This document shows, one piece after another, positions 1 through 45,971 of a DNA stretch of 45,971 bases; the first letter of the stretch is position 1; every line of letters starts with the position of its first letter. Source of the DNA: Candidatus Woesearchaeota archaeon. Its GTDB lineage: Archaea; Nanobdellota; Nanobdellia; SCGC-AAA011-G17; CAYFGV01. The position numbers were made by a program, and so were the translations under genes. The notes beneath the pieces are model-generated. The model was not told the origin of the DNA and did not search any database. It was given only the letters and a program-made list of their open reading frames with translations. The stretch spans positions 1 through 45,971 of the forward strand of contig CAYFGV010000003.1 of the NCBI GenBank assembly GCA_964342845.1, given 5' to 3'.

Positions 1-16
1 AAATGTTGGTCTAACT

Positions 17-1804
17 TCACTTTATATATCCGCCTTTTTGTAAATTCCACAATCTCTTATAAACACCTTTTTCTCTTATCAATTTATTATGCTTCCCAAT
101 CTGAACAATTCTTCCTTTATCTAAAACAACAATAGCATCAGCCTTCATGATAGTAGACAATCTATGTGCAATAATAATCGAAGTCCTTCCTTTCATCAAC
201 CTCTCCAAATCTTTTTGAATCTCATGCTCTGTTTCAGAATCTAGAGCAGAAGTAGCCTCATCTAAAACAAGTATTTTCTTATCAGCTAAAATAGCCCTTG
301 CTATAGAAACTCTTTGTTTTTCTCCACCAGATAATTTAACACCCCTTTCTCCAACAATAGTCTTATCACCACTAGGAAATTCTTTTACAACTTTATCTAA
401 CTGAGCAAATTTCATAGCTTTCAAAACATCTTCTCTACTAGCCTGAGGATTTGAAAATAGAATATTAGTATAAATTGTATCATCAAACAAAACACACTCC
501 TGCGGTACAATACTTAATTCTCCTCTCAAGCTTTCTTGTTCAAAGTTTTTAATATTCTTTCCATCAATTAAAATCTCTCCTTCATCAACGTCATACAACC
601 TATACAATAACTTAACTAGTGTAGTTTTTCCAGATCCAGAAGAACCAACAAAGGCAACTTTCTTATTCTTATTTATCTTCAAATTAAAATTAGAAAAGAT
701 CTTCCTTTTCTTATATTTAAAACTCACATTCCTAAATTCAATAGTCCCTTGTTTAACCTTCAACTCCCTAGCATTCTTTTTATCTTTAATATCATTCTCT
801 ACTTTTCCATATTGAAATAAATCTTCAAAGTCAGCCATAGAACCATAAAAGTTCCTTACACCCCACACAAAAGAAAATAAAGGACCCATTAAATTACCAT
901 AAACAGTAAAAATAAAAACCAAAGTACCTAATGTCAGTTCTCCTTCTAAAAATTGTACTATAGGAAAATACATCAAAAGAAGAGTCCCAACACCAATGAT
1001 TAATGTATGTCCAAAATCAAGCCACCTATAATAATCCCAATGTCTAAGTCTAGCGTTCTTAGTTTTCTTACTTAGCCTCGCATATCTATTTCTTATTTTA
1101 GATTCTTTTCCAAAATATTTTATAGAATCTATGTTAGTAAATACATCACTTACATTTGCCTTTTCTATATCTTCTCTTTCATTTACTTTTAAATTAGCCC
1201 CTTGTTGTATATGGTTAATAAAAAGACTATAAGCTATAAAAAGAACAACAGTACATAGCACTACAATAGCAGGTTCTATACTAAAATAAAATAAAGACCC
1301 TGTAACAATTATTAATTGGAAAACCAAAGGAGACAAATTAAACACTAATAGATCAGTCATCCTTTCAACACCCCTAGTTCCCCTGATTAATCTGCTTATC
1401 AAAGATCCAGTTTTGCTTGAAGTATGAAATTTATAAGACAATTGTATAAGGTGATTAAAAAACATTCTCCCTAGATCATACATGATTCCAGAATCTAATC
1501 GATTTACTAAATGAATTTTAAGCAAGTTCCCTACGCTCCTAACAACAAGAATAAAACCAAATACAACAACAATCATCAAAAGAATTTCTATAAATCCGCT
1601 TAATTCTAATGTTTCATTCACAAATTCTGTGCCTCTGTCCACTAAAATCTTAAATAATAATTTATCAACAAGATATGTAGATTCCACTATCAAAATAACC
1701 AAAAGAGTTCCTAAAAACAAAAACTTATATCTCTTTAAAAGATTAAAGTATATCTTAAAGTTATACTTAAAGTCTATTTTCCTTTTTTCCTGAGTATTTG
1801 CCAT
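17..1804 (-). CDS. ABC transporter, fused permease/ATPase (MsbA/MDR-type exporter)
   Basis: 595 aa. N-terminal multi-TM domain, then Walker A GSSGSGKTT, ABC signature LSGGEKQR, Walker B ILVLDEATSALD and H-loop IAHRLST. ATG start. Confidence 0.9.
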   Translation of the reverse strand: MANTQEKRKIDFKYNFKIYFNLLKRYKFLFLGTLLVILIVESTYLVDKLLFKILVDRGTEFVNETLELSGFIEILLMIVVVFGFILVVRSVGNLLKIHLVNRLDSGIMYDLGRMFFNHLIQLSYKFHTSSKTGSLISRLIRGTRGVERMTDLLVFNLSPLVFQLIIVTGSLFYFSIEPAIVVLCTVVLFIAYSLFINHIQQGANLKVNEREDIEKANVSDVFTNIDSIKYFGKESKIRNRYARLSKKTKNARLRHWDYYRWLDFGHTLIIGVGTLLLMYFPIVQFLEGELTLGTLVFIFTVYGNLMGPLFSFVWGVRNFYGSMADFEDLFQYGKVENDIKDKKNARELKVKQGTIEFRNVSFKYKKRKIFSNFNLKINKNKKVAFVGSSGSGKTTLVKLLYRLYDVDEGEILIDGKNIKNFEQESLRGELSIVPQECVLFDDTIYTNILFSNPQASREDVLKAMKFAQLDKVVKEFPSGDKTIVGERGVKLSGGEKQRVSIARAILADKKILVLDEATSALDSETEHEIQKDLERLMKGRTSIIIAHRLSTIMKADAIVVLDKGRIVQIGKHNKLIREKGVYKRLWNLQKGGYIK

Positions 1805-2014
1805 CTTCCTATATACACCATATATATTAAATTTAAATACTTATAAACATATTTACTATTATGCCAGATGAAAACATCATTTTCAACAAATTTATATCGA
1901 AAAAACAAATAGAATCCGCTCTCAAAGACGATGCCGATGAGGATATTATTGAGTAATCATTTCTAATCACACTATTATTTAAGAACCATTATTTATAAGC
2001 TTTTCTCTTGAACT

Positions 2015-2434
2015 TCATTTTTTATAAGATCTTTTAACAACAGCCCTTTCTTTAGGAATCTCATCAAGGCCAGCTTCTTGTTTTAAATAAATACAAATAG
2101 GCTCATAAATTTCACAAATTTCGATAAGTTCTTCCTCATACTCACTTTTATCATAAACCGCTAGTCTTTCTAACCTACTTAAACAAAGTTCAGATTTATT
2201 TGCAATATCTTTCCTCATAGCTCCAAGTTTATAATTTGACTTCCGTTTTTTTAAAATACTCTTCTTTAAAGCTTTATTAAATCCTACAATATCACCTTCA
2301 ATAATCTTAAAATAAATCCTAATCTCAGAAGTAACCCCTTTAGTTCTATCTCCAGAACAATAATCTAAAAAATTTAAACAATTGCTTAATTTCTTAAACT
2401 CTTCCAAACCCAATAAATATCTTAACTGAACCAC
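2015..2434 (-). CDS. hypothetical protein
   Basis: 139-aa ORF with no recognisable motif. The start codon is GTG (cac on the + strand at 2432-2434). Same strand as the neighbouring genes. Confidence 0.4.
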   Translation of the reverse strand: MVQLRYLLGLEEFKKLSNCLNFLDYCSGDRTKGVTSEIRIYFKIIEGDIVGFNKALKKSILKKRKSNYKLGAMRKDIANKSELCLSRLERLAVYDKSEYEEELIEICEIYEPICIYLKQEAGLDEIPKERAVVKRSYKK

Positions 2435-2470
2435 TCAGAAAAGTAGAAACATCAAAACTTATAAATCCTT

Positions 2471-2833
2471 CTAAAAATACTTCTTCAAATCAGCTTCCTT
2501 CTTCTTAACAAAATCTTTAATCTTTCTCCACCCAAGAATCTCTAAATTCTTCTCTGAACCACAATTAGAACATTTCTTAGGAACAATTTCAGTTGTATTA
2601 CTCATCCACTCCCAGCCGCAATCCTTACACAACATACTATATCTTCCAGCACCATCAGAAAATTCTATCCTTCTCTCACGAAAAACAAACAAAACTACCT
2701 CAAAAATAATCACAAACCCAATCAACCCAAAAACACCCTTCAAAATAAAACTATCGACCTCACCAACAAAATAAAAACCAGCCAAACTAACTAAAAACAC
2801 CAAAATATAAACTAAAACTCGCTTTTCAGTCAT
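2471..2833 (-). CDS. membrane-anchored zinc-ribbon protein
   Basis: 120 aa. Two N-terminal hydrophobic helices (LVYILVFLVSLAGFYFV, GLIGFVIIFEVVLFVF), then CKDCGWEW...CSNCGS (CxxC-x21-CxxC). Confidence 0.6.
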   Translation of the reverse strand: MTEKRVLVYILVFLVSLAGFYFVGEVDSFILKGVFGLIGFVIIFEVVLFVFRERRIEFSDGAGRYSMLCKDCGWEWMSNTTEIVPKKCSNCGSEKNLEILGWRKIKDFVKKKEADLKKYF

Positions 2834-2930
2834 AAAAACAGTAATACTTTGAAATATATAAATTTAACCAATCTTTTTAAACACAATAAAAAACTAAGTT
2901 TTACTATTTGCAATGTTTTGCTAATGTAAC

Positions 2931-3500
2931 TCAATTAAAATCATGGCCTTGCTTTTCCAAAAGCATAAAAGGATATCCTCGATAGTCTTCTTCACCAACT
3001 TCAGCTCTAATTTCTTTTGTAATATTATATAAGTATTGCTTAGCCTCTTTTGGGTTATCAAACTTGGTTGTTAACTCAAGTTCTATAAATTCGCCCAATT
3101 CTTTAATTTTATCAACTGATATTTCAACACCTTTATACAGCCAGCTGGATCTTTCCTTTTTTACTTCAACCATTTTTTTAAAATCTAAACGTTCCAATAT
3201 TTTTTTAATAACAAGGCTATTGACAATTGCTTCAAACTCATCACAATAATCTGTCTTCTTTACATTCTCTGGATAAAAGTGTTTATAGTTTAAAACAATA
3301 CTCTTATCTGATTCTCTAACTCGTAACCATTGAAAAGGATAATCAGGTTCTAGAAAATTTTTATGCGTAGGAGTAAAGTATGTATCTACTTGGACTGAGT
3401 TTTCCACTTTTTTTTCTGCAAATTTATTTAGAAAATTAACTACTTGTTCAACATTTTTCAGTGGAAACTTTACTTCTATTTCTATATTATTATGTGCCAT
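2931..3500 (-). CDS. CYTH-domain protein (CyaB-type class IV adenylyl cyclase / triphosphate tunnel metalloenzyme family)
   Basis: 189 aa. N-terminal IEIEVKF (ExExK signature) and a later FIELEL acidic strand. Size is typical of stand-alone CYTH proteins. Confidence 0.8.
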   Translation of the reverse strand: MAHNNIEIEVKFPLKNVEQVVNFLNKFAEKKVENSVQVDTYFTPTHKNFLEPDYPFQWLRVRESDKSIVLNYKHFYPENVKKTDYCDEFEAIVNSLVIKKILERLDFKKMVEVKKERSSWLYKGVEISVDKIKELGEFIELELTTKFDNPKEAKQYLYNITKEIRAEVGEEDYRGYPFMLLEKQGHDFN

Positions 3501-3522
3501 ACCAATGGAATTAATTATACCT

Positions 3523-5337
3523 TTATATATTTTTGGATAAATCTGTAATAGATAGAATTTTTTTTATTTCTGCCATAAGGTTGAACCTCTTTTCTAGAAT
3601 CTTTTGCTCTCTTTCATTTGATAGGTTTTCTTCATTTTTTTTTGCAAGACTATTCGAGATTATATGGATATAGCTAAAATTTATTCCAGACTCTATAGCT
3701 CCTTTAGCAAAGTGTCCAATTTCAGGATCAACAAAATCAAAATTTTGATTCTTAGAAAACCATTTCTTATCTTCAAGTAATGTTGATGGACTAGTGTAAT
3801 GTGCACCTTTAACCAATATAGGGTTATCGACATCCTCAAAAAGACTATTCCAGTAAATTTTTTTACCCTTAACAAAACTAAATCTTCCTGTTGCGAGATG
3901 GATATTTGGAACTACTTTTTTCTTAAGACTACCTAACTTTCCAATATATACTAGAGATTTTACCCCCAACTCTTTAGCTAAATATTTTGTTACAACTTCA
4001 GAGATATCTCCCCAGAGACTATGTTTGCATCCTAGAAGGGTTAATTCATTAATGCCTATTTTTTCATGTTTATAAAGAAATGCACCCTTTCCTTTCCAAG
4101 AACCAGCACCTCCAAGATTTGTAAGACCAAAACCCATAATAACTATTTTTTTAGGCTGAATCGCACATAGATTAGATTTTAAAACTAAGAGGTTAAGTTC
4201 CTCTAAAGAAGGTTCCAAATAAAAAACGTGGTCATATTTTCTACTATTGATAGCTAAGTAAGTTGCTATCAATGAAGCATAGTGCATAACATAATCTTTC
4301 CCTGTTGGAACAAGAATAGTTAAGACATTGTCTTTTATTTTTGCGGTTGGCCGATGTAGGTTAAATAATTTATCATCTTTTTCGTTATCTCCGATAATTG
4401 CACTTCGATTATATTGGCCTTTAACTAAAATTTTTCTAAATTTTCTCTCTTTTATGAGGTGGTGCATTTTAGTTTCTAGATACTTATAAAGCTGATCTTC
4501 CATTGTATGGTTTAAAACATCTTTTATTACAACAGGATATTTTTCTTCTGAATTAGCAGATTGGTTTAAAATAAATATGTTGTGCTTCATCAATTTATAA
4601 ATTTCTTGGCTAAAATGATCAAAGAAATCTATGGGTTCTTTTGGTTTAGAATAAGGTTGGCCTTTTTCTAATAAAATTTTGCTACTTGCAGTTTTATACC
4701 CTGCACTACTATCATTTCTTTTAATAAATTGATATTTTGATAATTTCTCAAGCTCAAGATTTCCTGAATCAGAAAACCCTAAGAGGTGATGGGGCTTTGA
4801 ATAATCAATAATTCCTTTATTTATTAATATCTTAATAAGGTGTTCTCTATAAGTTATGTTTCCCTTGGGCAGGAAATTATTAAAAAGTTTTGAGACAGTA
4901 AAAGATAAACCTAGATTATCGATTGCAGGATTTCTAGAAAAGATTTCATAACATTTAATATATTCATCTAAATTACAACCTTGGGGAACTGCCATCAGCT
5001 TCATTTCTCCTTTATCTGGTAAAATTCTGATAAATTCTTCGGTTAGTTTGAGTGTTGCATTGTAATCATTAATTACGTCAGGCAAAATTACTTCGTCAGG
5101 TTTAACTAATGAGATACATTTTAATAGACTAGAAAGATTTACAGACTTTCCTAGATAGGGAGCAGAGTTATCTAAAATTATATATATTCCTTTTGCTTTA
5201 ATCTCTTTAACAATTGTAAGGTATTTTTTGCTTTCAAGAATTAAATGAGCCATAACAATACAAACCTGACTAGAATTATCTTCAATGAAATATCTTCGCA
5301 TAAAGTTTATTGGCATGATATTTAAAATTTTGATCAT
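3523..5337 (-). CDS. multidomain protein; C-terminal PNP/UDP-family nucleoside-phosphorylase-like domain, N-terminal alpha/beta (possibly TIM-barrel, transglycosylase-like) domain
   Basis: 604 aa, ATG start overlapping the upstream gene stop (ATGA). The C-terminal region (LLGCKHSLWGD...ELGVKSLVYIGKLGSL...FVDPEIGHFAKGAIESGINFSYIHIISN) matches the strand/loop pattern of the PNP_UDP_1 fold. The N-terminal 260 aa carry ILDNSA, ILPDV, AVPQG and HHLLG strand-end motifs. Confidence 0.7.
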   Translation of the reverse strand: MIKILNIMPINFMRRYFIEDNSSQVCIVMAHLILESKKYLTIVKEIKAKGIYIILDNSAPYLGKSVNLSSLLKCISLVKPDEVILPDVINDYNATLKLTEEFIRILPDKGEMKLMAVPQGCNLDEYIKCYEIFSRNPAIDNLGLSFTVSKLFNNFLPKGNITYREHLIKILINKGIIDYSKPHHLLGFSDSGNLELEKLSKYQFIKRNDSSAGYKTASSKILLEKGQPYSKPKEPIDFFDHFSQEIYKLMKHNIFILNQSANSEEKYPVVIKDVLNHTMEDQLYKYLETKMHHLIKERKFRKILVKGQYNRSAIIGDNEKDDKLFNLHRPTAKIKDNVLTILVPTGKDYVMHYASLIATYLAINSRKYDHVFYLEPSLEELNLLVLKSNLCAIQPKKIVIMGFGLTNLGGAGSWKGKGAFLYKHEKIGINELTLLGCKHSLWGDISEVVTKYLAKELGVKSLVYIGKLGSLKKKVVPNIHLATGRFSFVKGKKIYWNSLFEDVDNPILVKGAHYTSPSTLLEDKKWFSKNQNFDFVDPEIGHFAKGAIESGINFSYIHIISNSLAKKNEENLSNEREQKILEKRFNLMAEIKKILSITDLSKNI

Positions 5338-6146
5338 AACATGTTCTCCTTGACTGAATCAACAACTTTATCCAGAGATTGACTTGCATCAATTTTTACT
5401 AGTTGTACTCCTAATTTTTCTCTTGCTAACAGTACAACATCTAAATAAGTTTTAGCTTGTCTCTCAATTTCCTCATATGTCATAAAATCCCATATTCTAA
5501 ATTTCTTTTTTTGGAAAGAGATTCCTGAATATAAAACATCTAATGACCTATCAATAACAGCTTTTTTAATTTCGTCAGGGGCAGGAATCAATTCAGTTAG
5601 TTTAGAAACTTGTCCACTTATAGGTTCCCTTTCTTCAAGACTCCTACAAACCATTCTAGTATAAACAGTTATAGGATCCACTTCAAATAGAAAAATTTTA
5701 TCCAAGGATAGTTGACTAGTTAAAAATAACCCTTCTTCTAAGATTTCACTTAAATAAGGATTCTTTGAGTTCACTGAAGAAGCATATGCCCAAGACATTA
5801 AAGGTGTTCTGTCTAATAAAGAGACAGATCTCTTTTCATCAAATAGAATTTTTTGGTATTCTTTTACTTGTTGTCTAATGGCTAATCTAAAAATTTTATC
5901 TTTAAGAAAATCTCTTTCTTGTTCTACTGTAAGTCGTCCTTCCCTTCTAAGCCTTTCTCGATAATCTAAAATTTCTTTGAGTCTAAGCATTCTAGGATTG
6001 TCTCCAATTCCGCCGATTTTATTAATTCTTGGAAGATATTCTCTGTCCAAATACCAAAAATTTATTTCTTTAATTGCTGTGCTCTTTCCAGATGCGTTAA
6101 TTCCTTCAAAAGCATATGTTGCTGAGGGTTTGCCGAGTTTTTCCAT
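5334..6146 (-). CDS. thymidylate-kinase-family P-loop nucleotide kinase
   Basis: P-loop FEGINASGKST (compare dTMP kinase EGxDGxGKST), LLDRTPLMSWAYAS (DRy..S..AY region) and a lid-like VDPITVYTRMVCR. The ORF-track start at 6155 is TTG. The ATG at 6146 lies about 25-32 nt from a TATA-like element (6169-6182), so it is preferred. Confidence 0.7.
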   Translation of the reverse strand: MEKLGKPSATYAFEGINASGKSTAIKEINFWYLDREYLPRINKIGGIGDNPRMLRLKEILDYRERLRREGRLTVEQERDFLKDKIFRLAIRQQVKEYQKILFDEKRSVSLLDRTPLMSWAYASSVNSKNPYLSEILEEGLFLTSQLSLDKIFLFEVDPITVYTRMVCRSLEEREPISGQVSKLTELIPAPDEIKKAVIDRSLDVLYSGISFQKKKFRIWDFMTYEEIERQAKTYLDVVLLAREKLGVQLVKIDASQSLDKVVDSVKENML

Positions 6147-6263
6147 AATTTTCAAAACAATATCGTGTTTATATAATTTTCTAATGTAGTAACTTTATAG
6201 TAATTCTAACAAAGATTAGTTAATAAACTAAATAGCTGTTACAACAGATTTAACCAAAATCTA

Positions 6264-6271
6264 TTTATATA
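6264..6271 (+). promoter_or_regulatory. TATA box (TTTATATA) for the aminotransferase gene
   Basis: 28 nt upstream of the ATG at 6292. Matches the window-wide promoter consensus. Confidence 0.45.
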
Positions 6272-6291
6272 CATAATTCAAAATCAATTAT

Positions 6292-7434
6292 ATGAAAGAA
6301 ATATCAGAGAGAGAATCAGAACTTCCAGATGCTATGACAGGTCAGCTACAAAGAATAGCTTCAGAATCAAAAGATATAATCTCTTTATCAATAGGAGAGC
6401 CAGACTTCTTAACTCCAAAGCCAATTTTAAACACAATAAAAAAACAATTAAAATACTCAACCCGTTACACTTCACCAGAAGGCATTCCAGAACTAAGAGA
6501 AGCAATCTCAAAAAAATTAAAAGAAAACAAAATAAAACTTCCAAAAGAAAATATTCTAGTCTCTTCAGGAAGCCAGGCAGCATTCTTCACAGCATTGTTA
6601 GTAACATTAGATCCTGCAGACCAAGTTATACTACCCAATCCTTCTTACATGGGTTACATTCCTGCAATAGAACTAGTAAATGCCACTCCAATCTACATAA
6701 AACTTGAACAAGAAAATAATTTTGAAATAAATCCCGATGAAATTAAATCTGCAATAAATAAGAAAAAAACAAAAGTAATAATCTTAAACTCTCCTTCAAA
6801 CCCAACAGGAACAATAATTAGGAAAAAGATTCTAGAAGAAATAGCAGACATAGCAGTAAACCACGACTTATATATTTTCTCAGATGAGGCATATGAAAAA
6901 ATAGTCTACAATAAAGAATACACTTCAATAGGCTCATTAAATGGTATGAAGCCATATGTAATAACCTTTCAAAGTTTATCTAAGACATATGCAATGCCAG
7001 GCTTTAGATTAGGGTATGCAGCAGGCCCAAAAGAAATAATTCAAGCAATGAAAAAAACCTCTAATTACATAACTCTCTGCCCCCCACACATATCACAACT
7101 AGCAGCTCTAAAAGCCTTAACATTAAACAAAAGATATGTAAATAAAATGGTAAAAAGCTACAAAAAAAGAAGAGATTTCTTAATCCCTAAACTAAACGAA
7201 CTAAACTTAACAACAGTAAATCCAGATGGAGCATTCTATGCATTCTCAAATATTAAAGAATATTCAAAAAACAGTGTCAACTTCACAAAAAAATTAATCA
7301 AAGAAATAAAAGTCGCAACAGTTCCTGGTTCTGAATTTGGTAAGTTTGGAGAAGGATTCATAAGATTCAGTTATGCAGCTGATATAAAATTAATTAAAAA
7401 AGCAGTAGAAAGATTAGAAAAATACTTAACCTAA
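6292..7434 (+). CDS. PLP-dependent aminotransferase, class I/II (aspartate aminotransferase-like)
   Basis: 380 aa. The PLP-lysine motif SLSKTYAMPGFRLGY, NPSNPTG and overall length are typical of AspC-type enzymes. Confidence 0.9.
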   Translation: MKEISERESELPDAMTGQLQRIASESKDIISLSIGEPDFLTPKPILNTIKKQLKYSTRYTSPEGIPELREAISKKLKENKIKLPKENILVSSGSQAAFFTALLVTLDPADQVILPNPSYMGYIPAIELVNATPIYIKLEQENNFEINPDEIKSAINKKKTKVIILNSPSNPTGTIIRKKILEEIADIAVNHDLYIFSDEAYEKIVYNKEYTSIGSLNGMKPYVITFQSLSKTYAMPGFRLGYAAGPKEIIQAMKKTSNYITLCPPHISQLAALKALTLNKRYVNKMVKSYKKRRDFLIPKLNELNLTTVNPDGAFYAFSNIKEYSKNSVNFTKKLIKEIKVATVPGSEFGKFGEGFIRFSYAADIKLIKKAVERLEKYLT

Positions 7435-8136
7435 ATAATCCATTGTTCTTTTCTTTTCTCTTAACGCAGAACTCTTTTTAGTCTGACTCATTAAGCCCTT
7501 TAATTTGCCTTCAAACTCTTCAGCTTTTTTCAACAAAGGCTTATAATCTACTTTCAAATTTAAATAAGCATCCAACATCTCAATAACTTTAGCTGAAGCC
7601 CGAGAATCAGGTAAAGCACTATGTGTTTCAGCAAATAAACAACTTAACTTAACACCTTTAACCTTACTTAACAAAGCAGCTGTAACTCCCATAACAATTC
7701 CCTCACTCATTTCACTAGCACCAGCTTTTTCCCAACTCTTAAGATTTTTATCAGAATAAATAAAGACACCGCCTTCACCACCTTCTTTGCCAACAGCACC
7801 TACACCTTCAACACTAATAATTTCTTTAGCACTTAACTCTTTAGCAACTTTGTTTAAAGCATCAGCAATTTTCCATTCCATTCCAGCTACCTGTGTCAAA
7901 GCATGAAAAATAACTAAATTATATTTTTTACTATAATAAACAGCCAAAGGATCTAAAACTTTGCCATCATGAATAGCTAATATGGGTGCTAAATCGTCAA
8001 ACCATATGGTGCCTATTTTTTCAGCATCCAAATGATCAATCAAAAATTCAGTAACTATTGTTCCAATCAAACCAATACCAGGAAAACCTTCTATAATTGT
8101 AACATTTTTTGGTTTTTTAGTAAATTCTATCTTCAT
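7426..8136 (-). CDS. PAC2-family proteasome assembly chaperone
   Basis: 236 aa. N-terminal IIEGFPGIGLIGTIV motif typical of archaeal PAC2/PbaA-B proteins. ATG start. Confidence 0.75.
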   Translation of the reverse strand: MKIEFTKKPKNVTIIEGFPGIGLIGTIVTEFLIDHLDAEKIGTIWFDDLAPILAIHDGKVLDPLAVYYSKKYNLVIFHALTQVAGMEWKIADALNKVAKELSAKEIISVEGVGAVGKEGGEGGVFIYSDKNLKSWEKAGASEMSEGIVMGVTAALLSKVKGVKLSCLFAETHSALPDSRASAKVIEMLDAYLNLKVDYKPLLKKAEEFEGKLKGLMSQTKKSSALREKKRTMDYLG

Positions 8137-8231
8137 ATACTTAAAACATTAATCTTCTCTTTATATAAATTTCTGTTTTCCACACCAATAATAAGAAAAT
8201 ATTTAAAAGAAGAGGTTGTTAAAAATTCCTT

Positions 8232-8987
8232 ATGGAAGTTAAACTTAGACGTATATACACAGGAAAAGATGCTCCTCAAGAAGCTAAAATAGAATACGAT
8301 AAAACATCCAAAAAAAGACCAGCTTGGATTTTAGTTAAAAATCTCCCAGATAACATTGTCCACCTAAGTGTAAAAGTAAATGAAAACAGAATATTTTACA
8401 GAATTCATCTTTCTTCCAAAGTACCCCTATTTTTACCTTCAGATTATACAAAAGAAGAAATGAAAAAATTTTATGATAAATTATCAGAAGTATATGACTC
8501 TTTTGTTGAAGTTAATCTTTTAGCCTCAAAATTCTTATTAGAAAATCTTAAACTGAAAAAAGATTCAAAAATATTAGATTTAGGAGCAGGAACAGGGCTT
8601 TCTTCAATACCCTTTGCAGAAAAAGGCTACGATGTAACTTTAATAGACTTCTCAAAAAAAATGTTAGAAAAAGCTAAAAAAAGAAAAGAATTAAAAAACT
8701 GTAAATTTATATATCAAGATATAACAAAACTAAATCTAAAAGAAAAATTTGATCTTATGCTAAGTGTATTCTCCTTTGCTTCAAACACTTATCTAAATGA
8801 AAAAGAAATGCCTGCAACCTGGGAAAAAATAGCTAACCACTTAGAGCTTGAAGGAAAATTAGTCTTATTAGGCTATGATTATGAACCTCCTAGTGATTTA
8901 TTTAAAAAAATAAAATCAGGAAAATATGAGATTATTCCAACTTATGAAACTAAATATTATATTGGAGAAAAATGCAAGAATTCATAA
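8232..8987 (+). CDS. class I SAM-dependent methyltransferase
   Basis: 251 aa. SAM motif I ILDLGAGTGLSS and motif II VTLIDFS. The 3' end overlaps the next gene by 16 nt. Confidence 0.8.
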   Translation: MEVKLRRIYTGKDAPQEAKIEYDKTSKKRPAWILVKNLPDNIVHLSVKVNENRIFYRIHLSSKVPLFLPSDYTKEEMKKFYDKLSEVYDSFVEVNLLASKFLLENLKLKKDSKILDLGAGTGLSSIPFAEKGYDVTLIDFSKKMLEKAKKRKELKNCKFIYQDITKLNLKEKFDLMLSVFSFASNTYLNEKEMPATWEKIANHLELEGKLVLLGYDYEPPSDLFKKIKSGKYEIIPTYETKYYIGEKCKNS

Positions 8988-9307
8988 ATCTATTAAAAAA
9001 ACCTGAAGCAGCAATCATAGTAGAAGGAAAAAAAGACCAGCAAGCTTTAAAAGAATTTGATATTCCTTCAATTCAATTAAACAACCAACCAATATACAAA
9101 GTCGTAGAATCTATAGAGCAAAAAGAAGTTATTATCCTGACAGACTTAGATAAAGCAGGTAGAAAATTATACTCAAAATTAAAACACAATTTACAGAAAA
9201 AAGGAAAAAGAATCAATGATAAACCAAGAGAATTTCTTTTTAAAAACACAAGAATAACATATATAGAATCACTAAAAAGATTAAATTTAAAAACAAACAA
9301 CTTCTAA
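8972..9307 (+). CDS. small Toprim-domain protein (RNase M5 / small primase-like family)
   Basis: 111 aa. Toprim glutamate in IIVEGKKDQQAL and DxD in IILTDLDKAGRKL. Confidence 0.75.
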   Translation: MQEFINLLKKPEAAIIVEGKKDQQALKEFDIPSIQLNNQPIYKVVESIEQKEVIILTDLDKAGRKLYSKLKHNLQKKGKRINDKPREFLFKNTRITYIESLKRLNLKTNNF

Positions 9308-9315
9308 ATAACATA

Positions 9316-10146
9316 ATGAAAAACACAGACCTACATACACATAGCCATTATTCGGATGGAAAAATTTCTCCAAAAGAATTAGTTAAACAAGCAAAACAAA
9401 AAAACATCAAGAACTTAGCATTAACAGATCATAACTCAGTAAATGGCATAGAAGAAGCAATCCAAGAAGGAAAAAAACAAGGAATAAATATCATTCCAGG
9501 AGTTGAGATAGTTGTAAATGGTGGAGAAATGCTGGGCTATTTTATAGATTATAAAAATAAAGAACTCGAGAAAGCATTAAAAGAAAGTGCCAAAATAATT
9601 GAAGATATAAAAGTTAAGCCAACAATAAAACAAATGAAAAAACTAGGCGCAAAAATAAGTTACAAGGATTTGACAAAAGAATTCCCAAAATCTAAAGGAA
9701 AATGCTCCCCTACACATATAAGTATGTTCTTAATAAAAAAAGGCTATACAGAAAAAGAGTTAAGCGAATTTTATTCAAAAGTCGAAATAGAGACAACTAG
9801 GGGGAAAAAACTCTCAGCACTAAATGCAATAAAAATAATCAGAAAAGCAGGAGGAGTAGCTGTCCTAGCACATCCTTGGTTAAATAAAGAAGAATTTACA
9901 GAAAATAATATAAAAAAATACATAAGGGCAGGAATGAAAGGTATAGAAATAGATAACGGAGACAAAGACCAGTGGGGCAGAGATAAAAAAATAATAAACA
10001 AAATCAAAAAATTTGCTAAGAAATACAGTTTAATTTTAACTAAAGGAAGCGATTACCATGCTGTTTCTCGTCACTACCCCCTTCATCAACTTGGCGAAAC
10101 ACTATGTGACCAAAAAATTATAGAAGAATTAAAATCTAATCTTTAA
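9316..10146 (+). CDS. PHP-domain metal-dependent phosphoesterase (TrpH/YciV-like)
   Basis: 276 aa. DLHTHSHYSDG, LALTDHNS, LAHP and GSDYH metal-ligand motifs. Confidence 0.85.
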   Translation: MKNTDLHTHSHYSDGKISPKELVKQAKQKNIKNLALTDHNSVNGIEEAIQEGKKQGINIIPGVEIVVNGGEMLGYFIDYKNKELEKALKESAKIIEDIKVKPTIKQMKKLGAKISYKDLTKEFPKSKGKCSPTHISMFLIKKGYTEKELSEFYSKVEIETTRGKKLSALNAIKIIRKAGGVAVLAHPWLNKEEFTENNIKKYIRAGMKGIEIDNGDKDQWGRDKKIINKIKKFAKKYSLILTKGSDYHAVSRHYPLHQLGETLCDQKIIEELKSNL

Positions 10147-10435
10147 CTTCATCAAACTTCTCTTTACACCTAGCCTCTTTATGATAAACAAGATGAGATC
10201 CTCTTTTTTCAAACAAACTTATAGCAACAGAAACAACATTCTTACTGCTCTCTTCTAAATCTTTATCCGAAAGAATTTTCTTAGCCTCTTCAATACACTC
10301 TTTCATTAAAGAAACATTCTCAGCCCATGCTTTAGCTTCAACTTCTTTCTCTTCATCATCATTTAAAAAAATTTCTTCCCAGATAGGATAGTTACTTCCT
10401 TTAACAACTCTGGGAAAACTTTTACTAAAACTCAT
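10136..10435 (-). CDS. hypothetical acidic helical protein
   Basis: 99 aa. The ATG overlaps the stop of the upstream regulator gene (ATGA), which suggests co-translation. Confidence 0.5.
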   Translation of the reverse strand: MSFSKSFPRVVKGSNYPIWEEIFLNDDEEKEVEAKAWAENVSLMKECIEEAKKILSDKDLEESSKNVVSVAISLFEKRGSHLVYHKEARCKEKFDEVKD

Positions 10436-10704
10436 AAGAGGCTTCTAACTCTCTCGATATGTTCTGCTACTCTGTTACCATTATCAGTTAATTTAATTGT
10501 TTTAATCCTTCCTTGTTTTTCAAAAGCAACTAAGTTAGATTTCTCCATCTCTTGTAATATCTTTACAGCATGAGAATACGTACAGTCCACTTCTTTTGCC
10601 AACACTGATCCATATCTATTCTTACTACTACTCCTTAAAGCAACCAGAATCATTGCTGGTTTTCTTCTAAAAAAAACTTCGAATATATCTTTTTTCTTTA
10701 CCAT
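10432..10704 (-). CDS. winged-helix transcriptional regulator (ArsR/MarR-like)
   Basis: 90 aa. YGSVLAKEVDCTYSHAVKILQEMEKSNLV looks like HTH helices, followed by a beta-wing (FEKQGRIKTIKLT). Confidence 0.6.
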   Translation of the reverse strand: MVKKKDIFEVFFRRKPAMILVALRSSSKNRYGSVLAKEVDCTYSHAVKILQEMEKSNLVAFEKQGRIKTIKLTDNGNRVAEHIERVRSLL

Positions 10705-10825
10705 TTAACCACCCGAAATAGGGAACTCAATCCCATATATAAACATTTACAGTTTAGAACATAACTATTGTAATATATAAGTTTACCGATACTATTTAAA
10801 GAAAGTAAAACTAAAATTCAAAAAC

Positions 10826-10833
10826 TTTATATA
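10826..10833 (+). promoter_or_regulatory. TATA box (TTTATATA) for serS
   Basis: AAAACTTTATATA, 30 nt upstream of the ATG at 10856. Confidence 0.5.
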
Positions 10834-10855
10834 CCTACTAAGAACAAATCAAGTT

Positions 10856-12130
10856 ATGATTGACATAAAAATAATTAGAGAGAATCCTAATGTAATTATT
10901 GATGACTTAAAGAAAAGAAAAGACACAGAAAAGATAGTTTGGCTTAAAGACTTGATTAAAAAAGATAAAGAAGCAAATGAAATAAAACAAAAAATAGATT
11001 CACTAAGACATAAAAGAAATACACTTTCAAAAGAAATCAATCAATTAAAAAAACAAAACAAAGATATAAAGCATTTACTAAAAGAAGTAAAAGAAATTCC
11101 AACAAAAATAAAAAACCTAGAAGATAAACATCAAAAACTAAGAGAAAAAATAAAATACTATTTAATGAGGCTCCCAAACTTAACTCACAAGTCTGTACCT
11201 TACGGAAAAGACGATCAAGACAACAAAGTAACCAGTAAGTGGGGAGAAATAAAAAAACAAGAACTAAAACCTCACGGAGAAATAACAGAAGAATTAAATC
11301 TAATCAACTTCAAAAAAGCTGCAGAGGTTTCAGGAGCAGGTTTCCATTATCTAAAAAACGATTTAGCTCATTTAAATCTAGCCTTAATGCAGTTTACTAT
11401 AGATAATCTAACAAAGAAAGGATATGAATTAGTTATTCCTCCTTTAATGCTTAGAAAAAAACCATATGAAGGCGTAACAGATATAGAAGACTTCAAAAAT
11501 GTAATGTATAAGATAGAAGACGAAGACCTATACCTTATAGCAACATCTGAACATCCAATTGCAGCCATGTACATGAATGAAACAATCCCTGAACAAGATC
11601 TACCTTTAAAAATTATTGGTATTTCTCCTTGTTTTAGAAAAGAAATAGGGTCTAGAGGTATAGACACTAAAGGATTATTCAGAATTCATCAATTTTGGAA
11701 AATAGAACAATTTATTTTCTGTAAACCAGAAGATTCCTGGAAATATCACGAAGAACTACAAAAAAATTCAGAAGAACTCTACAAAAAACTAAAACTTCCA
11801 TTCAGAGTAGTTAATGTATGCACAGGAGACTTAGGCATAGCAGCAGCAAAAAAATATGACATAGAAGCTTGGTTTCCAAGACAAAAAGCCTACAAAGAAG
11901 TTGGCTCAAATTCTAATTGCACAGATTACCAATCAAGAAGATTGAATATAAAGTATATAGACAAGTCTAATAAAAGACAACTAATCCACACTTTAAATAA
12001 TACAGCAATAGCAACATCAAGAACAATGGTAGCTATCTTGGAAAATTACCAAAAAAATAACAAAGTAAAAATCCCAGCTGTGTTAAAACCATATATGTAT
12101 GGTAAAAATTATCTAGGAGAACAAAAATGA
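10856..12130 (+). CDS. serS: seryl-tRNA synthetase
   Basis: 424 aa. N-terminal coiled-coil arm. Class II motif 2 FRKEIGSRGIDTKGLFRIHQF, then GDLGIAAAKKYDIEAW and the motif 3 region NNTAIATSRTMVAILE. Confidence 0.95.
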   Translation: MIDIKIIRENPNVIIDDLKKRKDTEKIVWLKDLIKKDKEANEIKQKIDSLRHKRNTLSKEINQLKKQNKDIKHLLKEVKEIPTKIKNLEDKHQKLREKIKYYLMRLPNLTHKSVPYGKDDQDNKVTSKWGEIKKQELKPHGEITEELNLINFKKAAEVSGAGFHYLKNDLAHLNLALMQFTIDNLTKKGYELVIPPLMLRKKPYEGVTDIEDFKNVMYKIEDEDLYLIATSEHPIAAMYMNETIPEQDLPLKIIGISPCFRKEIGSRGIDTKGLFRIHQFWKIEQFIFCKPEDSWKYHEELQKNSEELYKKLKLPFRVVNVCTGDLGIAAAKKYDIEAWFPRQKAYKEVGSNSNCTDYQSRRLNIKYIDKSNKRQLIHTLNNTAIATSRTMVAILENYQKNNKVKIPAVLKPYMYGKNYLGEQK

Positions 12131-12384
12131 ATGAAGATGGAGAAATGAATGTATATTCGGGTGAAGCAAGAGAACAATTAACAGACTCTGACGAAATAAA
12201 TGAACTAGAAGAAGGGTTTATGAAGGGCTATGAAGAAGAAACAAGTGCAGCTGAATGTGCAAACTGTCATAGAATTCTAACAGATGAACTAGTAGAAGAA
12301 GAATTCGATGGAGAAGTTCACAGATTTTGTTCTGAGGATTGCGCAACTAAATTTGAAGAAAAACGCGCCCACGAACATCTTTAA
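12127..12384 (+). CDS. small acidic TRASH/zinc-finger protein
   Basis: 85 aa. CANC-x20-CSEDC fits the TRASH pattern C-x2-C-x19-22-C-x3-C. ATGA overlap with the serS stop. Confidence 0.6.
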   Translation: MNEDGEMNVYSGEAREQLTDSDEINELEEGFMKGYEEETSAAECANCHRILTDELVEEEFDGEVHRFCSEDCATKFEEKRAHEHL

Positions 12385-14057
12385 TTTTTTAATAATTTTT
12401 TATAAGTATAAGTATTTACTATGTCTTTCTTTTCAGCCCAACCTCTCCTTGCTTGCCCAACACCTAATTTCATAAGATCTAATTGGCCAACTGAATGAGC
12501 ATCAGTATTAATACATAATTTAACTTTATTCTCAACACACTTCCTTATATAATAATCATTTAAGTCTAAACGAAGAGGAGAAGAATTAACCTCTAAAATC
12601 TTTCCTGTCTCTTTAGCCATCTGAAGAACTTTATCCATATCTAATTTACTCGCAGGCCTATAATTAATCACCCTTGTAGTAGGATGAGCTAAAATATGTG
12701 TATTTTCATTTTTCATTGCTTTCAAAACCCTTCTAGTAATTTCCTCTTTACTAGCTCTTTGTCCAGTATGAAGAGACATTAGAACAACATCTAATTTTTT
12801 CAAAACATCATCAGAATAATCTAGGTTCCCTTTCTTTAAAATATCAACCTCTGCACCAGCTAAAACTTTTATACCTTTAATATTCTTACTTGTCTTTTTA
12901 ATCTTCTTAACATGCTCTAAAATTTCATCTTCATTCAAACCTCCAGCAACAAATAAAGATTTAGAATGTTCAGTAATAGCTATATATTCATAACCTTTAG
13001 ATTTAGCAGCTAAAATCATGTTCTTAATAGAACCAGTAGCATCTGAAGTAACATTAGTATGCACATGCAGATCTCCTTTAATATCTTTCAGCTTAACTAA
13101 ATTAGGAAGCTTTTTCAAATTTAATTCTCCTGTGTTGTTTCTCATCTCAGGTTGAATATAACCTAAACCTAATTTCTTATAAATTTCCCTTTCATTAACT
13201 CCAGCTATTTTTCTTTTTCCTTTAAACAAACCATACTCATTCAACTTATACTTTTTCTTAATAGCCAGCTGTCTTGTCTTTATACTATGCTCTTTACTTC
13301 CTGTAAAATATTGCAGAGCAGCCCCATAACTCTCTCTCTTTATCAATCTTAAATCAACCTGAACATCATTATCTAATAATATAGTACTTTTAGTTCCTCC
13401 TTTAGCTAACACTTTCTTAACATTTTCTAATTTAGTAAATTTACCAATTAATTTCTTATCAGAAGAAACAGCTAACAAATCTATATCTCCTATGGTTTCT
13501 TCCATTCTTCTTAAAGAACCAGCATAAACAACTTTGTAAGGTTTTAAATTATTTATAATATTTTCAGCAGTTATCAAAGCCTCTCCTAACAACATCCTTT
13601 TCTTCCTTCTTTTAAATAATTGAATAGCCTCTTTAATATTTTGTTCACTTTTCTCCCCAAAACCTTCTAACTTAGCAATCTTATGTTTTTTAACAGCCTT
13701 TTCTAAATCTTTCAAACTTTTAATTTTAAGTTTCTGATGTAAGACTAAAATTCTCTTAGCTCCCAATCCAAGAACACCCATTAAGTTCTCCAACCCATTA
13801 GGAATCTTTTTCTTTAACAACAAATATTCTTTAATCTCTCCTGTTTCCAAATATTCTACAATTTTCTTTTTAATTCCTTCACCAACACCAGGAATATCTT
13901 TTAATTTATCTTTTTCATATAAAACTTTAACATCTTCTTTTAAGTTTTCAATAGCTCTTGCAACTTTCCTATAAGCTTGAGGTTTCCACCTAACTCTCTT
14001 TAACTCTAAAATATCTGCAATATCATAAAAAATTTTAGCTAATTCATAATTTTTCAT
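12381..14057 (-). CDS. polX: DNA polymerase X with C-terminal PHP domain (PolX)
   Basis: 558 aa. HhH-rich N-terminus, Pol-beta nucleotidyltransferase motif GSLRRMEETIGDIDLL, PHP motif DLHVHTNVTSD. Confidence 0.9.
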   Translation of the reverse strand: MKNYELAKIFYDIADILELKRVRWKPQAYRKVARAIENLKEDVKVLYEKDKLKDIPGVGEGIKKKIVEYLETGEIKEYLLLKKKIPNGLENLMGVLGLGAKRILVLHQKLKIKSLKDLEKAVKKHKIAKLEGFGEKSEQNIKEAIQLFKRRKKRMLLGEALITAENIINNLKPYKVVYAGSLRRMEETIGDIDLLAVSSDKKLIGKFTKLENVKKVLAKGGTKSTILLDNDVQVDLRLIKRESYGAALQYFTGSKEHSIKTRQLAIKKKYKLNEYGLFKGKRKIAGVNEREIYKKLGLGYIQPEMRNNTGELNLKKLPNLVKLKDIKGDLHVHTNVTSDATGSIKNMILAAKSKGYEYIAITEHSKSLFVAGGLNEDEILEHVKKIKKTSKNIKGIKVLAGAEVDILKKGNLDYSDDVLKKLDVVLMSLHTGQRASKEEITRRVLKAMKNENTHILAHPTTRVINYRPASKLDMDKVLQMAKETGKILEVNSSPLRLDLNDYYIRKCVENKVKLCINTDAHSVGQLDLMKLGVGQARRGWAEKKDIVNTYTYKKLLKN

Positions 14058-14126
14058 AAAGTAATTTTAATTTATAGATTTAAATAATTTGTTGTAAATT
14101 GAACGGTTTTAAAAATTAATTTTCTG

Positions 14127-14139
14127 AAAGTAGTTACAA
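14127..14139 (+). promoter_or_regulatory. upstream promoter element AAAGTAGTTACAA
   Basis: Lies 21 nt upstream of the TATA at 14148. A near-identical element (AAAGTAGTAACAA, 16523-16535) lies 21 nt upstream of the TATA at 16544. Confidence 0.35.
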
Positions 14140-14147
14140 TAAAAAGC

Positions 14148-14156
14148 TTTATAAAA
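14148..14156 (+). promoter_or_regulatory. TATA box (TTTATAAAA) for the AAA ATPase gene
   Basis: AAAAAGCTTTATAAAA, 30 nt upstream of the ATG at 14178. Confidence 0.5.
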
Positions 14157-14177
14157 TCTACTCTATCTCCAAAATAT

Positions 14178-15419
14178 ATGGCTGAACTACCCTATCACGA
14201 AGTAAAAGACTTAATTGAAAAAGAATTAGATTTGTACAATTCTAAGATAGATGAAGGGACAGAACTCCCTGAAATAGAATTAAAAAAACAAGGGAAAGAC
14301 ACAGAAATAAGTTTTAAGGTTAATAAACATGCAGATTTTTATAAGATTGCTCAAATAATCTTAACTCCTATAGGAAAAATGGAAGCAAGGACTTCCTTAG
14401 GAAATCTAACTTTTATGGATAAAAAACATAGTATTTGTATCCACCCGGACTTTTTCAATTCCATCTCTTACGATAAAGAAGGGGATTTAACAAGCGAGGA
14501 ATTAGACTCTTTATTTGAAGCTTATAAAATCGGAAATTTAATCGACAATCTAACCGACCCAACAATCCGTCTAAGAGACTACGGAGTTTCTGTTTACAAA
14601 CCAGACAAGTCGTTCTCTTGGGATTATCTTGCTGGTTATGACAAAGTAAAACAAGAAATAAAAGATACTGTAATCCTGTCATTAAAACACCAAGACATAT
14701 ATGATGAAGTTTCCAAAGGAACAAGAAAAGTCTACGAGACAAATAGACCAAAAGCTGTTTTATTTGAAGGTCCTCCCGGAACAGGCAAGACTACAATGGC
14801 AAGGGTTATTGCAGGGGAAGTTGAAGCACCTTTAGTTTATGTTCCTGTTGAGAGCATAATGACTAAATGGTATGGTGAAAGTGAAAGAAATCTTTCAGGA
14901 ATATTTGACACTTGTAATGAAATGGGAAATACATTACTATTTCTTGATGAAATAGATTCTTTAGCAACTTCTAGAGACAATGATATTCATGAAGCAACAA
15001 GAAGGGTTTTATCTGTGCTATTAAGAAAAATAGATGGTTTTGAACCAAATGAAAGGACAATATTAATTGGAGCTACAAATAGAAAAAAAGATTTAGACGC
15101 AGCCTTGCTAAGCAGATTTGATTTAAGTATCTATTTTTCACTCCCAAATAAATCAGAACGTGCAACAATATTCAGTAATTATGCTAACCAACTCGACCAA
15201 CAAGATCTTGAACAACTTGCAAGAAATTCTGAGCAAATGTCTGGAAGAAATATAAAAGACCTCTGTGAACATACAGAAAGGAAATGGGCTTCTAAGATCA
15301 TAAAAGGTTTAGAAAAAGGATTACCTCCTTTAGAAGAATATCTTGAAATTATTAAAACAAGAGAAGAGTTAAAAAAGAATTTAAACATCTCCAATGTATT
15401 CAGAAATTATCACAAATAA
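14178..15419 (+). CDS. AAA+ family ATPase with a unique about 190-aa N-terminal domain
   Basis: 413 aa. Walker A GPPGTGKTT, Walker B LLFLDEIDS, second region of homology ATNRKKDLDAALLSRFD. Confidence 0.85.
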   Translation: MAELPYHEVKDLIEKELDLYNSKIDEGTELPEIELKKQGKDTEISFKVNKHADFYKIAQIILTPIGKMEARTSLGNLTFMDKKHSICIHPDFFNSISYDKEGDLTSEELDSLFEAYKIGNLIDNLTDPTIRLRDYGVSVYKPDKSFSWDYLAGYDKVKQEIKDTVILSLKHQDIYDEVSKGTRKVYETNRPKAVLFEGPPGTGKTTMARVIAGEVEAPLVYVPVESIMTKWYGESERNLSGIFDTCNEMGNTLLFLDEIDSLATSRDNDIHEATRRVLSVLLRKIDGFEPNERTILIGATNRKKDLDAALLSRFDLSIYFSLPNKSERATIFSNYANQLDQQDLEQLARNSEQMSGRNIKDLCEHTERKWASKIIKGLEKGLPPLEEYLEIIKTREELKKNLNISNVFRNYHK

Positions 15420-15661
15420 CTTTTAGCCATCTTTAACATCTTCTCAAAATAATCAACCCTTCTAGCAAAGTTTCTCTTTCTAGTTGCACTTCCTCCTTCT
15501 TCAAACAACCTTTTACTATCTTCAATTTGTATTTCTAAAAATTCAACTAATTCCTCTTTATTATTCATCCCTTTATCTCTAATCAAAGAAAGTAACTCAG
15601 CAAACTCTAACCTCTCTTGAACATTCCTAGGAACTTTCCTATGTACCCATTCTTCAAACAT
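15410..15661 (-). CDS. hypothetical helical protein
   Basis: 83 aa, ATG start, protein-like charged composition. Convergent with the AAA gene, overlapping it by 10 nt. Confidence 0.45.
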   Translation of the reverse strand: MFEEWVHRKVPRNVQERLEFAELLSLIRDKGMNNKEELVEFLEIQIEDSKRLFEEGGSATRKRNFARRVDYFEKMLKMAKSYL

Positions 15662-15758
15662 ATATCCTATAATAGTGTTCTATATTTAAAAAAGTTGCTA
15701 TTTAATCAAAATTTAAAATTCATAACATTTATAATTAAATCAAACATTTCATAAAAAT

Positions 15759-16523
15759 ATGGAAATATGGATTGACACAGCAGACATTAATCAAATTAAA
15801 GAAGCTTACAAGTGGGGAATAGTCTCTGGAGTAACAACTAACCCTTCCCTTATAGTAAAAGCTCAAAAAAAATATGGGATAAGTGATTTCTCCATGCAAA
15901 AATATATTTTGAGCATCTTTGAAATAACAAAAGATGACCCAGTAAGTCTAGAAGTAACATCAACAGATTGCGAAGGAATGTATAATCAAGCAAAAAATTT
16001 ACACCAAACATTTTCTGAGTACGGAAAACCTGTTATTAAAATTCCAATCAACCCTTCAGAAGAAAATAAAGCAAATTATGATGGGCTAATAGTTACCAGT
16101 AGATTAGCTAAAGAAGGAATCCTAACAAATGTAACTTTAGGATTTACACCAGAACAAGCACTTCTAGCAGCAAGAGCAGGCGCAACCTATTTCAGTCCAT
16201 TTTTAGGAAGAGAAGATGATTATATAAAAAATAAAGAACTAAAACATGATAATGGCATAACAGGCGGAGCAGATTTACTTGAAAATATAATGGATGTTCT
16301 AAACCCCTATGGCTTTTCAACTAAAGTAATATCAGCATCTATAAGGGATATTTCACATGTTAGAAATTCTGCAAAAGCAGGAGCCCATATAGCCACAATA
16401 CCTTTCAAAATCCTAGAAGAAATGGCAAAACACGAAAAAACAGCAGAAGGAGTAAAATTATTTGTAGAAGACTCAAGAAAAGTCCCAGAATATGAAGCAT
16501 TATGCAATTATTCCTCTTCTTAA
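15759..16523 (+). CDS. transaldolase / fructose-6-phosphate aldolase (TalC/FSA subfamily)
   Basis: 254 aa. DTADINQIKE...GVTTNPSLI and the Schiff-base lysine context PVIKIP. TATA-like TTTATAAT at 15728-15735. Confidence 0.85.
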   Translation: MEIWIDTADINQIKEAYKWGIVSGVTTNPSLIVKAQKKYGISDFSMQKYILSIFEITKDDPVSLEVTSTDCEGMYNQAKNLHQTFSEYGKPVIKIPINPSEENKANYDGLIVTSRLAKEGILTNVTLGFTPEQALLAARAGATYFSPFLGREDDYIKNKELKHDNGITGGADLLENIMDVLNPYGFSTKVISASIRDISHVRNSAKAGAHIATIPFKILEEMAKHEKTAEGVKLFVEDSRKVPEYEALCNYSSS

Positions 16524-16535
16524 AAGTAGTAACAA
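16523..16535 (+). promoter_or_regulatory. upstream promoter element AAAGTAGTAACAA
   Basis: Second copy of the 13-nt element (1 mismatch), at the same 21-nt distance from its TATA box. Confidence 0.35.
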
Positions 16536-16543
16536 CCAAAACC

Positions 16544-16551
16544 TTTATAAA
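16544..16551 (+). promoter_or_regulatory. TATA box (TTTATAAA) for the metallophosphoesterase-topA operon
   Basis: CAAAACCTTTATAAA, 34 nt upstream of the ATG at 16578. Confidence 0.5.
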
Positions 16552-16577
16552 CCCTATAGATTTCTTTTAAAAAGAAA

Positions 16578-17165
16578 ATGAAAATTTTAGCAGCTGGTGA
16601 TATTCACTCAGATAAAGATTTAGCTAAGAGACTAGCTAATAAAGCAGAAAAAGAACAAGTAGATTTAATTATATTAAACGGAGATATAGTAGAAGAAAAT
16701 CAAACAGAAGGTATTCTTGGAGCTTTCAAAAATAAAAAATTAGTAATTTTACCTGGAAACCACGAAATTTTAGCTACTACTGATTTCTTAGCAGAGTTAT
16801 ATGGTGTAAAAAATCTTCACGGTTATTCTGTAATATACAATGATATAGGTTTTTTTGGAGCAGGAGGAGCAGACATAGGCCCAGGAGCTGTATCAGAATC
16901 AGAACTTTTCGAAACACTTAAGAAAGCACATAGTGGTTTAAAGAATGTTAAAACAAAAATAATGGTAACACATCAACATCCAAAAGGAAGCAAATCAGAA
17001 TTCTCTGGTATAGAAGGAAGCCTAGCTATAAAGAAAGCTCTAGAAGAATTTAAACCAGACTTATTAATTCACGGACACATACATGAAGCAGAAGGCATAG
17101 AAGAAAAGATAGGAAAAACAAAAGTAATAAATGTAGGCAGAAAAGGAAAAATAATTGAAATATGA
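16578..17165 (+). CDS. calcineurin-like metallophosphoesterase
   Basis: 195 aa. GDIHSD, NGDIVE, GNHE, THQHP and GHIHE metal-binding motifs. The stop overlaps the topA ATG (ATGA). Confidence 0.8.
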   Translation: MKILAAGDIHSDKDLAKRLANKAEKEQVDLIILNGDIVEENQTEGILGAFKNKKLVILPGNHEILATTDFLAELYGVKNLHGYSVIYNDIGFFGAGGADIGPGAVSESELFETLKKAHSGLKNVKTKIMVTHQHPKGSKSEFSGIEGSLAIKKALEEFKPDLLIHGHIHEAEGIEEKIGKTKVINVGRKGKIIEI

Positions 17166-19252
17166 CATACGAATTAATAATTTGCGAGAAACCAGCACAA
17201 GCACAAAAAGTTGCACAAGCATTAGCAGATAAACACCCAAAAAAACATTCTGTAGACAAAGTTCCTTACTACGAACTTACACATAAAAAAAAGAAAATAC
17301 TTGTTGGTTGTGCAGTAGGACATTTATTCACTCTAGCAGAAGCAGAAAAGAACGGATGGAAATATCCGACTTTCAATACTGCTTGGAAACCAATATTTCA
17401 AGTTTCAAAAACTGCAGGTTTTGCAAAAAAATACCATGATGTATTAAAAACTATAACAAAGAATGCTAAAACATTCACAGTCGCAACAGACTATGATCCA
17501 GAAGGGTCTGTAATAGGTTATAACATAGTAAGATTCATTTGCAACAAAAAAGATGCAAAAAGAATGAAATTCTCCACCTTAACTAAAGATGAATTAATAC
17601 AATCATATGAAAAAGCAAACAAACACTTAGACTTTCCACAAATACATGCAGGAGAAACAAGACACCACTTAGATTTCTTATTTGGTATCAATCTATCAAG
17701 AGCATTAACACTATCAATTAAAAACACTTCAGGATTTTTCAAAATACTTTCCATAGGAAGAGTACAAGGTCCAACCCTAAGACTATTAGCAGAAAGAGAA
17801 AAAGAAATTAAAAAATTCAAACCAGAAACATATTTTGAAATATATCTAGACGGATTACTAAAAAAAGAAAAAATAAAAGCAGAGCATAAAAAAGGTAAAA
17901 TAAAAGATAAAGAACAAGTAACTCAAATATTAAAAAAAACTAAAAACAAAAAAGCCTTTATTTCTAAAGTAAAAACAACAACACAAAACCAGCAACCACC
18001 TCACCCTTTTGATTTAACTTCACTACAAATAGAAGCTTACAGATGTTTAAGAGTCACACCAAAAGAAACTTTATCTCTGGCTCAAGACCTATATACAAAA
18101 GGATTAATATCATACCCAAGAACATCTTCACAAAAATTACCTGCAGCATTAAATCATAAAAAACTTATAACTAAAATATCAAAACAAAACACATACAATA
18201 AATTAGCTTTAAATCTATTAAAATCTCCATTAACACCGAATGAAGGGAAAAAATCAGATCCAGCCCACCCAGCAATTTATCCTACAGGTGAACAAAAAAC
18301 ACTACAAGGCAAAAAAGCCCAACTATACGATTTAATTGTAAGAAGATTCCTAGCTACATTTGGAGAACCAGCTAAAAGAGAAACAATAACTCTAGAAATA
18401 GATGTTAACAAAGAGATTTTTGTAACAAAAGGAACAAGAACAATAGAAAAAGGATGGCATATTTATTACGGAAGATTTGCTAATTATAAAGAACAAACAT
18501 TGCCAGAAGCTAATAAAGATGACCAAGTAAAAGTCAAAAAAATATATTCAGAAGAAAAACAAACACAACCACCAAAAAGATACACTCAAGCATCCATAAT
18601 AAAATTAATGGAATCTAAGAATTTAGGAACAAAAGCAACTAGATCCTCAATTGTAGATGCTTTATACCAAAGAAATTATATTCATGATACTTCTTTAGAA
18701 GTTACAGACCTAGGTTTAAAAGTAATAGATACTCTAAAGAAACACTCTCCAGACATAATCCATGAAGAACTAACAGCTGAATTTGAAGAACAAATGGGTA
18801 GGATTCTGAAAGGAAAGAAAAAACAAGAAACAGTTATAACACAAGCTAAAGCTTCATTAAGAAAAATCTTAGAAAATTTCAAGAAAAATGAGAAAAAAAT
18901 TGGAAAAGCATTATCAGAAGCTACAAAAGAAACAAGAAAACAAGAAAGTCTACTAGGTCCTTGTCCTAAATGTAAAAAAGGAAATTTAAGAATTTTATAC
19001 TCTAGAAAAACAAAAAAATCATTTGCTGCTTGTGATCAATATCCTAAATGTAAAACAACTTTTAGTATTCCTGTAGGAAAGATTTTAAAAACAGATAAAG
19101 TCTGTCCACATTGTAAAACACCAATTATTAGAGTTGTAAGAGCAGGTAAAAGACCTTTTGAAATGTGTTTAACAATTAATTGTAAATCAAAAGAAAGTTG
19201 GGGAAATAACAATAATAAAGAAACAACCCAAAAAAAGAGCAAAACAAAATAA
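17162..19252 (+). CDS. topA: DNA topoisomerase I (type IA) with C-terminal zinc ribbons
   Basis: 696 aa. Toprim LIICEKPAQA, active-site tyrosine context ISYPRTSSQ, C-terminal CPKCKKG...CDQYPKC and CPHCKTP zinc ribbons. Confidence 0.92.
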   Translation: MTYELIICEKPAQAQKVAQALADKHPKKHSVDKVPYYELTHKKKKILVGCAVGHLFTLAEAEKNGWKYPTFNTAWKPIFQVSKTAGFAKKYHDVLKTITKNAKTFTVATDYDPEGSVIGYNIVRFICNKKDAKRMKFSTLTKDELIQSYEKANKHLDFPQIHAGETRHHLDFLFGINLSRALTLSIKNTSGFFKILSIGRVQGPTLRLLAEREKEIKKFKPETYFEIYLDGLLKKEKIKAEHKKGKIKDKEQVTQILKKTKNKKAFISKVKTTTQNQQPPHPFDLTSLQIEAYRCLRVTPKETLSLAQDLYTKGLISYPRTSSQKLPAALNHKKLITKISKQNTYNKLALNLLKSPLTPNEGKKSDPAHPAIYPTGEQKTLQGKKAQLYDLIVRRFLATFGEPAKRETITLEIDVNKEIFVTKGTRTIEKGWHIYYGRFANYKEQTLPEANKDDQVKVKKIYSEEKQTQPPKRYTQASIIKLMESKNLGTKATRSSIVDALYQRNYIHDTSLEVTDLGLKVIDTLKKHSPDIIHEELTAEFEEQMGRILKGKKKQETVITQAKASLRKILENFKKNEKKIGKALSEATKETRKQESLLGPCPKCKKGNLRILYSRKTKKSFAACDQYPKCKTTFSIPVGKILKTDKVCPHCKTPIIRVVRAGKRPFEMCLTINCKSKESWGNNNNKETTQKKSKTK

Positions 19253-19255
19253 ATT

Positions 19256-19295
19256 GTTGTCCACAAATACTTATTTATATTTTGTGTTGTCCACA
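19256..19295 (+). repeat. pair of GTTGTCCACA motifs spaced 30 nt (3' side of fic)
   Basis: Copies at 19256-19265 and 19286-19295. The spacer contains TTATTTATAT. The second copy lies inside the last fic codons. Confidence 0.8.
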
Positions 19296-20215
19296 ATCTC
19301 TTTATATGCTTCTTTAATTTTGTTAATAATAAAATTTAAAAAATCAGAAACATCGCCGTCACGTGCCTTTTCTAAACAATCAGTATATTTAATTCGTTCT
19401 CTAAGGTGAATACATATTGGGGGGAAGCCTTCTTTCACTAGCATAAAATTTAACAACAAACGTCCTGTTCTTCCATTTCCATCTATAAAAGGATGAATAG
19501 CAATAAAAAAATGATGGACGCATGTAGCTAAAATTACAGGATGATATTTATTATTTACGATCCAGCGAATCAAATTATTCATTTCATTATTAACTTCAAG
19601 AGGTTTTGTAGGTGTATGTTTTGATCCACCCATATAAACTTGAATCAATCTAAATTTCCCTGCTTGTTCTTCAAGAATATTAAAAGTGAGATTATAATGA
19701 ATCTGTTTAATAAATTTAGTTGAAATTTTTCCTTTATATTCTTTCATAAATTCGTATGTTTTTCGAGTATTTACAACTTCATATATTTCCCTCAATTCTT
19801 TTCCTTTAGGAGAAATTTTGTCTTCTAAAATATGTGCGGTTTCCTTTAAAGTAAGTGTTGAACCCTCGATAGCATTGGTATTAAAAGTAAAATTAATCAA
19901 ATGTTGCTTTTCAATGACTTTGTATTCCACTGGAGAAAGTTTTTTGATTATTTTCTGATATTCTTTTTTAATTTCTTCGAGTTCCTTTTCTGTAATCTTA
20001 TCTAGTTGGCAAACTTTCCTAATTTTTTTCACTTCTTTCACTTTTTCATGAAGGCCTTGTTTTGCTTGTTCGGCAAGTTTATTTAATTTTTCCCCAGATA
20101 TTTCTCCCTTCCCTAATAATTTTCTAATTTTCTTAAACTTTTCCCCAATCCTAATTGTTTGAGTAAGATAATAAAAATTTTTATTACCACTTTTAATTTT
20201 TTCAATATAAACCAT
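19271..20215 (-). CDS. Fic/DOC family protein (AMPylase-type)
   Basis: 314 aa. Canonical Fic motif HPFIDGNGRTGR. The extra about 100-aa N-terminal region is basic. Confidence 0.9.
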   Translation of the reverse strand: MVYIEKIKSGNKNFYYLTQTIRIGEKFKKIRKLLGKGEISGEKLNKLAEQAKQGLHEKVKEVKKIRKVCQLDKITEKELEEIKKEYQKIIKKLSPVEYKVIEKQHLINFTFNTNAIEGSTLTLKETAHILEDKISPKGKELREIYEVVNTRKTYEFMKEYKGKISTKFIKQIHYNLTFNILEEQAGKFRLIQVYMGGSKHTPTKPLEVNNEMNNLIRWIVNNKYHPVILATCVHHFFIAIHPFIDGNGRTGRLLLNFMLVKEGFPPICIHLRERIKYTDCLEKARDGDVSDFLNFIINKIKEAYKEIVDNTKYK

Positions 20216-20226
20216 ACATTTTACAT

Positions 20227-20266
20227 GTTGTCCACATATATAAGCTTTGCTATCTTATTGTCCACA
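20227..20266 (+). repeat. pair of (G/A)TTGTCCACA motifs spaced 30 nt in the fic promoter
   Basis: Copies at 20227-20236 and 20257-20266 flank a TATA-like ATATATAAG (20236-20244), 21-29 nt upstream of the fic ATG. Confidence 0.8.
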
Positions 20267-20300
20267 AAAAACATTTCATTATTTAACTTTTATTGTAGAA

Positions 20301-20921
20301 CTAAACTATCTTCCTAATCCCTTTATCATAAATCTCAAACTCAAAACTTTTCTCTCCAATATCTAAAACTCTTTTTTGATCATTACTTAATTTAATCTTA
20401 TAATCTGTATTAATTAAATTTCCTCCAACAAATTTAACATTACCTTCAAAATCATGATAAACTTGATTAGTTATCAAAACAGAAATACCATATTTTTTAA
20501 CTTCATTTAACTTATCCATCATCCTTTTCAACCTAGAATTAACTAATTTATAATCCCCTTCTCTAACCTTTTTCCTATAATGTGTTCCAATAGTATCAAC
20601 AATTAAAACTTGTATATCTAAATTCTCTATAATCTTAATAACTTCTTTTACTCTATTTTCTTGTTCATCAAAATCTTTAGCTCTTAAAATAAAAATATTA
20701 TCTAAAACATTTACATCTGTAATTTGTTTTACTCTTTCAACAGAAAATCCATTCTCAGTATCTATAAAAAATACTTTTTTAGTTTTAGCCTGTTCAATAG
20801 CAGCTAATATAGCTAAAGTAGTTTTACCAGTAGCAGCAACCCCATAAATCAAATAACTCTTCCCTTTCTCATAACCATTTCCTAAAAATTCATCCAAATC
20901 CTTAGAACCTGTTTTTATCAT
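20301..20921 (-). CDS. radB: RadB-like recombinase paralogue (RecA/RadA/KaiC superfamily)
   Basis: 206 aa. TGSKDLDEFLGNGYEKGKSYLIYG, Walker A GVAATGKTT, FIDTENGFSVERVKQI, Walker B VLIVDT. Confidence 0.8.
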   Translation of the reverse strand: MIKTGSKDLDEFLGNGYEKGKSYLIYGVAATGKTTLAILAAIEQAKTKKVFFIDTENGFSVERVKQITDVNVLDNIFILRAKDFDEQENRVKEVIKIIENLDIQVLIVDTIGTHYRKKVREGDYKLVNSRLKRMMDKLNEVKKYGISVLITNQVYHDFEGNVKFVGGNLINTDYKIKLSNDQKRVLDIGEKSFEFEIYDKGIRKIV

Positions 20922-21029
20922 AAGATTTAAGATAATTTAATAGATTAAATACTTTATCTAAATACTTTAACAACTTAAAAGTAATAAAGGTGGAAAGATT
21001 TATAAGCTAATGACGCACTATTTAATAGT

Positions 21030-21188
21030 ATGAAAGACCTATATAAAAGTGAAGAATGGAAATCATTAAATGAAATTGATAGAGCACAGCTTCTTCTAGT
21101 TATTGAAGGATTAAAAAGAGGCACAATGATTAGGGGAAATTGGACTTCTTTTATAGACATTCTAAAAAAAAACGGGTTTAAGACATAA
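21030..21188 (+). CDS. possible small protein (52 aa), absent from the ORF track
   Basis: MKDLYKSEEWKSLNEIDRAQLLLVIEGLKRGTMIRGNWTSFIDILKKNGFKT. ATG lies about 28 nt downstream of a TATA-like ATTTATAAG (about 20996-21004). Composition is more protein-like than the 74-aa antisense ORF. Confidence 0.3.
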   Translation: MKDLYKSEEWKSLNEIDRAQLLLVIEGLKRGTMIRGNWTSFIDILKKNGFKT

Positions 21189-21225
21189 ATTAAATACAAG
21201 TAAGTATCTTTTAAATCCTGTTGTT

Positions 21226-21720
21226 ATGGTTGCAAAACCCGAAGATTTACAAGAACAAACTGAAAGGCATTTGACTCTGCCTGAAAGTGCAAATAGAGCT
21301 GATTTTCATAGGATTTTCGGTTCATTGCTCGGGTATCCTAAATGTTGTACAGAGGAGTATATAACAGATAGAACTCCTGAACAAAAAAAAGCTAAAAGAA
21401 ATGGACATCGACATTTAAGTTATAAATTTGGCCAAGAATTAGATGCTATAATTCAAATCGAAGGAAATTATCCTGATATTTTTGATTATCGGCCTCTTAG
21501 TTTTACTCCATGCGGAATAAACTGCCCAGAAGCAATAAGAGATCTAACTTCTTGGAAAGAAGCAATCAATGTTATTGACCCAAAAACAGGCAGAGAGTTG
21601 GTATATTTCAATAGAAGAGGTCTTCCTGAGAGATTGGCACACAATGAATATTTACAGCAAGAAGGTCAAATAAGAAATTTAGAATATAAATTAGAACTGC
21701 TAAGAGAGAGTGCGAGATAA
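21226..21720 (+). CDS. hypothetical protein, DUF483-like (LGYPKCC motif)
   Basis: 164 aa. GSLLGYPKCCTEEY and a later TPCGINCPE cysteine cluster. Sampled GC (about 38%) is above the neighbourhood. Confidence 0.5.
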   Translation: MVAKPEDLQEQTERHLTLPESANRADFHRIFGSLLGYPKCCTEEYITDRTPEQKKAKRNGHRHLSYKFGQELDAIIQIEGNYPDIFDYRPLSFTPCGINCPEAIRDLTSWKEAINVIDPKTGRELVYFNRRGLPERLAHNEYLQQEGQIRNLEYKLELLRESAR

Positions 21721-21762
21721 AAACACTATTTCTAACCTCCTTTTTAAACCCAAACCGAAACC

Positions 21763-21770
21763 TTTATATA
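21763..21770 (+). promoter_or_regulatory. TATA box (TTTATATA)
   Basis: GAAACCTTTATATA upstream of the gene starting at 21804. Confidence 0.45.
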
Positions 21771-21777
21771 CAACTAT

Positions 21778-21804
21778 GTATACACCAAAAAGTATACACC
21801 AAAA
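21778..21804 (+). promoter_or_regulatory. tandem direct repeat GTATACACCAAAA x2 (operator-like)
   Basis: Copies at 21778-21790 and 21792-21804, 14-nt period, each containing the palindrome GTATAC. They lie between the TATA box and the ATG. Confidence 0.5.
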
Positions 21805-22163
21805 TGGAAGACATATTTCAAGCAAAAATTCTATGCAATGAATGCAACTCAGAAACAGAAAAAACAGTAATAATCAAAGATGGTTTTAAACTTAGATCTA
21901 TAACATGTAAAGGCTGTAAAAAAACATGGCCTCACCCATCAGACCTAAAACAATACAATAAATTTAAAGATATAAAAAATAAAAATTACAAAGTTAAATT
22001 AAGATTAGTAGGAAACTCATACACAGTCTCAATTCCTAAAGAAATAATCCAATTCGAAGAAAAATTCAAAAATATAGAGCAAGATTTAGACAAAATGATT
22101 AACCTAAACCTGGAAAAACCAGGAAAAATAACACTTTTCTTCTCAAGAATATATAAAAAATGA
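21804..22163 (+). CDS. zinc-ribbon + AbrB/SpoVT-like DNA-binding protein
   Basis: 119 aa. CNECNS...CKGCKK zinc ribbon, then LRLVGNSYTVSIPKEII (swapped-hairpin AbrB/MazE-type signature). The stop overlaps the cdc48 ATG (ATGA). Confidence 0.6.
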   Translation: MEDIFQAKILCNECNSETEKTVIIKDGFKLRSITCKGCKKTWPHPSDLKQYNKFKDIKNKNYKVKLRLVGNSYTVSIPKEIIQFEEKFKNIEQDLDKMINLNLEKPGKITLFFSRIYKK

Positions 22164-24439
22164 CAAAACAAACCAATCTTAAAGTAATGGAAGCCCTGCA
22201 AGAAGAAGCTTACAAAGGAATTGTTAGAATAGACTCTGAAACAATGAAAGAAATAGGTGTAAGACCCGGTGACATCATAGAAATCGAAGGAAAAAGAAAA
22301 ACTGTTGGTATTGTAGACAGAGCATATCCAACAGATGTGGGTGAATCAATTATAAGAATGGATGGTATTCTAAGAAGAAACGCAAGAACAGGTATTGGTG
22401 AACAAGTAACAATCAATAAATCAGATGTTAAAGAAGCAAAAAAAATTACCTTAGCTCCAGCACAACAAGGAGTTATGATACAAGCAAATCCAGCTTTATT
22501 CAGATCAGGATTACTAGGAAGAGTAATTCTAAAAGGAGATATTGTAGCTTTAGGTGGAACAAAAAGAAGAAGAAAAACAATGTCAGATTCAAACTTAGAA
22601 GAAGTTTTTGGAGATATTTTTGAAACTATTTCACAAGGAGGTTTCATGGGAACCTTTGGTTCATTAAAATTTATAGTAGCAGACACAAACCCTTCTAAAG
22701 AAACAGTAATTATAACAGAAAATACAGAAATTAAACTAAGCTCAAAACCATTAGAAGTTAGAGAAGAATCACCAGTACCAGATGTTACATACGAAGACTT
22801 AGGTGGTTTATCAGACGAAGTTTCAAAAGTAAGAGAAATGGTTGAACTCCCTTTAAAACACCCAGAAATATTTAATGCACTAGGTATAGAACCACCAAAA
22901 GGAGTATTACTATACGGCCCACCTGGTTGCGGAAAAACTTTGCTAGCAAAAGCAGTAGCAAATGAATCAGAAGCTAATTTCATGGTTGTTAACGGCCCAG
23001 AAATTATGAATAAATTTTACGGAGAATCAGAAAAAAGAGTTAGACAAATATTTGAACAAGCAGAAAAAAATTCACCTTCTATAATTTTCATAGATGAAAT
23101 AGATGCAATAGCACCTAAAAGAGAAGATGTTCACGGAGAAGTTGAAAGAAGAGTTGTAGCTCAGTTATTAGCTACAATGGATGGCTTAAACAAAAGAGGA
23201 AAAGTTGTTGTTATGGCTGCAACAAACAGACCAAATGCCATAGACCCTGCATTAAGAAGACCGGGAAGATTTGACAGAGAAATGTCTTTTAGTATACCAG
23301 ATAAAAAAGGAAGATTAGAAATTTTAAAAATTCATACAAGAAACATGCCTTTAACAGAAAACGTAAATCTAAAATACTTATCAGAAATTACACACGGTTT
23401 TGTAGGAGCAGATCTAGAAGCACTAGCAAAAGAAGCAGCAATGAGCGTATTAAGAAAATCAGTTCCAAAATTAAATTTAAAAGAAAAAAATGCAAAAATT
23501 CCAGAAGATTTCTTAAAAAATCTAAAAATAACTCAAGAAGATTTCAAAGACGCATTAAAATTAGTAAGACCTTCAGCATTAAGAGAAGTCTTAGTTGAAA
23601 AACCAAATATAAACTGGCAAGATATAGGTGGATTAAATGAAATAAAACAACAATTAAAAGAAGTTGTAGAATTGCCATTAAAAAATCCAAAAGCTTTCAA
23701 AAAATTAGGAATAAAACCACCTAAGGGAGTATTACTATACGGTCCACCTGGTTGCGGAAAAACTTTACTAGCAAAAGCAGTAGCAAATGAATCAGAAGCA
23801 AATTTTATACAGATTAAAGGACCAGAATTATTATCAAAATGGGTTGGCGAGTCAGAAAAAGGAATAAGAAAGATTTTCAAAAAAGCAAGACAAGCATCAC
23901 CTTCGATAATATTCTTTGATGAAATAGATTCTATAGCTCCAACTAGAGGCTCAGACAACATAAAAGTAACAGAAAGAATGGTAACACAACTTTTATCAGA
24001 AATGGATGGATTGCAAGAATTAAACGACGTTATTATTATAGCAGCTACAAACAGACCAGATATCTTAGACCCTGCTTTAACAAGACCAGGAAGATTTGAC
24101 AGGATGATTCTAGTAAACACTCCAGACAAAGAGGCAAGAAAAGAAATTTTAAATATTCACACAAGTAATATGCCTCTAGATAAAAACGTAAACCTAGAAA
24201 AACTAGCAGAAAAAACAAAAGGGTTAGTAGGAGCAGACATTGAATCATTAGCAAGAGAAGCAGCTATGTTAGCTCTAAGAGAAAATGAAAATATAGCAAA
24301 GATTTCATTAAAACACTTTGAGAAAGCATTAGAGAAATTAAAACCATCTGTAAGAGAAGAAGACGCAAAAAGATATGAAGAAATTGACATGGCTTCTAAA
24401 AGAAGTTCTCAAATAGGAAAACAAGCATATTTCGGATAA
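22160..24439 (+). CDS. cdc48: CDC48/VCP-type AAA+ ATPase (two AAA domains)
   Basis: 759 aa. Double-psi-barrel N-domain ([24 protein letters not shown]). Two AAA modules, each with [12 protein letters not shown] and an SRH. Confidence 0.95.
22892..22980 (+). repeat. intragenic repeat, D1 copy (89 nt)
   Basis: 84/89 nt identical to 23717-23805. Encodes [30 protein letters not shown] in both AAA domains. Confidence 0.85.
23717..23805 (+). repeat. intragenic repeat, D2 copy (89 nt)
   Basis: See the D1 copy. There are 5 mismatches by manual alignment. Confidence 0.85.
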
Positions 24440-24447
24440 TTCTTAAA

Positions 24448-24888
24448 ATGGAAAAATTAACAAAAAAACAATTACAGGAAAAAGTAGAAGAGTTGAATAA
24501 CTCATTGAAATACTTGCAAGCAGATTTTGAAAACTACAAAAAATATATAGAAAAACAAAACTCTTCAGTAATCTCCTTAGCAAATGAATCTCTAATAAAA
24601 GAACTATTAGGAATATTAGATTCTTTAGATCAAGCAGCTAAGAATTCAAAAGGAGTTGAACTAATACAAAAAAACTTTTTAGAAATACTTAACAAAAAGG
24701 GATTACAAAAAATAACACTAAAAAAATTAGATCCTTATTTTCATGAAGTTCTTCAAAAAGTTGAATCAGAAAAAGAAGAAGATACAATTATAGAAGAATT
24801 TCAAAAAGGATACACATTAAACTCAAAGGTCATAAGACCGTCAAAAGTAAAAGTTTCAGGAGGAAATCAAAATGACAAAAAACAATAA
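24448..24888 (+). CDS. grpE: nucleotide exchange factor GrpE (short form)
   Basis: 146 aa. Coiled-coil N-terminus ([11 protein letters not shown]) and a C-terminal beta domain. Position is immediately upstream of, and overlapping, dnaK. Confidence 0.8.
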
Positions 24889-26746
24889 AGAAAAAATTTT
24901 AGGGGTGGACTTAGGAACTTCAAATTCCCAAGCATCTGTAATTATGGGTGGTAAAGCAACAATAATCCCATCAGCAGAAGGAGCAACTGTTGCAGGAAAA
25001 ATGTTTCCATCAGTTATAGCTTTCACAAAAGAAAATCAACTTTTAGTTGGAGAACCAGCTAGAAGGCAAGCAGTTTCAAATCCAGATAACACGGTAATGG
25101 CTGCTAAAAGAAAAATAGGTACTTCACATAAGTACAATATTCAAGGTAAAGATTATACACCTCAACAAATCTCTGCATTCATCTTACAAAAGATAAAAAA
25201 GGATGCAGAGGCCTTTTTAGGCGAACCAGTTAAAAAAGCTGTTATCACAGTTCCAGCATATTTTAACGACAACCAAAGAACTGCAACTAAAGACGCAGGA
25301 AAAATAGCTGGCTTAGAAGTAGTTAGGTTAGTTAACGAACCAACAGCAGCCTCAATGGCGTATGGAATAGATAAAGAAGGCGAACATAAGATTTTAGTTT
25401 TCGACCTAGGTGGAGGAACTCTAGATGTAACAGTAATGGAACTAGCAGATTCTACATTCAATGTATTATCTACATCAGGAGACACAAAGCTAGGTGGAAC
25501 AGATATGGATCATGAGATAATTAATTTCTTAGTTGAAGAATTCAAAGGAAAAGAATCAATAGATCTATCAACAGACACAACAGCAATGCAAAGATTAAGA
25601 GAAGCAGCTGAAAAAGCTAAGATAGAACTATCAACAGTTATAGAAACAGAGATTAACATACCTTATATAACTTCTACTGACCAAGGTCCGAAACACCTAA
25701 CACTAAAATTAACAAGATCTAAATTAGAATCTCTAGTTAATGATTTAGTAGAAAAGTGTAAAAAACCAATTGAACAGGCATTATCAGACGCTAAACTAAC
25801 AAAAGATAACATAACTAAGATTATTTTAGTTGGTGGCCCGACAAGAATGCCTATTGTTCAAAAATTCATAGAAGAAATAGCAGGTAAAAAAGTAGAACAC
25901 GGTATTGATCCTATGGAATGTGTTGCTCAAGGAGCAGCTATCCAAGGAGGTATTTTAGCAGGAGATATTAAAGATCTATTACTATTAGATGTAACTCCAC
26001 TAACCTTAGGAATAGAAACATTAGGAGAAGTAATGACACCTTTAATTGATAGAAATACAACAATACCAACAAATAAATCACAGGTATTTTCCACAGCAGC
26101 AGATAGTCAGACAGCAGTAACTATTCATGTTTTACAAGGTGAAAGGCCAATGTCTAGAGACAACACTAGTTTAGGACAATTCAACTTAGAAGGAATTCCA
26201 CCAGCACCAAGAGGGATACCACAAATTGAAGTTACTTTTGACATAGATGCTTCAGGAATCATAAATGTTTCTGCAAAAGACAAAGCAACAGGAAAAGAAC
26301 AAAAAACAACAATAACAGCTTCAACTAAACTATCAGATGATGAAGTTAACAAAATGGTTGATGAAGCAAAAAATCACGAAGAAGAAGACAAAAAGAAAAA
26401 AGAAGAGATTGAAACAGTAAATACAGCAGACTCAATGATTTATACAACAGAGAAAACAATTGCAGACTTAGGAGATAAAATACCTAAAGAGGTAAAAGAA
26501 AAAGTTGACTCTAAAGTAAAAGAACTAAAAGAAAGTTTAGAAAGCAAAGACAATTCTAAAATCAAAGAAAAAACAGAAGAGTTAACTAAAGTTCTGCAAG
26601 AGATTGGATCAGCAATGTATCAGCAAGCACAACCACAAGAACCTGGTAAAGAGGATAAGAACAAATCCGAAGAAAAAAATAACCAGGAAAAAGTTGTTGA
26701 CGCAGACTTCAAAGTAGAAGACGACAAAAAAGAGGAGAAAAAATAA
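24872..26746 (+). CDS. dnaK: molecular chaperone DnaK (Hsp70)
   Basis: 624 aa. [27 protein letters not shown] and the EEDKKKKEE tail. AGGAGG Shine-Dalgarno-like sequence 9 nt upstream of the ATG. Confidence 0.97.
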
Positions 26747-26761
26747 TTTTTATTTTTTTAA

Positions 26762-27871
26762 ATGAAAAAAGACTATTACGAAACATTAGGAATAAGTAAA
26801 AGCGCTTCACAAGATGAAGTAAAGAAAGCTTTTAGAAAGTTAGCTAGAAAGTATCATCCTGATGTTAACCCTGGAAATAAAGAAGCAGAATCAAAATTTA
26901 AAGAAATCAATGAAGCATTCCAAATTCTAAACAACCCCCAGAAAAAAGCACAGTATGATCAATTTGGAACAGCAGATTTTAATAATGGTGCTCAAGGCTT
27001 TGGAAATTTCGAAGATCTATTTAGAGGAGGCTTTGGAGATATTTTTGATATTTTTTCAAATAACTTTGGTTTTGGCGGAAGAACACAAAGAAGAGAAACA
27101 GTAGGTGCAGACCTAAAATATGAATTAGAAATAACCTTAGAAGAAGCACATAAAGGATTAACAAAAGAAATAGAACTTCCTTCATTTGTTGTTTGTAAAG
27201 AATGTGCTGGTTTAGGAGCAAAACAATCTGATCTAAAAACATGCCCTCAATGTAATGGGTCTGGTGAAGTAAAAACTATGAGAAGAATGGGTTTTGCACA
27301 ATTTGTATCTGTAAGACCTTGTGATACTTGTCAAGGCTCAGGAAAAATAGCCTCAAAACATTGTAAAGAATGTCATGGAAAAGGTAAAGTTAAAAAAACA
27401 AAAAAAATTAAAGTTAAAATTCCAGCAGGAATAGAAAACGAACAATATCTAAGATTATCAGGAGAAGGAGAACTAGGTTCTAATAACAGAAATCCTGGAG
27501 ATTTATATGTTTTAATTAATATAAAACCTCACAAAATATTTGAAAGACATGAAGATAATCTATTTTGTAAAGCTACTCTCTCTTTAAAAACAGCTTTGTT
27601 AGGAGGAACAATTAAAATTCCAACAATAACAGGAAAAGCTGACTTAAAAATTCCAGCAGGCTCACAAAGCCATACTATCTTTAGATTAAAAGGACAGGGT
27701 ATGCCTAACCTAAGAACCTCAAGAGAAGGAGACCAATTAGTTAAAATAGAAGTAACAATACCTAAAAAATTATCAAAAAAACAAAAAGAAGTAATATCTA
27801 AAACATTTTCAGAATCCGACATAGAAGTTAAAAAAGGATTCTTTGAAAAAATGAAAGAGATGCTGAATTAG
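26762..27871 (+). CDS. dnaJ: co-chaperone DnaJ (type I, with zinc-finger domain)
   Basis: 369 aa. J-domain with YHPD, a G/F-rich linker and four CxxCxGxG repeats. Confidence 0.95.
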
Positions 27872-27880
27872 AGAAAACTT

Positions 27881-27889
27881 TTTATAAAA
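27881..27889 (+). promoter_or_regulatory. TATA box (TTTATAAAA) for the dcd-like gene
   Basis: GAAAACTTTTTATAAAA, 27 nt upstream of the ATG at 27908. Confidence 0.45.
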
Positions 27890-27907
27890 CCTTCAATTCC
27901 CAATTCT

Positions 27908-28990
27908 ATGGCTTTATCTGATAAAAATTTAACTGAAATCAATAAATGGACAGAATATGAATCAATAGATAGTTGTTTCTCAAGAGAAGACCCCCTTAAA
28001 AAAGGATTAATGCCAAACTTTAGACAAGCTCCGCCTCTTCCAATTGATCCACTTCCAAAAGAACTTAATCCCTCTGGTTTTGACCTTAGTGTTGGATACT
28101 TCATTGCTGAATCAGACACCTTACACACCTCTTTAAAAGAACGTGATTTTTTTAGAATGGGATTAACAGAGTTAAAACCAGGACAAACATTTACTTTAAA
28201 CCCTAACAAATTCGGAGAAAAAATTTATTATATTTCAAGCTATGAAAAATTAAAACTACCAAGAGAATTAGAAGCTATTATAGATGCACGTAGTACAACA
28301 GGCAGACTGGGATGTATGTGTCATCAAGTTGGCGAACTAATGGATGGAGAACAAATAATTGCAGTTCAACCATTTGCATTTCCAATAACAATAACAAGTG
28401 GAAAAAGTAGTCTTGCCCAAGCAATAATAAGGTATGCTTCAACAGAATTTATTGATTATAAAACACTATGTGAAAACTCTGAAAAAATTGCACTTCTCCT
28501 AAAAGAAAGAGACATTTTCAAAGGGTCCTTAAGACCAGAAGGTTTAGTGATGACATTCTCAAGCCATTTAGTTTATCGTGCAAAACCTTGTGAAGAACCA
28601 ATCAATATTGATGCAGTTAATGAATTAGATCCAAACCAATATTTTCAACTTATAGAAGGAGACTGTAGTTTTACCATGAATCCACTAACCTTTTACTTAG
28701 CTGGAACAAGAGAGGCAATCCAACTAGGAAATATCTGTGGTAGAATTAGTCGTGAAAGCCATATCAGCGGAACTGGTCTATGGAGCCATTTTGCAGGATT
28801 TGTACAACCAGGATTTAGTGGGGGAATTACACTAGAATGTTATTCCTTAGGAAAAAGAGTCATCAAAAATAGAGAACCTGCAGGCACTGTTATGTTTGAT
28901 AAAGTTGAAAGTGATATTGAAAATTCTTATCAAGGGTCTTATCAACACCAAAAAGTTCCGAAATTACCTAAGATGTTTAAAGAAAATTAA
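27908..28990 (+). CDS. dCTP deaminase-family protein, long two-domain (DCD) type
   Basis: 360 aa. NPSGFDLSVG and ARSTTGRLGCMCH resemble the dUTPase/dCTP-deaminase beta-barrel motifs (SxDLxxG; xKSSxGRLG). The length fits the about 360-aa 2'-deoxycytidine 5'-triphosphate deaminase family. Confidence 0.6.
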   Translation: MALSDKNLTEINKWTEYESIDSCFSREDPLKKGLMPNFRQAPPLPIDPLPKELNPSGFDLSVGYFIAESDTLHTSLKERDFFRMGLTELKPGQTFTLNPNKFGEKIYYISSYEKLKLPRELEAIIDARSTTGRLGCMCHQVGELMDGEQIIAVQPFAFPITITSGKSSLAQAIIRYASTEFIDYKTLCENSEKIALLLKERDIFKGSLRPEGLVMTFSSHLVYRAKPCEEPINIDAVNELDPNQYFQLIEGDCSFTMNPLTFYLAGTREAIQLGNICGRISRESHISGTGLWSHFAGFVQPGFSGGITLECYSLGKRVIKNREPAGTVMFDKVESDIENSYQGSYQHQKVPKLPKMFKEN

Positions 28991-29023
28991 ATTTATTTCA
29001 AAACTTTCTCTACCTTTAGAAAA

Positions 29024-29422
29024 TTAGACAAAACTAATTAATTCTTCTGGTTTAATTATTTTTACTCCTGCAAATTCTTTTAATTTCAACAGATGTTTGT
29101 CATAAGTTATAAGATATTCTGAAAAAGACTCTATTGCACATTCTAAAATTTTATTATCTTCCGGGTCCTCTATTATAGCTTTAAGTTTTTCTTGTGGTTC
29201 GACTAGTACTAATAAAGGAAGAAGCTTTTCTATTATCTCATCTATTTCTTCAGAACAATATTTAAAATCTCTTTTAAGAACTTTAGAGAACTCTTCTAGA
29301 ATTTCTTTTGTTGTAAAAATCTCAAACTCTTTTTCTACTAATTTACGCAGTAGTCTATGACTTACACTATAATTCCACTGAGTAGCTGAAATTAGAAAAT
29401 TCGTATCCACAGTTATCTTCAT
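29024..29422 (-). CDS. vapC: PIN-domain ribonuclease toxin (VapC-like)
   Basis: 132 aa. MKITVDTNFLI N-terminal acidic motif and later conserved E/D residues. The ATG overlaps the antitoxin stop. Confidence 0.8.
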   Translation of the reverse strand: MKITVDTNFLISATQWNYSVSHRLLRKLVEKEFEIFTTKEILEEFSKVLKRDFKYCSEEIDEIIEKLLPLLVLVEPQEKLKAIIEDPEDNKILECAIESFSEYLITYDKHLLKLKEFAGVKIIKPEELISFV

Positions 29423-29694
29423 TTTTTTGATTTTCTTAATCTATGAATCATCTCTGGAACATCTTTCTCTTTTATCCCTAATTTTTCTGCCCTTTTCGCC
29501 CCTTCTTTAGCAATTTTCCCTAAATCCTTTATCAGTTCTTCTTTTGAAGGAGTTGCTATTTTCTTTAACACAACACTATCTTTGCTACTAACAACAGCAA
29601 AAATAGTCCCTTCTTTAGCATGGATTTCTTCTCTTATGTCTGCAGGGATTACAATTTGTCCCTTTGAAGACATTTTTATTGTTTCAACAATCAT
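29419..29694 (-). CDS. vapB: AbrB/SpoVT-family antitoxin (VapB-like)
   Basis: 91 aa. SSKGQIVIPADIREE swapped-hairpin motif. GGAGGT lies 6 nt upstream of the ATG. Confidence 0.8.
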   Translation of the reverse strand: MIVETIKMSSKGQIVIPADIREEIHAKEGTIFAVVSSKDSVVLKKIATPSKEELIKDLGKIAKEGAKRAEKLGIKEKDVPEMIHRLRKSKK

Positions 29695-29718
29695 TTTAAA
29701 CCTCCAACTATCTTATTG

Positions 29719-29731
29719 TAAGAATTTCTTA
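29719..29731. promoter_or_regulatory. palindrome TAAGAA-T-TTCTTA abutting the vapBC TATA element
   Basis: 6-bp inverted arms next to GTTTATAAAT (the minus-strand reading of 29731-29740). Likely an antitoxin operator. Confidence 0.4.
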
Positions 29732-29744
29732 TTTATAAACTTTT

Positions 29745-30338
29745 CTATTTCAAAACTTTCCCTGTCTCCAAAAACCAAAGATATAAATCTAACTCAGCTA
29801 AATTCAAATCTAATTTCTTAGAAATCTTTCTTAAAATATCTTCAATATCTAAATATTTCTTCTTAGTTAATGTTCTAGGATTTTCAATAATAGAATGTTT
29901 AACTAATAAATCAACAATATGAAAATCTATTATAGCCACATCTTTGTAACCAGTATTTCTCAAAAAATGAGAACTTTCCTTATAACCCAAACCTTTAACA
30001 TTTTTAACTAAATCTTCTCTAAACTCAAATCCATTCTTAAACCTTTTAAATTCATAATCTCTAGCTTTAACAATAAAACTACTTCTTAATTTAGGAAACC
30101 TATAACCTAATCTTCTTAATTCTTTCTCTAATTTTTCTTCAGAATAACTAAGAAAACCGTCCTTAATTTCATTTTGAATCTTAATAGCTCTTTCTGCATT
30201 GAAATTAGCAGTTAAAATACAAAAACTTAACTCACTGAAAATATCTTTAACACTTTCAAATTCTTTGATTCTTTTACCAACTAAAACTTTAATTTCAGAA
30301 TTTTTTAAATCTTCAACATTTTTAACTAATTCTTGCAT
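29745..30338 (-). CDS. ogg: N-glycosylase/DNA lyase (archaeal Ogg2-type 8-oxoguanine glycosylase)
   Basis: 197 aa. HhH-GPD region VKGLGYKESSHFLRNTGYKDVAIIDFHI with the catalytic Lys and Asp contexts. Confidence 0.8.
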   Translation of the reverse strand: MQELVKNVEDLKNSEIKVLVGKRIKEFESVKDIFSELSFCILTANFNAERAIKIQNEIKDGFLSYSEEKLEKELRRLGYRFPKLRSSFIVKARDYEFKRFKNGFEFREDLVKNVKGLGYKESSHFLRNTGYKDVAIIDFHIVDLLVKHSIIENPRTLTKKKYLDIEDILRKISKKLDLNLAELDLYLWFLETGKVLK

Positions 30339-30517
30339 TTCTCGTAAAGAGCCTCACACATTAATTCAAATTGTTCTGTACACCAACTCCAACTTCCTTC
30401 CCAAAAAGCCTCTAGATTTAACATCTTAATAACGTCATTAGTTAATAGGTTATATCTAACAATTTCTCTTGAAAGATCTTCTTCTCTCAAAGACCTATAA
30501 TGATTTTCTCTAACCAT
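30326..30517 (-). CDS. hypothetical small protein
   Basis: 63 aa, ATG start. Overlaps the map stop by 8 nt and the ogg start by 13 nt, so it fits as a middle gene of the operon. No motif recognised. Confidence 0.35.
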   Translation of the reverse strand: MVRENHYRSLREEDLSREIVRYNLLTNDVIKMLNLEAFWEGSWSWCTEQFELMCEALYEKCKN

Positions 30518-31370
30518 TTGTCAAAACTCCGCCACCAACTCTAACACTATGCTCAAACTGAGCCACCATACCTTTATTTTTTTCAACTAACAAATCATAA
30601 TTCTGCAACAAACCACGCTTACTAAACTCATTCAAAGCCAAACTAACCTTCAACTTATTAAACTCTTCAACCAACCACCTTTTAGCAAAAGGCCTACCTT
30701 CAAACTTCTTAATAAAATCTAAAACATCCCTATAATTTCTAACAGCACCTTCTCTAACCAACCTAAAAGTTTCAGAAGCCTTTCCATTAGCAACTAAACC
30801 AGCACCATCAGTAGCAAAAGGCTCAATAGCAATAACCTTACCACTAAATAATTTTTCTCTATCTTTATTATCATAATTAGGAACACTTGGTTGATCATGA
30901 ATAATATTTAAACCAAGACCATGCCCACTTAAATTTTTAACAGGTTTAAAACCATAACTCATTATAGTATTTTCAATTTCATTTCCTATCTCTCTTAATT
31001 CAACTCCGTCTTTAACAACTTTCAAAGCATTAGCTAAAGCTTTAGAACAACTCTCTAATAAGTTACCATAGCTCCCATCTAAGTCAACAGTAGCTGCATT
31101 ATCTCCAATAGATCCATTATAACAAACTCCAACATCTAATTTAACAACCTCATCTTTTAAAACTCTAGGATCATCTACGTTGCCAGTATCATGAGCAGCA
31201 ACAGAATTCAAAGAAATTTGAACAGGAAAAGCAGCCACACAACCATTTACAAGAATTTTCTTCTCAACTTTCTCACAAATCTCCAAAATACTAGCTCCCT
31301 CTTTAACTAAGCTTTTACCGTATTTCAAGCATTCTTTTGCAACTTTTCCAGCTTTTTCCCAATCATCCAT
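30510..31370 (-). CDS. map: methionine aminopeptidase, type 2 (archaeal)
   Basis: Metal-ligand contexts KLDVGV, IGDNAATV, SGHGLG, AIEPFAT and AQFEHSV. The ORF-track start (31391) is TTG. The ATG at 31370 (MDDWEKAGK) is preferred. Confidence 0.9.
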   Translation of the reverse strand: MDDWEKAGKVAKECLKYGKSLVKEGASILEICEKVEKKILVNGCVAAFPVQISLNSVAAHDTGNVDDPRVLKDEVVKLDVGVCYNGSIGDNAATVDLDGSYGNLLESCSKALANALKVVKDGVELREIGNEIENTIMSYGFKPVKNLSGHGLGLNIIHDQPSVPNYDNKDREKLFSGKVIAIEPFATDGAGLVANGKASETFRLVREGAVRNYRDVLDFIKKFEGRPFAKRWLVEEFNKLKVSLALNEFSKRGLLQNYDLLVEKNKGMVAQFEHSVRVGGGVLTNG

Positions 31371-31408
31371 AAGAAATAAGTAAATCGTCAAGTTTAAAAA
31401 AATAGCGA

Positions 31409-31735
31409 TTATTTCATCCTTTTAAGAAGATCTTTTAAATCCTTTTTGACTTGTTCTGGAACCTCAGCACAACTTTCTACACCTGTTTCTTGCAAGTATT
31501 CAAGGGAGTTTGTTATTATCGACAAGGAAGCAGCCATTGTTTTTTCTAAATGGGTAATTGAATATAATTTTATTCCTACTTTATACAACTTTGAATGATT
31601 TTCTGGAATTTTGCACCTAAATGGTTCAGTTTGAAGGTAAGGCCTATCCCGAGTATCTATAGCTCTTTTTACATAATTCCTCTGATCCTTATATCCGGTC
31701 TTTATTTCTTTAACCAAATCGCAAATAAATGTCAT
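31409..31735 (-). CDS. hypothetical protein
   Basis: 108 aa, ATG start, no recognisable motif. Divergent from polB. Confidence 0.45.
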   Translation of the reverse strand: MTFICDLVKEIKTGYKDQRNYVKRAIDTRDRPYLQTEPFRCKIPENHSKLYKVGIKLYSITHLEKTMAASLSIITNSLEYLQETGVESCAEVPEQVKKDLKDLLKRMK

Positions 31736-31789
31736 AAATTTAGCAAATCCTTAAACTTTAAAAACCTTCCCAACTTACCAAAAACCCAA

Positions 31790-34081
31790 ATGAAAGCTTT
31801 CATAACCTACCAAACCTACAGAATAATCAATAACAAAGCATATATCTTCTTATTTGGAAGACTAGAAAATCAAGAATCTTTTGTAACAATCAACTATTTC
31901 CAACCATACTTTTTCATAAAAACAAAAGACCTAAACAAAGCAAAACAATTAGAGAAACTAAACTATGAAAATACACCTCTAAAAGACATAAAAAACAACC
32001 AGGTAACTAAAATAATCCTAAACATTCCAAAAGAAGTAAAACAACTAAGAAACACTCTAGAAGAAAATAACATACAATGCTATGAAGCAGATATAAGATT
32101 CACAAACAGATTCTTAATAGATAAAGAAATTCAAGGCTCTTTAAACATAGAAGGAGAATATGACCAAGAAGACGAAGTAGATAGAGTCTACAAAGAACCA
32201 ACCTTAACACCAACCCAACACAACCCAAACTTAAAAACTCTCTCAATAGACATAGAAACAGATTCAAAAGCAAAAAAGATATTTTCAATCTCACTTTATA
32301 CAAACGATTTCAAAAAAGTCTTAATAATAACAAAAAAATCTCTAAAAAACGCAATCTCTTGCCAAGACGAAGAAGATCTCTTAATTAAATTCTCAGAATA
32401 TATAAAACAAATAGACCCAGACATAATAACTGGATGGAACCTAATAGATTTTGACTTAAAAGTTATCTTCAACAGATTAAAACACTACAACCTACCAACA
32501 AACCTAGGAAGAGATAACACACTTTGCAAATTAAAATTAGAAAAAAACTTTTTCAAAACTTCAAAAGCAGATTTTCCAGGAAGACAAATCCTAGACGCAA
32601 TGAATATTCTAAGATCTTCTTACATAAAATTACAAGATTACAGACTAGACACAGCAGCAAACACAATCTTAGGAGAAAGAAAACTAATCCAAGAAAACAA
32701 AGGAGAAACAATAGAACGCTACTTCAAAGAACAACCACAAAAATTAGTAGATTACAACCTAAAAGACGCAGAATTAGTAATAAAAATTTTAGAAAAAACA
32801 GACACATTAAACCTAACAATTAAAAAAAGTCTCTTAACAGGAATGCCTTTAGATAGAACTTCAGCAACTATAGCATCCTTAGACTCCTTATACTTAAAAC
32901 AAGCAAGAAAAAGAAATATAGTATTACCTTCTTCAACATTTACAGAAAGAACAGAAAGATTAAAAGGAGCTTATGTAAAAGAACCAACACCAGGAATATA
33001 CAACCATGTAATCATCTTAGATTTCAAATCACTATACCCAACAATAATAAAAACCTTCAACATAGACCCAATAACCTACAGAGAGAAAAAAGAAAAGAAC
33101 GTTATAGAAGCACCAAACAAAGCATTTTTCACAACAGAAATAGAAGGAGTAGTACCTTCCCTATTTGACAATATCTGGAAAGAAAGAGAAATCTACAAAA
33201 AGAAAAAAGACAAAACAGCAATTTTCGCTCTTAAAACTTTAATGGCATCTTTCTGGGGAGCAATGGCATCACCAGCTTACAGAATGTATAATCAAAACCT
33301 AGGAAACGCTATAACAAGCTTTGCTAGATATTTAATACAAAAAACAGAAAAAATAATACAAGAAAAAGGACACGAAGTTATTTACGGTGACACTGACTCA
33401 ATATTTTTAGTTTCAAAAGCAAATTCACTAGAACAAGCAAAAGAATTAGGGAAAAAACTAGAAAAAGAAATAAATGATTTCTATGATAAATACATAAAAG
33501 AAAAATACAACAGAGAATCTAAGCTACACCTAGAATACGAAAAAACATATATCAAATTCTTAATGCCTAAAGTTAGAGGACAAGAAAAAGGAGCAAAAAA
33601 AAGATATGCTGGTTTACTTAACATAGATGGAAAAGAAAAAATAGATTTTGTAGGATTAGAAAGCGTAAGAGGAGATTGGACCCAACTAGCAAAAGAGTTT
33701 CAATTAGAATTATTAGACAGAGTCTTTCATGAAAAAGAAGTTGTTAATTTCACTAAAAAACTTGTAGATGATATTAAAAAAGGAAAACATGATAAAAAAC
33801 TAATCTACAGAAAATCTATAAGAAAAGAGTTAGATGCTTATACAAAAATTACGCCTCAGCACATTAAGGCGGCCAGAAAACTAAAAAAATTAGAATCAAA
33901 CCTAATAGAATATTACCTAACAACAGATGGTCCAGAACCAATACAAAACCTAAAACATCAAATAGATTACGAACAATATATCAAAAAACAAATAAAACCA
34001 ATTGCAGACTCAATCTTAGTTTTTTTCAATAAAACCTTTGATGAATTAGTAACACAACAAACAAGTCTTTTTAACTATTAA
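31790..34081 (+). CDS. polB: family B DNA polymerase
   Basis: 763 aa from the ATG at 31790 (MKAFITYQ). Exo I LSIDIET, motif A LDFKSLYPTII, KKRYAG and motif C YGDTDS. The ORF-track 5' extension (31595) overlaps the divergent gene and reads as junk. Confidence 0.92.
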   Translation: MKAFITYQTYRIINNKAYIFLFGRLENQESFVTINYFQPYFFIKTKDLNKAKQLEKLNYENTPLKDIKNNQVTKIILNIPKEVKQLRNTLEENNIQCYEADIRFTNRFLIDKEIQGSLNIEGEYDQEDEVDRVYKEPTLTPTQHNPNLKTLSIDIETDSKAKKIFSISLYTNDFKKVLIITKKSLKNAISCQDEEDLLIKFSEYIKQIDPDIITGWNLIDFDLKVIFNRLKHYNLPTNLGRDNTLCKLKLEKNFFKTSKADFPGRQILDAMNILRSSYIKLQDYRLDTAANTILGERKLIQENKGETIERYFKEQPQKLVDYNLKDAELVIKILEKTDTLNLTIKKSLLTGMPLDRTSATIASLDSLYLKQARKRNIVLPSSTFTERTERLKGAYVKEPTPGIYNHVIILDFKSLYPTIIKTFNIDPITYREKKEKNVIEAPNKAFFTTEIEGVVPSLFDNIWKEREIYKKKKDKTAIFALKTLMASFWGAMASPAYRMYNQNLGNAITSFARYLIQKTEKIIQEKGHEVIYGDTDSIFLVSKANSLEQAKELGKKLEKEINDFYDKYIKEKYNRESKLHLEYEKTYIKFLMPKVRGQEKGAKKRYAGLLNIDGKEKIDFVGLESVRGDWTQLAKEFQLELLDRVFHEKEVVNFTKKLVDDIKKGKHDKKLIYRKSIRKELDAYTKITPQHIKAARKLKKLESNLIEYYLTTDGPEPIQNLKHQIDYEQYIKKQIKPIADSILVFFNKTFDELVTQQTSLFNY

Positions 34082-34127
34082 TCTCGGCTCATTCACTTTC
34101 TACTCTATACCGATACAAACCAAAACC

Positions 34128-34135
34128 TTTATATA
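34128..34135 (+). promoter_or_regulatory. TATA box (TTTATATA) for the relBE-like operon
   Basis: CAAAACCTTTATATA, 30 nt upstream of the ATG at 34158. Confidence 0.5.
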
Positions 34136-34151
34136 CTATAGCAAACTATAG
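34135..34151 (+). promoter_or_regulatory. phased direct repeats ACTATAG x2 (10-nt period)
   Basis: Copies at 34135-34141 and 34145-34151, plus a partial ACTATG at 34155-34160 that covers the start codon. They lie between the TATA box and the ATG. Confidence 0.4.
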
Positions 34152-34157
34152 TTCACT

Positions 34158-34379
34158 ATGACAACTACAATCCAAATTAGCAACGAGTTAGTACATATCC
34201 TTAAAAATAGAAAACAGTACGACAATGAAAGTTACGAAGAAGTGATTTGGGATTTATTGGAGGATACAATGGAACTATCTGAAGAAACAAAAAAAGAAAT
34301 AAAACAGGCTGAGAAAGAATTTAAAGAAGGAAAAATAGTTTCTCTTGCAGAAGTTAAGAAGAATTTAGGTCTAAACTAA
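34158..34379 (+). CDS. antitoxin (RelB/ParD-like partner of the downstream RelE)
   Basis: 73 aa and acidic, immediately upstream (1-nt gap) of a RelE-family gene. Confidence 0.65.
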   Translation: MTTTIQISNELVHILKNRKQYDNESYEEVIWDLLEDTMELSEETKKEIKQAEKEFKEGKIVSLAEVKKNLGLN

Positions 34380-34380
34380 A

Positions 34381-34635
34381 ATGTATGGTGTTGAATTCTC
34401 AAAAATAGCTGAAAAACAAATTTATAAATTAGATAAAACAACACAAACTAGAATAATTTCAACAATTGAAAGAGCTAGAATAAGACCTCACACCCATATA
34501 AAAAAGTTAGTTGGAAGTCCTTATTTCGCTCTTAGATCTGGAGAGTATAGGATAATTATCGATTTAAAAGAAGAAATACTTCTAATTTTCGTGATTAAAT
34601 TAGGACATAGAAAAAATATCTATAAAAACCTCTAA
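34381..34635 (+). CDS. relE: RelE/ParE-family toxin (mRNA interferase)
   Basis: 84 aa. YRIIIDLKEEILLIFVIKLGHRKNIY is a typical RelE C-terminal core. Confidence 0.8.
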   Translation: MYGVEFSKIAEKQIYKLDKTTQTRIISTIERARIRPHTHIKKLVGSPYFALRSGEYRIIIDLKEEILLIFVIKLGHRKNIYKNL

Positions 34636-35270
34636 ACAAACTTCCTCAACCCAACCTCTGATTTAACCAAACCTTCTGGCTTAAAAATAAAAGCATCTGT
34701 AGCATCAAAATAACCACACCTAAACTTCTCCAAACTAATCCCTGTTCTCTTACTTAACATCAAAGCATAAAATAAAACCTGTGTAGCAGCATATTTCTCT
34801 TTCATAGCACCTGGCTTATAATCCCAAATCCAAATCTTTCCATCTTCAATCCTTAAAATATCAATATGTCCTGTCAAAGGTTCTAAACAACCAAACAAAG
34901 AAATATACTCATCCAACTCAGCACTCTCTAGCCAAATAGGAACCTCCATTGCAATAGTCTTATCATCATTCTCCAACATAAATATCTGAACCTTGGAGTG
35001 ATTGTCCTTATACCTCTCTCCATTAGCTTCTAAACCATGTTCAGCCAACAAACTAACCTCATGACCTTTAACATGGTGAACGTTATTCTCAGTTAAAAAC
35101 TTCAAAGAAGAACTCCTAGGACCAGAAGAAAAGTAATCATCAGGACATTCATCAAACATTCTGTAAATAAACCTATTCAACTCACTAAAAGAACACAAAC
35201 CTATTTTTTTCTCATTAACCCTATAAAAATAAAAACCACCTTTATGATCCAACACAACTTTTTTTATCAT
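34632..35270 (-). CDS. PD-(D/E)xK-fold nuclease (RecB/Cas4-like core, no Cys cluster)
   Basis: 212 aa. GHIDILRIEDGKIWIWDYKPG...QVLFYALM fits the D...(D/E)xK...QxxxY motif order of RecB-family nucleases. Confidence 0.55.
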   Translation of the reverse strand: MIKKVVLDHKGGFYFYRVNEKKIGLCSFSELNRFIYRMFDECPDDYFSSGPRSSSLKFLTENNVHHVKGHEVSLLAEHGLEANGERYKDNHSKVQIFMLENDDKTIAMEVPIWLESAELDEYISLFGCLEPLTGHIDILRIEDGKIWIWDYKPGAMKEKYAATQVLFYALMLSKRTGISLEKFRCGYFDATDAFIFKPEGLVKSEVGLRKFV

Positions 35271-35314
35271 AACTAATTCTCTAAAATACCCATTTATATT
35301 CTTTTTTAAAAATC

Positions 35315-35324
35315 TTTATATATA
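35315..35324 (+). promoter_or_regulatory. TATA box (TTTATATATA) for fen1
   Basis: AAAAATCTTTATATATA, 30 nt upstream of the ATG at 35345. Confidence 0.5.
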
Positions 35325-35344
35325 ATAAAAAACAACCTAATAAG

Positions 35345-36334
35345 ATGGGAGTTAAACTAACATCTATTGTAACAAAAAAACAATTAGATTTCAAAGACCT
35401 AGCAAATAAAAAGATAGTTATAGATTTTTCAAACTCAGCATATCAATTTCTTTCTTCGATAAGACAACAAGATGGAACTCCTTTAACAGACTCAAAAGGA
35501 AATATAACCTCTGTTTACCTAGGTATTTGGTCGAGATTCACTAAATTAATGCAAAATAACATAAAATTAGCAGTAGTTTTTGATGGAAAGCCTCCAAAAT
35601 TAAAAGAAAAAGAAAAAGAAAGAAGATCTAGTCTAAAACAACAAGCAATGGAAAAATTAGAAAAAGCAGAAACAGATGAAGAAAAACTTAAATTTGCAAA
35701 AAGAACAGGAAGATTAACCCAAGAAATCATAGATGGATCTAAAGAATTAATCAAAGCCATGGGAATACCAATTATACAAGCACCTTCAGAAGCAGACGCA
35801 CAAATGGCTTTTATGGCAGAACAAAAAGATGTTTGGGCAACCGCATCCTCAGACATAGATTGTTTAATATACGGAACACCAAGATTAATAACTAACCTAA
35901 CCCTTTCACAAAGAAGAAGACTTCCCTCTGGAAATTATATAAAAACCTACCCAGAAATGATTATCTTAAAAGATCTATTAAATGAATTTCAAATAACAAG
36001 AGACCAATTGTTAATTATGGCTATTTTAATAGGAACAGATTACAACACAGGAGTAAAAGGTATAGGCCCAAAAACAGCCTTAAAATTAGTAAAACAATAC
36101 AAAGACTACGATGAACTATTCAAACAAGTAAAACCAGACTTTAACTGGAAAGAAATCTACGCAGTTTTTAAATCAATGCCAATTATGAAAAACTATCAAC
36201 TAAAATGGGGACCTCCTAATAAAGAAAAAATAAAACAACTCCTAGTAGACAAACACGAATTCTCAGAAGAAAGAGTAGATAAAACTTTAAAAGCTTTAAA
36301 TAAAGAACAAAAAGGTTTAACAAAATGGTTTTAA
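35345..36334 (+). CDS. fen: flap endonuclease 1
   Basis: 329 aa. MGVKL N-terminus, VFDGKPP, APSEADAQ, IGTDYN and a C-terminal PIP-like LTKWF. Confidence 0.93.
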   Translation: MGVKLTSIVTKKQLDFKDLANKKIVIDFSNSAYQFLSSIRQQDGTPLTDSKGNITSVYLGIWSRFTKLMQNNIKLAVVFDGKPPKLKEKEKERRSSLKQQAMEKLEKAETDEEKLKFAKRTGRLTQEIIDGSKELIKAMGIPIIQAPSEADAQMAFMAEQKDVWATASSDIDCLIYGTPRLITNLTLSQRRRLPSGNYIKTYPEMIILKDLLNEFQITRDQLLIMAILIGTDYNTGVKGIGPKTALKLVKQYKDYDELFKQVKPDFNWKEIYAVFKSMPIMKNYQLKWGPPNKEKIKQLLVDKHEFSEERVDKTLKALNKEQKGLTKWF

Positions 36335-36655
36335 TTTAGTCTTTAAACTTTTTAATTTTGGAAGATAATTTTTAAAACTTCTCTTAAATTTAGGATTTCC
36401 AACCATCTCTGAAATCTCACCCACTATCTTTTCTTTTATTCCTATTTTTCTTCTATCAGCCCCACTATTTTTCATATTTTGTAAAATGACTTTTAAATCT
36501 CTGGTATTGGCCGCCAAATCTGCAACAATCCTCTCCACTAATTCTCTAGGTAAACTATTTAGATAAGCAGATTCAATACTATCTAACCCTCCTTTTATAT
36601 TTCTAAAAAAATCTTTTTCTATTTTTTCATATCTTTTTAATATATCTTCTTTCAT
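36317..36655 (-). CDS. hypothetical helical protein
   Basis: 112 aa from the ATG at 36655 (MKEDILKRY), 4 nt after the upstream gene stop. The ORF-track start at 36691 would overlap that gene by 32 nt. Confidence 0.45.
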   Translation of the reverse strand: MKEDILKRYEKIEKDFFRNIKGGLDSIESAYLNSLPRELVERIVADLAANTRDLKVILQNMKNSGADRRKIGIKEKIVGEISEMVGNPKFKRSFKNYLPKLKSLKTKLKPFC

Positions 36656-36659
36656 TCTC

Positions 36660-37211
36660 CTAATGTCCCAGCAAATCAGCAGCACTAGCACCTATAATCG
36701 CAGGCACAGAAATAACTGCTACTTGCTTAAATACCTCCTCAAAATGAGCTTCAGTTCCAACTATTCCAAATAAAAATAATACAAACAAAATAACTCCAAT
36801 AGCAGTAAAATAAATAACAGTTAATCTTAAAGGAATAAACTTAAACACCTTCACAGTTTTAACCTTTCTAAATCCAGTAACATACAACAATCCACCGCCA
36901 ATAAAATAAGAAACAATTAAGATTAAAATAGCTCTTCCCATATCTATACTCTCAGATAAATGAACTCCTTCTAAAAAAGCAAAATGAGCTACAATACCAA
37001 TAAAAGCACCAATTACAGCCTTAGTTATATCTCTATAAGTTACTTTTCTTAAAGTATGTGGTTTAGTCTGTTTTAAAATCTTTTTTTCTAATTCCTCCAA
37101 CTCTTCTAATTCTTTTAACTGTTTTCTCTCTAAACTCTCTATTTTCTTCTCTTCTCTTAGAATATCTTTTCTAGAAACCCTCTTTTTTTTAATAACTTTT
37201 TTCTTAGGCAT
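36660..37211 (-). CDS. integral membrane protein with N-terminal charged coiled-coil
   Basis: 183 aa. K/E-rich N-terminus (LEELEELEKK), then about 4 hydrophobic helices. Confidence 0.6.
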   Translation of the reverse strand: MPKKKVIKKKRVSRKDILREEKKIESLERKQLKELEELEELEKKILKQTKPHTLRKVTYRDITKAVIGAFIGIVAHFAFLEGVHLSESIDMGRAILILIVSYFIGGGLLYVTGFRKVKTVKVFKFIPLRLTVIYFTAIGVILFVLFLFGIVGTEAHFEEVFKQVAVISVPAIIGASAADLLGH

Positions 37212-37346
37212 ACTTCTATTTTAGAATTAATTCTTTTTAAAGATTTCTATCCAAAAGTAATAACTACTTAAAAATGGTTAACATAGAAACTTTTATAAAT
37301 GCCAATAAATTGTTATTTTAAATAATAAAATAAAGATTATAACAAA

Positions 37347-37706
37347 ATGGCAAAAGATAATTTACCAAAGTTGCCTCCTTTGGAGGAAGTTTTAGGTGCT
37401 GTAACAGGAGAGTCTGGAATAAGTAAGGATATTGGGAATTATCTTGTTGAGGCTATTAGAAATTTATCAGATGCTGAAAGAAAAGAGTTAGCTAAAGCAT
37501 TGAATCTTGCTGAAAATAAATCATATGTTAAAGAACCGGTTGTTATAGACAAACACTGTGCAAAAGGAGATTGTGATATACAGTTTAGTTCTATTGAGGG
37601 GAATAGAACTGTTATTTGTAAATATCTTAGATACGGTGATTGTCGTTATGGCGTTTCCGAGGACTTTCTTTATGTGGTTTGTAATTTTAGTAGTACTTGG
37701 AGATAA
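37347..37706 (+). CDS. Cys-rich small protein, paralogue A (orphan)
   Basis: 119 aa. MAKDNLPKLPPLEEVLGAVTGESG head, NLAENKSYV box and five Cys in the C-terminal 50 aa. Tandem duplicate of the next gene. Confidence 0.6.
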   Translation: MAKDNLPKLPPLEEVLGAVTGESGISKDIGNYLVEAIRNLSDAERKELAKALNLAENKSYVKEPVVIDKHCAKGDCDIQFSSIEGNRTVICKYLRYGDCRYGVSEDFLYVVCNFSSTWR

Positions 37707-37710
37707 TAAA

Positions 37711-38103
37711 ATGGCAAAAGATAATTTACCAAAGTTGCCTCCTTTGGAGGATGTTTTAGGTGCTGTAACAGGAAAGTCTGGAACAAGTAAGAAAAATGCT
37801 TCAGGCGACCTTCTTAAAATTATTCAGAATTTATCGCCTGCTGATAAAAAGAAATTAGCTAAGATTTTGAATCTTGCTGAAAATAAATCATATGTTGAGG
37901 TGCCGGCTCTTATAGAGAAGTATTGTGCAAAAGGGGGCTGTGATATACAACTGGTTTTTAGTGAGGGAGAGAAGGGCATTGTCTGTAGACATTATATAGA
38001 GGATAATGTAGGATATGGTAACTTTATGCTTTGCGGGATAGATCGGCATGAGGAGAATGGAGGATATTGTGCATTTGTTAAGTCTTGGCTTGGATATATT
38101 TGA
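37711..38103 (+). CDS. Cys-rich small protein, paralogue B (orphan)
   Basis: 130 aa from the ATG at 37711 (MAKDNLPKLPPLEDVLGAVTGKSG). The ORF-track start at 37558 is an out-of-context extension across gene A. GGAG lies 8 nt upstream of the ATG. Confidence 0.6.
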   Translation: MAKDNLPKLPPLEDVLGAVTGKSGTSKKNASGDLLKIIQNLSPADKKKLAKILNLAENKSYVEVPALIEKYCAKGGCDIQLVFSEGEKGIVCRHYIEDNVGYGNFMLCGIDRHEENGGYCAFVKSWLGYI

Positions 38104-38105
38104 AA

Positions 38106-39179
38106 ATGGCAAATATAAATAATCAATTAATGGAAATTGGTAAACCTGAAATTAGGAGTGTAGCTTTGCGGAATACAACTCCGTTAGATGCTTTATATGA
38201 TTTAAATCCAGAGATTGCTACTTTAGCTTATGCACATAGAGAGAAATTATTGTCTCCACAGATTCTTCCCTATGTAGCGAGATTTAGAGAGTTACAATCA
38301 GATGAGAGGATTGCGACTATTGGTGCGTTAGTTGAAAAATTAAAGATTGAGACTGGTGCAGAGGTTGCTAAGTACGGTGTTGACGGTCAGGTGGAAATGA
38401 CAAGACTTTCTGAAGATGGTTTAACTACTAGAACAGGTATTGTTCAGGATGGTTTGACTAAGCGGACAAAGATGGAATCTGAGGTTAAGTTTGATTACCA
38501 GAAAAAGATGCACGAGCTTGGAATGCACCATCTTGATAGTCAGGTTGAAATGACAAGATTTTCTGAGGACGGTTTGACTAGACGAGAGGAGATTAGGATG
38601 AATGGGTTGAGGGATCTTCAAAAATTAAAATATGATGCAAATGTTAGGATGTTGCAGAGCCACATAGACGGTCAAAAGTATTTATCTGATAACCAACTTA
38701 AGGCTACGCATGTTGAAGCAGAAGCATATAAACAAGCTATGCAGACTAGAGAGTCCATTAGGGCAGAGACTGAAAGGAGAGTTTCTAAAGATAGGCTTGA
38801 AGAAAAAATAAAGACTGCTGCAATAGAATTTGTAGGAAAGATAAGAGAAGCTGAGATAATGAGAGAGTCAAATCGTACTAAGGTTATGTCAGAAGTGACG
38901 CAGGTTTATATTGAAAAACAAGCAGAACTTTATTTAGCGACAATTGAATCAGAATTGAGGACAGAGGCGATGCAAGGAGAGATTGAAAAAGAGAGAATAA
39001 AAGCAGGTACAGAACGTTATTCTAGTTTTCAAGAAACAATTAGGAATGTTATTGATAATGCAGCTGAAATATTAAAACAAATCCCTAACCTATCCAAAGA
39101 ATCAAATATTAGATTTATAGTAAAAACAGGAGAGCATCCTATAGAGATAAGATATACAAAACACGAAGATAATGATTAA
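38106..39179 (+). CDS. repeat-containing helical protein (orphan)
   Basis: 357 aa from the ATG at 38106 (MANINNQ), 2 nt after the gene B stop. Internal 51-aa-period repeat QVEMTR(L/F)SEDGLT(T/R)R. E/R/K-rich predicted helical C-terminal half. Confidence 0.6.
   Translation: MANINNQLMEIGKPEIRSVALRNTTPLDALYDLNPEIATLAYAHREKLLSPQILPYVARFRELQSDERIATIGALVEKLKIETGAEVAKYGVDGQVEMTRLSEDGLTTRTGIVQDGLTKRTKMESEVKFDYQKKMHELGMHHLDSQVEMTRFSEDGLTRREEIRMNGLRDLQKLKYDANVRMLQSHIDGQKYLSDNQLKATHVEAEAYKQAMQTRESIRAETERRVSKDRLEEKIKTAAIEFVGKIREAEIMRESNRTKVMSEVTQVYIEKQAELYLATIESELRTEAMQGEIEKERIKAGTERYSSFQETIRNVIDNAAEILKQIPNLSKESNIRFIVKTGEHPIEIRYTKHEDND
38386..38432 (+). repeat. intragenic repeat unit 1
   Basis: GTCAGGTGGAAATGACAAGACTTTCTGAAGATGGTTTAACTACTAGA. 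A similar unit recurs at 38539-38585, a 153-nt period. Confidence 0.7.
38539..38585 (+). repeat. intragenic repeat unit 2
   Basis: GTCAGGTTGAAATGACAAGATTTTCTGAGGACGGTTTGACTAGACGA. A further DGLTKR-coding fragment lies at about 38449-38466. Confidence 0.7.
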
Positions 39180-39196
39180 AAAATATTCAAAATAAT

Positions 39197-40222
39197 TTAT
39201 TTATTATTTTTAGACATATAGTTAATTTTATTATATTCTTTCTTAACTTCCGCTAAAATAGAATCTATTAATTTATTTAAATCACCAATTTCTTTTAATT
39301 TTAGTTCTAAACCACCTACTATTTGTAGTGCTTTATCCCTTTCTTCCTTTATGTCTATTGAATCTAGTTTATCTCTAATTTCATCTACAGTTTTGAAACC
39401 CTCAAAATATGTCTGTAAGCAATTGATAATGTCTTCAGATAATTCTTCAATTTTTTTTATTATTTTTTCATTTTTAGCAGAAACACCACCATTTTGATTT
39501 TTTATTTTTTCAAGATTATTATTAATTGTTATTTCTACTTTTCTAAGATTTCTTAACCTAATTAATTCATCTTCTATTTTCTTATCTAAGTTATTTAAAT
39601 GATTCTTAAATGATTTTATCTGTTCCCCTTTGATATCTTTCTTCAATTCATTAGCAAGTTTTAACTCATCTTTATTCATTTTTTTTGAAATTTTAACCAT
39701 TTCATGCCCTTTCTTAGCTTCTTCATAACCTTTCTTAGCCCCTTCAAGCCCTGCTTTAGATTCATACCTCTCTTTTGAAGCCTTACTAACAGCTTTAGAA
39801 GCCTTCCTAATACTTGTTCCTAAAGCCGAATAAATACCAAGACCTAATAACACAAGCAATAATAAAATAGATATCCAAGCAACATCATACAACAAACCTT
39901 GCAACCACATAGCAAAAGGAGTTGCCCATGCAATTAAGAAAGACAAAACAATAGAAAAAACAAGTGCAGCATTCTTATGTTCAGCATCTTTAAATATCTT
40001 AATCTGCCTAGATAAAGGTTGTATTACAGCATATAATAAAGCAGTAACTAATAAAATATACCCTAAACTAGCTGAATAATAACTATAACCAAAAGAACCA
40101 TACCATAAACCATCCCAAACACTATAAAAGAAATAAGAAAAAGGATTTTCATAATAAGCAGCATAAACTTGTTTAACTAACAACAAAAATCCAAACAAAA
40201 ACATTAACAGCCTCTTTTTCAT
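39197..40222 (-). CDS. signal-peptide / 3-TM / long coiled-coil membrane protein (orphan)
   Basis: 341 aa. MKKRLLMFLFGFLLLVKQVYA signal-like N-terminus, an aromatic-rich (Y/W/F) ecto segment, three hydrophobic helices, then about 190 aa of K/E-rich heptad-like sequence. Confidence 0.65.
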   Translation of the reverse strand: MKKRLLMFLFGFLLLVKQVYAAYYENPFSYFFYSVWDGLWYGSFGYSYYSASLGYILLVTALLYAVIQPLSRQIKIFKDAEHKNAALVFSIVLSFLIAWATPFAMWLQGLLYDVAWISILLLLVLLGLGIYSALGTSIRKASKAVSKASKERYESKAGLEGAKKGYEEAKKGHEMVKISKKMNKDELKLANELKKDIKGEQIKSFKNHLNNLDKKIEDELIRLRNLRKVEITINNNLEKIKNQNGGVSAKNEKIIKKIEELSEDIINCLQTYFEGFKTVDEIRDKLDSIDIKEERDKALQIVGGLELKLKEIGDLNKLIDSILAEVKKEYNKINYMSKNNK

Positions 40223-40259
40223 AATTTAAACAAATAAAAAAAGAAATATATAAAGGTTT

Positions 40260-41195
40260 CTATGATGGCCTTCTTTTTTCTATCACCTTAGACACTTTTT
40301 CGATAATAGCTCTTTGTCGACTAATTTCATCGAGAATATTTGATAGTTCTTCTGTATCTTTTACTTTTCTTAACTTATCATGAGCAGTAACTATTGCTCC
40401 AAGAGCACCATCAGCTTCTTTTTCAAATTCATCCCAATCCTTTCCTCTATAGCCTGTTAAACCCACTCTTTTTAATTGCTGTATGTTATCTCTCATTTTT
40501 TCCAATACTTTCTCTTGGGATTCAAGATTTTCACCAAGTTTTGCAATATATGAATTAATTTTTGCTACATCCCTCTTTTTTATGGCACTTCTCAAACCTC
40601 TTATTGTTGATTTCTCTTGGCTAGCAAGAACTCTTTCAGTATGTGCCTCTCTTATAGCCTGGGATTGTTTGCCTGCACTTTCTCTAGCTTTGGCAACATT
40701 TAATCCGACATCACCAAATTTCTTGCCTAATCCAGCAACCAACATGTATATTATAAGTCCACCACCACCAAATATTGCTATATATCCTAAAATACCTCCA
40801 AAAATTCCAACCCATTCAAATAATGGAACTAATATACCACCTAATCCTGCAAAAACAACTAAACTAAAAGATACAATTAGACCTAAAATCGTAAAAGACC
40901 ATTTTCGTTCCTCTGCAAAACTCCTAAGTACATCTACTCTAGAACTTACAAGTAACAAAACAAGAAAAAGAATAACAGTCATAACTAAAGCCATTCCCCA
41001 AGTTAAACTGTCACCAGACATTCCCCCTAATTGTACTGTTTTGTTTAAATCAAAAAGACCTTTTAACCATCCTGAAGTAACATCCCAAACCTCTCCTGGT
41101 GTTTTTGGCCCAGCCTCTACAACCCCAGAAAACAAACCAATAAAAAACAAACTAAAAACAATCAAACAAAATATCTTTTTATTATCCATTATCAT
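40260..41195 (-). CDS. signal-peptide / 3-TM / coiled-coil membrane protein (orphan)
   Basis: 311 aa. Signal-like IFCLIVFSLFFIGLFSGVVEA, three Gly-rich TM helices, then an about 150-aa helical charged tail. Same architecture as the neighbouring gene. Confidence 0.65.
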   Translation of the reverse strand: MIMDNKKIFCLIVFSLFFIGLFSGVVEAGPKTPGEVWDVTSGWLKGLFDLNKTVQLGGMSGDSLTWGMALVMTVILFLVLLLVSSRVDVLRSFAEERKWSFTILGLIVSFSLVVFAGLGGILVPLFEWVGIFGGILGYIAIFGGGGLIIYMLVAGLGKKFGDVGLNVAKARESAGKQSQAIREAHTERVLASQEKSTIRGLRSAIKKRDVAKINSYIAKLGENLESQEKVLEKMRDNIQQLKRVGLTGYRGKDWDEFEKEADGALGAIVTAHDKLRKVKDTEELSNILDEISRQRAIIEKVSKVIEKRRPS

Positions 41196-41230
41196 TCACC
41201 CCATATCAAATTTTTAAAACAATAGATACC

Positions 41231-41238
41231 TTTATTTA
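41231..41238 (+). promoter_or_regulatory. TATA box (TTTATTTA) for the trm5-like gene
   Basis: 29 nt upstream of the ATG at 41260. Confidence 0.4.
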
Positions 41239-41259
41239 TTTAAAGCTTTCTATAATCTA

Positions 41260-42018
41260 ATGCTAAATTTCCTAAAAAAACCAAAACTACCAAGCTCTTT
41301 TGACATAGTTGGCTCTATCTTAATTATAAACGAAAAAATACAAAAACAAAAAAAAGTAGCAAAACTACTCTTAAAAAAACATAAAAACATAAAAACTATT
41401 CTAGTAAAAACAAAACAATATCAAGGAAAATACAGAACACCTACCTTAAAACATCTAAAAGGAATAAAAACAAAAATAACCTACCATAGAGAATCCAAAT
41501 GCATCTTCCATCTAAATGTAGAAAAATGCTACTTCTCTGTAAGATCTGGCTCAGAAAGACTAAGAATAGCTAAACAAGTAAAACCAAATGAAAACATACT
41601 AACTTTATTTTCTGGAGTAGCACCATTCCCATTAATAATAGCAAAAAACGCAAAACCAAAACACATAGATGCAATAGAAATCAACCCAATAGCCCACAAA
41701 TACGCAAAAGAAAACTTAAAAATAAACAAAACAACTAATATCACTCTATACAACCAAGATGTTAAAAAAATCCTACCTAACTTAAAAACCTACAACAGAA
41801 TAATAATGCCATTACCAAAAGAAGCACACTTATACTTAAAAGAAGCTAAAAAACACCTAAAACCAAAAGGAACCATACATCTATACTTATTCGAAAGAGA
41901 AGAAAACTTCAAAAACTTAATAAACAAATACAAAAAACAATTCAAAACAGTAAAATTAACAAAAGCAGGAAAATACGCCCCATCAACCTACAGAATCTGC
42001 TTAGATTTAAAGGCCTAA
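41260..42018 (+). CDS. Met-10+/Trm5-family tRNA methyltransferase
   Basis: 252 aa. SFDIVGSILIINE (the yDivGdiaii motif of Trm5/Taw2) and a SAM-binding region ILTLFSGVAPFPLIIAK...AIEINP. Confidence 0.7.
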   Translation: MLNFLKKPKLPSSFDIVGSILIINEKIQKQKKVAKLLLKKHKNIKTILVKTKQYQGKYRTPTLKHLKGIKTKITYHRESKCIFHLNVEKCYFSVRSGSERLRIAKQVKPNENILTLFSGVAPFPLIIAKNAKPKHIDAIEINPIAHKYAKENLKINKTTNITLYNQDVKKILPNLKTYNRIIMPLPKEAHLYLKEAKKHLKPKGTIHLYLFEREENFKNLINKYKKQFKTVKLTKAGKYAPSTYRICLDLKA

Positions 42019-44568
42019 ATCCAACTTTCTAACTTTTACAGCAGAAGGAGTTTCACCACCATGCCAACTCAGCTTAGGCCTAACACGCATAGGATAAATC
42101 CTTTCAGAATTATCATCTAAAATAATAGCAGAACCTTTCAATCTAGGCAATTCACCCAAATATCTCTGAATATCATTAACCAAATAACTCTGCATCATAC
42201 TATTCAAAGCATCTATATCTTTCTTAGCAGTAACTCTGTGGCTAACTACAATATCTGATTGCGTCATAACATCAGTATGAATCTCTCCTGGTTGTTGTGT
42301 AGCTAACACCAAAGAAATTCCAGGTTGCCGACCTTCACGAAGTAATTGAATCAAAGCATCTGAAGAAGCCACTTTTCCTTCTTTAGGTAAAAACTCATGA
42401 GCCTCATCAATCATCAACCAAACAAAAGGAACCTGTTCTTTATCTTCTTCTAAATCAGAAAAATAACTATATCCAGAACCAATAGTCTGAATCTCTTCCA
42501 TCTTACGACTTAATAATCTATCTTTTAATAATTTTCTTCCTAACAACCCAATAACTAAAGCCTTAATATTCTGATTATCATAAACACTAACATCTAAAAT
42601 ACTAACTCTTCCTCTTTTAATAATTTTACTAACAGGTGTACCCTCTCTGCTAAATAAACCCCAGCCTTTAGCAGCTGAAAACATATTAAATAAACCATCT
42701 TTAACATTCTTTTCAGCTCTTTTATCTTTTTCAATAAACTCCAAAATATCATCTATACTGAAATCATCTTCATACTTATCTCTAACTTCTTCTAAAATTC
42801 TAGAAATCATTATTCCTAATGGATCAACTAAACTAACTTCAAAAATATTACTCCAATCACCTGCATTTAATTCACTAACTTTAATAGAAAAAGAAAAATC
42901 AGCATCAACACCCATTTCTTTATATTTTTCAAAATAACCTTCTGGAACATAAACATCTACCTCTTCCAACTTCTCAGGTTTCAAACCCCATTCCCTAAGC
43001 AAATCTTCATCCCTTTCATTAGGATATTTCATAGTCCAAAAAATTCCCATTGTATCTAGCATAACAACAGATAAATTTTTAGAAACTTCATCAGGCAGTC
43101 TAGCCATTTCTTCTGCCATAACAGAAAGAGAATAACTATTATGAACAATAATATCATTAGCAACAAAATTATGAAAATTAGGAACAGAAATATCATAAAC
43201 TTTAAATTTACCTTCCATAATCTTCATCTCAATAATTTCATCCCAAAAAATATCAGATTGAGCTAACAACTTTAATTGTTCATTCTTATCAATTTCCGCA
43301 ATCTGTAACAAGGTTTTCCTCGAAGGACAATACCTAATCCTTTCTCTCATAGCCTTTGCATAAGCATAACCGAATCCCCTTCCAATTTCAGCCCAATTAG
43401 ATGGTCTGTAAATATCCCAAATTCCTTTAGGAATTGTATCAACATTAGGATTTTTAACCACTGTAATAACTTCATTCAAACATTGTTCTTGTTTTTTAGC
43501 TTTTTCTCCAAAAAATCCAATTTCCTCGATAAATTTAACAGTATTTTCAGAATTTACAAGTAGTTCAAAAGTTTCAAATTCTTTTTTATTACACTTTACT
43601 GTTTTTGTCCTTAATTTAGAAATAATTCCGAACCTCAAAAGAATATTCTGTACTTGTTTTATTAGCTTACTAGAAGAAGAGGAATATGAAATCTCCCAAC
43701 TATTCTTAGTTTTATATAAACTCCCATCACAGGAGAACAAACGACTTAAAAATAAACTTAAACTTTCTTTATTTAATTTAAAAATTTCTTCAGGAATCCA
43801 CTTTTCTTTAGCATAATAACCATAGCAACCAAGAGATTTCAACCAACTTTTTACAGGATTTTCCCTAAAACTATATCTATTATCTTTGTTAGCAACTCTA
43901 TAACATCCAGGTTTACTATGCAAGTCTACTTGTAAGTCTTTGTCAAATCTAAAGATACTCTCTTTAAAATCATTAAGGATAATCTCATCAGAATTGCTAA
44001 ACAACACCCAGCTTTGCCTGGTGTGCCCCTCAGCAATCAAATAAGCCAATATTTTGATTTTATAATCCTCCATAACTTCACTACCAAAAACATCAATTTT
44101 TCTTGGAGTAGCTATTCTACTTCCTAAATTTAATTCTTCAGCTGGGCGCCAACCTTTTACAGTCAATAAAGGATGTTCTGGAGTTAATTTAATCTCTTTT
44201 CCACTTCTTAGTTTTAAATATAATATTTCCTCTACTTCTCTTTCAAAAAAATCATTCTTTTCTAATTGCTTAATTTTCAGATTATTATCTAAGCCAACAG
44301 CACAACTGTCATTATCCTTTAAATTCTGGATAGGAACCTGTCTTCCGTCATCTAATTGGATTAATGTATCTCCTAAAAGACACTTACCTTGGCCTCTCTT
44401 ACCGCTAACTAAAACAACATGAGCCTTAGCCACATCCATATAAACCTCGTTACTCAACGAAGTAGAAGTCCCCATCTTAACATACTGCTTTCCTAGAAAA
44501 ACTAAGCCTTTATCACCAAATTTCTTTTTATCTCCTTCATCTCTTCCAATCACAGTCTTATAACCCAT
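42007..44568 (-). CDS. HerA/DUF87-type (FtsK-HerA superfamily) ATPase interrupted by an intein
   Basis: 853 aa. Joining the exteins gives 438 aa with Walker A GKRGQGK|S, Walker B VWLMIDEAHEF and LATQQPGEIHTDVMTQSDIVVSHRV, typical of HerA-like ATPases. Confidence 0.85.
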   Translation of the reverse strand: MGYKTVIGRDEGDKKKFGDKGLVFLGKQYVKMGTSTSLSNEVYMDVAKAHVVLVSGKRGQGKCLLGDTLIQLDDGRQVPIQNLKDNDSCAVGLDNNLKIKQLEKNDFFEREVEEILYLKLRSGKEIKLTPEHPLLTVKGWRPAEELNLGSRIATPRKIDVFGSEVMEDYKIKILAYLIAEGHTRQSWVLFSNSDEIILNDFKESIFRFDKDLQVDLHSKPGCYRVANKDNRYSFRENPVKSWLKSLGCYGYYAKEKWIPEEIFKLNKESLSLFLSRLFSCDGSLYKTKNSWEISYSSSSSKLIKQVQNILLRFGIISKLRTKTVKCNKKEFETFELLVNSENTVKFIEEIGFFGEKAKKQEQCLNEVITVVKNPNVDTIPKGIWDIYRPSNWAEIGRGFGYAYAKAMRERIRYCPSRKTLLQIAEIDKNEQLKLLAQSDIFWDEIIEMKIMEGKFKVYDISVPNFHNFVANDIIVHNSYSLSVMAEEMARLPDEVSKNLSVVMLDTMGIFWTMKYPNERDEDLLREWGLKPEKLEEVDVYVPEGYFEKYKEMGVDADFSFSIKVSELNAGDWSNIFEVSLVDPLGIMISRILEEVRDKYEDDFSIDDILEFIEKDKRAEKNVKDGLFNMFSAAKGWGLFSREGTPVSKIIKRGRVSILDVSVYDNQNIKALVIGLLGRKLLKDRLLSRKMEEIQTIGSGYSYFSDLEEDKEQVPFVWLMIDEAHEFLPKEGKVASSDALIQLLREGRQPGISLVLATQQPGEIHTDVMTQSDIVVSHRVTAKKDIDALNSMMQSYLVNDIQRYLGELPRLKGSAIILDDNSERIYPMRVRPKLSWHGGETPSAVKVRKLDLGL
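43138..44382 (-). mobile_element. intein with LAGLIDADG homing-endonuclease domain (415 aa)
   Basis: Starts at Cys63 (CLLGDTL; codon 44380-44382) and ends VHN477 (Asn codon 43138-43140), followed by Ser+1. Block B is LTPEHPLL. LAGLIDADG motifs are KILAYLIAEGH and LFLSRLFSCDGSL. Confidence 0.85.
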
Positions 44569-44615
44569 ATAACTAAATTCTATTTCTAACCCTTTTAAGC
44601 ATTTCTATCATAAAC

Positions 44616-44623
44616 TTTATAAA
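44616..44623 (+). promoter_or_regulatory. TATA box (TTTATAAA) for htpX
   Basis: ATAAACTTTATAAA, 33 nt upstream of the ATG at 44649. Confidence 0.45.
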
Positions 44624-44648
44624 TAACTCGTAATTAAAAAAACAAGAA

Positions 44649-45494
44649 ATGATAAACCAAATAAAAACAGTTTTATTTTTAGGAATATTAACAGGACTAC
44701 TCCTAGTTATCGGTGCACTAATTGGAGGACAATCCGGCCTAACAATAGCTTTATTCATAGCAATAGCAATGAATTTCATATCCTATTTCTTTTCACATAA
44801 AATAGTTCTAGCAATGTACAAAGCAAAAGAAGTAGATAAAACAAAAAACCCAGAATTATACGAAATGGTAAGAGATATAGCATTAAGAGCATCAATTCCA
44901 ACACCAAAAATTTATATCATCCCTTCAGAAAACCCAAATGCTTTTGCAACAGGTCCAAACCCAAAAAAAGCAGTAGTTGCAGTAACAAAAGGAATTATGG
45001 GTTTACTTTCAAAAGATGAATTAAAAGGAGTTCTAGCTCATGAAATAGCACACATAAAAAACAGAGACATCTTAATTTCAACAATAGCAGCAACAATAGC
45101 AGGTGCAATCTCTTATTTAGCTTTTATGGCAAGATTTGCAGCTATCTTTGGCGGTATGAGGGGAGATGGAGATAACTCTAATATTTTCGAACTTATAGCT
45201 TTAGCAATTATAGCCCCAATAGTAGCTGTAATAATCCAGTTAGCAATTTCAAGAAGTAGAGAATTCTTAGCAGACTCAACAGGAGCAAAAATAGTCAAAG
45301 ATCCGAACTCTTTAGCAGATGCATTACAAAAACTAAACACTTCAGCTAAAGAACATCCAATGAAAATGGGAAATCAAGCAACAGCACATATGTTTATAGT
45401 AAATCCTTTTACAGCAAAAAGTTTCTTTAAATTATTTAGTACTCACCCGGATATTAATCAAAGAATAGGTAAATTAAGGTCTATGATTATTTAA
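44649..45494 (+). CDS. htpX: M48-family zinc metalloprotease HtpX
   Basis: 281 aa. Four TM helices, HEIAHI zinc motif and a downstream EFLADSTGA glutamate. Confidence 0.9.
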   Translation: MINQIKTVLFLGILTGLLLVIGALIGGQSGLTIALFIAIAMNFISYFFSHKIVLAMYKAKEVDKTKNPELYEMVRDIALRASIPTPKIYIIPSENPNAFATGPNPKKAVVAVTKGIMGLLSKDELKGVLAHEIAHIKNRDILISTIAATIAGAISYLAFMARFAAIFGGMRGDGDNSNIFELIALAIIAPIVAVIIQLAISRSREFLADSTGAKIVKDPNSLADALQKLNTSAKEHPMKMGNQATAHMFIVNPFTAKSFFKLFSTHPDINQRIGKLRSMII

Positions 45495-45971
45495 CCATTC
45501 CACTTCTTCTTTACTAAAATCAAATTCTTCCATTAAACTTTTCTTATCAAAACTAATAAGCTTAAAATAAGGCAAAACATCTTTCATAGCCTTACTAACA
45601 GATAAATGATTTTTCAAAGCAATTTTCTCAGCAACCATCTTTTTCTTTTTACTAACCAATCTCCATAACCTAAAATTCTGTTTAGGACTCCTTCTAGTCT
45701 TCTTAAACTTAACTTTGCCATCTCCTTTATCAACAACATTAACACCTAAATTCAACGCCTTTCCATAAACAAAAAACCTCCAATGTTGCTGTCTTCTAAT
45801 CCTTCCTAAAAAAACATCAGCCTTACTCAACAAATCAAAACTTTCTTCTAATCTCTTATACTCTAAAGGCAAATTCTCTTCAATCCAATAACAAACGCAA
45901 TCATCACCGCTAAAAATAACAGGACTACGCCCTTTAGAAAAATTAAAAAAATCATTATTTAACTCATCTGA
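45474..45971 (-). CDS. rfcL: replication factor C large subunit, C-terminal part (5' end beyond the window)
   Basis: The frame stays open to the window edge, and the ORF-track M at 45872 is an internal TTG. The sequence ...DDCVCYWIEENLPLEYKRLEESFDLLSKADVFLGRIRRQQHWRF matches the conserved RfcL C-terminal region. Confidence 0.7.
   Translation of the reverse strand, partial: SDELNNDFFNFSKGRSPVIFSGDDCVCYWIEENLPLEYKRLEESFDLLSKADVFLGRIRRQQHWRFFVYGKALNLGVNVVDKGDGKVKFKKTRRSPKQNFRLWRLVSKKKKMVAEKIALKNHLSVSKAMKDVLPYFKLISFDKKSLMEEFDFSKEEVEWLNNHRP

What the first reader, a model, noticed from the sequence alone, without database searches (positions are those of the whole stretch)
2931..6146. Compact operon of three nucleotide-handling proteins: dTMP-kinase-like, 604-aa phosphorylase-like fusion, CYTH
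Three co-directional genes are packed with a 4-nt overlap (ATGA at 5334-5337) and a 22-nt gap. They are a thymidylate-kinase-family P-loop kinase, a large fusion protein with a PNP/UDP-type nucleoside-phosphorylase-like C-terminus, and a CYTH triphosphate-tunnel enzyme. All three families act on nucleosides, nucleotides or triphosphates. I do not know this combination as a described pathway. Possible roles:
- a salvage route, since DPANN archaea generally lack de novo nucleotide synthesis;
- synthesis or turnover of a modified nucleotide;
- a nucleotide second-messenger module, given that CYTH includes the CyaB cyclases.

A membrane zinc-ribbon protein and a further hypothetical follow on the same strand.
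Basis: partly seen in the sequence, partly recalled or inferred. Interest (0 to 1): 0.65.

Follow-up and report, generated by a model that had tools for sequence, protein, structure and literature searches.

The report
Archaeal 7-deazaguanine base-exchange operon

Summary
Three co-directional minus-strand genes lie at 5334-6146, 3523-5337 and 2931-3500, with the ATGA overlap and the 22-nt gap as described.

- **Gene 1** is a thymidylate-kinase-fold P-loop protein.
- **Gene 3** is a bona fide CYTH enzyme.
- **Gene 2** was only half read. Residues 265-604 belong to an unnamed but widespread family with the PNP/MTAN fold. Residues 1-264 are a TGT-fold transglycosylase of the DpdA3 family, the phage enzymes tied to complete replacement of G by 7-deazaguanines.

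The kinase / DpdA3-like / PNP-like / CYTH order recurs in seven other sequence-distinct DPANN loci, fused or split, and their flanks share nothing with the window's.

The same parts recur in 55-56 actinomycete loci as QueD-QueE-FolE-DpdA3-like-PNP-like-TMPK-like-DUF2797-methyltransferase, followed by a NUDIX gene (Pfam-tested in one locus, relatives in 49 loci). In DpdA3 phages the transglycosylase sits beside a small P-loop protein, and in two of them an NTP pyrophosphatase lies in the same cluster.

My best reading (about 0.4) is a salvage-fed guanine-to-7-deazaguanine replacement module that works through the nucleotide pool. Post-replicative insertion into DNA is a close rival. The function is inferred, not shown. 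I rate it a new variant of a known kind, with fairly high interest.

The parts
5334..6146 (-). Thymidylate-kinase-fold P-loop kinase-like protein (270 aa). It has the P-loop EGINASGKST, an invariant DRTP motif (D112-R113) and invariant R164/R168. It carries two helical insertions relative to the 190-210-aa TMPKs.
   Evidence: ORF. Sequence matches are weak: Thymidylate_kin/TIGR00041. The AF2 model has pLDDT 91.7. The top 50 Foldseek PDB hits are all thymidylate kinases, TMt up to 0.76. The family has only 17 members, found on the same contigs as the fusion homologues.
4546..5337 (-). N-terminal domain of the 604-aa protein (residues 1-264): a DpdA3-type TGT-fold (TIM-barrel) transglycosylase. 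The residues D56-N57, D87 and D209 are invariant across DPANN, phage and actinomycete homologues.
   Evidence: The domain also occurs as a stand-alone ~260-aa protein. tblastn hits the immuto_2-6A 'DNA guanine transglycosylase' (7e-11) and phiST CGPG_00065, the DpdA3 founder (3e-9). An HMM built from DPANN sequences only hits them at 1e-29 and 1e-20. The top BFVD Foldseek hit is phiST M4SLA5 (E 3.6e-16, TMt 0.86), and phage 'queuine tRNA-ribosyltransferase' proteins also appear. Alignment.
3523..4545 (-). C-terminal domain of the 604-aa protein (residues 265-604): a member of an unnamed family of ~340 aa with a PNP/MTAN nucleoside-phosphorylase/nucleosidase fold plus a conserved ~100-aa N-terminal subdomain. 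E539 in VDPEIG is invariant. The position that is Asp in the family's 'SD' motif is Asn here (HIISNS).
   Evidence: Weak PNP_UDP_1 match. Foldseek PDB hits to MTAN, PNP and futalosine hydrolase at E ~1e-9, TMt 0.6-0.67. In the 1.84-billion representative library the two-domain profile gave thousands of hits, and most of the top 150 are C-domain proteins. 79 GTDB loci carry it. There is no Pfam or NCBIfam model for it. Conserved residues.
2931..3500 (-). CYTH / triphosphate-tunnel metalloenzyme (189 aa) with the N-terminal ExExK motif (E7, E9, K11).
   Evidence: Pfam CYTH 4.7e-19 and TIGR00318 75 bits, above cutoff. The closest solved structures are P. furiosus 1yem and the S. acidocaldarius triphosphatase SaTTM 7ns8. 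The motif was read from the sequence.
6168..6176 (-). TATA-box-like element (TTATATAAA) about 30 nt upstream of the kinase ATG. It is the probable promoter of the operon, with a short or absent leader.
   Evidence: Read directly from the sequence. Inference only.
2886..2895 (-). T-run (TTTTTT) about 40 nt after the CYTH stop codon. It is a probable archaeal terminator, so the operon would end here.
   Evidence: Read directly from the sequence. Inference only.

Best explanation
The operon encodes a module that replaces guanine with a 7-deazaguanine-type base. It belongs to the DpdA3 type and works through the nucleotide pool.

Gene 2 joins two enzymes. The N-terminal DpdA3-like TIM-barrel transglycosylase swaps guanine for the incoming base on a deoxyribose/ribose phosphate acceptor. 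I favour (d)GMP as the acceptor; DNA is the alternative. The C-terminal PNP/MTAN-fold domain makes or breaks an N-glycosidic bond of a nucleoside or nucleotide. Most likely it frees or recycles the base that the fused transglycosylase uses, which matters because these DPANN loci carry no FolE/QueD/QueE and must salvage the base.

The CYTH enzyme strips the triphosphate from (d)NTPs to feed monophosphates into the pathway. MazG plays this part in DpdA3 phages and NUDIX in the actinomycete operon.

The TMPK-fold kinase, translationally coupled to gene 2, re-phosphorylates the modified (d)NMP so that it can be used again.

What is shown: the folds, the family memberships, the conserved catalytic-type residues, the gene fusions and the synteny. 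What is inferred: the substrates, the direction of each step, and the identity of the base.
For: 1. The N-domain is a DpdA3 homologue by sequence and by fold. It keeps the residues that are invariant across the family.
2. The N- and C-domains occur fused or as overlapping adjacent genes in DPANN. They are adjacent genes in 55 of 56 actinomycete loci.
3. In actinomycetes the pair sits directly after QueD-QueE-FolE, the 7-carboxy-7-deazaguanine pathway. It is followed by a TMPK-like kinase, DUF2797, a methyltransferase and a NUDIX hydrolase. This ties the module to 7-deazaguanine.
4. The C-domain is fused to CYTH (P0081, 3e-14) or to NUDIX (P0013-19, P0070, P0128) in other organisms. It is also next to CYTH in Firmicutes, Tenericutes and CPR.
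5. In DpdA3 phages that replace all G, the DpdA3 gene lies among the Que genes together with an NTP pyrophosphatase and a P-loop kinase-like gene (phiST, immuto_2-6A). In BSTP12 and MA9V-3 a small P-loop gene directly precedes it. So 'NTP phosphohydrolase + DpdA3 + kinase' recurs in three unrelated lineages. That is the logic of pre-replicative pathways such as T4 gp56/gp42/gp1 (general knowledge).
6. DpdA3-like proteins are small barrels with no conserved Cys cluster, and most are acidic (pI 4.7-5.6 in phages and actinomycetes). This is weakly more in keeping with a small-molecule acceptor than with DNA.
7. The kinase keeps its P-loop, DR motif and lid arginines.
Against: - No 7-deazaguanine synthesis gene, transporter or TGT lies in the 46-kb window or in the DPANN flanks. 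The base is therefore assumed, not seen.
- DpdA3 itself has never been assayed. Its authors propose post-replicative insertion into DNA (PMC10516641).
- 7-Deazapurine nucleosides are intrinsically poor substrates for PNP/MTAN-type cleavage, because there is no N7 to protonate (general knowledge).
- The DpdA3-associated C-domains have Asn where the other subfamily has Asp. The C-domain may therefore act on guanine nucleotides rather than on the modified base.
- The C-domain family also occurs without any DpdA-like partner. In one locus it sits beside a TIR-like/P-loop protein and an Mrr nuclease.
- The DPANN and actinomycete kinases are not demonstrably orthologous (hhalign probability 39%, P-loop region only).
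- An Exo_endo_phos gene lies next to the operon in three distinct DPANN loci. This hints at DNA-level chemistry.
Confidence: 0.4

Rival explanations
1. The same family, but acting after replication. The DpdA3-like domain exchanges guanine for a 7-deazaguanine directly in double-stranded DNA, as proposed for phage DpdA3 and shown for bacterial DpdA. The P-loop protein is not a nucleotide kinase; it is the ATP-hydrolysing helper, playing the part of DpdB. The PNP-like domain and CYTH only liberate the base from salvaged nucleotides. The result is an epigenetic or self-marking DNA modification in the archaeon.
For: - The published view is that all DpdA subfamilies act after replication (PMC10516641).
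- DpdA needs the DpdB ATPase (PMC10164549 abstract).
- A P-loop gene is translationally coupled to DpdA3-like genes in phages and in DPANN.
- An Exo_endo_phos (AP-endonuclease family) gene abuts the operon in L001, L002/L010 and L009.
- Two DPANN loci lie among toxin-antitoxin genes, as defence or modification islands often do.
Against: - No restriction partner, DpdB or DpdC-like gene is conserved with the operon.
- The helper has the full thymidylate-kinase fold and the NMP-site DR motif.
- The recurrent NTP phosphohydrolase (CYTH, NUDIX or MazG) has no obvious role in a DNA-level reaction.
- DpdA3-like proteins lack the Zn subdomain, and most are acidic.
Confidence: 0.28
2. A small-molecule pathway. 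The module builds or tailors a free 7-deazapurine nucleoside or nucleotide, such as an antimetabolite, a cadeguomycin-like compound or a signalling nucleotide. The transglycosylase attaches the base to ribose phosphate by exchange with GMP. The kinase, NUDIX/CYTH and PNP-like enzymes adjust the phosphorylation state and recycle material.
For: - The actinomycete version looks like a compact biosynthetic cluster, with CDG synthesis genes, a small-molecule-type methyltransferase and a NUDIX hydrolase.
- Known 7-deazapurine nucleoside clusters lack nucleic-acid insertion enzymes and use tailoring enzymes instead (bioRxiv 10.64898/2026.04.15.718813).
Against: - The DPANN operon has no synthesis or tailoring genes, and it sits in tiny genomes that are not known for secondary metabolism.
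- The closest characterised relatives of the N-domain are all in phages whose DNA carries the modification.
Confidence: 0.12
3. Ordinary purine nucleoside/nucleotide salvage for a host-dependent archaeon. The transglycosylase domain has been recruited as a general purine base-exchange enzyme, and no modified base is involved.
For: - All four domains act on nucleosides or nucleotides.
- There are no Que genes in the DPANN loci.
- A second kinase/NUDIX/His_Phos_1 gene group (plus PNP in L002) lies nearby in two loci.
- The PNP-like family is frequent in host-dependent lineages.
Against: - Outside DPANN, every relative of the N-domain whose genomic context was examined lies next to 7-deazaguanine synthesis genes.
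- The operon is rare among DPANN. Only about 20 close homologue clusters were found among 5.8 billion, which is unlike a core salvage route.
Confidence: 0.1
4. An anti-virus defence or signalling module. CYTH makes a nucleotide signal, as CyaB does, and the PNP-like domain is a nucleotide-depleting effector like the ATP nucleosidases of CBASS and Detocs.
For: - TIGR00318 'class IV adenylate cyclase' scores above its cutoff.
- One C-domain homologue sits beside a protein with a TIR-like N-terminus and a P-loop, an Exo_endo_phos gene and an Mrr nuclease.
- Toxin-antitoxin genes flank two DPANN loci.
Against: - None of the five proteins hits PADLOC.
- The closest solved CYTH relatives are archaeal triphosphatase-type TTMs.
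- This reading does not explain the fused DpdA3-like domain or the link to Que genes.
- The window locus sits among housekeeping genes.
Confidence: 0.05

Closest known systems
[quoted passage not shown] 2023, PMC10516641)
   Same: The N-domain is a clear sequence and fold homologue. In the phages, too, the transglycosylase lies close to a P-loop kinase-like gene, and in phiST and immuto_2-6A an NTP phosphohydrolase lies in the same cluster.
   Different: - This one is cellular (archaeal chromosome), not viral.
- It is fused to a PNP/MTAN-fold domain that has no relative in the phage or IMG/VR collections.
- It uses CYTH instead of MazG.
- It has no FolE/QueD/QueE nearby.
Bacterial Dpd system (DpdA-DpdB-DpdC modification plus DpdD-K restriction; PMC10164549)
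   Same: It uses a TGT-superfamily transglycosylase together with an NTP-using partner to place a 7-deazaguanine.
   Different: - There is no ParB-like DpdB, no DpdC and no restriction genes.
- The DpdA3 branch is a minimal barrel with no conserved Cys (Zn) cluster.
- The partner has a thymidylate-kinase fold.
Pre-replicative nucleotide-replacement pathways (T4 dCTPase gp56 / dCMP hydroxymethylase gp42 / dNMP kinase gp1; Z-genome MazZ-PurZ-DatZ)
   Same: The logic is the same three steps: a triphosphate hydrolase makes the dNMP, an enzyme alters the base at the monophosphate level, and a dedicated kinase re-phosphorylates it. This comparison rests on general knowledge and on the gene content seen.
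   Different: The base would be swapped whole by a TGT-type enzyme rather than chemically modified or built de novo. This has not been demonstrated for any DpdA.
PNP / MTAN / futalosine hydrolase / AMP nucleosidase superfamily (PF01048)
   Same: It shares the alpha/beta fold. It also shares the ribose-binding Glu motif (VDPEIG, invariant E539) and an 'S-D/N' motif near the C-terminus.
   Different: - It scores below the Pfam threshold.
- Even a 92-sequence profile finds no PDB sequence hit.
- It has an extra, highly conserved ~100-aa N-terminal subdomain.
- In every DpdA3-associated member the Asp is Asn.
Queuine/queuosine salvage glycosidases (bacterial QueK, eukaryotic QNG1/DUF2419)
   Same: The proposed role is the same: freeing a 7-deazaguanine base from a nucleoside or nucleotide so that a TGT-type enzyme can use it (general knowledge).
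   Different: The folds are unrelated (IUNH and DUF2419 against PNP/MTAN). The activity here is purely inferred.

Membership tests
DpdA3 subfamily of the TGT/DpdA superfamily | Significant sequence similarity to the founding members (phiST CGPG_00065, immuto_2-6A DpdA) | tested here: met
   tblastn gives 3e-9 and 7e-11. An HMM built from DPANN sequences only gives 1e-20 and 1e-29. The locus tag was confirmed.
DpdA3 subfamily of the TGT/DpdA superfamily | TGT-type TIM-barrel fold | tested here: met
   The AF2 model has pLDDT 92. Foldseek against BFVD gives phiST M4SLA5 on top (TMt 0.86, E 3.6e-16), and phage queuine tRNA-ribosyltransferases also appear. No solved TGT/DpdA structure was among the 50 best PDB matches listed, all of which match the C-domain.
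DpdA3 subfamily of the TGT/DpdA superfamily | Conserved acidic active-site residues (the two Asp of TGT-type enzymes) | tested here: inconclusive
   D56-N57, D87 and D209 are invariant across DPANN, phage and actinomycete homologues. Their equivalence to TGT Asp102/Asp280 is inferred from motif position, not from a structural superposition.
DpdA3 subfamily of the TGT/DpdA superfamily | Genomic association with 7-deazaguanine synthesis genes (FolE, QueD, QueE, +/-QueC) | tested here: not met
   None lies in the 46-kb window or in the DPANN flanks. The feature is met for the actinomycete and phage homologues.
DpdA3 subfamily of the TGT/DpdA superfamily | Guanine/7-deazaguanine exchange activity | not testable with these tools
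   A biochemical assay is needed. Even phage DpdA3 has not been assayed (PMC10516641).
Thymidylate kinase (PF02223 / TIGR00041) | Score above the curated family threshold | tested here: not met
   15.2 bits against 27, and 19.1 against 83.25.
Thymidylate kinase (PF02223 / TIGR00041) | Fold, P-loop, DR(Y/H)-type motif and lid arginines | tested here: met
   The top 50 Foldseek PDB hits are all TMPK.
PNP_UDP_1 nucleoside phosphorylase superfamily (PF01048) | Score above the Pfam gathering threshold | tested here: not met
   14.1 bits against 25.1. Some distant family members do pass (P0120 at 36.8 bits).
PNP_UDP_1 nucleoside phosphorylase superfamily (PF01048) | Fold | tested here: met
   Foldseek gives probability 1.0 and TMt 0.6-0.67 to MTAN, PNP and futalosine hydrolase.
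PNP_UDP_1 nucleoside phosphorylase superfamily (PF01048) | Catalytic Asp of the bacterial PNP/MTAN 'SD' motif | tested here: not met
   The window has HIISNS. Asn is found in all DpdA3-associated members, and Asp in the others. The equivalence of the position is inferred from the Pfam-aligned stretch.
CYTH / triphosphate tunnel metalloenzymes (PF01928) | Family score above threshold and the ExExK motif | tested here: met
   69.3 bits against 23.2. The sequence reads IEIEVK at residues 6-11.
Class IV adenylate cyclase CyaB (TIGR00318) | Cyclase rather than triphosphatase activity | not testable with these tools
   The model score passes (75 against 57.95). However, the nearest solved relatives are archaeal TTMs, including the triphosphatase SaTTM.
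Bacterial Dpd restriction-modification island | DpdB (ParB-like), DpdC and DpdD-K genes next to the transglycosylase | tested here: not met
   No such domains are found in the window's neighbours or in the DPANN loci.
Known anti-phage defence systems (PADLOC-DB) | Any component matching a defence-system model | tested here: not met
   None of the five proteins gave a hit.

The most novel reading that the evidence does not exclude
DpdA3-type transglycosylases are not DNA enzymes. They are mononucleotide base-exchange enzymes that convert (d)GMP plus a 7-deazaguanine into the 7-deaza-(d)NMP. If so, complete G replacement in DpdA3 phages, and these cellular operons, run on a T4-like pre-replicative scheme of triphosphatase, base swap and dedicated kinase.

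In addition, the unnamed PNP-fold family would be the missing prokaryotic N-glycosidase that recycles 7-deazapurine nucleotides. DPANN archaea and many streptomycetes would then carry, or be able to make, 7-deazaguanine deoxynucleotides of their own.
Probability: 0.3. Interest if true: 0.85.

Novelty: new variant of a known kind. Interest (0 to 1): 0.72.

Why it matters
In the papers found here, 7-deazaguanine in DNA is described only for phages, archaeal viruses and the bacterial Dpd islands.

This locus shows that the least understood transglycosylase branch, DpdA3, the one linked to 100% replacement of G, also exists in cells. It is found in ultra-small DPANN archaea and, as a conserved 9-11-gene operon, in dozens of Streptomyces and related species. 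In those cells it always travels with a kinase, a nucleotide phosphohydrolase and a previously unnamed nucleosidase-fold protein.

That gene company is hard to square with the current assumption that all DpdA enzymes work on finished DNA. It therefore makes a real open question directly testable: is the modification pre- or post-replicative for DpdA3? The Streptomyces version can be tested in culturable organisms.

The finding also gives a first functional handle on several families:
- a PNP-fold family with no Pfam or NCBIfam model (the two-domain profile, mostly through this domain, drew thousands of hits in the representative library);
- DUF2797;
- a rare thymidylate-kinase-like family.

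Finally, it suggests how genome-reduced symbionts might obtain and use a modified base that they cannot make.

Tried and rejected
- **Sequence searches of the fusion against PDB.** I tried the single sequence, a 17-sequence profile and a 92-sequence C-domain profile. None gave a hit, so the fold assignments rest on AF2 plus Foldseek.
- **Scan with alignment A2.** The search for related loci failed with the two-domain alignment because it had no conserved stretch. I repeated it with the C-domain alignment A4.
- **The ~300-aa gene upstream of the C-domain in Firmicutes.** I suspected a divergent DpdA. It is not: hmmsearch and hhalign are negative, and it is DUF2797.
- **Bacillus phage annotations.** Labels such as 'NadR' and 'polynucleotide kinase' suggested a DpdA3-kinase fusion. 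It is a 262-aa DpdA3-like protein with a separate P-loop gene upstream.
- **Orthology of the DPANN and actinomycete kinases.** Not supported.
- **C-domain or DPANN-kinase homologues in phage or IMG/VR collections.** None found.
- **The 269-aa gene beside the C-domain in L100.** It is not DpdA3-like.
- **PADLOC and NCBIfam.** PADLOC hits none of the five proteins. NCBIfam has no model for the DpdA3-like and C-domain families and matches the kinase only below its cutoff.
- **Literature searches.** I searched for DpdA3, DUF2797, deazaguanine plus DPANN, deazaguanine plus kinase/pyrophosphohydrolase, and queuosine salvage plus nucleoside phosphorylase. No description of this module turned up.
- **Things I could not do.** I could not fetch the rest of the DPANN genomes to look for Que or arcTGT genes. 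I could not obtain model coordinates to inspect the inter-domain geometry or the electrostatics.

Full report
**1. The observation**

The three ORFs are real and lie on the minus strand.
- A 270-aa protein at 5334-6146. The ATG at 6146 is supported by the alignment of homologues.
- A 604-aa protein at 3523-5337.
- A 189-aa protein at 2931-3500.

The first two overlap in ATGA at 5334-5337. The second and third are separated by 22 nt. A TATA-like element (TTATATAAA) lies about 30 nt upstream of the first ATG. A T-run follows the CYTH stop, and the next gene (2471-2833) has its own TATA-like element. The transcription unit is therefore most likely the trio alone.

The window as a whole is an ordinary AT-rich (about 30% GC) archaeal chromosome segment. 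It carries SerRS, PolX, PolB, CDC48, the DnaK operon, FEN1, a PAC2 family protein, Trm5/Taw2 and HerA. The closest homologues of the trio come from MAGs labelled Pacearchaeota, Woesearchaeota and Nanoarchaeota. The DPANN attribution is therefore reasonable.

**2. What the proteins are**

*CYTH.* The assignment is solid: Pfam 4.7e-19, TIGR00318 above its cutoff, and an ExExK motif. The nearest solved relatives are archaeal TTMs, including the S. acidocaldarius triphosphatase.

*The kinase-like protein.* It matches thymidylate kinase only weakly by sequence. Its AF2 model (pLDDT 91.7) matches only thymidylate kinases in the PDB top 50. It keeps the P-loop, an invariant DR motif and lid arginines. 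Its family is tiny, with 17 clusters, and those clusters lie on the same contigs as homologues of the 604-aa protein.

*The 604-aa protein.* It is two proteins in one. Homologues fall into four classes:
- full-length proteins;
- proteins of about 335 aa covering residues 265-604;
- proteins of about 260 aa covering residues 1-263;
- NUDIX plus C-domain fusions.

The AF2 model is confident: pLDDT 92.1, pTM 0.89.

*The C-domain.* It has the PNP/MTAN fold and an extra conserved N-terminal subdomain. No Pfam, NCBIfam or PDB sequence match reaches significance.

*The N-domain.* It is a member of the DpdA3 branch of the TGT superfamily.
- One stand-alone homologue (P0027) sits in a phage contig directly after QueC-QueD-ThyX-QueE-FolE.
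- tblastn against phages hits the annotated DNA guanine transglycosylase of Flavobacterium phage immuto_2-6A. It also hits Cellulophaga phage phiST CGPG_00065, the founding DpdA3 of Cui et al. 2023.
- An HMM built from DPANN sequences only finds these at 1e-29 and 1e-20.
- The best structural match among viral proteins is the phiST protein (TMt 0.86).
- D56-N57, D87 and D209 are invariant across DPANN, phage and actinomycete members.

**3. Conservation**

The order kinase / N-domain / C-domain / CYTH recurs in these loci:
- L001, a 909-kb contig;
- L002, which is the same contig as L010;
- L003/L004;
- L009;
- L095/L096;
- a 5.6-kb JGI contig.

Matching contig lengths indicate at least a 4.5-kb contig as well. 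In these loci the N- and C-domains are either fused or encoded by overlapping genes.

Homologues of the window's flanking genes are absent from these loci. The flanks also differ from locus to locus. One fused copy (L012) lacks the kinase and CYTH genes nearby.

**4. The wider family gives the functional clue**

A profile search of 1.84 billion representatives found thousands of relatives. Most of those in the top 150 are stand-alone C-domain proteins, and only two clusters hold the full fusion. A GTDB scan returned 80 loci.

In 56 actinomycete loci, mostly Streptomyces, the C-domain gene is preceded by a DpdA3-like gene in 55 cases. That gene is in turn preceded by QueD, QueE and FolE in 54-55 cases. 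The C-domain gene is followed by:
- a thymidylate-kinase-family gene (Pfam 1.7e-8, above cutoff);
- DUF2797;
- a class-I methyltransferase;
- a NUDIX hydrolase;
- two unknown genes.

The module is therefore embedded in a 7-carboxy-7-deazaguanine synthesis operon in another domain of life.

Elsewhere the C-domain is fused to CYTH (P0081) or to NUDIX. It also lies next to CYTH and DUF2797 in Firmicutes and Tenericutes, and next to CYTH in CPR.

In the DpdA3 phages the transglycosylase gene lies among Que genes together with other nucleotide genes:
- phiST has a MazG-type NTP pyrophosphatase and a small P-loop protein.
- immuto_2-6A has an NTP pyrophosphohydrolase, a phosphoribosyltransferase and a 'thymidylate kinase'.
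- BSTP12 and MA9V-3 have a P-loop gene immediately upstream.

**5. Interpretation**

The recurrent set is a DpdA3-like transglycosylase, a P-loop (d)NMP-kinase-fold protein and an NTP phosphohydrolase (CYTH, NUDIX or MazG). It appears in phages, actinomycetes and DPANN. Cells add the PNP-fold protein, and no relative of it was found in the phage or IMG/VR collections.

This is the gene logic of pre-replicative nucleotide-replacement pathways (general knowledge: T4 gp56/gp42/gp1; Z-genome MazZ/PurZ). I therefore favour a nucleotide-pool mechanism with four steps:
1. CYTH produces the monophosphate.
2. The DpdA3-like domain exchanges guanine for a 7-deazaguanine.
3. The kinase re-phosphorylates the product.
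4. The fused PNP-fold domain supplies or recycles the base. The DPANN loci need this because they lack FolE/QueD/QueE.

Weak supporting points are that DpdA3-like proteins are minimal barrels with no conserved Cys cluster, and that most are acidic.

A noteworthy correlate concerns the C-domain. Every DpdA3-associated C-domain has Asn at the position where the non-associated subfamily has Asp, in the C-terminal 'S-D/N' motif. In PNPs this position contacts N7/O6 of the purine (general knowledge). The two subfamilies therefore probably differ in base specificity.

**6. Caveats and rivals**

Nothing here is biochemically shown.
- DpdA3 has never been assayed, and its discoverers assume post-replicative insertion.
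- A P-loop partner could be an ATPase helper like DpdB.
- An Exo_endo_phos gene abuts the operon in three distinct DPANN loci.
- Two loci sit among toxin-antitoxin genes.

The DNA-level reading is therefore a close rival (0.28 against 0.40).

7-Deazapurine glycosides are chemically poor PNP substrates, so the C-domain may instead handle guanine nucleotides. The C-domain family also occurs without a DpdA-like partner. In one locus it sits beside a protein with a TIR-like N-terminus and a P-loop, and an Mrr nuclease. The DPANN and actinomycete kinases are not demonstrably orthologous.

Three readings remain possible but less likely: a small-molecule (7-deazapurine nucleoside) pathway, plain salvage, and defence or signalling. 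There is no PADLOC hit.

**7. Comparison and novelty**

The locus is a member of the DpdA3 family by homology and fold. It fails the family's usual genomic hallmark of adjacent Que genes. It is not a Dpd island, because DpdB, DpdC and DpdD-K are absent.

In the held literature, none of the papers retrieved describes any of the following:
- cellular DpdA3 homologues;
- this PNP-fold family;
- the fusion;
- the actinomycete operon.

A 2026 genome-mining preprint on actinomycete 7-deazapurine clusters mentions neither kinases nor phosphorylases.

I classify the finding as a new variant of a known kind, namely 7-deazaguanine modification systems. It has above-average interest because it bears on whether DpdA3 acts before or after replication, and because the Streptomyces version is experimentally tractable.

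Noticed in passing
L027 3109-9579; L040 3279-12022 (and about 55 other actinomycete loci, L019-L088): A conserved actinomycete operon: QueD-QueE-FolE-DpdA3-like-PNP-fold-TMPK-like-DUF2797-methyltransferase-NUDIX, plus two unknown genes (235 and 428 aa). No QueC was seen. I found it described nowhere in the searched literature.
   Followed up: partly
L023, L025, L054, L071, L078, L080 (Firmicutes/Tenericutes): A different conserved trio: DUF2797 (about 300 aa, Cys-rich), then the PNP-fold gene, then a convergent CYTH gene, with no DpdA-like gene. This links DUF2797 to the same family in two phyla.
   Followed up: partly
L090 2712-10381 (Patescibacteria contig JAMCZT010000013.1): The only bacterial member found of the DPANN-type kinase family. 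It sits beside a radical-SAM gene, a TruD-like gene, two CYTH genes, a weak Mom-like gene, a Ham1-like NTP pyrophosphatase and another P-loop kinase. This may be a second nucleotide-modification toolkit.
   Followed up: no
L100 114-6107 / L101: A PNP-fold family member flanked by three genes: a 781-aa protein with a TIR-like N-terminus and a P-loop, an Exo_endo_phos gene and an Mrr_cat nuclease. This is a defence-island-like context.
   Followed up: partly
L002 12307-16226; L095 6263-8083: A second nucleotide-handling gene group lies a few kb from the operon in two DPANN loci. It comprises His_Phos_1, an SKI/cytidylate-kinase-like P-loop protein and NUDIX, plus a canonical PNP_UDP_1 in L002.
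   Followed up: no
L001 6249-7079; L002 10413-11240; L009 7621-8448: An Exo_endo_phos (AP-endonuclease/phosphatase family) gene lies immediately next to the operon in three distinct DPANN loci, on either side. None lies next to the window's copy.
   Followed up: partly
window 42007-44568 (-): A HerA-type (DUF87) ATPase gene interrupted by an intein with a LAGLIDADG homing-endonuclease domain.
   Followed up: no
window 37558-41195: Four consecutive ORFs (181, 364, 341 and 311 aa) with no Pfam match at E <= 0.001.
   Followed up: no
window 27908-28990 (+) and 29745-30338 (-): A 360-aa protein with two dCTP-deaminase-like domains lies near an 8-oxoguanine DNA glycosylase (Ogg-HhH). Both are further nucleotide or DNA-base enzymes in the window, with no evident link to the operon.
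   Followed up: no
window 19271-20215 (-): A Fic/DOC-domain protein (314 aa) lies between the topoisomerase gene and a RadA/RadB-like gene.
   Followed up: no
window 2471-2833 (-) and 2015-2434 (-): The membrane zinc-ribbon protein and the 139-aa hypothetical downstream of the trio have no homologue in any related locus, and no family match above a curated threshold. They are probably unrelated to the operon.
   Followed up: yes

Follow-up and report, generated by a model that had tools for sequence, protein, structure and literature searches.

The systems that come closest to the gene cluster described here fall into four groups, and the cluster resembles each of them only in part. Encapsulin and BMC targeting peptides are short conserved terminal peptides found on unrelated domains and encoded beside a single partner gene, which is also the arrangement we see. 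Multi-precursor RiPP clusters (prochlorosin-type, or those of radical SAM/SPASM Cys-rich peptides) share with our locus the tandem paralogues with a conserved front and a hypervariable Cys-rich end. CPxCG-type archaeal zinc-finger proteins are similarly small, at about 100 aa, and have four conserved Cys. Finally, EzrA-like bacterial proteins anchor cytoskeletal or division proteins by way of coiled coils tethered to the membrane. Our cluster lies in a window of 45,971 nt, which is the whole stretch of DNA that was analysed, and consists of three + strand genes (A, B and C) followed by two - strand genes (D and E). We propose that an N-terminal peptide tag docks variable client proteins onto C, acting as a cytoplasmic scaffold. 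We give this whole explanation a probability of roughly 40%, the contact between tag and C being suggested by genomic association.

Gene A (37347..37706) encodes 119 aa, made up of the N-terminal tag, a helical linker and a C-terminal Cys-rich, beta-rich domain. Gene B (37711..38103, 130 aa) is its paralogue with the same tag and a diverged Cys-rich domain, and gene C (38106..39179) encodes 357 aa. An earlier note, made from the letters of the DNA alone, had described the five genes as orphans and the trio as tightly coupled with a shared start, and all of this holds. No curated family could be assigned to any of the five, which have no match in Pfam, PHROGs, NCBIfam, PADLOC or the PDB sequences. 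The stop-to-start gaps are 4 nt (A/B) and 2 nt (B/C), and the window has just three copies of AAAATGGCAAA, one at the start of each of A, B and C, compared with 0.21 copies expected by chance; three copies were reached in 0 of 100 shuffles. The placement of the cluster between fen1 and trm5 needs some correction. The block does hold the cluster, but the cluster is not adjacent to fen1, as two - strand genes intervene: an ORF at 36317-36691 and, outside the range first considered, a gene at 36660..37211. The product of the latter is a 183-aa DUF2391 membrane protein (Pfam E-value 9.7e-13) for which topology analysis gives a charged N-terminal region and 4 TM segments, and the gene is divergent from A, with a 135-nt AT-rich spacer separating both.

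The tag is a 12-residue peptide, L-P-x-L-P-[PS]-L-x-[ED]-[VL], which occupies residues 5-16 of A (NLPKLPPLEEVL, nt 37359-37394) and nt 37723-37758 in B. Across loci its consensus is L-P-x-[LIM]-P-[PS]-L-x-[ED]-[VLI]. An alignment of 26 tagged proteins from 14 loci shows no variation in the core P and L, and in every one of them the motif falls within residues 4-18. What follows the tag is usually the four-Cys domain, although helical, TPR-like or membrane-spanning bodies also occur. These include a helical 163-aa protein (locus L020), weakly TPR-like bodies that stay below the Pfam cut-off (L025), an unrelated 156-aa domain (L004) and a protein that crosses the membrane once and has the tag at its N-terminus, which is predicted to be cytoplasmic (L011). 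The tag is thus modular, with the same peptide on differing domains. In P0064 (n=1), C and a tagged protein form a natural fusion in which the tag sits at the junction; being a single predicted protein, this fusion could be a frameshift artefact.

That A and B are Cys-rich paralogues is borne out by an identity of 58% over 103 aa (E-value 1e-38) and 5 Cys in each, and their description as a diversifying pair of small proteins fits the family alignments and dS values, in which the paralogues vary and the front end is conserved. Over the first 96 nt of B, a stretch that takes in 8 nt ahead of the ATG, identity to A is 93%, and it is 75% further on. Likewise, dS between A and B is 0.055 in codons 1-28, which hold the tag, versus 0.74-1.02 downstream. 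Near-identical tags with diverged bodies are found among paralogues of one genome generally, a pattern that on these comparisons is evidently concerted evolution. The Cys domain of A/B-type proteins has four conserved Cys, singly spaced about 5-25 residues apart, of which the first and fourth are often followed by Pro. It differs from the CPxCG-type proteins in that the Cys spacing in the alignments reveals no paired CxxC knuckles and Pfam gives no zinc-ribbon match, the sole match being a sub-threshold zf-CCCH in A alone. Nor is the CPxCG-type group known for N-terminal tags or for obligatory partner genes. The Cys domain probably binds metal. The AlphaFold2 model of A is of low confidence (pLDDT 45.6), and for this reason only secondary structure was taken from it.

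Evidence for a functional unit comes from related genomes. In 18 of 18 distinct loci with readable flanks (the window, L001, L003, L004, L007, L010, L011, L012, L013/L147, L014, L015, L018, L020, L022, L023, L024, L025 and L146) a C homologue lies directly beside one to five tag-bearing genes, and the spacing is often an overlap or just 2-4 nt. The proposal that the + strand trio is a functionally linked unit is upheld, since the pairing of A/B-type genes with C recurs in every related locus examined. The surroundings are conserved as well. The fen1 to trm5-HerA block is also present in L012, where C identity is 35%, fen1 and PD-(D/E)XK are common to the window and L020, and L003 and L015 both have the module in an S6e/aIF5B neighbourhood. 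A/B/C is a previously undescribed, conserved module that is passed on vertically and is confined to Nanoarchaeota-type DPANN archaea.

This conservation bears on the suggestion that the trio is compositionally foreign, and on its reading as a recently acquired effector/immunity cassette or relic of a virus or mobile element. It is true that no other gene in the window reaches the GC of B and C, that positive GC skew in the window is strongest in them, and that L004, one of the homologous loci, has ORF6N and DNA-methylase genes next to it. However, the GC of 43-47% first reported does not apply to whole genes, where A has 0.342, B 0.374 and C 0.361, and the remaining 41 genes average 0.303 (sd 0.028). 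This is a modest rise (z of 1.4, 2.6 and 2.1, respectively), and GC3 is 0.20, 0.28 and 0.27 versus 0.20. In most loci the module has a GC of about 0.36-0.40 independent of that of its flanks, and such steadiness across hosts fits an effect of amino-acid composition better than recent transfer. Relatives were absent from IMG/VR contigs, INPHARED phages, PLSDB plasmids and BFVD structures, and no mobile-element hallmark genes were found at the borders of the trio, which is flanked by fen1, trm5 and HerA. Neither Pfam nor PADLOC gave a toxin, immunity or defence-family signal; PHROG matches were likewise absent, and PADLOC returned only weak coiled-coil noise on the cluster (E-values of at least 0.004). 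With the module also sitting in shared housekeeping synteny in three pairs of loci (window/L020, window/L012 and L003/L015), we regard a foreign origin as highly improbable.

C was described as a repeat/helical protein, and both its internal sequence repeats and its mostly helical AlphaFold2 model (pLDDT 69, pTM 0.60) agree with this. Family alignment and model together divide it into a conserved N-terminal helical domain (residues ~10-85), which is the most conserved part of the family, variable 11-residue G-L-T-x-R-T repeats (~88-157), a helical bundle (152-325) and a C-terminal beta-hairpin (333-352). The gene contains a 67-nt direct repeat with copies that are 78% identical. The family is rare: a set of 1.84 billion representative proteins yields 69 clusters, and every one comes from Nanoarchaeota/Woesearchaeota-type MAGs. 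Pfam finds nothing at E <= 1 in 20 C homologues, and Foldseek finds no structural match of the C model at E < 0.1 in PDB or BFVD, the best being 0.15-0.2. We considered a PspA/ESCRT-III or SPFH/flotillin scaffold and rejected it, as PspA_IM30, Snf7 and Band_7 have no Pfam match at E <= 1 in the 20 homologues; these folds are also absent from the best 50 of 144 Foldseek PDB matches, none of the 144 reaching E <= 0.001. The likeness to encapsulins and BMCs is an analogy only: C has a helical model and no HK97-like or BMC-domain signal in Pfam or Foldseek, there is no sign of a closed shell, and the tag here is N-terminal and proline-rich. By hydropathy A, B and C have no TM segments, nor do the C homologues convincingly, with one borderline match in P0049. 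The alignment shows conserved polar residues in the C family, such as a G-Q-K-Y-L-S-D-N loop; these may belong to an active site, in which case C would not be a passive scaffold.

The same arrangement of genes could also be explained if A and B were precursors with a leader, recognised so that their Cys-rich part is modified, exported or both, as in RiPPs and bacteriocins, with C as the partner that binds or processes the leader. In favour of this, several paralogues stand in tandem, their N-termini nearly the same and their Cys-rich C-termini hypervariable, and in the 26-protein alignment a Gly often follows about 8-10 residues past the tag. Additionally, in L001 a radical SAM/SPASM peptide-maturase-like gene begins 2 nt after C, its best matches being DynA, anSME and TIGR04083, all under their own cut-offs. 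This maturase is limited to one organism (L001/L002), though, and maturase, protease and exporter are missing from the window and from most loci. More specifically, the window has no ORF >100 aa with CxxxCxxC, the cluster contains no modifying enzyme by Pfam or NCBIfam, and no locus table lists a leader peptidase or a C39-ABC exporter adjoining the module. The only ABC transporter in the window (17-1804) is 36 kb off and has no peptidase domain. The tagged proteins themselves also fit poorly, since the putative cores measure 50-100 aa and are predicted to contain beta structure, while several bodies are large (156-270 aa) with Cys absent or only 1-2, and one is membrane-anchored with its tag predicted to be cytoplasmic. 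Pfam moreover gives no enzyme-family signal for C or 20 family members. We consider the leader explanation unlikely.

The two - strand genes are harder to place than the trio. D (39197..40222, 341 aa) is convergent with C, leaving 17 nt between the stop codons, and is followed by E (40260..41195, 311 aa). The architecture first ascribed to both stands in outline, each opening with a hydrophobic, signal-like segment at the N-terminus, followed by three more TM segments and, at the C-terminus, a charged tail that is cytoplasmic by the positive-inside rule. The details of the tails do not, as the tail of D runs to 213 aa and that of E to 158 aa, rather than 150-190 aa. A crude hydrophobic-periodicity test also gave no significant global heptad signal in either, so that a coiled coil is not established for them. 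D and E join N-terminal membrane segments to a long charged helical cytoplasmic region much as the EzrA-like anchors do in general outline, but they have no sequence or profile similarity to such families in Pfam or NCBIfam and lack significant heptads. Between D and E themselves no sequence similarity is detectable (E-value 1.0), and architecture alone is common to them.

It may be, then, that the five genes are not one system, and that D and E are fast-evolving genes which merely occupy the same variable fen1-trm5 slot as the A/B/C module. Both are convergent to the trio. A search of 5.8 billion proteins finds nothing homologous to E except E itself, which on this search is apparently a lineage-restricted orphan, while D has a single detectable relative, a weak one encoded immediately upstream of the L020 module (identity 22% across 263 aa, E-value 3e-7). 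The earlier idea of a link to the membrane has weak support: proteins of like build flank the module in 5 of 18 loci (the window, L007, L012, L020 and L146) and are absent from the other 13. The membrane proteins of L007 and L012 have no detectable homology to D or E, and the same is true between lineages. Against separate systems, the five loci belong to diverged lineages (C identity 32-51%) and in all of them the membrane gene is <2 kb from C, even though the architecture is otherwise rare, with one ABC transporter as its only further occurrence in ~180 kb screened. We judge the chances of separate systems to be about even. That D and E belong to the same system as A/B/C is possible, but we lean against it.

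Returning to the docking reading, the tag would bind C, most likely on its conserved N-terminal domain, and C would gather a variable set of tagged clients on the side facing the cytoplasm, plausibly near the membrane. A and B would be such clients, each with a tag, a variable linker and a small four-Cys domain. D, and less certainly E, could serve as membrane anchors whose charged cytoplasmic tails meet the C scaffold. The observed basis of this view is the co-occurrence of the genes, their tight translational coupling, the conservation and modularity of the tag and the lack of TM segments in A, B and C; we infer the binding of the tag to C, the binding of metal, the proximity to the membrane and any role of D and E. 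A more ambitious version, which we hold to be rather doubtful, is that LPxLP[PS]LxE[VL] and the C family together make up a new system by which archaea sort or dock proteins with a peptide tag. In it one hub would recruit an evolving tagged repertoire (metal-binding mini-domains, TPR-like and membrane proteins) to a membrane-proximal assembly of DPANN cells, which would act jointly with fast-evolving anchors like D and E and perhaps also with the HerA/FtsK-type ATPase encoded nearby.

DPANN archaea have tiny genomes in which a large share of the genes has no known function. Diverged Nanoarchaeota lineages have retained the module in the vicinity of core genes, and it thus probably has a basic role in these cells. 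With its clear internal logic of one hub gene and between one and five tagged clients, it offers a concrete and inexpensive starting point for experiments. If the tag is indeed a targeting signal, it would represent a new sorting code in archaea, and further clients could then be predicted by sequence alone.

The three + strand genes A (37347-37706, 119 aa), B (37711-38103, 130 aa) and C (38106-39179, 357 aa) are densely packed, with stop-to-start spacings of 4 nt between A and B and 2 nt between B and C, and they converge on the - strand membrane-protein genes D (39197-40222, 341 aa) and E (40260-41195, 311 aa). This is the anatomy that the earlier note had read from the DNA, and its coordinates, its two short gaps and its D/E topology were borne out; the GC composition it gave for the + strand trio was not. 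The cluster also does not lie directly at fen1: two genes intervene, one for a DUF2391 membrane protein (36660-37211), the other an ORF of 124 aa (36317-36691, - strand). The listed start of this ORF is a GTG overlapping the upstream DUF2391 gene; an alternative in-frame ATG at about 36655 (MKEDILK...), 5 nt past the DUF2391 stop, points to the two genes forming an operon that diverges from A. The 11-mer AAAATGGCAAA has three copies in the whole 46-kb window, found only at the start codons of A, B and C, where 0.21 would be expected by chance. Scans for promoters and terminators did no better than shuffles; they used a bacterial sigma-70 consensus only.

The feature that ties the trio to other genomes is a short N-terminal peptide, or tag, carried by proteins of the A/B type. 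C directly adjoins one to five tag-bearing genes in all 18 distinct loci whose flanks were read, and these genes often overlap C or stand only 2-4 nt away from it. Over 26 aligned proteins from 14 loci the consensus is x-L-P-x-[LIM]-P-[PS]-L-x-[ED]-[VLI]-[LME], with the core Pro and Leu invariant and the position always within residues 4-18. The commonest body behind the tag is a linker and then a four-cysteine domain, its cysteines conserved and singly spaced and the first and the last of them often Cys-Pro. A and B, with five cysteines each, are paralogues that share 58% identity across 103 residues. Other bodies are quite different: a helical protein of 163 aa in locus L020, a 174-aa and a 215-aa protein in L025 whose TPR matches fall below threshold, an unrelated 156-aa domain in L004, and, directly upstream of the C homologue in L011 (12-824, + strand), a single-pass membrane protein of 270 aa that has a C-terminal domain. 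This last protein has the tag variant IPKLPPLPSFPSVDEV near its N-terminus, on the predicted cytoplasmic side, and then its single TM segment. A search of GTDB genomes with a degenerate DNA pattern for the tag was dominated, among the matches listed, by chance matches in GC-rich bacteria; the one match listed from Nanoarchaeales was at the edge of locus L057.

Paralogues from one genome carry tags that hardly differ, on bodies that have diverged. Between A and B, dS rises from 0.055 in codons 1-28 to 0.74-1.02 after them, and the first 96 nt of the two (37339-37434 versus 37703-37798, including 8 nt upstream of the ATG; repeat D2) are 93% identical as compared to about 75% beyond them (repeat D1). 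The low dS of the tag together with the identity of the 5' ends suggests gene conversion or a nucleotide-level constraint on the tag-coding end of both genes. In a single database protein, P0064 (511 aa), a C-family part (39-365) and a tag-bearing part (377-503) are joined, with the tag DDLPPLYEIIG at the junction; this may be a Rosetta-stone fusion, or else a frameshift.

C itself defines a family that is small and confined to one lineage. Among 5.8 billion proteins, a word-seeded search gave 20 relatives, which, where named, are from Nanoarchaeota or Nanoarchaeia. A full scan with a HMMER profile, over 1.84 billion cluster representatives, gave 69 proteins at E <= 0.001, of which 48 reach E <= 1e-30. 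Two distant matches with extra length, P0072 and P0078, were discarded as repeat-driven false positives (e.g. IQ motifs). The alignment has a conserved N-terminal segment, N-P-E-I-A-x-x-A-Y-A ... R-F-R-E-L-Q-S-x-E-K-I, and a second strongly conserved feature, a G-Q-K-Y-L-S-D-N loop, and between the two stands a variable number of 11-residue G-L-T-x-R-T-x-I units. This repeat (G-x-T-x-R-x-x-[MI]) is present in 3-5 copies in C, 9-10 in its relative P0068 (470 aa) and at least 9 in P0076 (734 aa). No convincing TM segment was found in the family, P0049 giving one borderline hydropathy match.

Searches of Pfam, PHROGs, NCBIfam and PADLOC with all five proteins and with 20 homologues of C and 12 of A/B, as well as single-sequence and profile searches of PDB sequences, returned nothing above noise. 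When these homologues were compared one by one to Pfam, no family recurred. An AlphaFold2 model of C (pLDDT 69, pTM 0.60) has four regions, namely a small N-terminal helical domain, a low-confidence region at 85-157 holding the 11-residue repeat, four long helices and a C-terminal beta-hairpin; Foldseek with this model against the PDB and the viral structures of BFVD gave only generic long-helix matches, the best with E >= 0.15. The model of A, built on a 13-sequence alignment, was too poor for a fold search (pLDDT 45.6). Literature searches turned up only general surveys of DPANN protein families, and no account of the A/B or the C family. Neither a curated description nor a solved or predicted structural relative was found for either of them.

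We propose that the tag could serve as a docking or targeting peptide recognised by C, most economically through the highly conserved N-terminal domain of C. What leads us to this reading is that four things come together: the partner is single-copy, the peptide is portable and sits on neighbours that are otherwise unrelated, the genes are translationally coupled, and within a genome the tags evolve in concert. The four-cysteine domain would most simply be a metal-binding mini-domain. The assembly around C would be cytoplasmic and possibly membrane-proximal, as suggested by four observations: C has no TM segment and no visible signal peptide, the tag in L011 is on the cytoplasmic side, tailed membrane proteins neighbour the module in some loci, and in L018 the module ends a row of small type IV pilin-like genes (883-5323; charged residues and then a hydrophobic stretch), directly before a Peptidase_A24 prepilin peptidase (7163-8014). 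Our confidence in this mechanism as a whole, inferred throughout, is about 0.4. Its chief rival is a leader-peptide system, RiPP-like or for export, which would account for the pattern of a conserved leader and a variable Cys core and for the gene that follows C in L001. That gene (6653-7759, + strand), which starts 2 nt past the C homologue, resembles radical SAM/SPASM peptide maturases; its best NCBIfam matches (DynA, anSME and TIGR04083) are all below cut-offs, and a gene of this kind beside the module was seen only in the organism of L001. A maturase, peptidase or exporter is absent from the window and from most loci, C carries no signature of an enzyme, some of the tagged proteins are large and poor in cysteine, and the membrane-anchored one presents its tag to the predicted cytoplasmic side, all of which speaks against a leader peptide.

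Whether the module extends to D and E is a separate matter. In each, a signal-peptide-like segment is followed by three more hydrophobic segments and then by a long charged tail (213 aa in D, 158 aa in E) that is predicted from loop charges to be cytoplasmic. BLASTP finds no similarity between the two, thus their likeness is one of architecture only. The coiled coil earlier ascribed to the tails was not established by a simple periodicity test, in which heptad periodicity was not significant. Five loci have proteins with a signal peptide, several TM segments and a charged cytoplasmic tail no more than 2 kb away from C: two in the window, two in L007, three by a strict screen or four by eye in L012, one in L020, where the contig end cuts it, and four in L146. 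The other 13 of the 18 loci have no such neighbours. Elsewhere in the window and 13 screened loci this architecture is otherwise found only in an ABC transporter. D is homologous to the membrane protein of L020 (E 3e-7), the pairs of L007 and L012 are related by BLASTP, and L146 is related to L012 by visual comparison. No homologue of E was found anywhere, no relation of D or E to the proteins of L007, L012 and L146 was detected, and hhalign, run against the alignment of the L007/L012 membrane proteins with D, E, the DUF2391 neighbour and a D+L020 profile, gave no homology. In part of the family, then, the module is truly associated with membrane proteins, though by their architecture and not by homology, and we consider it rather doubtful that D and E belong to the same system as A/B and C. 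Beside the module in L007 (1387-1656), L012 (7234-7491, - strand) and L025 (3338-3604) there is also a small protein with two TM segments, about 88 aa long and ending in ...VPIYEG..(V/I)(V/G)YR(K/R), and no counterpart was found in the window.

The composition of the trio had been taken as a sign of foreign origin. The 43-47% GC then given fails at the level of whole genes: A measures 34.2%, B 37.4% and C 36.1%, and the remaining 41 genes of the window average 30.3% (sd 2.8%); B and C are its most GC-rich genes, by only about 2-2.6 sd. GC3 is 0.20, 0.28 and 0.27 in A, B and C versus 0.20 in the other genes. Eight related loci were compared, and the GC content of the module is about 36-40% in seven of them (the exception is L001, 31%), up to 5.5 points above its flanks where these are AT-rich and equal or lower where they are near 39%. 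This constancy across hosts fits a constraint from amino-acid composition better than a recent import.

Gene order bears on origin as well. The order fen1 ... module ... trm5-HerA is common to the window and L012, even though their C proteins are only 35% identical; a PD-(D/E)XK nuclease and fen1 near the module are common to the window and L020, S6e and aIF5B to L003 and L015, and in the window, L012 and L024 a HerA/DUF87 ATPase gene is only a few genes away from the module. No relatives were found in IMG/VR contigs, phage records or plasmid records. This result and the conserved housekeeping synteny speak for vertical inheritance within Nanoarchaeota and against an origin from a virus or mobile element, and they leave a foreign origin of the trio unsupported. 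The ATPase gene of the window (42007-44568, - strand) is split by an intein (Intein_splicing E 1e-24) that contains a LAGLIDADG homing-endonuclease domain (LAGLIDADG_3 E 3e-19). DNA replication and repair genes are dense in the window (PolX/PHP, a RadB/Rad51-like ATPase, an Ogg glycosylase, a family B polymerase, a PD-(D/E)XK Cas4-like nuclease and fen1, at 12381-14057, 20301-20921, 29745-30338, 31595-34081, 34632-35270 and 35345-36334), and such genes (RFC, gyrase, Hjc, RadA) also stand beside the module in several related loci; this nearness may simply be an effect of small genomes.

The undescribed system that the earlier note saw in five genes is retained as a conserved module, consisting of A/B-type genes and C, with the membership of D and E uncertain and the foreign origin unsupported. 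What the module offers DPANN cell biology is a clean lead that can be tested, not a surprise already resolved.

Follow-up and report, generated by a model that had tools for sequence, protein, structure and literature searches.

Tandem small proteins of Nanoarchaeota archaea carry a conserved N-terminal motif, a candidate docking peptide, and are encoded beside a conserved coiled-coil gene

Genes 1 and 2 of the window (the whole 45,971-nt stretch of DNA analysed here) are tandem members of an undescribed small-protein family of Nanoarchaeota (DPANN) archaea, in which a short linear motif at the N-terminus is followed by a linker of variable length and by a variable C-terminal module, usually one with four Cys residues. 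The motif is conserved and under selection, its coding sequence has been converted between tandem copies, the tails combine homology with diversity, and the genes lie strictly adjacent to a third gene, gene 3. Genes 1 and 2 display all three features of this module, namely the N-terminal motif, the adjacency to gene 3 and the four-Cys scaffold. The N-terminal segment that contains the motif, hereafter the head, may well be a docking peptide for a shared partner; the most plausible candidate for this partner is the helical domain at the N-terminus of the gene 3 product.

The window has a G+C content of 30.5% and is a segment of an archaeal chromosome; contigs identical or near-identical to it originate from marine (Tara) metagenomes. 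Gene 1 and gene 2 are separated by 4 nt, and the stop codon of gene 2 is followed after 2 nt by the start of gene 3, the three genes forming an operon-like arrangement with the pair in front. This context had been missed by the earlier note, which did not see that the pair heads a three-gene unit whose last gene is a conserved partner. In public gene calls, gene 2 starts at 37672 and encodes 143 aa (P0001). We place its real start at 37711 because of the homology to gene 1 and because a GGAG is found 9–12 nt 5' of this ATG. The two genes differ by a one-codon indel after codon 27 and by their C-terminal lengths. Pfam and NCBIfam scans of both proteins gave no family above cut-off, and inspection of the sequences of head proteins revealed neither a signal peptide nor a hydrophobic stretch. 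All features are listed in Table 1.

Table 1. Positions of the genes and sequence elements of the module in the window.
Feature	Position	Strand	Description
Gene 1	37347..37706	+	119 aa; head, helical linker and Cys module; from ORF and translation
Head of gene 1	37347..37427	+	27 codons; within a 96-nt repeat at 93% identity spanning 37339–37434
Core motif LPKLPPLEEVL, gene 1	37362..37394	+	aa 6–16; fits the family consensus
30-nt box, gene 1	37500..37529	+	encodes LNLAENKSYV; inside the helical linker
Cys module, gene 1	37557..37703	+	five Cys (71, 76, 91, 99, 112); aligns to the four-Cys scaffold
Gene 2	37711..38103	+	130 aa; tandem paralogue of gene 1; ATG start at 37711
Head of gene 2	37711..37791	+	repeat spans 37703–37798; nucleotide-identical to the head of the L001 allele
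Core motif LPKLPPLEDVL, gene 2	37726..37758	+	aa 6–16; fits the family consensus
30-nt box, gene 2	37867..37896	+	exact copy of the gene 1 box
Cys module, gene 2	37924..38100	+	five Cys (72, 77, 92, 108, 120); aligns to the four-Cys scaffold
Gene 3	38106..39179	+	357-aa coiled-coil protein; conserved partner gene
Gene 3 N-terminal helical domain	38133..38357	+	aa 10–84; candidate receptor for the head
Membrane protein 1	39197..40222	-	signal peptide, multi-pass, coiled-coil tail; possible accessory; weak match to L008 3–827
Membrane protein 2	40260..41195	-	architecture as membrane protein 1; possible accessory

The earlier note had described the pair as a mosaic in which an 81-nt head has 3 mismatches, a 30-nt box is identical and the remainder, with its indel, is diverged; all of these facts were confirmed. 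The mismatches lie at positions 42, 64 and 74 of the head, and all three are non-synonymous (E14D, E22K and I25T). An exact search with the initial 40 nt of the head gave two occurrences in the window (0 of 100 shuffles matched), and a repeat search recovered the pair independently (96 nt at 93% identity and 158 nt at 75%). The contrast is in fact stronger than first claimed. According to the Nei-Gojobori method, the heads show no synonymous difference over 18.5 sites (pS 0), versus pS values near saturation outside the head (0.65 in the middle region and 0.56 after the box). A simple binomial model assigns a head free of synonymous change a probability of about 1e-7 or less. Since purifying selection on the peptide leaves synonymous differences, this result indicates that the two heads were homogenised recently by gene conversion. 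The 30-nt box, which is specific to the clade of the window and not family-wide, is probably a second small conversion patch.

P0003, from a 688-bp ENA contig (locus L001), is the only close relative outside the window; it is encoded there between gene 1 and gene 3. Its head is of the gene 2 type (Table 1), its middle region is gene 1-like (dS 0.25, dN 0.02) and its Cys tail is unalignable at the nucleotide level with either window gene. The contig matches the window at 100% identity over 307 nt that end with the final base of the head, beyond which it diverges abruptly; the start of its gene 3 is only about 90% identical to that of the window. As proof of recombination this contig was downgraded, given its coverage of 1.5x and a possible assembly join across the repeat. 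Whether the junction is real or not, a closely related strain encodes a protein with a conserved middle region and a wholly different Cys tail.

The genomic contexts of gene 3 homologues were fetched (about 5 kb on either side of gene 3) and the neighbouring genes were translated. In 16 of the 18 Nanoarchaeota-type gene 3 loci, one to three head-bearing genes were found directly up- or downstream of the gene 3 homologue, and tandem copies (two or three) are frequent. Across 26 proteins, the motif follows the consensus L-P-x-[LIM]-P-[PS]-L-E-[ED]-[VIL]-[LM]-x-x-hydrophobic and is located 4–18 residues from the N-terminus; P and L are invariant and the remaining positions near-invariant. For example, the heads read MSNDDLPGLPSLKEVL and MGNDNLPRLPSLKEVL in L008, MRIEDLPEMPSLEDVL in L011, MNINNLPKIPSLEEV/IM in L013 (three copies), MDLDDFKLPPLEEVL in L016, YKLPELPPLEEVL in L022 (two copies), MEESLPDLPPLELVM in L024, LPSLSELE in L025 (three copies), MQESLPKLPPLEEVM in L026 and LRLPPLEEV/IL in L028 (two copies). 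The two loci devoid of a clear head gene are L017, the upstream side of which is cut off, and L020, where only a degenerate motif is present inside a 270-aa protein.

One head protein, P0026, was found by sequence alone. It belongs to locus L030, in which its gene directly follows a gene 3 homologue and precedes the gene of a second tagged paralogue. Because L030 was reached from this sequence-only match, its arrangement is free of the bias that comes with anchoring on gene 3. The L030 block lies between TYW2 and FEN-1, at the same site as in the window. The earlier proposal that the head is a module common to different proteins was thus upheld: it is not confined to the two window genes, since it is carried by 26 proteins plus the second L030 paralogue, on four types of tail. 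The family is nevertheless small and sparsely sampled, as large protein searches returned only 3–7 matches. Full-length profile searches added P0024, P0026, P0029 and P0030 only; the contig of P0029 ends at the P0029 stop codon, and P0025 was discarded as a spurious translated repeat. A regular expression of the motif gave no further match in a six-frame search of the window and L001–L023, which amount to about 100 kb once redundancy is removed, and peptide patterns of the head and of the box retrieved no relatives from JGI metagenomes or GTDB genomes. Database members of both the head and the gene 3 families are all nameless or labelled hypothetical, and literature searches turned up neither the motif nor the two families.

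The substitution patterns of other tandem sets show that the peptide itself has been retained. In L013, L022 and L028, pN in the head is 0.02–0.08 for a pS of 0.30–0.55, and pN in the remainder of the proteins reaches 0.26–0.65. In these lineages the codons of the head drift, but long-term purifying selection keeps the peptide. Paralogues 2 and 3 of L025 have a head pS of 0 versus 0.58 elsewhere, and head conversion therefore recurs independently of the window pair; for these two pairs together, pS in the remainder of the genes amounts to 0.5–0.58. Selection on the peptide and gene conversion had both been put forward in the earlier note, and these data give substance to each of them.

The C-terminal tails had been presented in the same note as differing Cys modules and as interchangeable cargo. 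The tails are indeed diverged, but those of genes 1 and 2 are not unrelated. Because 22 Cys tails fit one scaffold, C-P-h...G-x-G-x-I-x-h...h-x-C-x-[YH]...C...C-x-[FY], the window tails are fast-diverging homologues and not unrelated cargo. C1 to C3 are invariant in the aligned modules and C4 is present in 21 of 22; members of the marine clade have an extra Cys four residues after C1. The conserved Cys residues are isolated, with spacings of about 12–30, 8–40 and 5–30 residues, and do not form any CxxC pair. Four tail types were encountered with the head. Besides the four-Cys module, these are a coiled coil in L008 (2220–2711), a globular, non-Cys tail in L015 and L023, and in L028 a tail with weak TPR likeness, for which the best TPR_2 match scored 17.7 bits, below cut-off. 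Head-bearing proteins range from 86 to 215 aa and their tails extend up to 190 residues. Three of the tail types are genuinely different, but most tails are homologues of a single four-Cys module and not unrelated cargo that could be interchanged.

The four-Cys module is probably a metal-binding domain, to judge from its sequence: a metal site is the default expectation because the four Cys are conserved and the proteins have no signal peptide. No curated zinc-finger or zinc-ribbon family of Pfam or NCBIfam was matched above its gathering threshold, the best score being that of zf-CCCH with gene 1 only (16.3 bits versus 20.5). A PDB profile search with the Cys module gave CPSF4 as best match (E = 1.8), and a PDB sequence search with gene 2 returned nothing significant. 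The AF2 model of gene 2, built from a six-sequence alignment, is unreliable (mean pLDDT 44) and was left out of the fold search; at this confidence it only hints at a helix at residues 12–20, at two helices in the linker and, between C1 and C2 of the scaffold, at a beta-hairpin.

The constant neighbour of the head genes is gene 3, of which about 20 homologues were collected at 29–51% identity; those with a named source come from Nanoarchaeota, Nanoarchaeia or Woesearchaeota MAGs. No Pfam domain was detected in these homologues, and gene 3 itself had no Pfam, PADLOC or PHROG match. Likewise, Pfam, NCBIfam, PADLOC and PHROGs scans of genes 1–3 and their neighbours gave nothing above threshold. 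Conservation within the gene 3 family is highest in the N-terminal domain, which holds six of the eight invariant columns of the alignment. In the AF2 model obtained with 20 homologues (mean pLDDT 69, pTM 0.60), a small helical domain is predicted at aa 10–84, with pLDDT of about 79–88 over aa 11–80. It is followed by a low-confidence repeat region (aa 85–157) made of GLTxR-type units, the number of which varies among homologues, and then by long helices (aa 152–325) and a terminal beta-hairpin. A Foldseek search with this model against PDB and BFVD returned generic coiled-coil noise only (E > 0.1), and a search of PDB sequences with the gene 3 family profile gave nothing significant. The adjacency to gene 3 shows functional linkage and does not single out the receptor.

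A docking function of the head would explain why the head genes are strictly adjacent to gene 3, why the motif keeps a fixed N-terminal position and is retained on unrelated tails, why purifying selection is confined to the head, and why tandem copies are repeatedly homogenised. The LPxLPPLEEVL head is probably a proline-started amphipathic acidic helix. In the proposed mechanism, every paralogue would be held by it on one shared partner, for which the N-terminal domain of gene 3 is the most plausible candidate, and one gene 3 scaffold may thereby carry one to three different Cys modules. The head would be under strong purifying selection, since every copy must fit the same receptor, and in tandem arrays it would be homogenised periodically by conversion, as in the window, leaving the tails free for rapid divergence. 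Among the leucine-rich docking motifs of eukaryotes and archaea that start with a proline, the Rev-type nuclear export signal (LQLPPLERLTL) and the MIM2-type (L/V)Px(V/L)P motifs, the latter of which bind MIT domains, offer a lead. The LPxLPPLE-hydrophobic pattern resembles such peptides, which dock in grooves formed by the helices of a helical partner domain; the likeness is a lead only and possibly coincidental, and gene 3, unlike their partners, has no detected CRM1-like or MIT-like domain.

In the main rival to docking, the head would be a signal for export or sorting. The small proteins rich in Cys would then be effectors of an episymbiotic archaeon, either secreted or delivered to the surface, with Cys residues engaged in extracellular disulfides, and the gene 3 product would be a chaperone, an adaptor or a part of the export machinery and not the partner bound in the end. 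We consider this reading unlikely, even though several observations speak for it. Fast-evolving tails, a copy number of one to three and a possibly different slot-2 tail in a related strain are typical of host-interaction proteins, and non-synonymous variation is raised in hypothetical surface proteins of Nanoarchaeota populations (PMC6142677). Moreover, membrane proteins with a signal peptide recur near the module in five loci, and the L011 module lies between pilin-like genes and a prepilin peptidase gene. On the other hand, the head is acidic and has neither a hydrophobic core nor class III, Sec or Tat features, no cleavage site is conserved after it, no secretion ATPase is consistently linked to the module, and tail pN/pS, in the cases that allow an estimate, is below 1. 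Neither the membrane nor the pilus neighbours are a conserved feature of the loci: membrane proteins similar to those of the window occur near the module in L008, L016, L021 and L030, as pairs in the last three, and not in the other loci. As they are present in only a subset of loci, the membrane proteins were rejected as core components. A viral or mobile origin was rejected as well, given that no relative of gene 3 was found in IMG/VR and that the chromosomal site between FEN-1 and TYW2 is conserved between the window and L030.

The pair could also result from an ordinary recent tandem duplication followed by patchy conversion, the head being merely the best-conserved N-terminal element of a single-domain family and having no separable role. 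Conversion tracts alone could produce the mosaic, the clade-specific box is probably such a tract, and the homology of most tails makes a single family with uneven rates conceivable. This explanation is nonetheless distinctly unlikely when the other lineages are considered. The same motif is found on four unrelated tails behind linkers of about 10 to about 90 residues, and it is kept where gene 3 proteins are only 29–40% identical. In L013, L008 and L028 the head is the sole recognisable conserved segment between paralogues, despite synonymous turnover.

The earlier note had pointed out a loose likeness of the L-x-x-LEEVLGAVTG segment of the window pair to double-glycine leaders. If this likeness were meaningful, the head would be the leader of RiPPs or bacteriocin-like peptides, to be taken off after its recognition by a maturase or transporter. 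As in class II bacteriocins, small Cys proteins encoded in tandem start with about 20 residues that include spaced hydrophobic ones as well as acidic ones, and the Cys-rich cores as well as a radical-SAM/SPASM gene located after the gene 3 homologue in L013 and L014 fit such a scheme. The likeness did not survive family-wide comparison: the head is not a double-glycine leader, because no Gly-Gly site is conserved and no C39 peptidase transporter is present. At no post-motif position is Gly found in more than 9 of 26 proteins, no two neighbouring positions both have it as the majority residue, and neither GG, GA nor GS is conserved. Peptidase_C39 had no match in the window or in related loci, and the sole ABC exporter of the window (17–1804) lacks a C39 domain and lies 35 kb from the module. 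In contrast to radical-SAM/SPASM RiPPs, a maturase gene accompanies the head genes in L013 and L014 only, which represent one lineage, and is absent from the window and all other loci. Unlike bacteriocin precursors, some members reach 215 aa and have tails of up to 190 residues, including coiled-coil and TPR-like domains, which are not peptide-like. A leader function is thus disfavoured and very improbable. Finally, a functional RNA or DNA element behind the nucleotide identity of the heads, for instance a structure for translation control or a binding site, in place of conversion or a role of the protein, is disfavoured as extremely improbable: zero synonymous change and a perfect CCUCC-UUU-GGAGG hairpin inside both heads would fit it, but the 110-nt regions fold no better than shuffled sequences (z = +0.37 and -0.65), Rfam gave no match, and other lineages keep the peptide and not the nucleotides or the hairpin.

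A terminal tag common to variable proteins that are encoded beside their partner is a principle known from other systems. Encapsulin cargo-loading peptides and microcompartment encapsulation peptides are short terminal tags on different proteins whose genes neighbour that of the structure to which they bind, and the head resembles them as a short conserved terminal peptide on varied proteins next to a candidate partner. The cargo-loading tag suggested earlier does not hold in its literal form, for there is no encapsulin or microcompartment shell: Pfam revealed no HK97-fold or BMC-H/BMC-P shell gene in the window or in related loci. The candidate partner is modelled instead as an elongated coiled coil with a small helical domain, and the motif sequence is unrelated to those of the known tags. 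The parallel with polymorphic toxins likewise found no support. The 86–215-aa proteins have no C-terminal toxin domain in Pfam or PADLOC, and the gene that follows is a paralogue or gene 3, not a variable small partner gene of the immunity type.

Among other small Cys proteins, the C(P)XCG zinc-finger micro-proteins of Haloferax volcanii are shorter than 70 aa and possess a pair of C(P)XCG motifs (PMC11241148, PMC6562870). Like them, the proteins described here are small archaeal Cys proteins, mostly of unassigned role, for which zinc binding is the default expectation; unlike them, they have no CxxC pair, are longer (119 and 130 aa for genes 1 and 2) and carry the N-terminal head. With respect to its evolution, the pair behaves as tandem families that undergo concerted evolution, with zero synonymous divergence beside saturated flanks and recurrence in an independent lineage. 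It differs from them in that the converted segment is a motif under long-term purifying selection throughout the family, and conversion therefore adds to selection and does not replace it. Diversity-generating retroelements offer no parallel, as no reverse-transcriptase domain was detected among the window genes scanned and the tails differ at about half of all positions, not at adenines only.

Although the principle is known, the components, namely the motif and the gene 3 family, are new and appear to be restricted to DPANN archaea. These archaea have tiny genomes and largely hypothetical proteins, and to our knowledge their envelope organisation and their dealings with hosts are mostly unknown. 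The analysis delineates a two-part module that is kept across Nanoarchaeota-type lineages, with an 11-residue motif that is near-unchanged on a varying set of small proteins while the partner proteins have drifted to about 30% identity. The docking reading also defines a candidate protein-protein recognition code, made of a peptide some 20 residues long and, as candidate receptor, a domain of about 75 residues. Together, the data provide a clean natural example of how selection and conversion jointly hold a shared interface while the attached modules diverge. In a bolder extension, which we regard as doubtful, the head could be the address label of a DPANN-specific targeting system. The gene 3 product would serve as scaffold or export adaptor and, possibly with the recurrent membrane proteins, would recruit the fast-evolving tagged modules, Cys-rich and other, to the envelope or to the symbiont-host contact site, an archaeal counterpart of tag-directed delivery that shares no homology with known systems. 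Should the tails turn out to be delivered to the surface or the host, such proteins could be predicted genome-wide from the motif in uncultivated DPANN archaea.

In public gene calls, gene 2, the second of the tandem head-bearing paralogues, is a 143-aa protein that starts at an ATG at position 37672, so that its first codons lie over the last part of gene 1, in a different frame. Two features indicate that the true start is 37711: the homology with gene 1, and a GGAG located 9-12 nt 5' of this position. The heads of both genes, 27-codon N-terminal segments, each contain a perfect CCTCC-TTT-GGAGG hairpin that is built from the P-P-L-E codons and has anti-SD-like and SD-like arms. No significant folding was observed for the RNA around the hairpin in either of the two window heads, and the hairpin was not found in the heads of other lineages.

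A possible third allele is carried by contig L001 (ENA ERZ841001, 1.5x coverage). It shows 100% identity to the window over 307 nt, a stretch that ends exactly where the gene 2 head ends; past this point, L001 is either about 90% identical to the window or unalignable. Two readings fit this contig: the allele may be a genuine recombinant, or the assembly may have joined unrelated reads at the head repeat.

The adjoining gene 3, which encodes a coiled-coil protein and candidate docking partner of the head, has direct repeats within it that code for units of the VDGQVEMTR.SEDGLT.R type. Gene 3 homologues differ in how many GLTxR units they have, and the repeat region is a low-confidence part of the structure model.

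In four related loci, a small two-helix membrane protein with the C-terminal end EVPIY.G...[IV].[GA]Y[RH] is encoded near the module (head-bearing genes and gene 3); this protein is missing from the window. The module of L011 is flanked by a run of pilin-like genes, whose N-termini resemble class III signal peptides, and by a prepilin peptidase gene (Peptidase_A24). Only in the L013 lineage is the gene 3 homologue immediately followed by a radical-SAM/SPASM gene. In the window itself, a DUF87/HerA-type ATPase is split by an intein that includes a LAGLIDADG endonuclease domain.

Coordinates of the features described in the window and in related loci (strand as reported)
Feature	Locus	Position	Strand
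Head hairpins	window	37374-37386; 37738-37750	
Gene 2, public call	window	37672-38103	
Gene 3 direct repeats	window	38361-38427; 38514-38580	
Fic-domain protein	window	19271-20215	-
PIN/MazE-like pair	window	29024-29694	-
ParE-like toxin, 73-aa partner upstream	window	34158-34635	+
ATPase, 853 aa, intein-split	window	42007-44568	-
Possible third allele	L001	1-688	
Two-helix membrane protein	L016	1387-1656	
Two-helix membrane protein	L021	5234-5491	-
Two-helix membrane protein	L028	3338-3604	
Two-helix membrane protein	L030	530-814	
Pilin-like run and prepilin peptidase	L011	68-3325; 5165-6016	
Radical-SAM/SPASM gene	L013	5002-6108	
Protein with extra head-like segment	L013	2589-3164	
Protein with extra head-like segment	L013	3171-3995	
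Protein with extra head-like segment	L025	4666-5004	

The full-length profile search of the head-protein family also returned P0025, a supposed protein of 764 aa that matches the profile eight times. It was rejected as a spurious member, its sequence being a translated satellite-like repeat.

Head-like segments also occur elsewhere in proteins of L013 and L025. A 191-aa L013 paralogue carries two Cys modules with a head-like LPSLNEV between them, and several proteins of both loci bear a C-terminal LPG[FYI][ED][ED] that resembles the head. These segments suggest either duplication of the unit or a second docking site.
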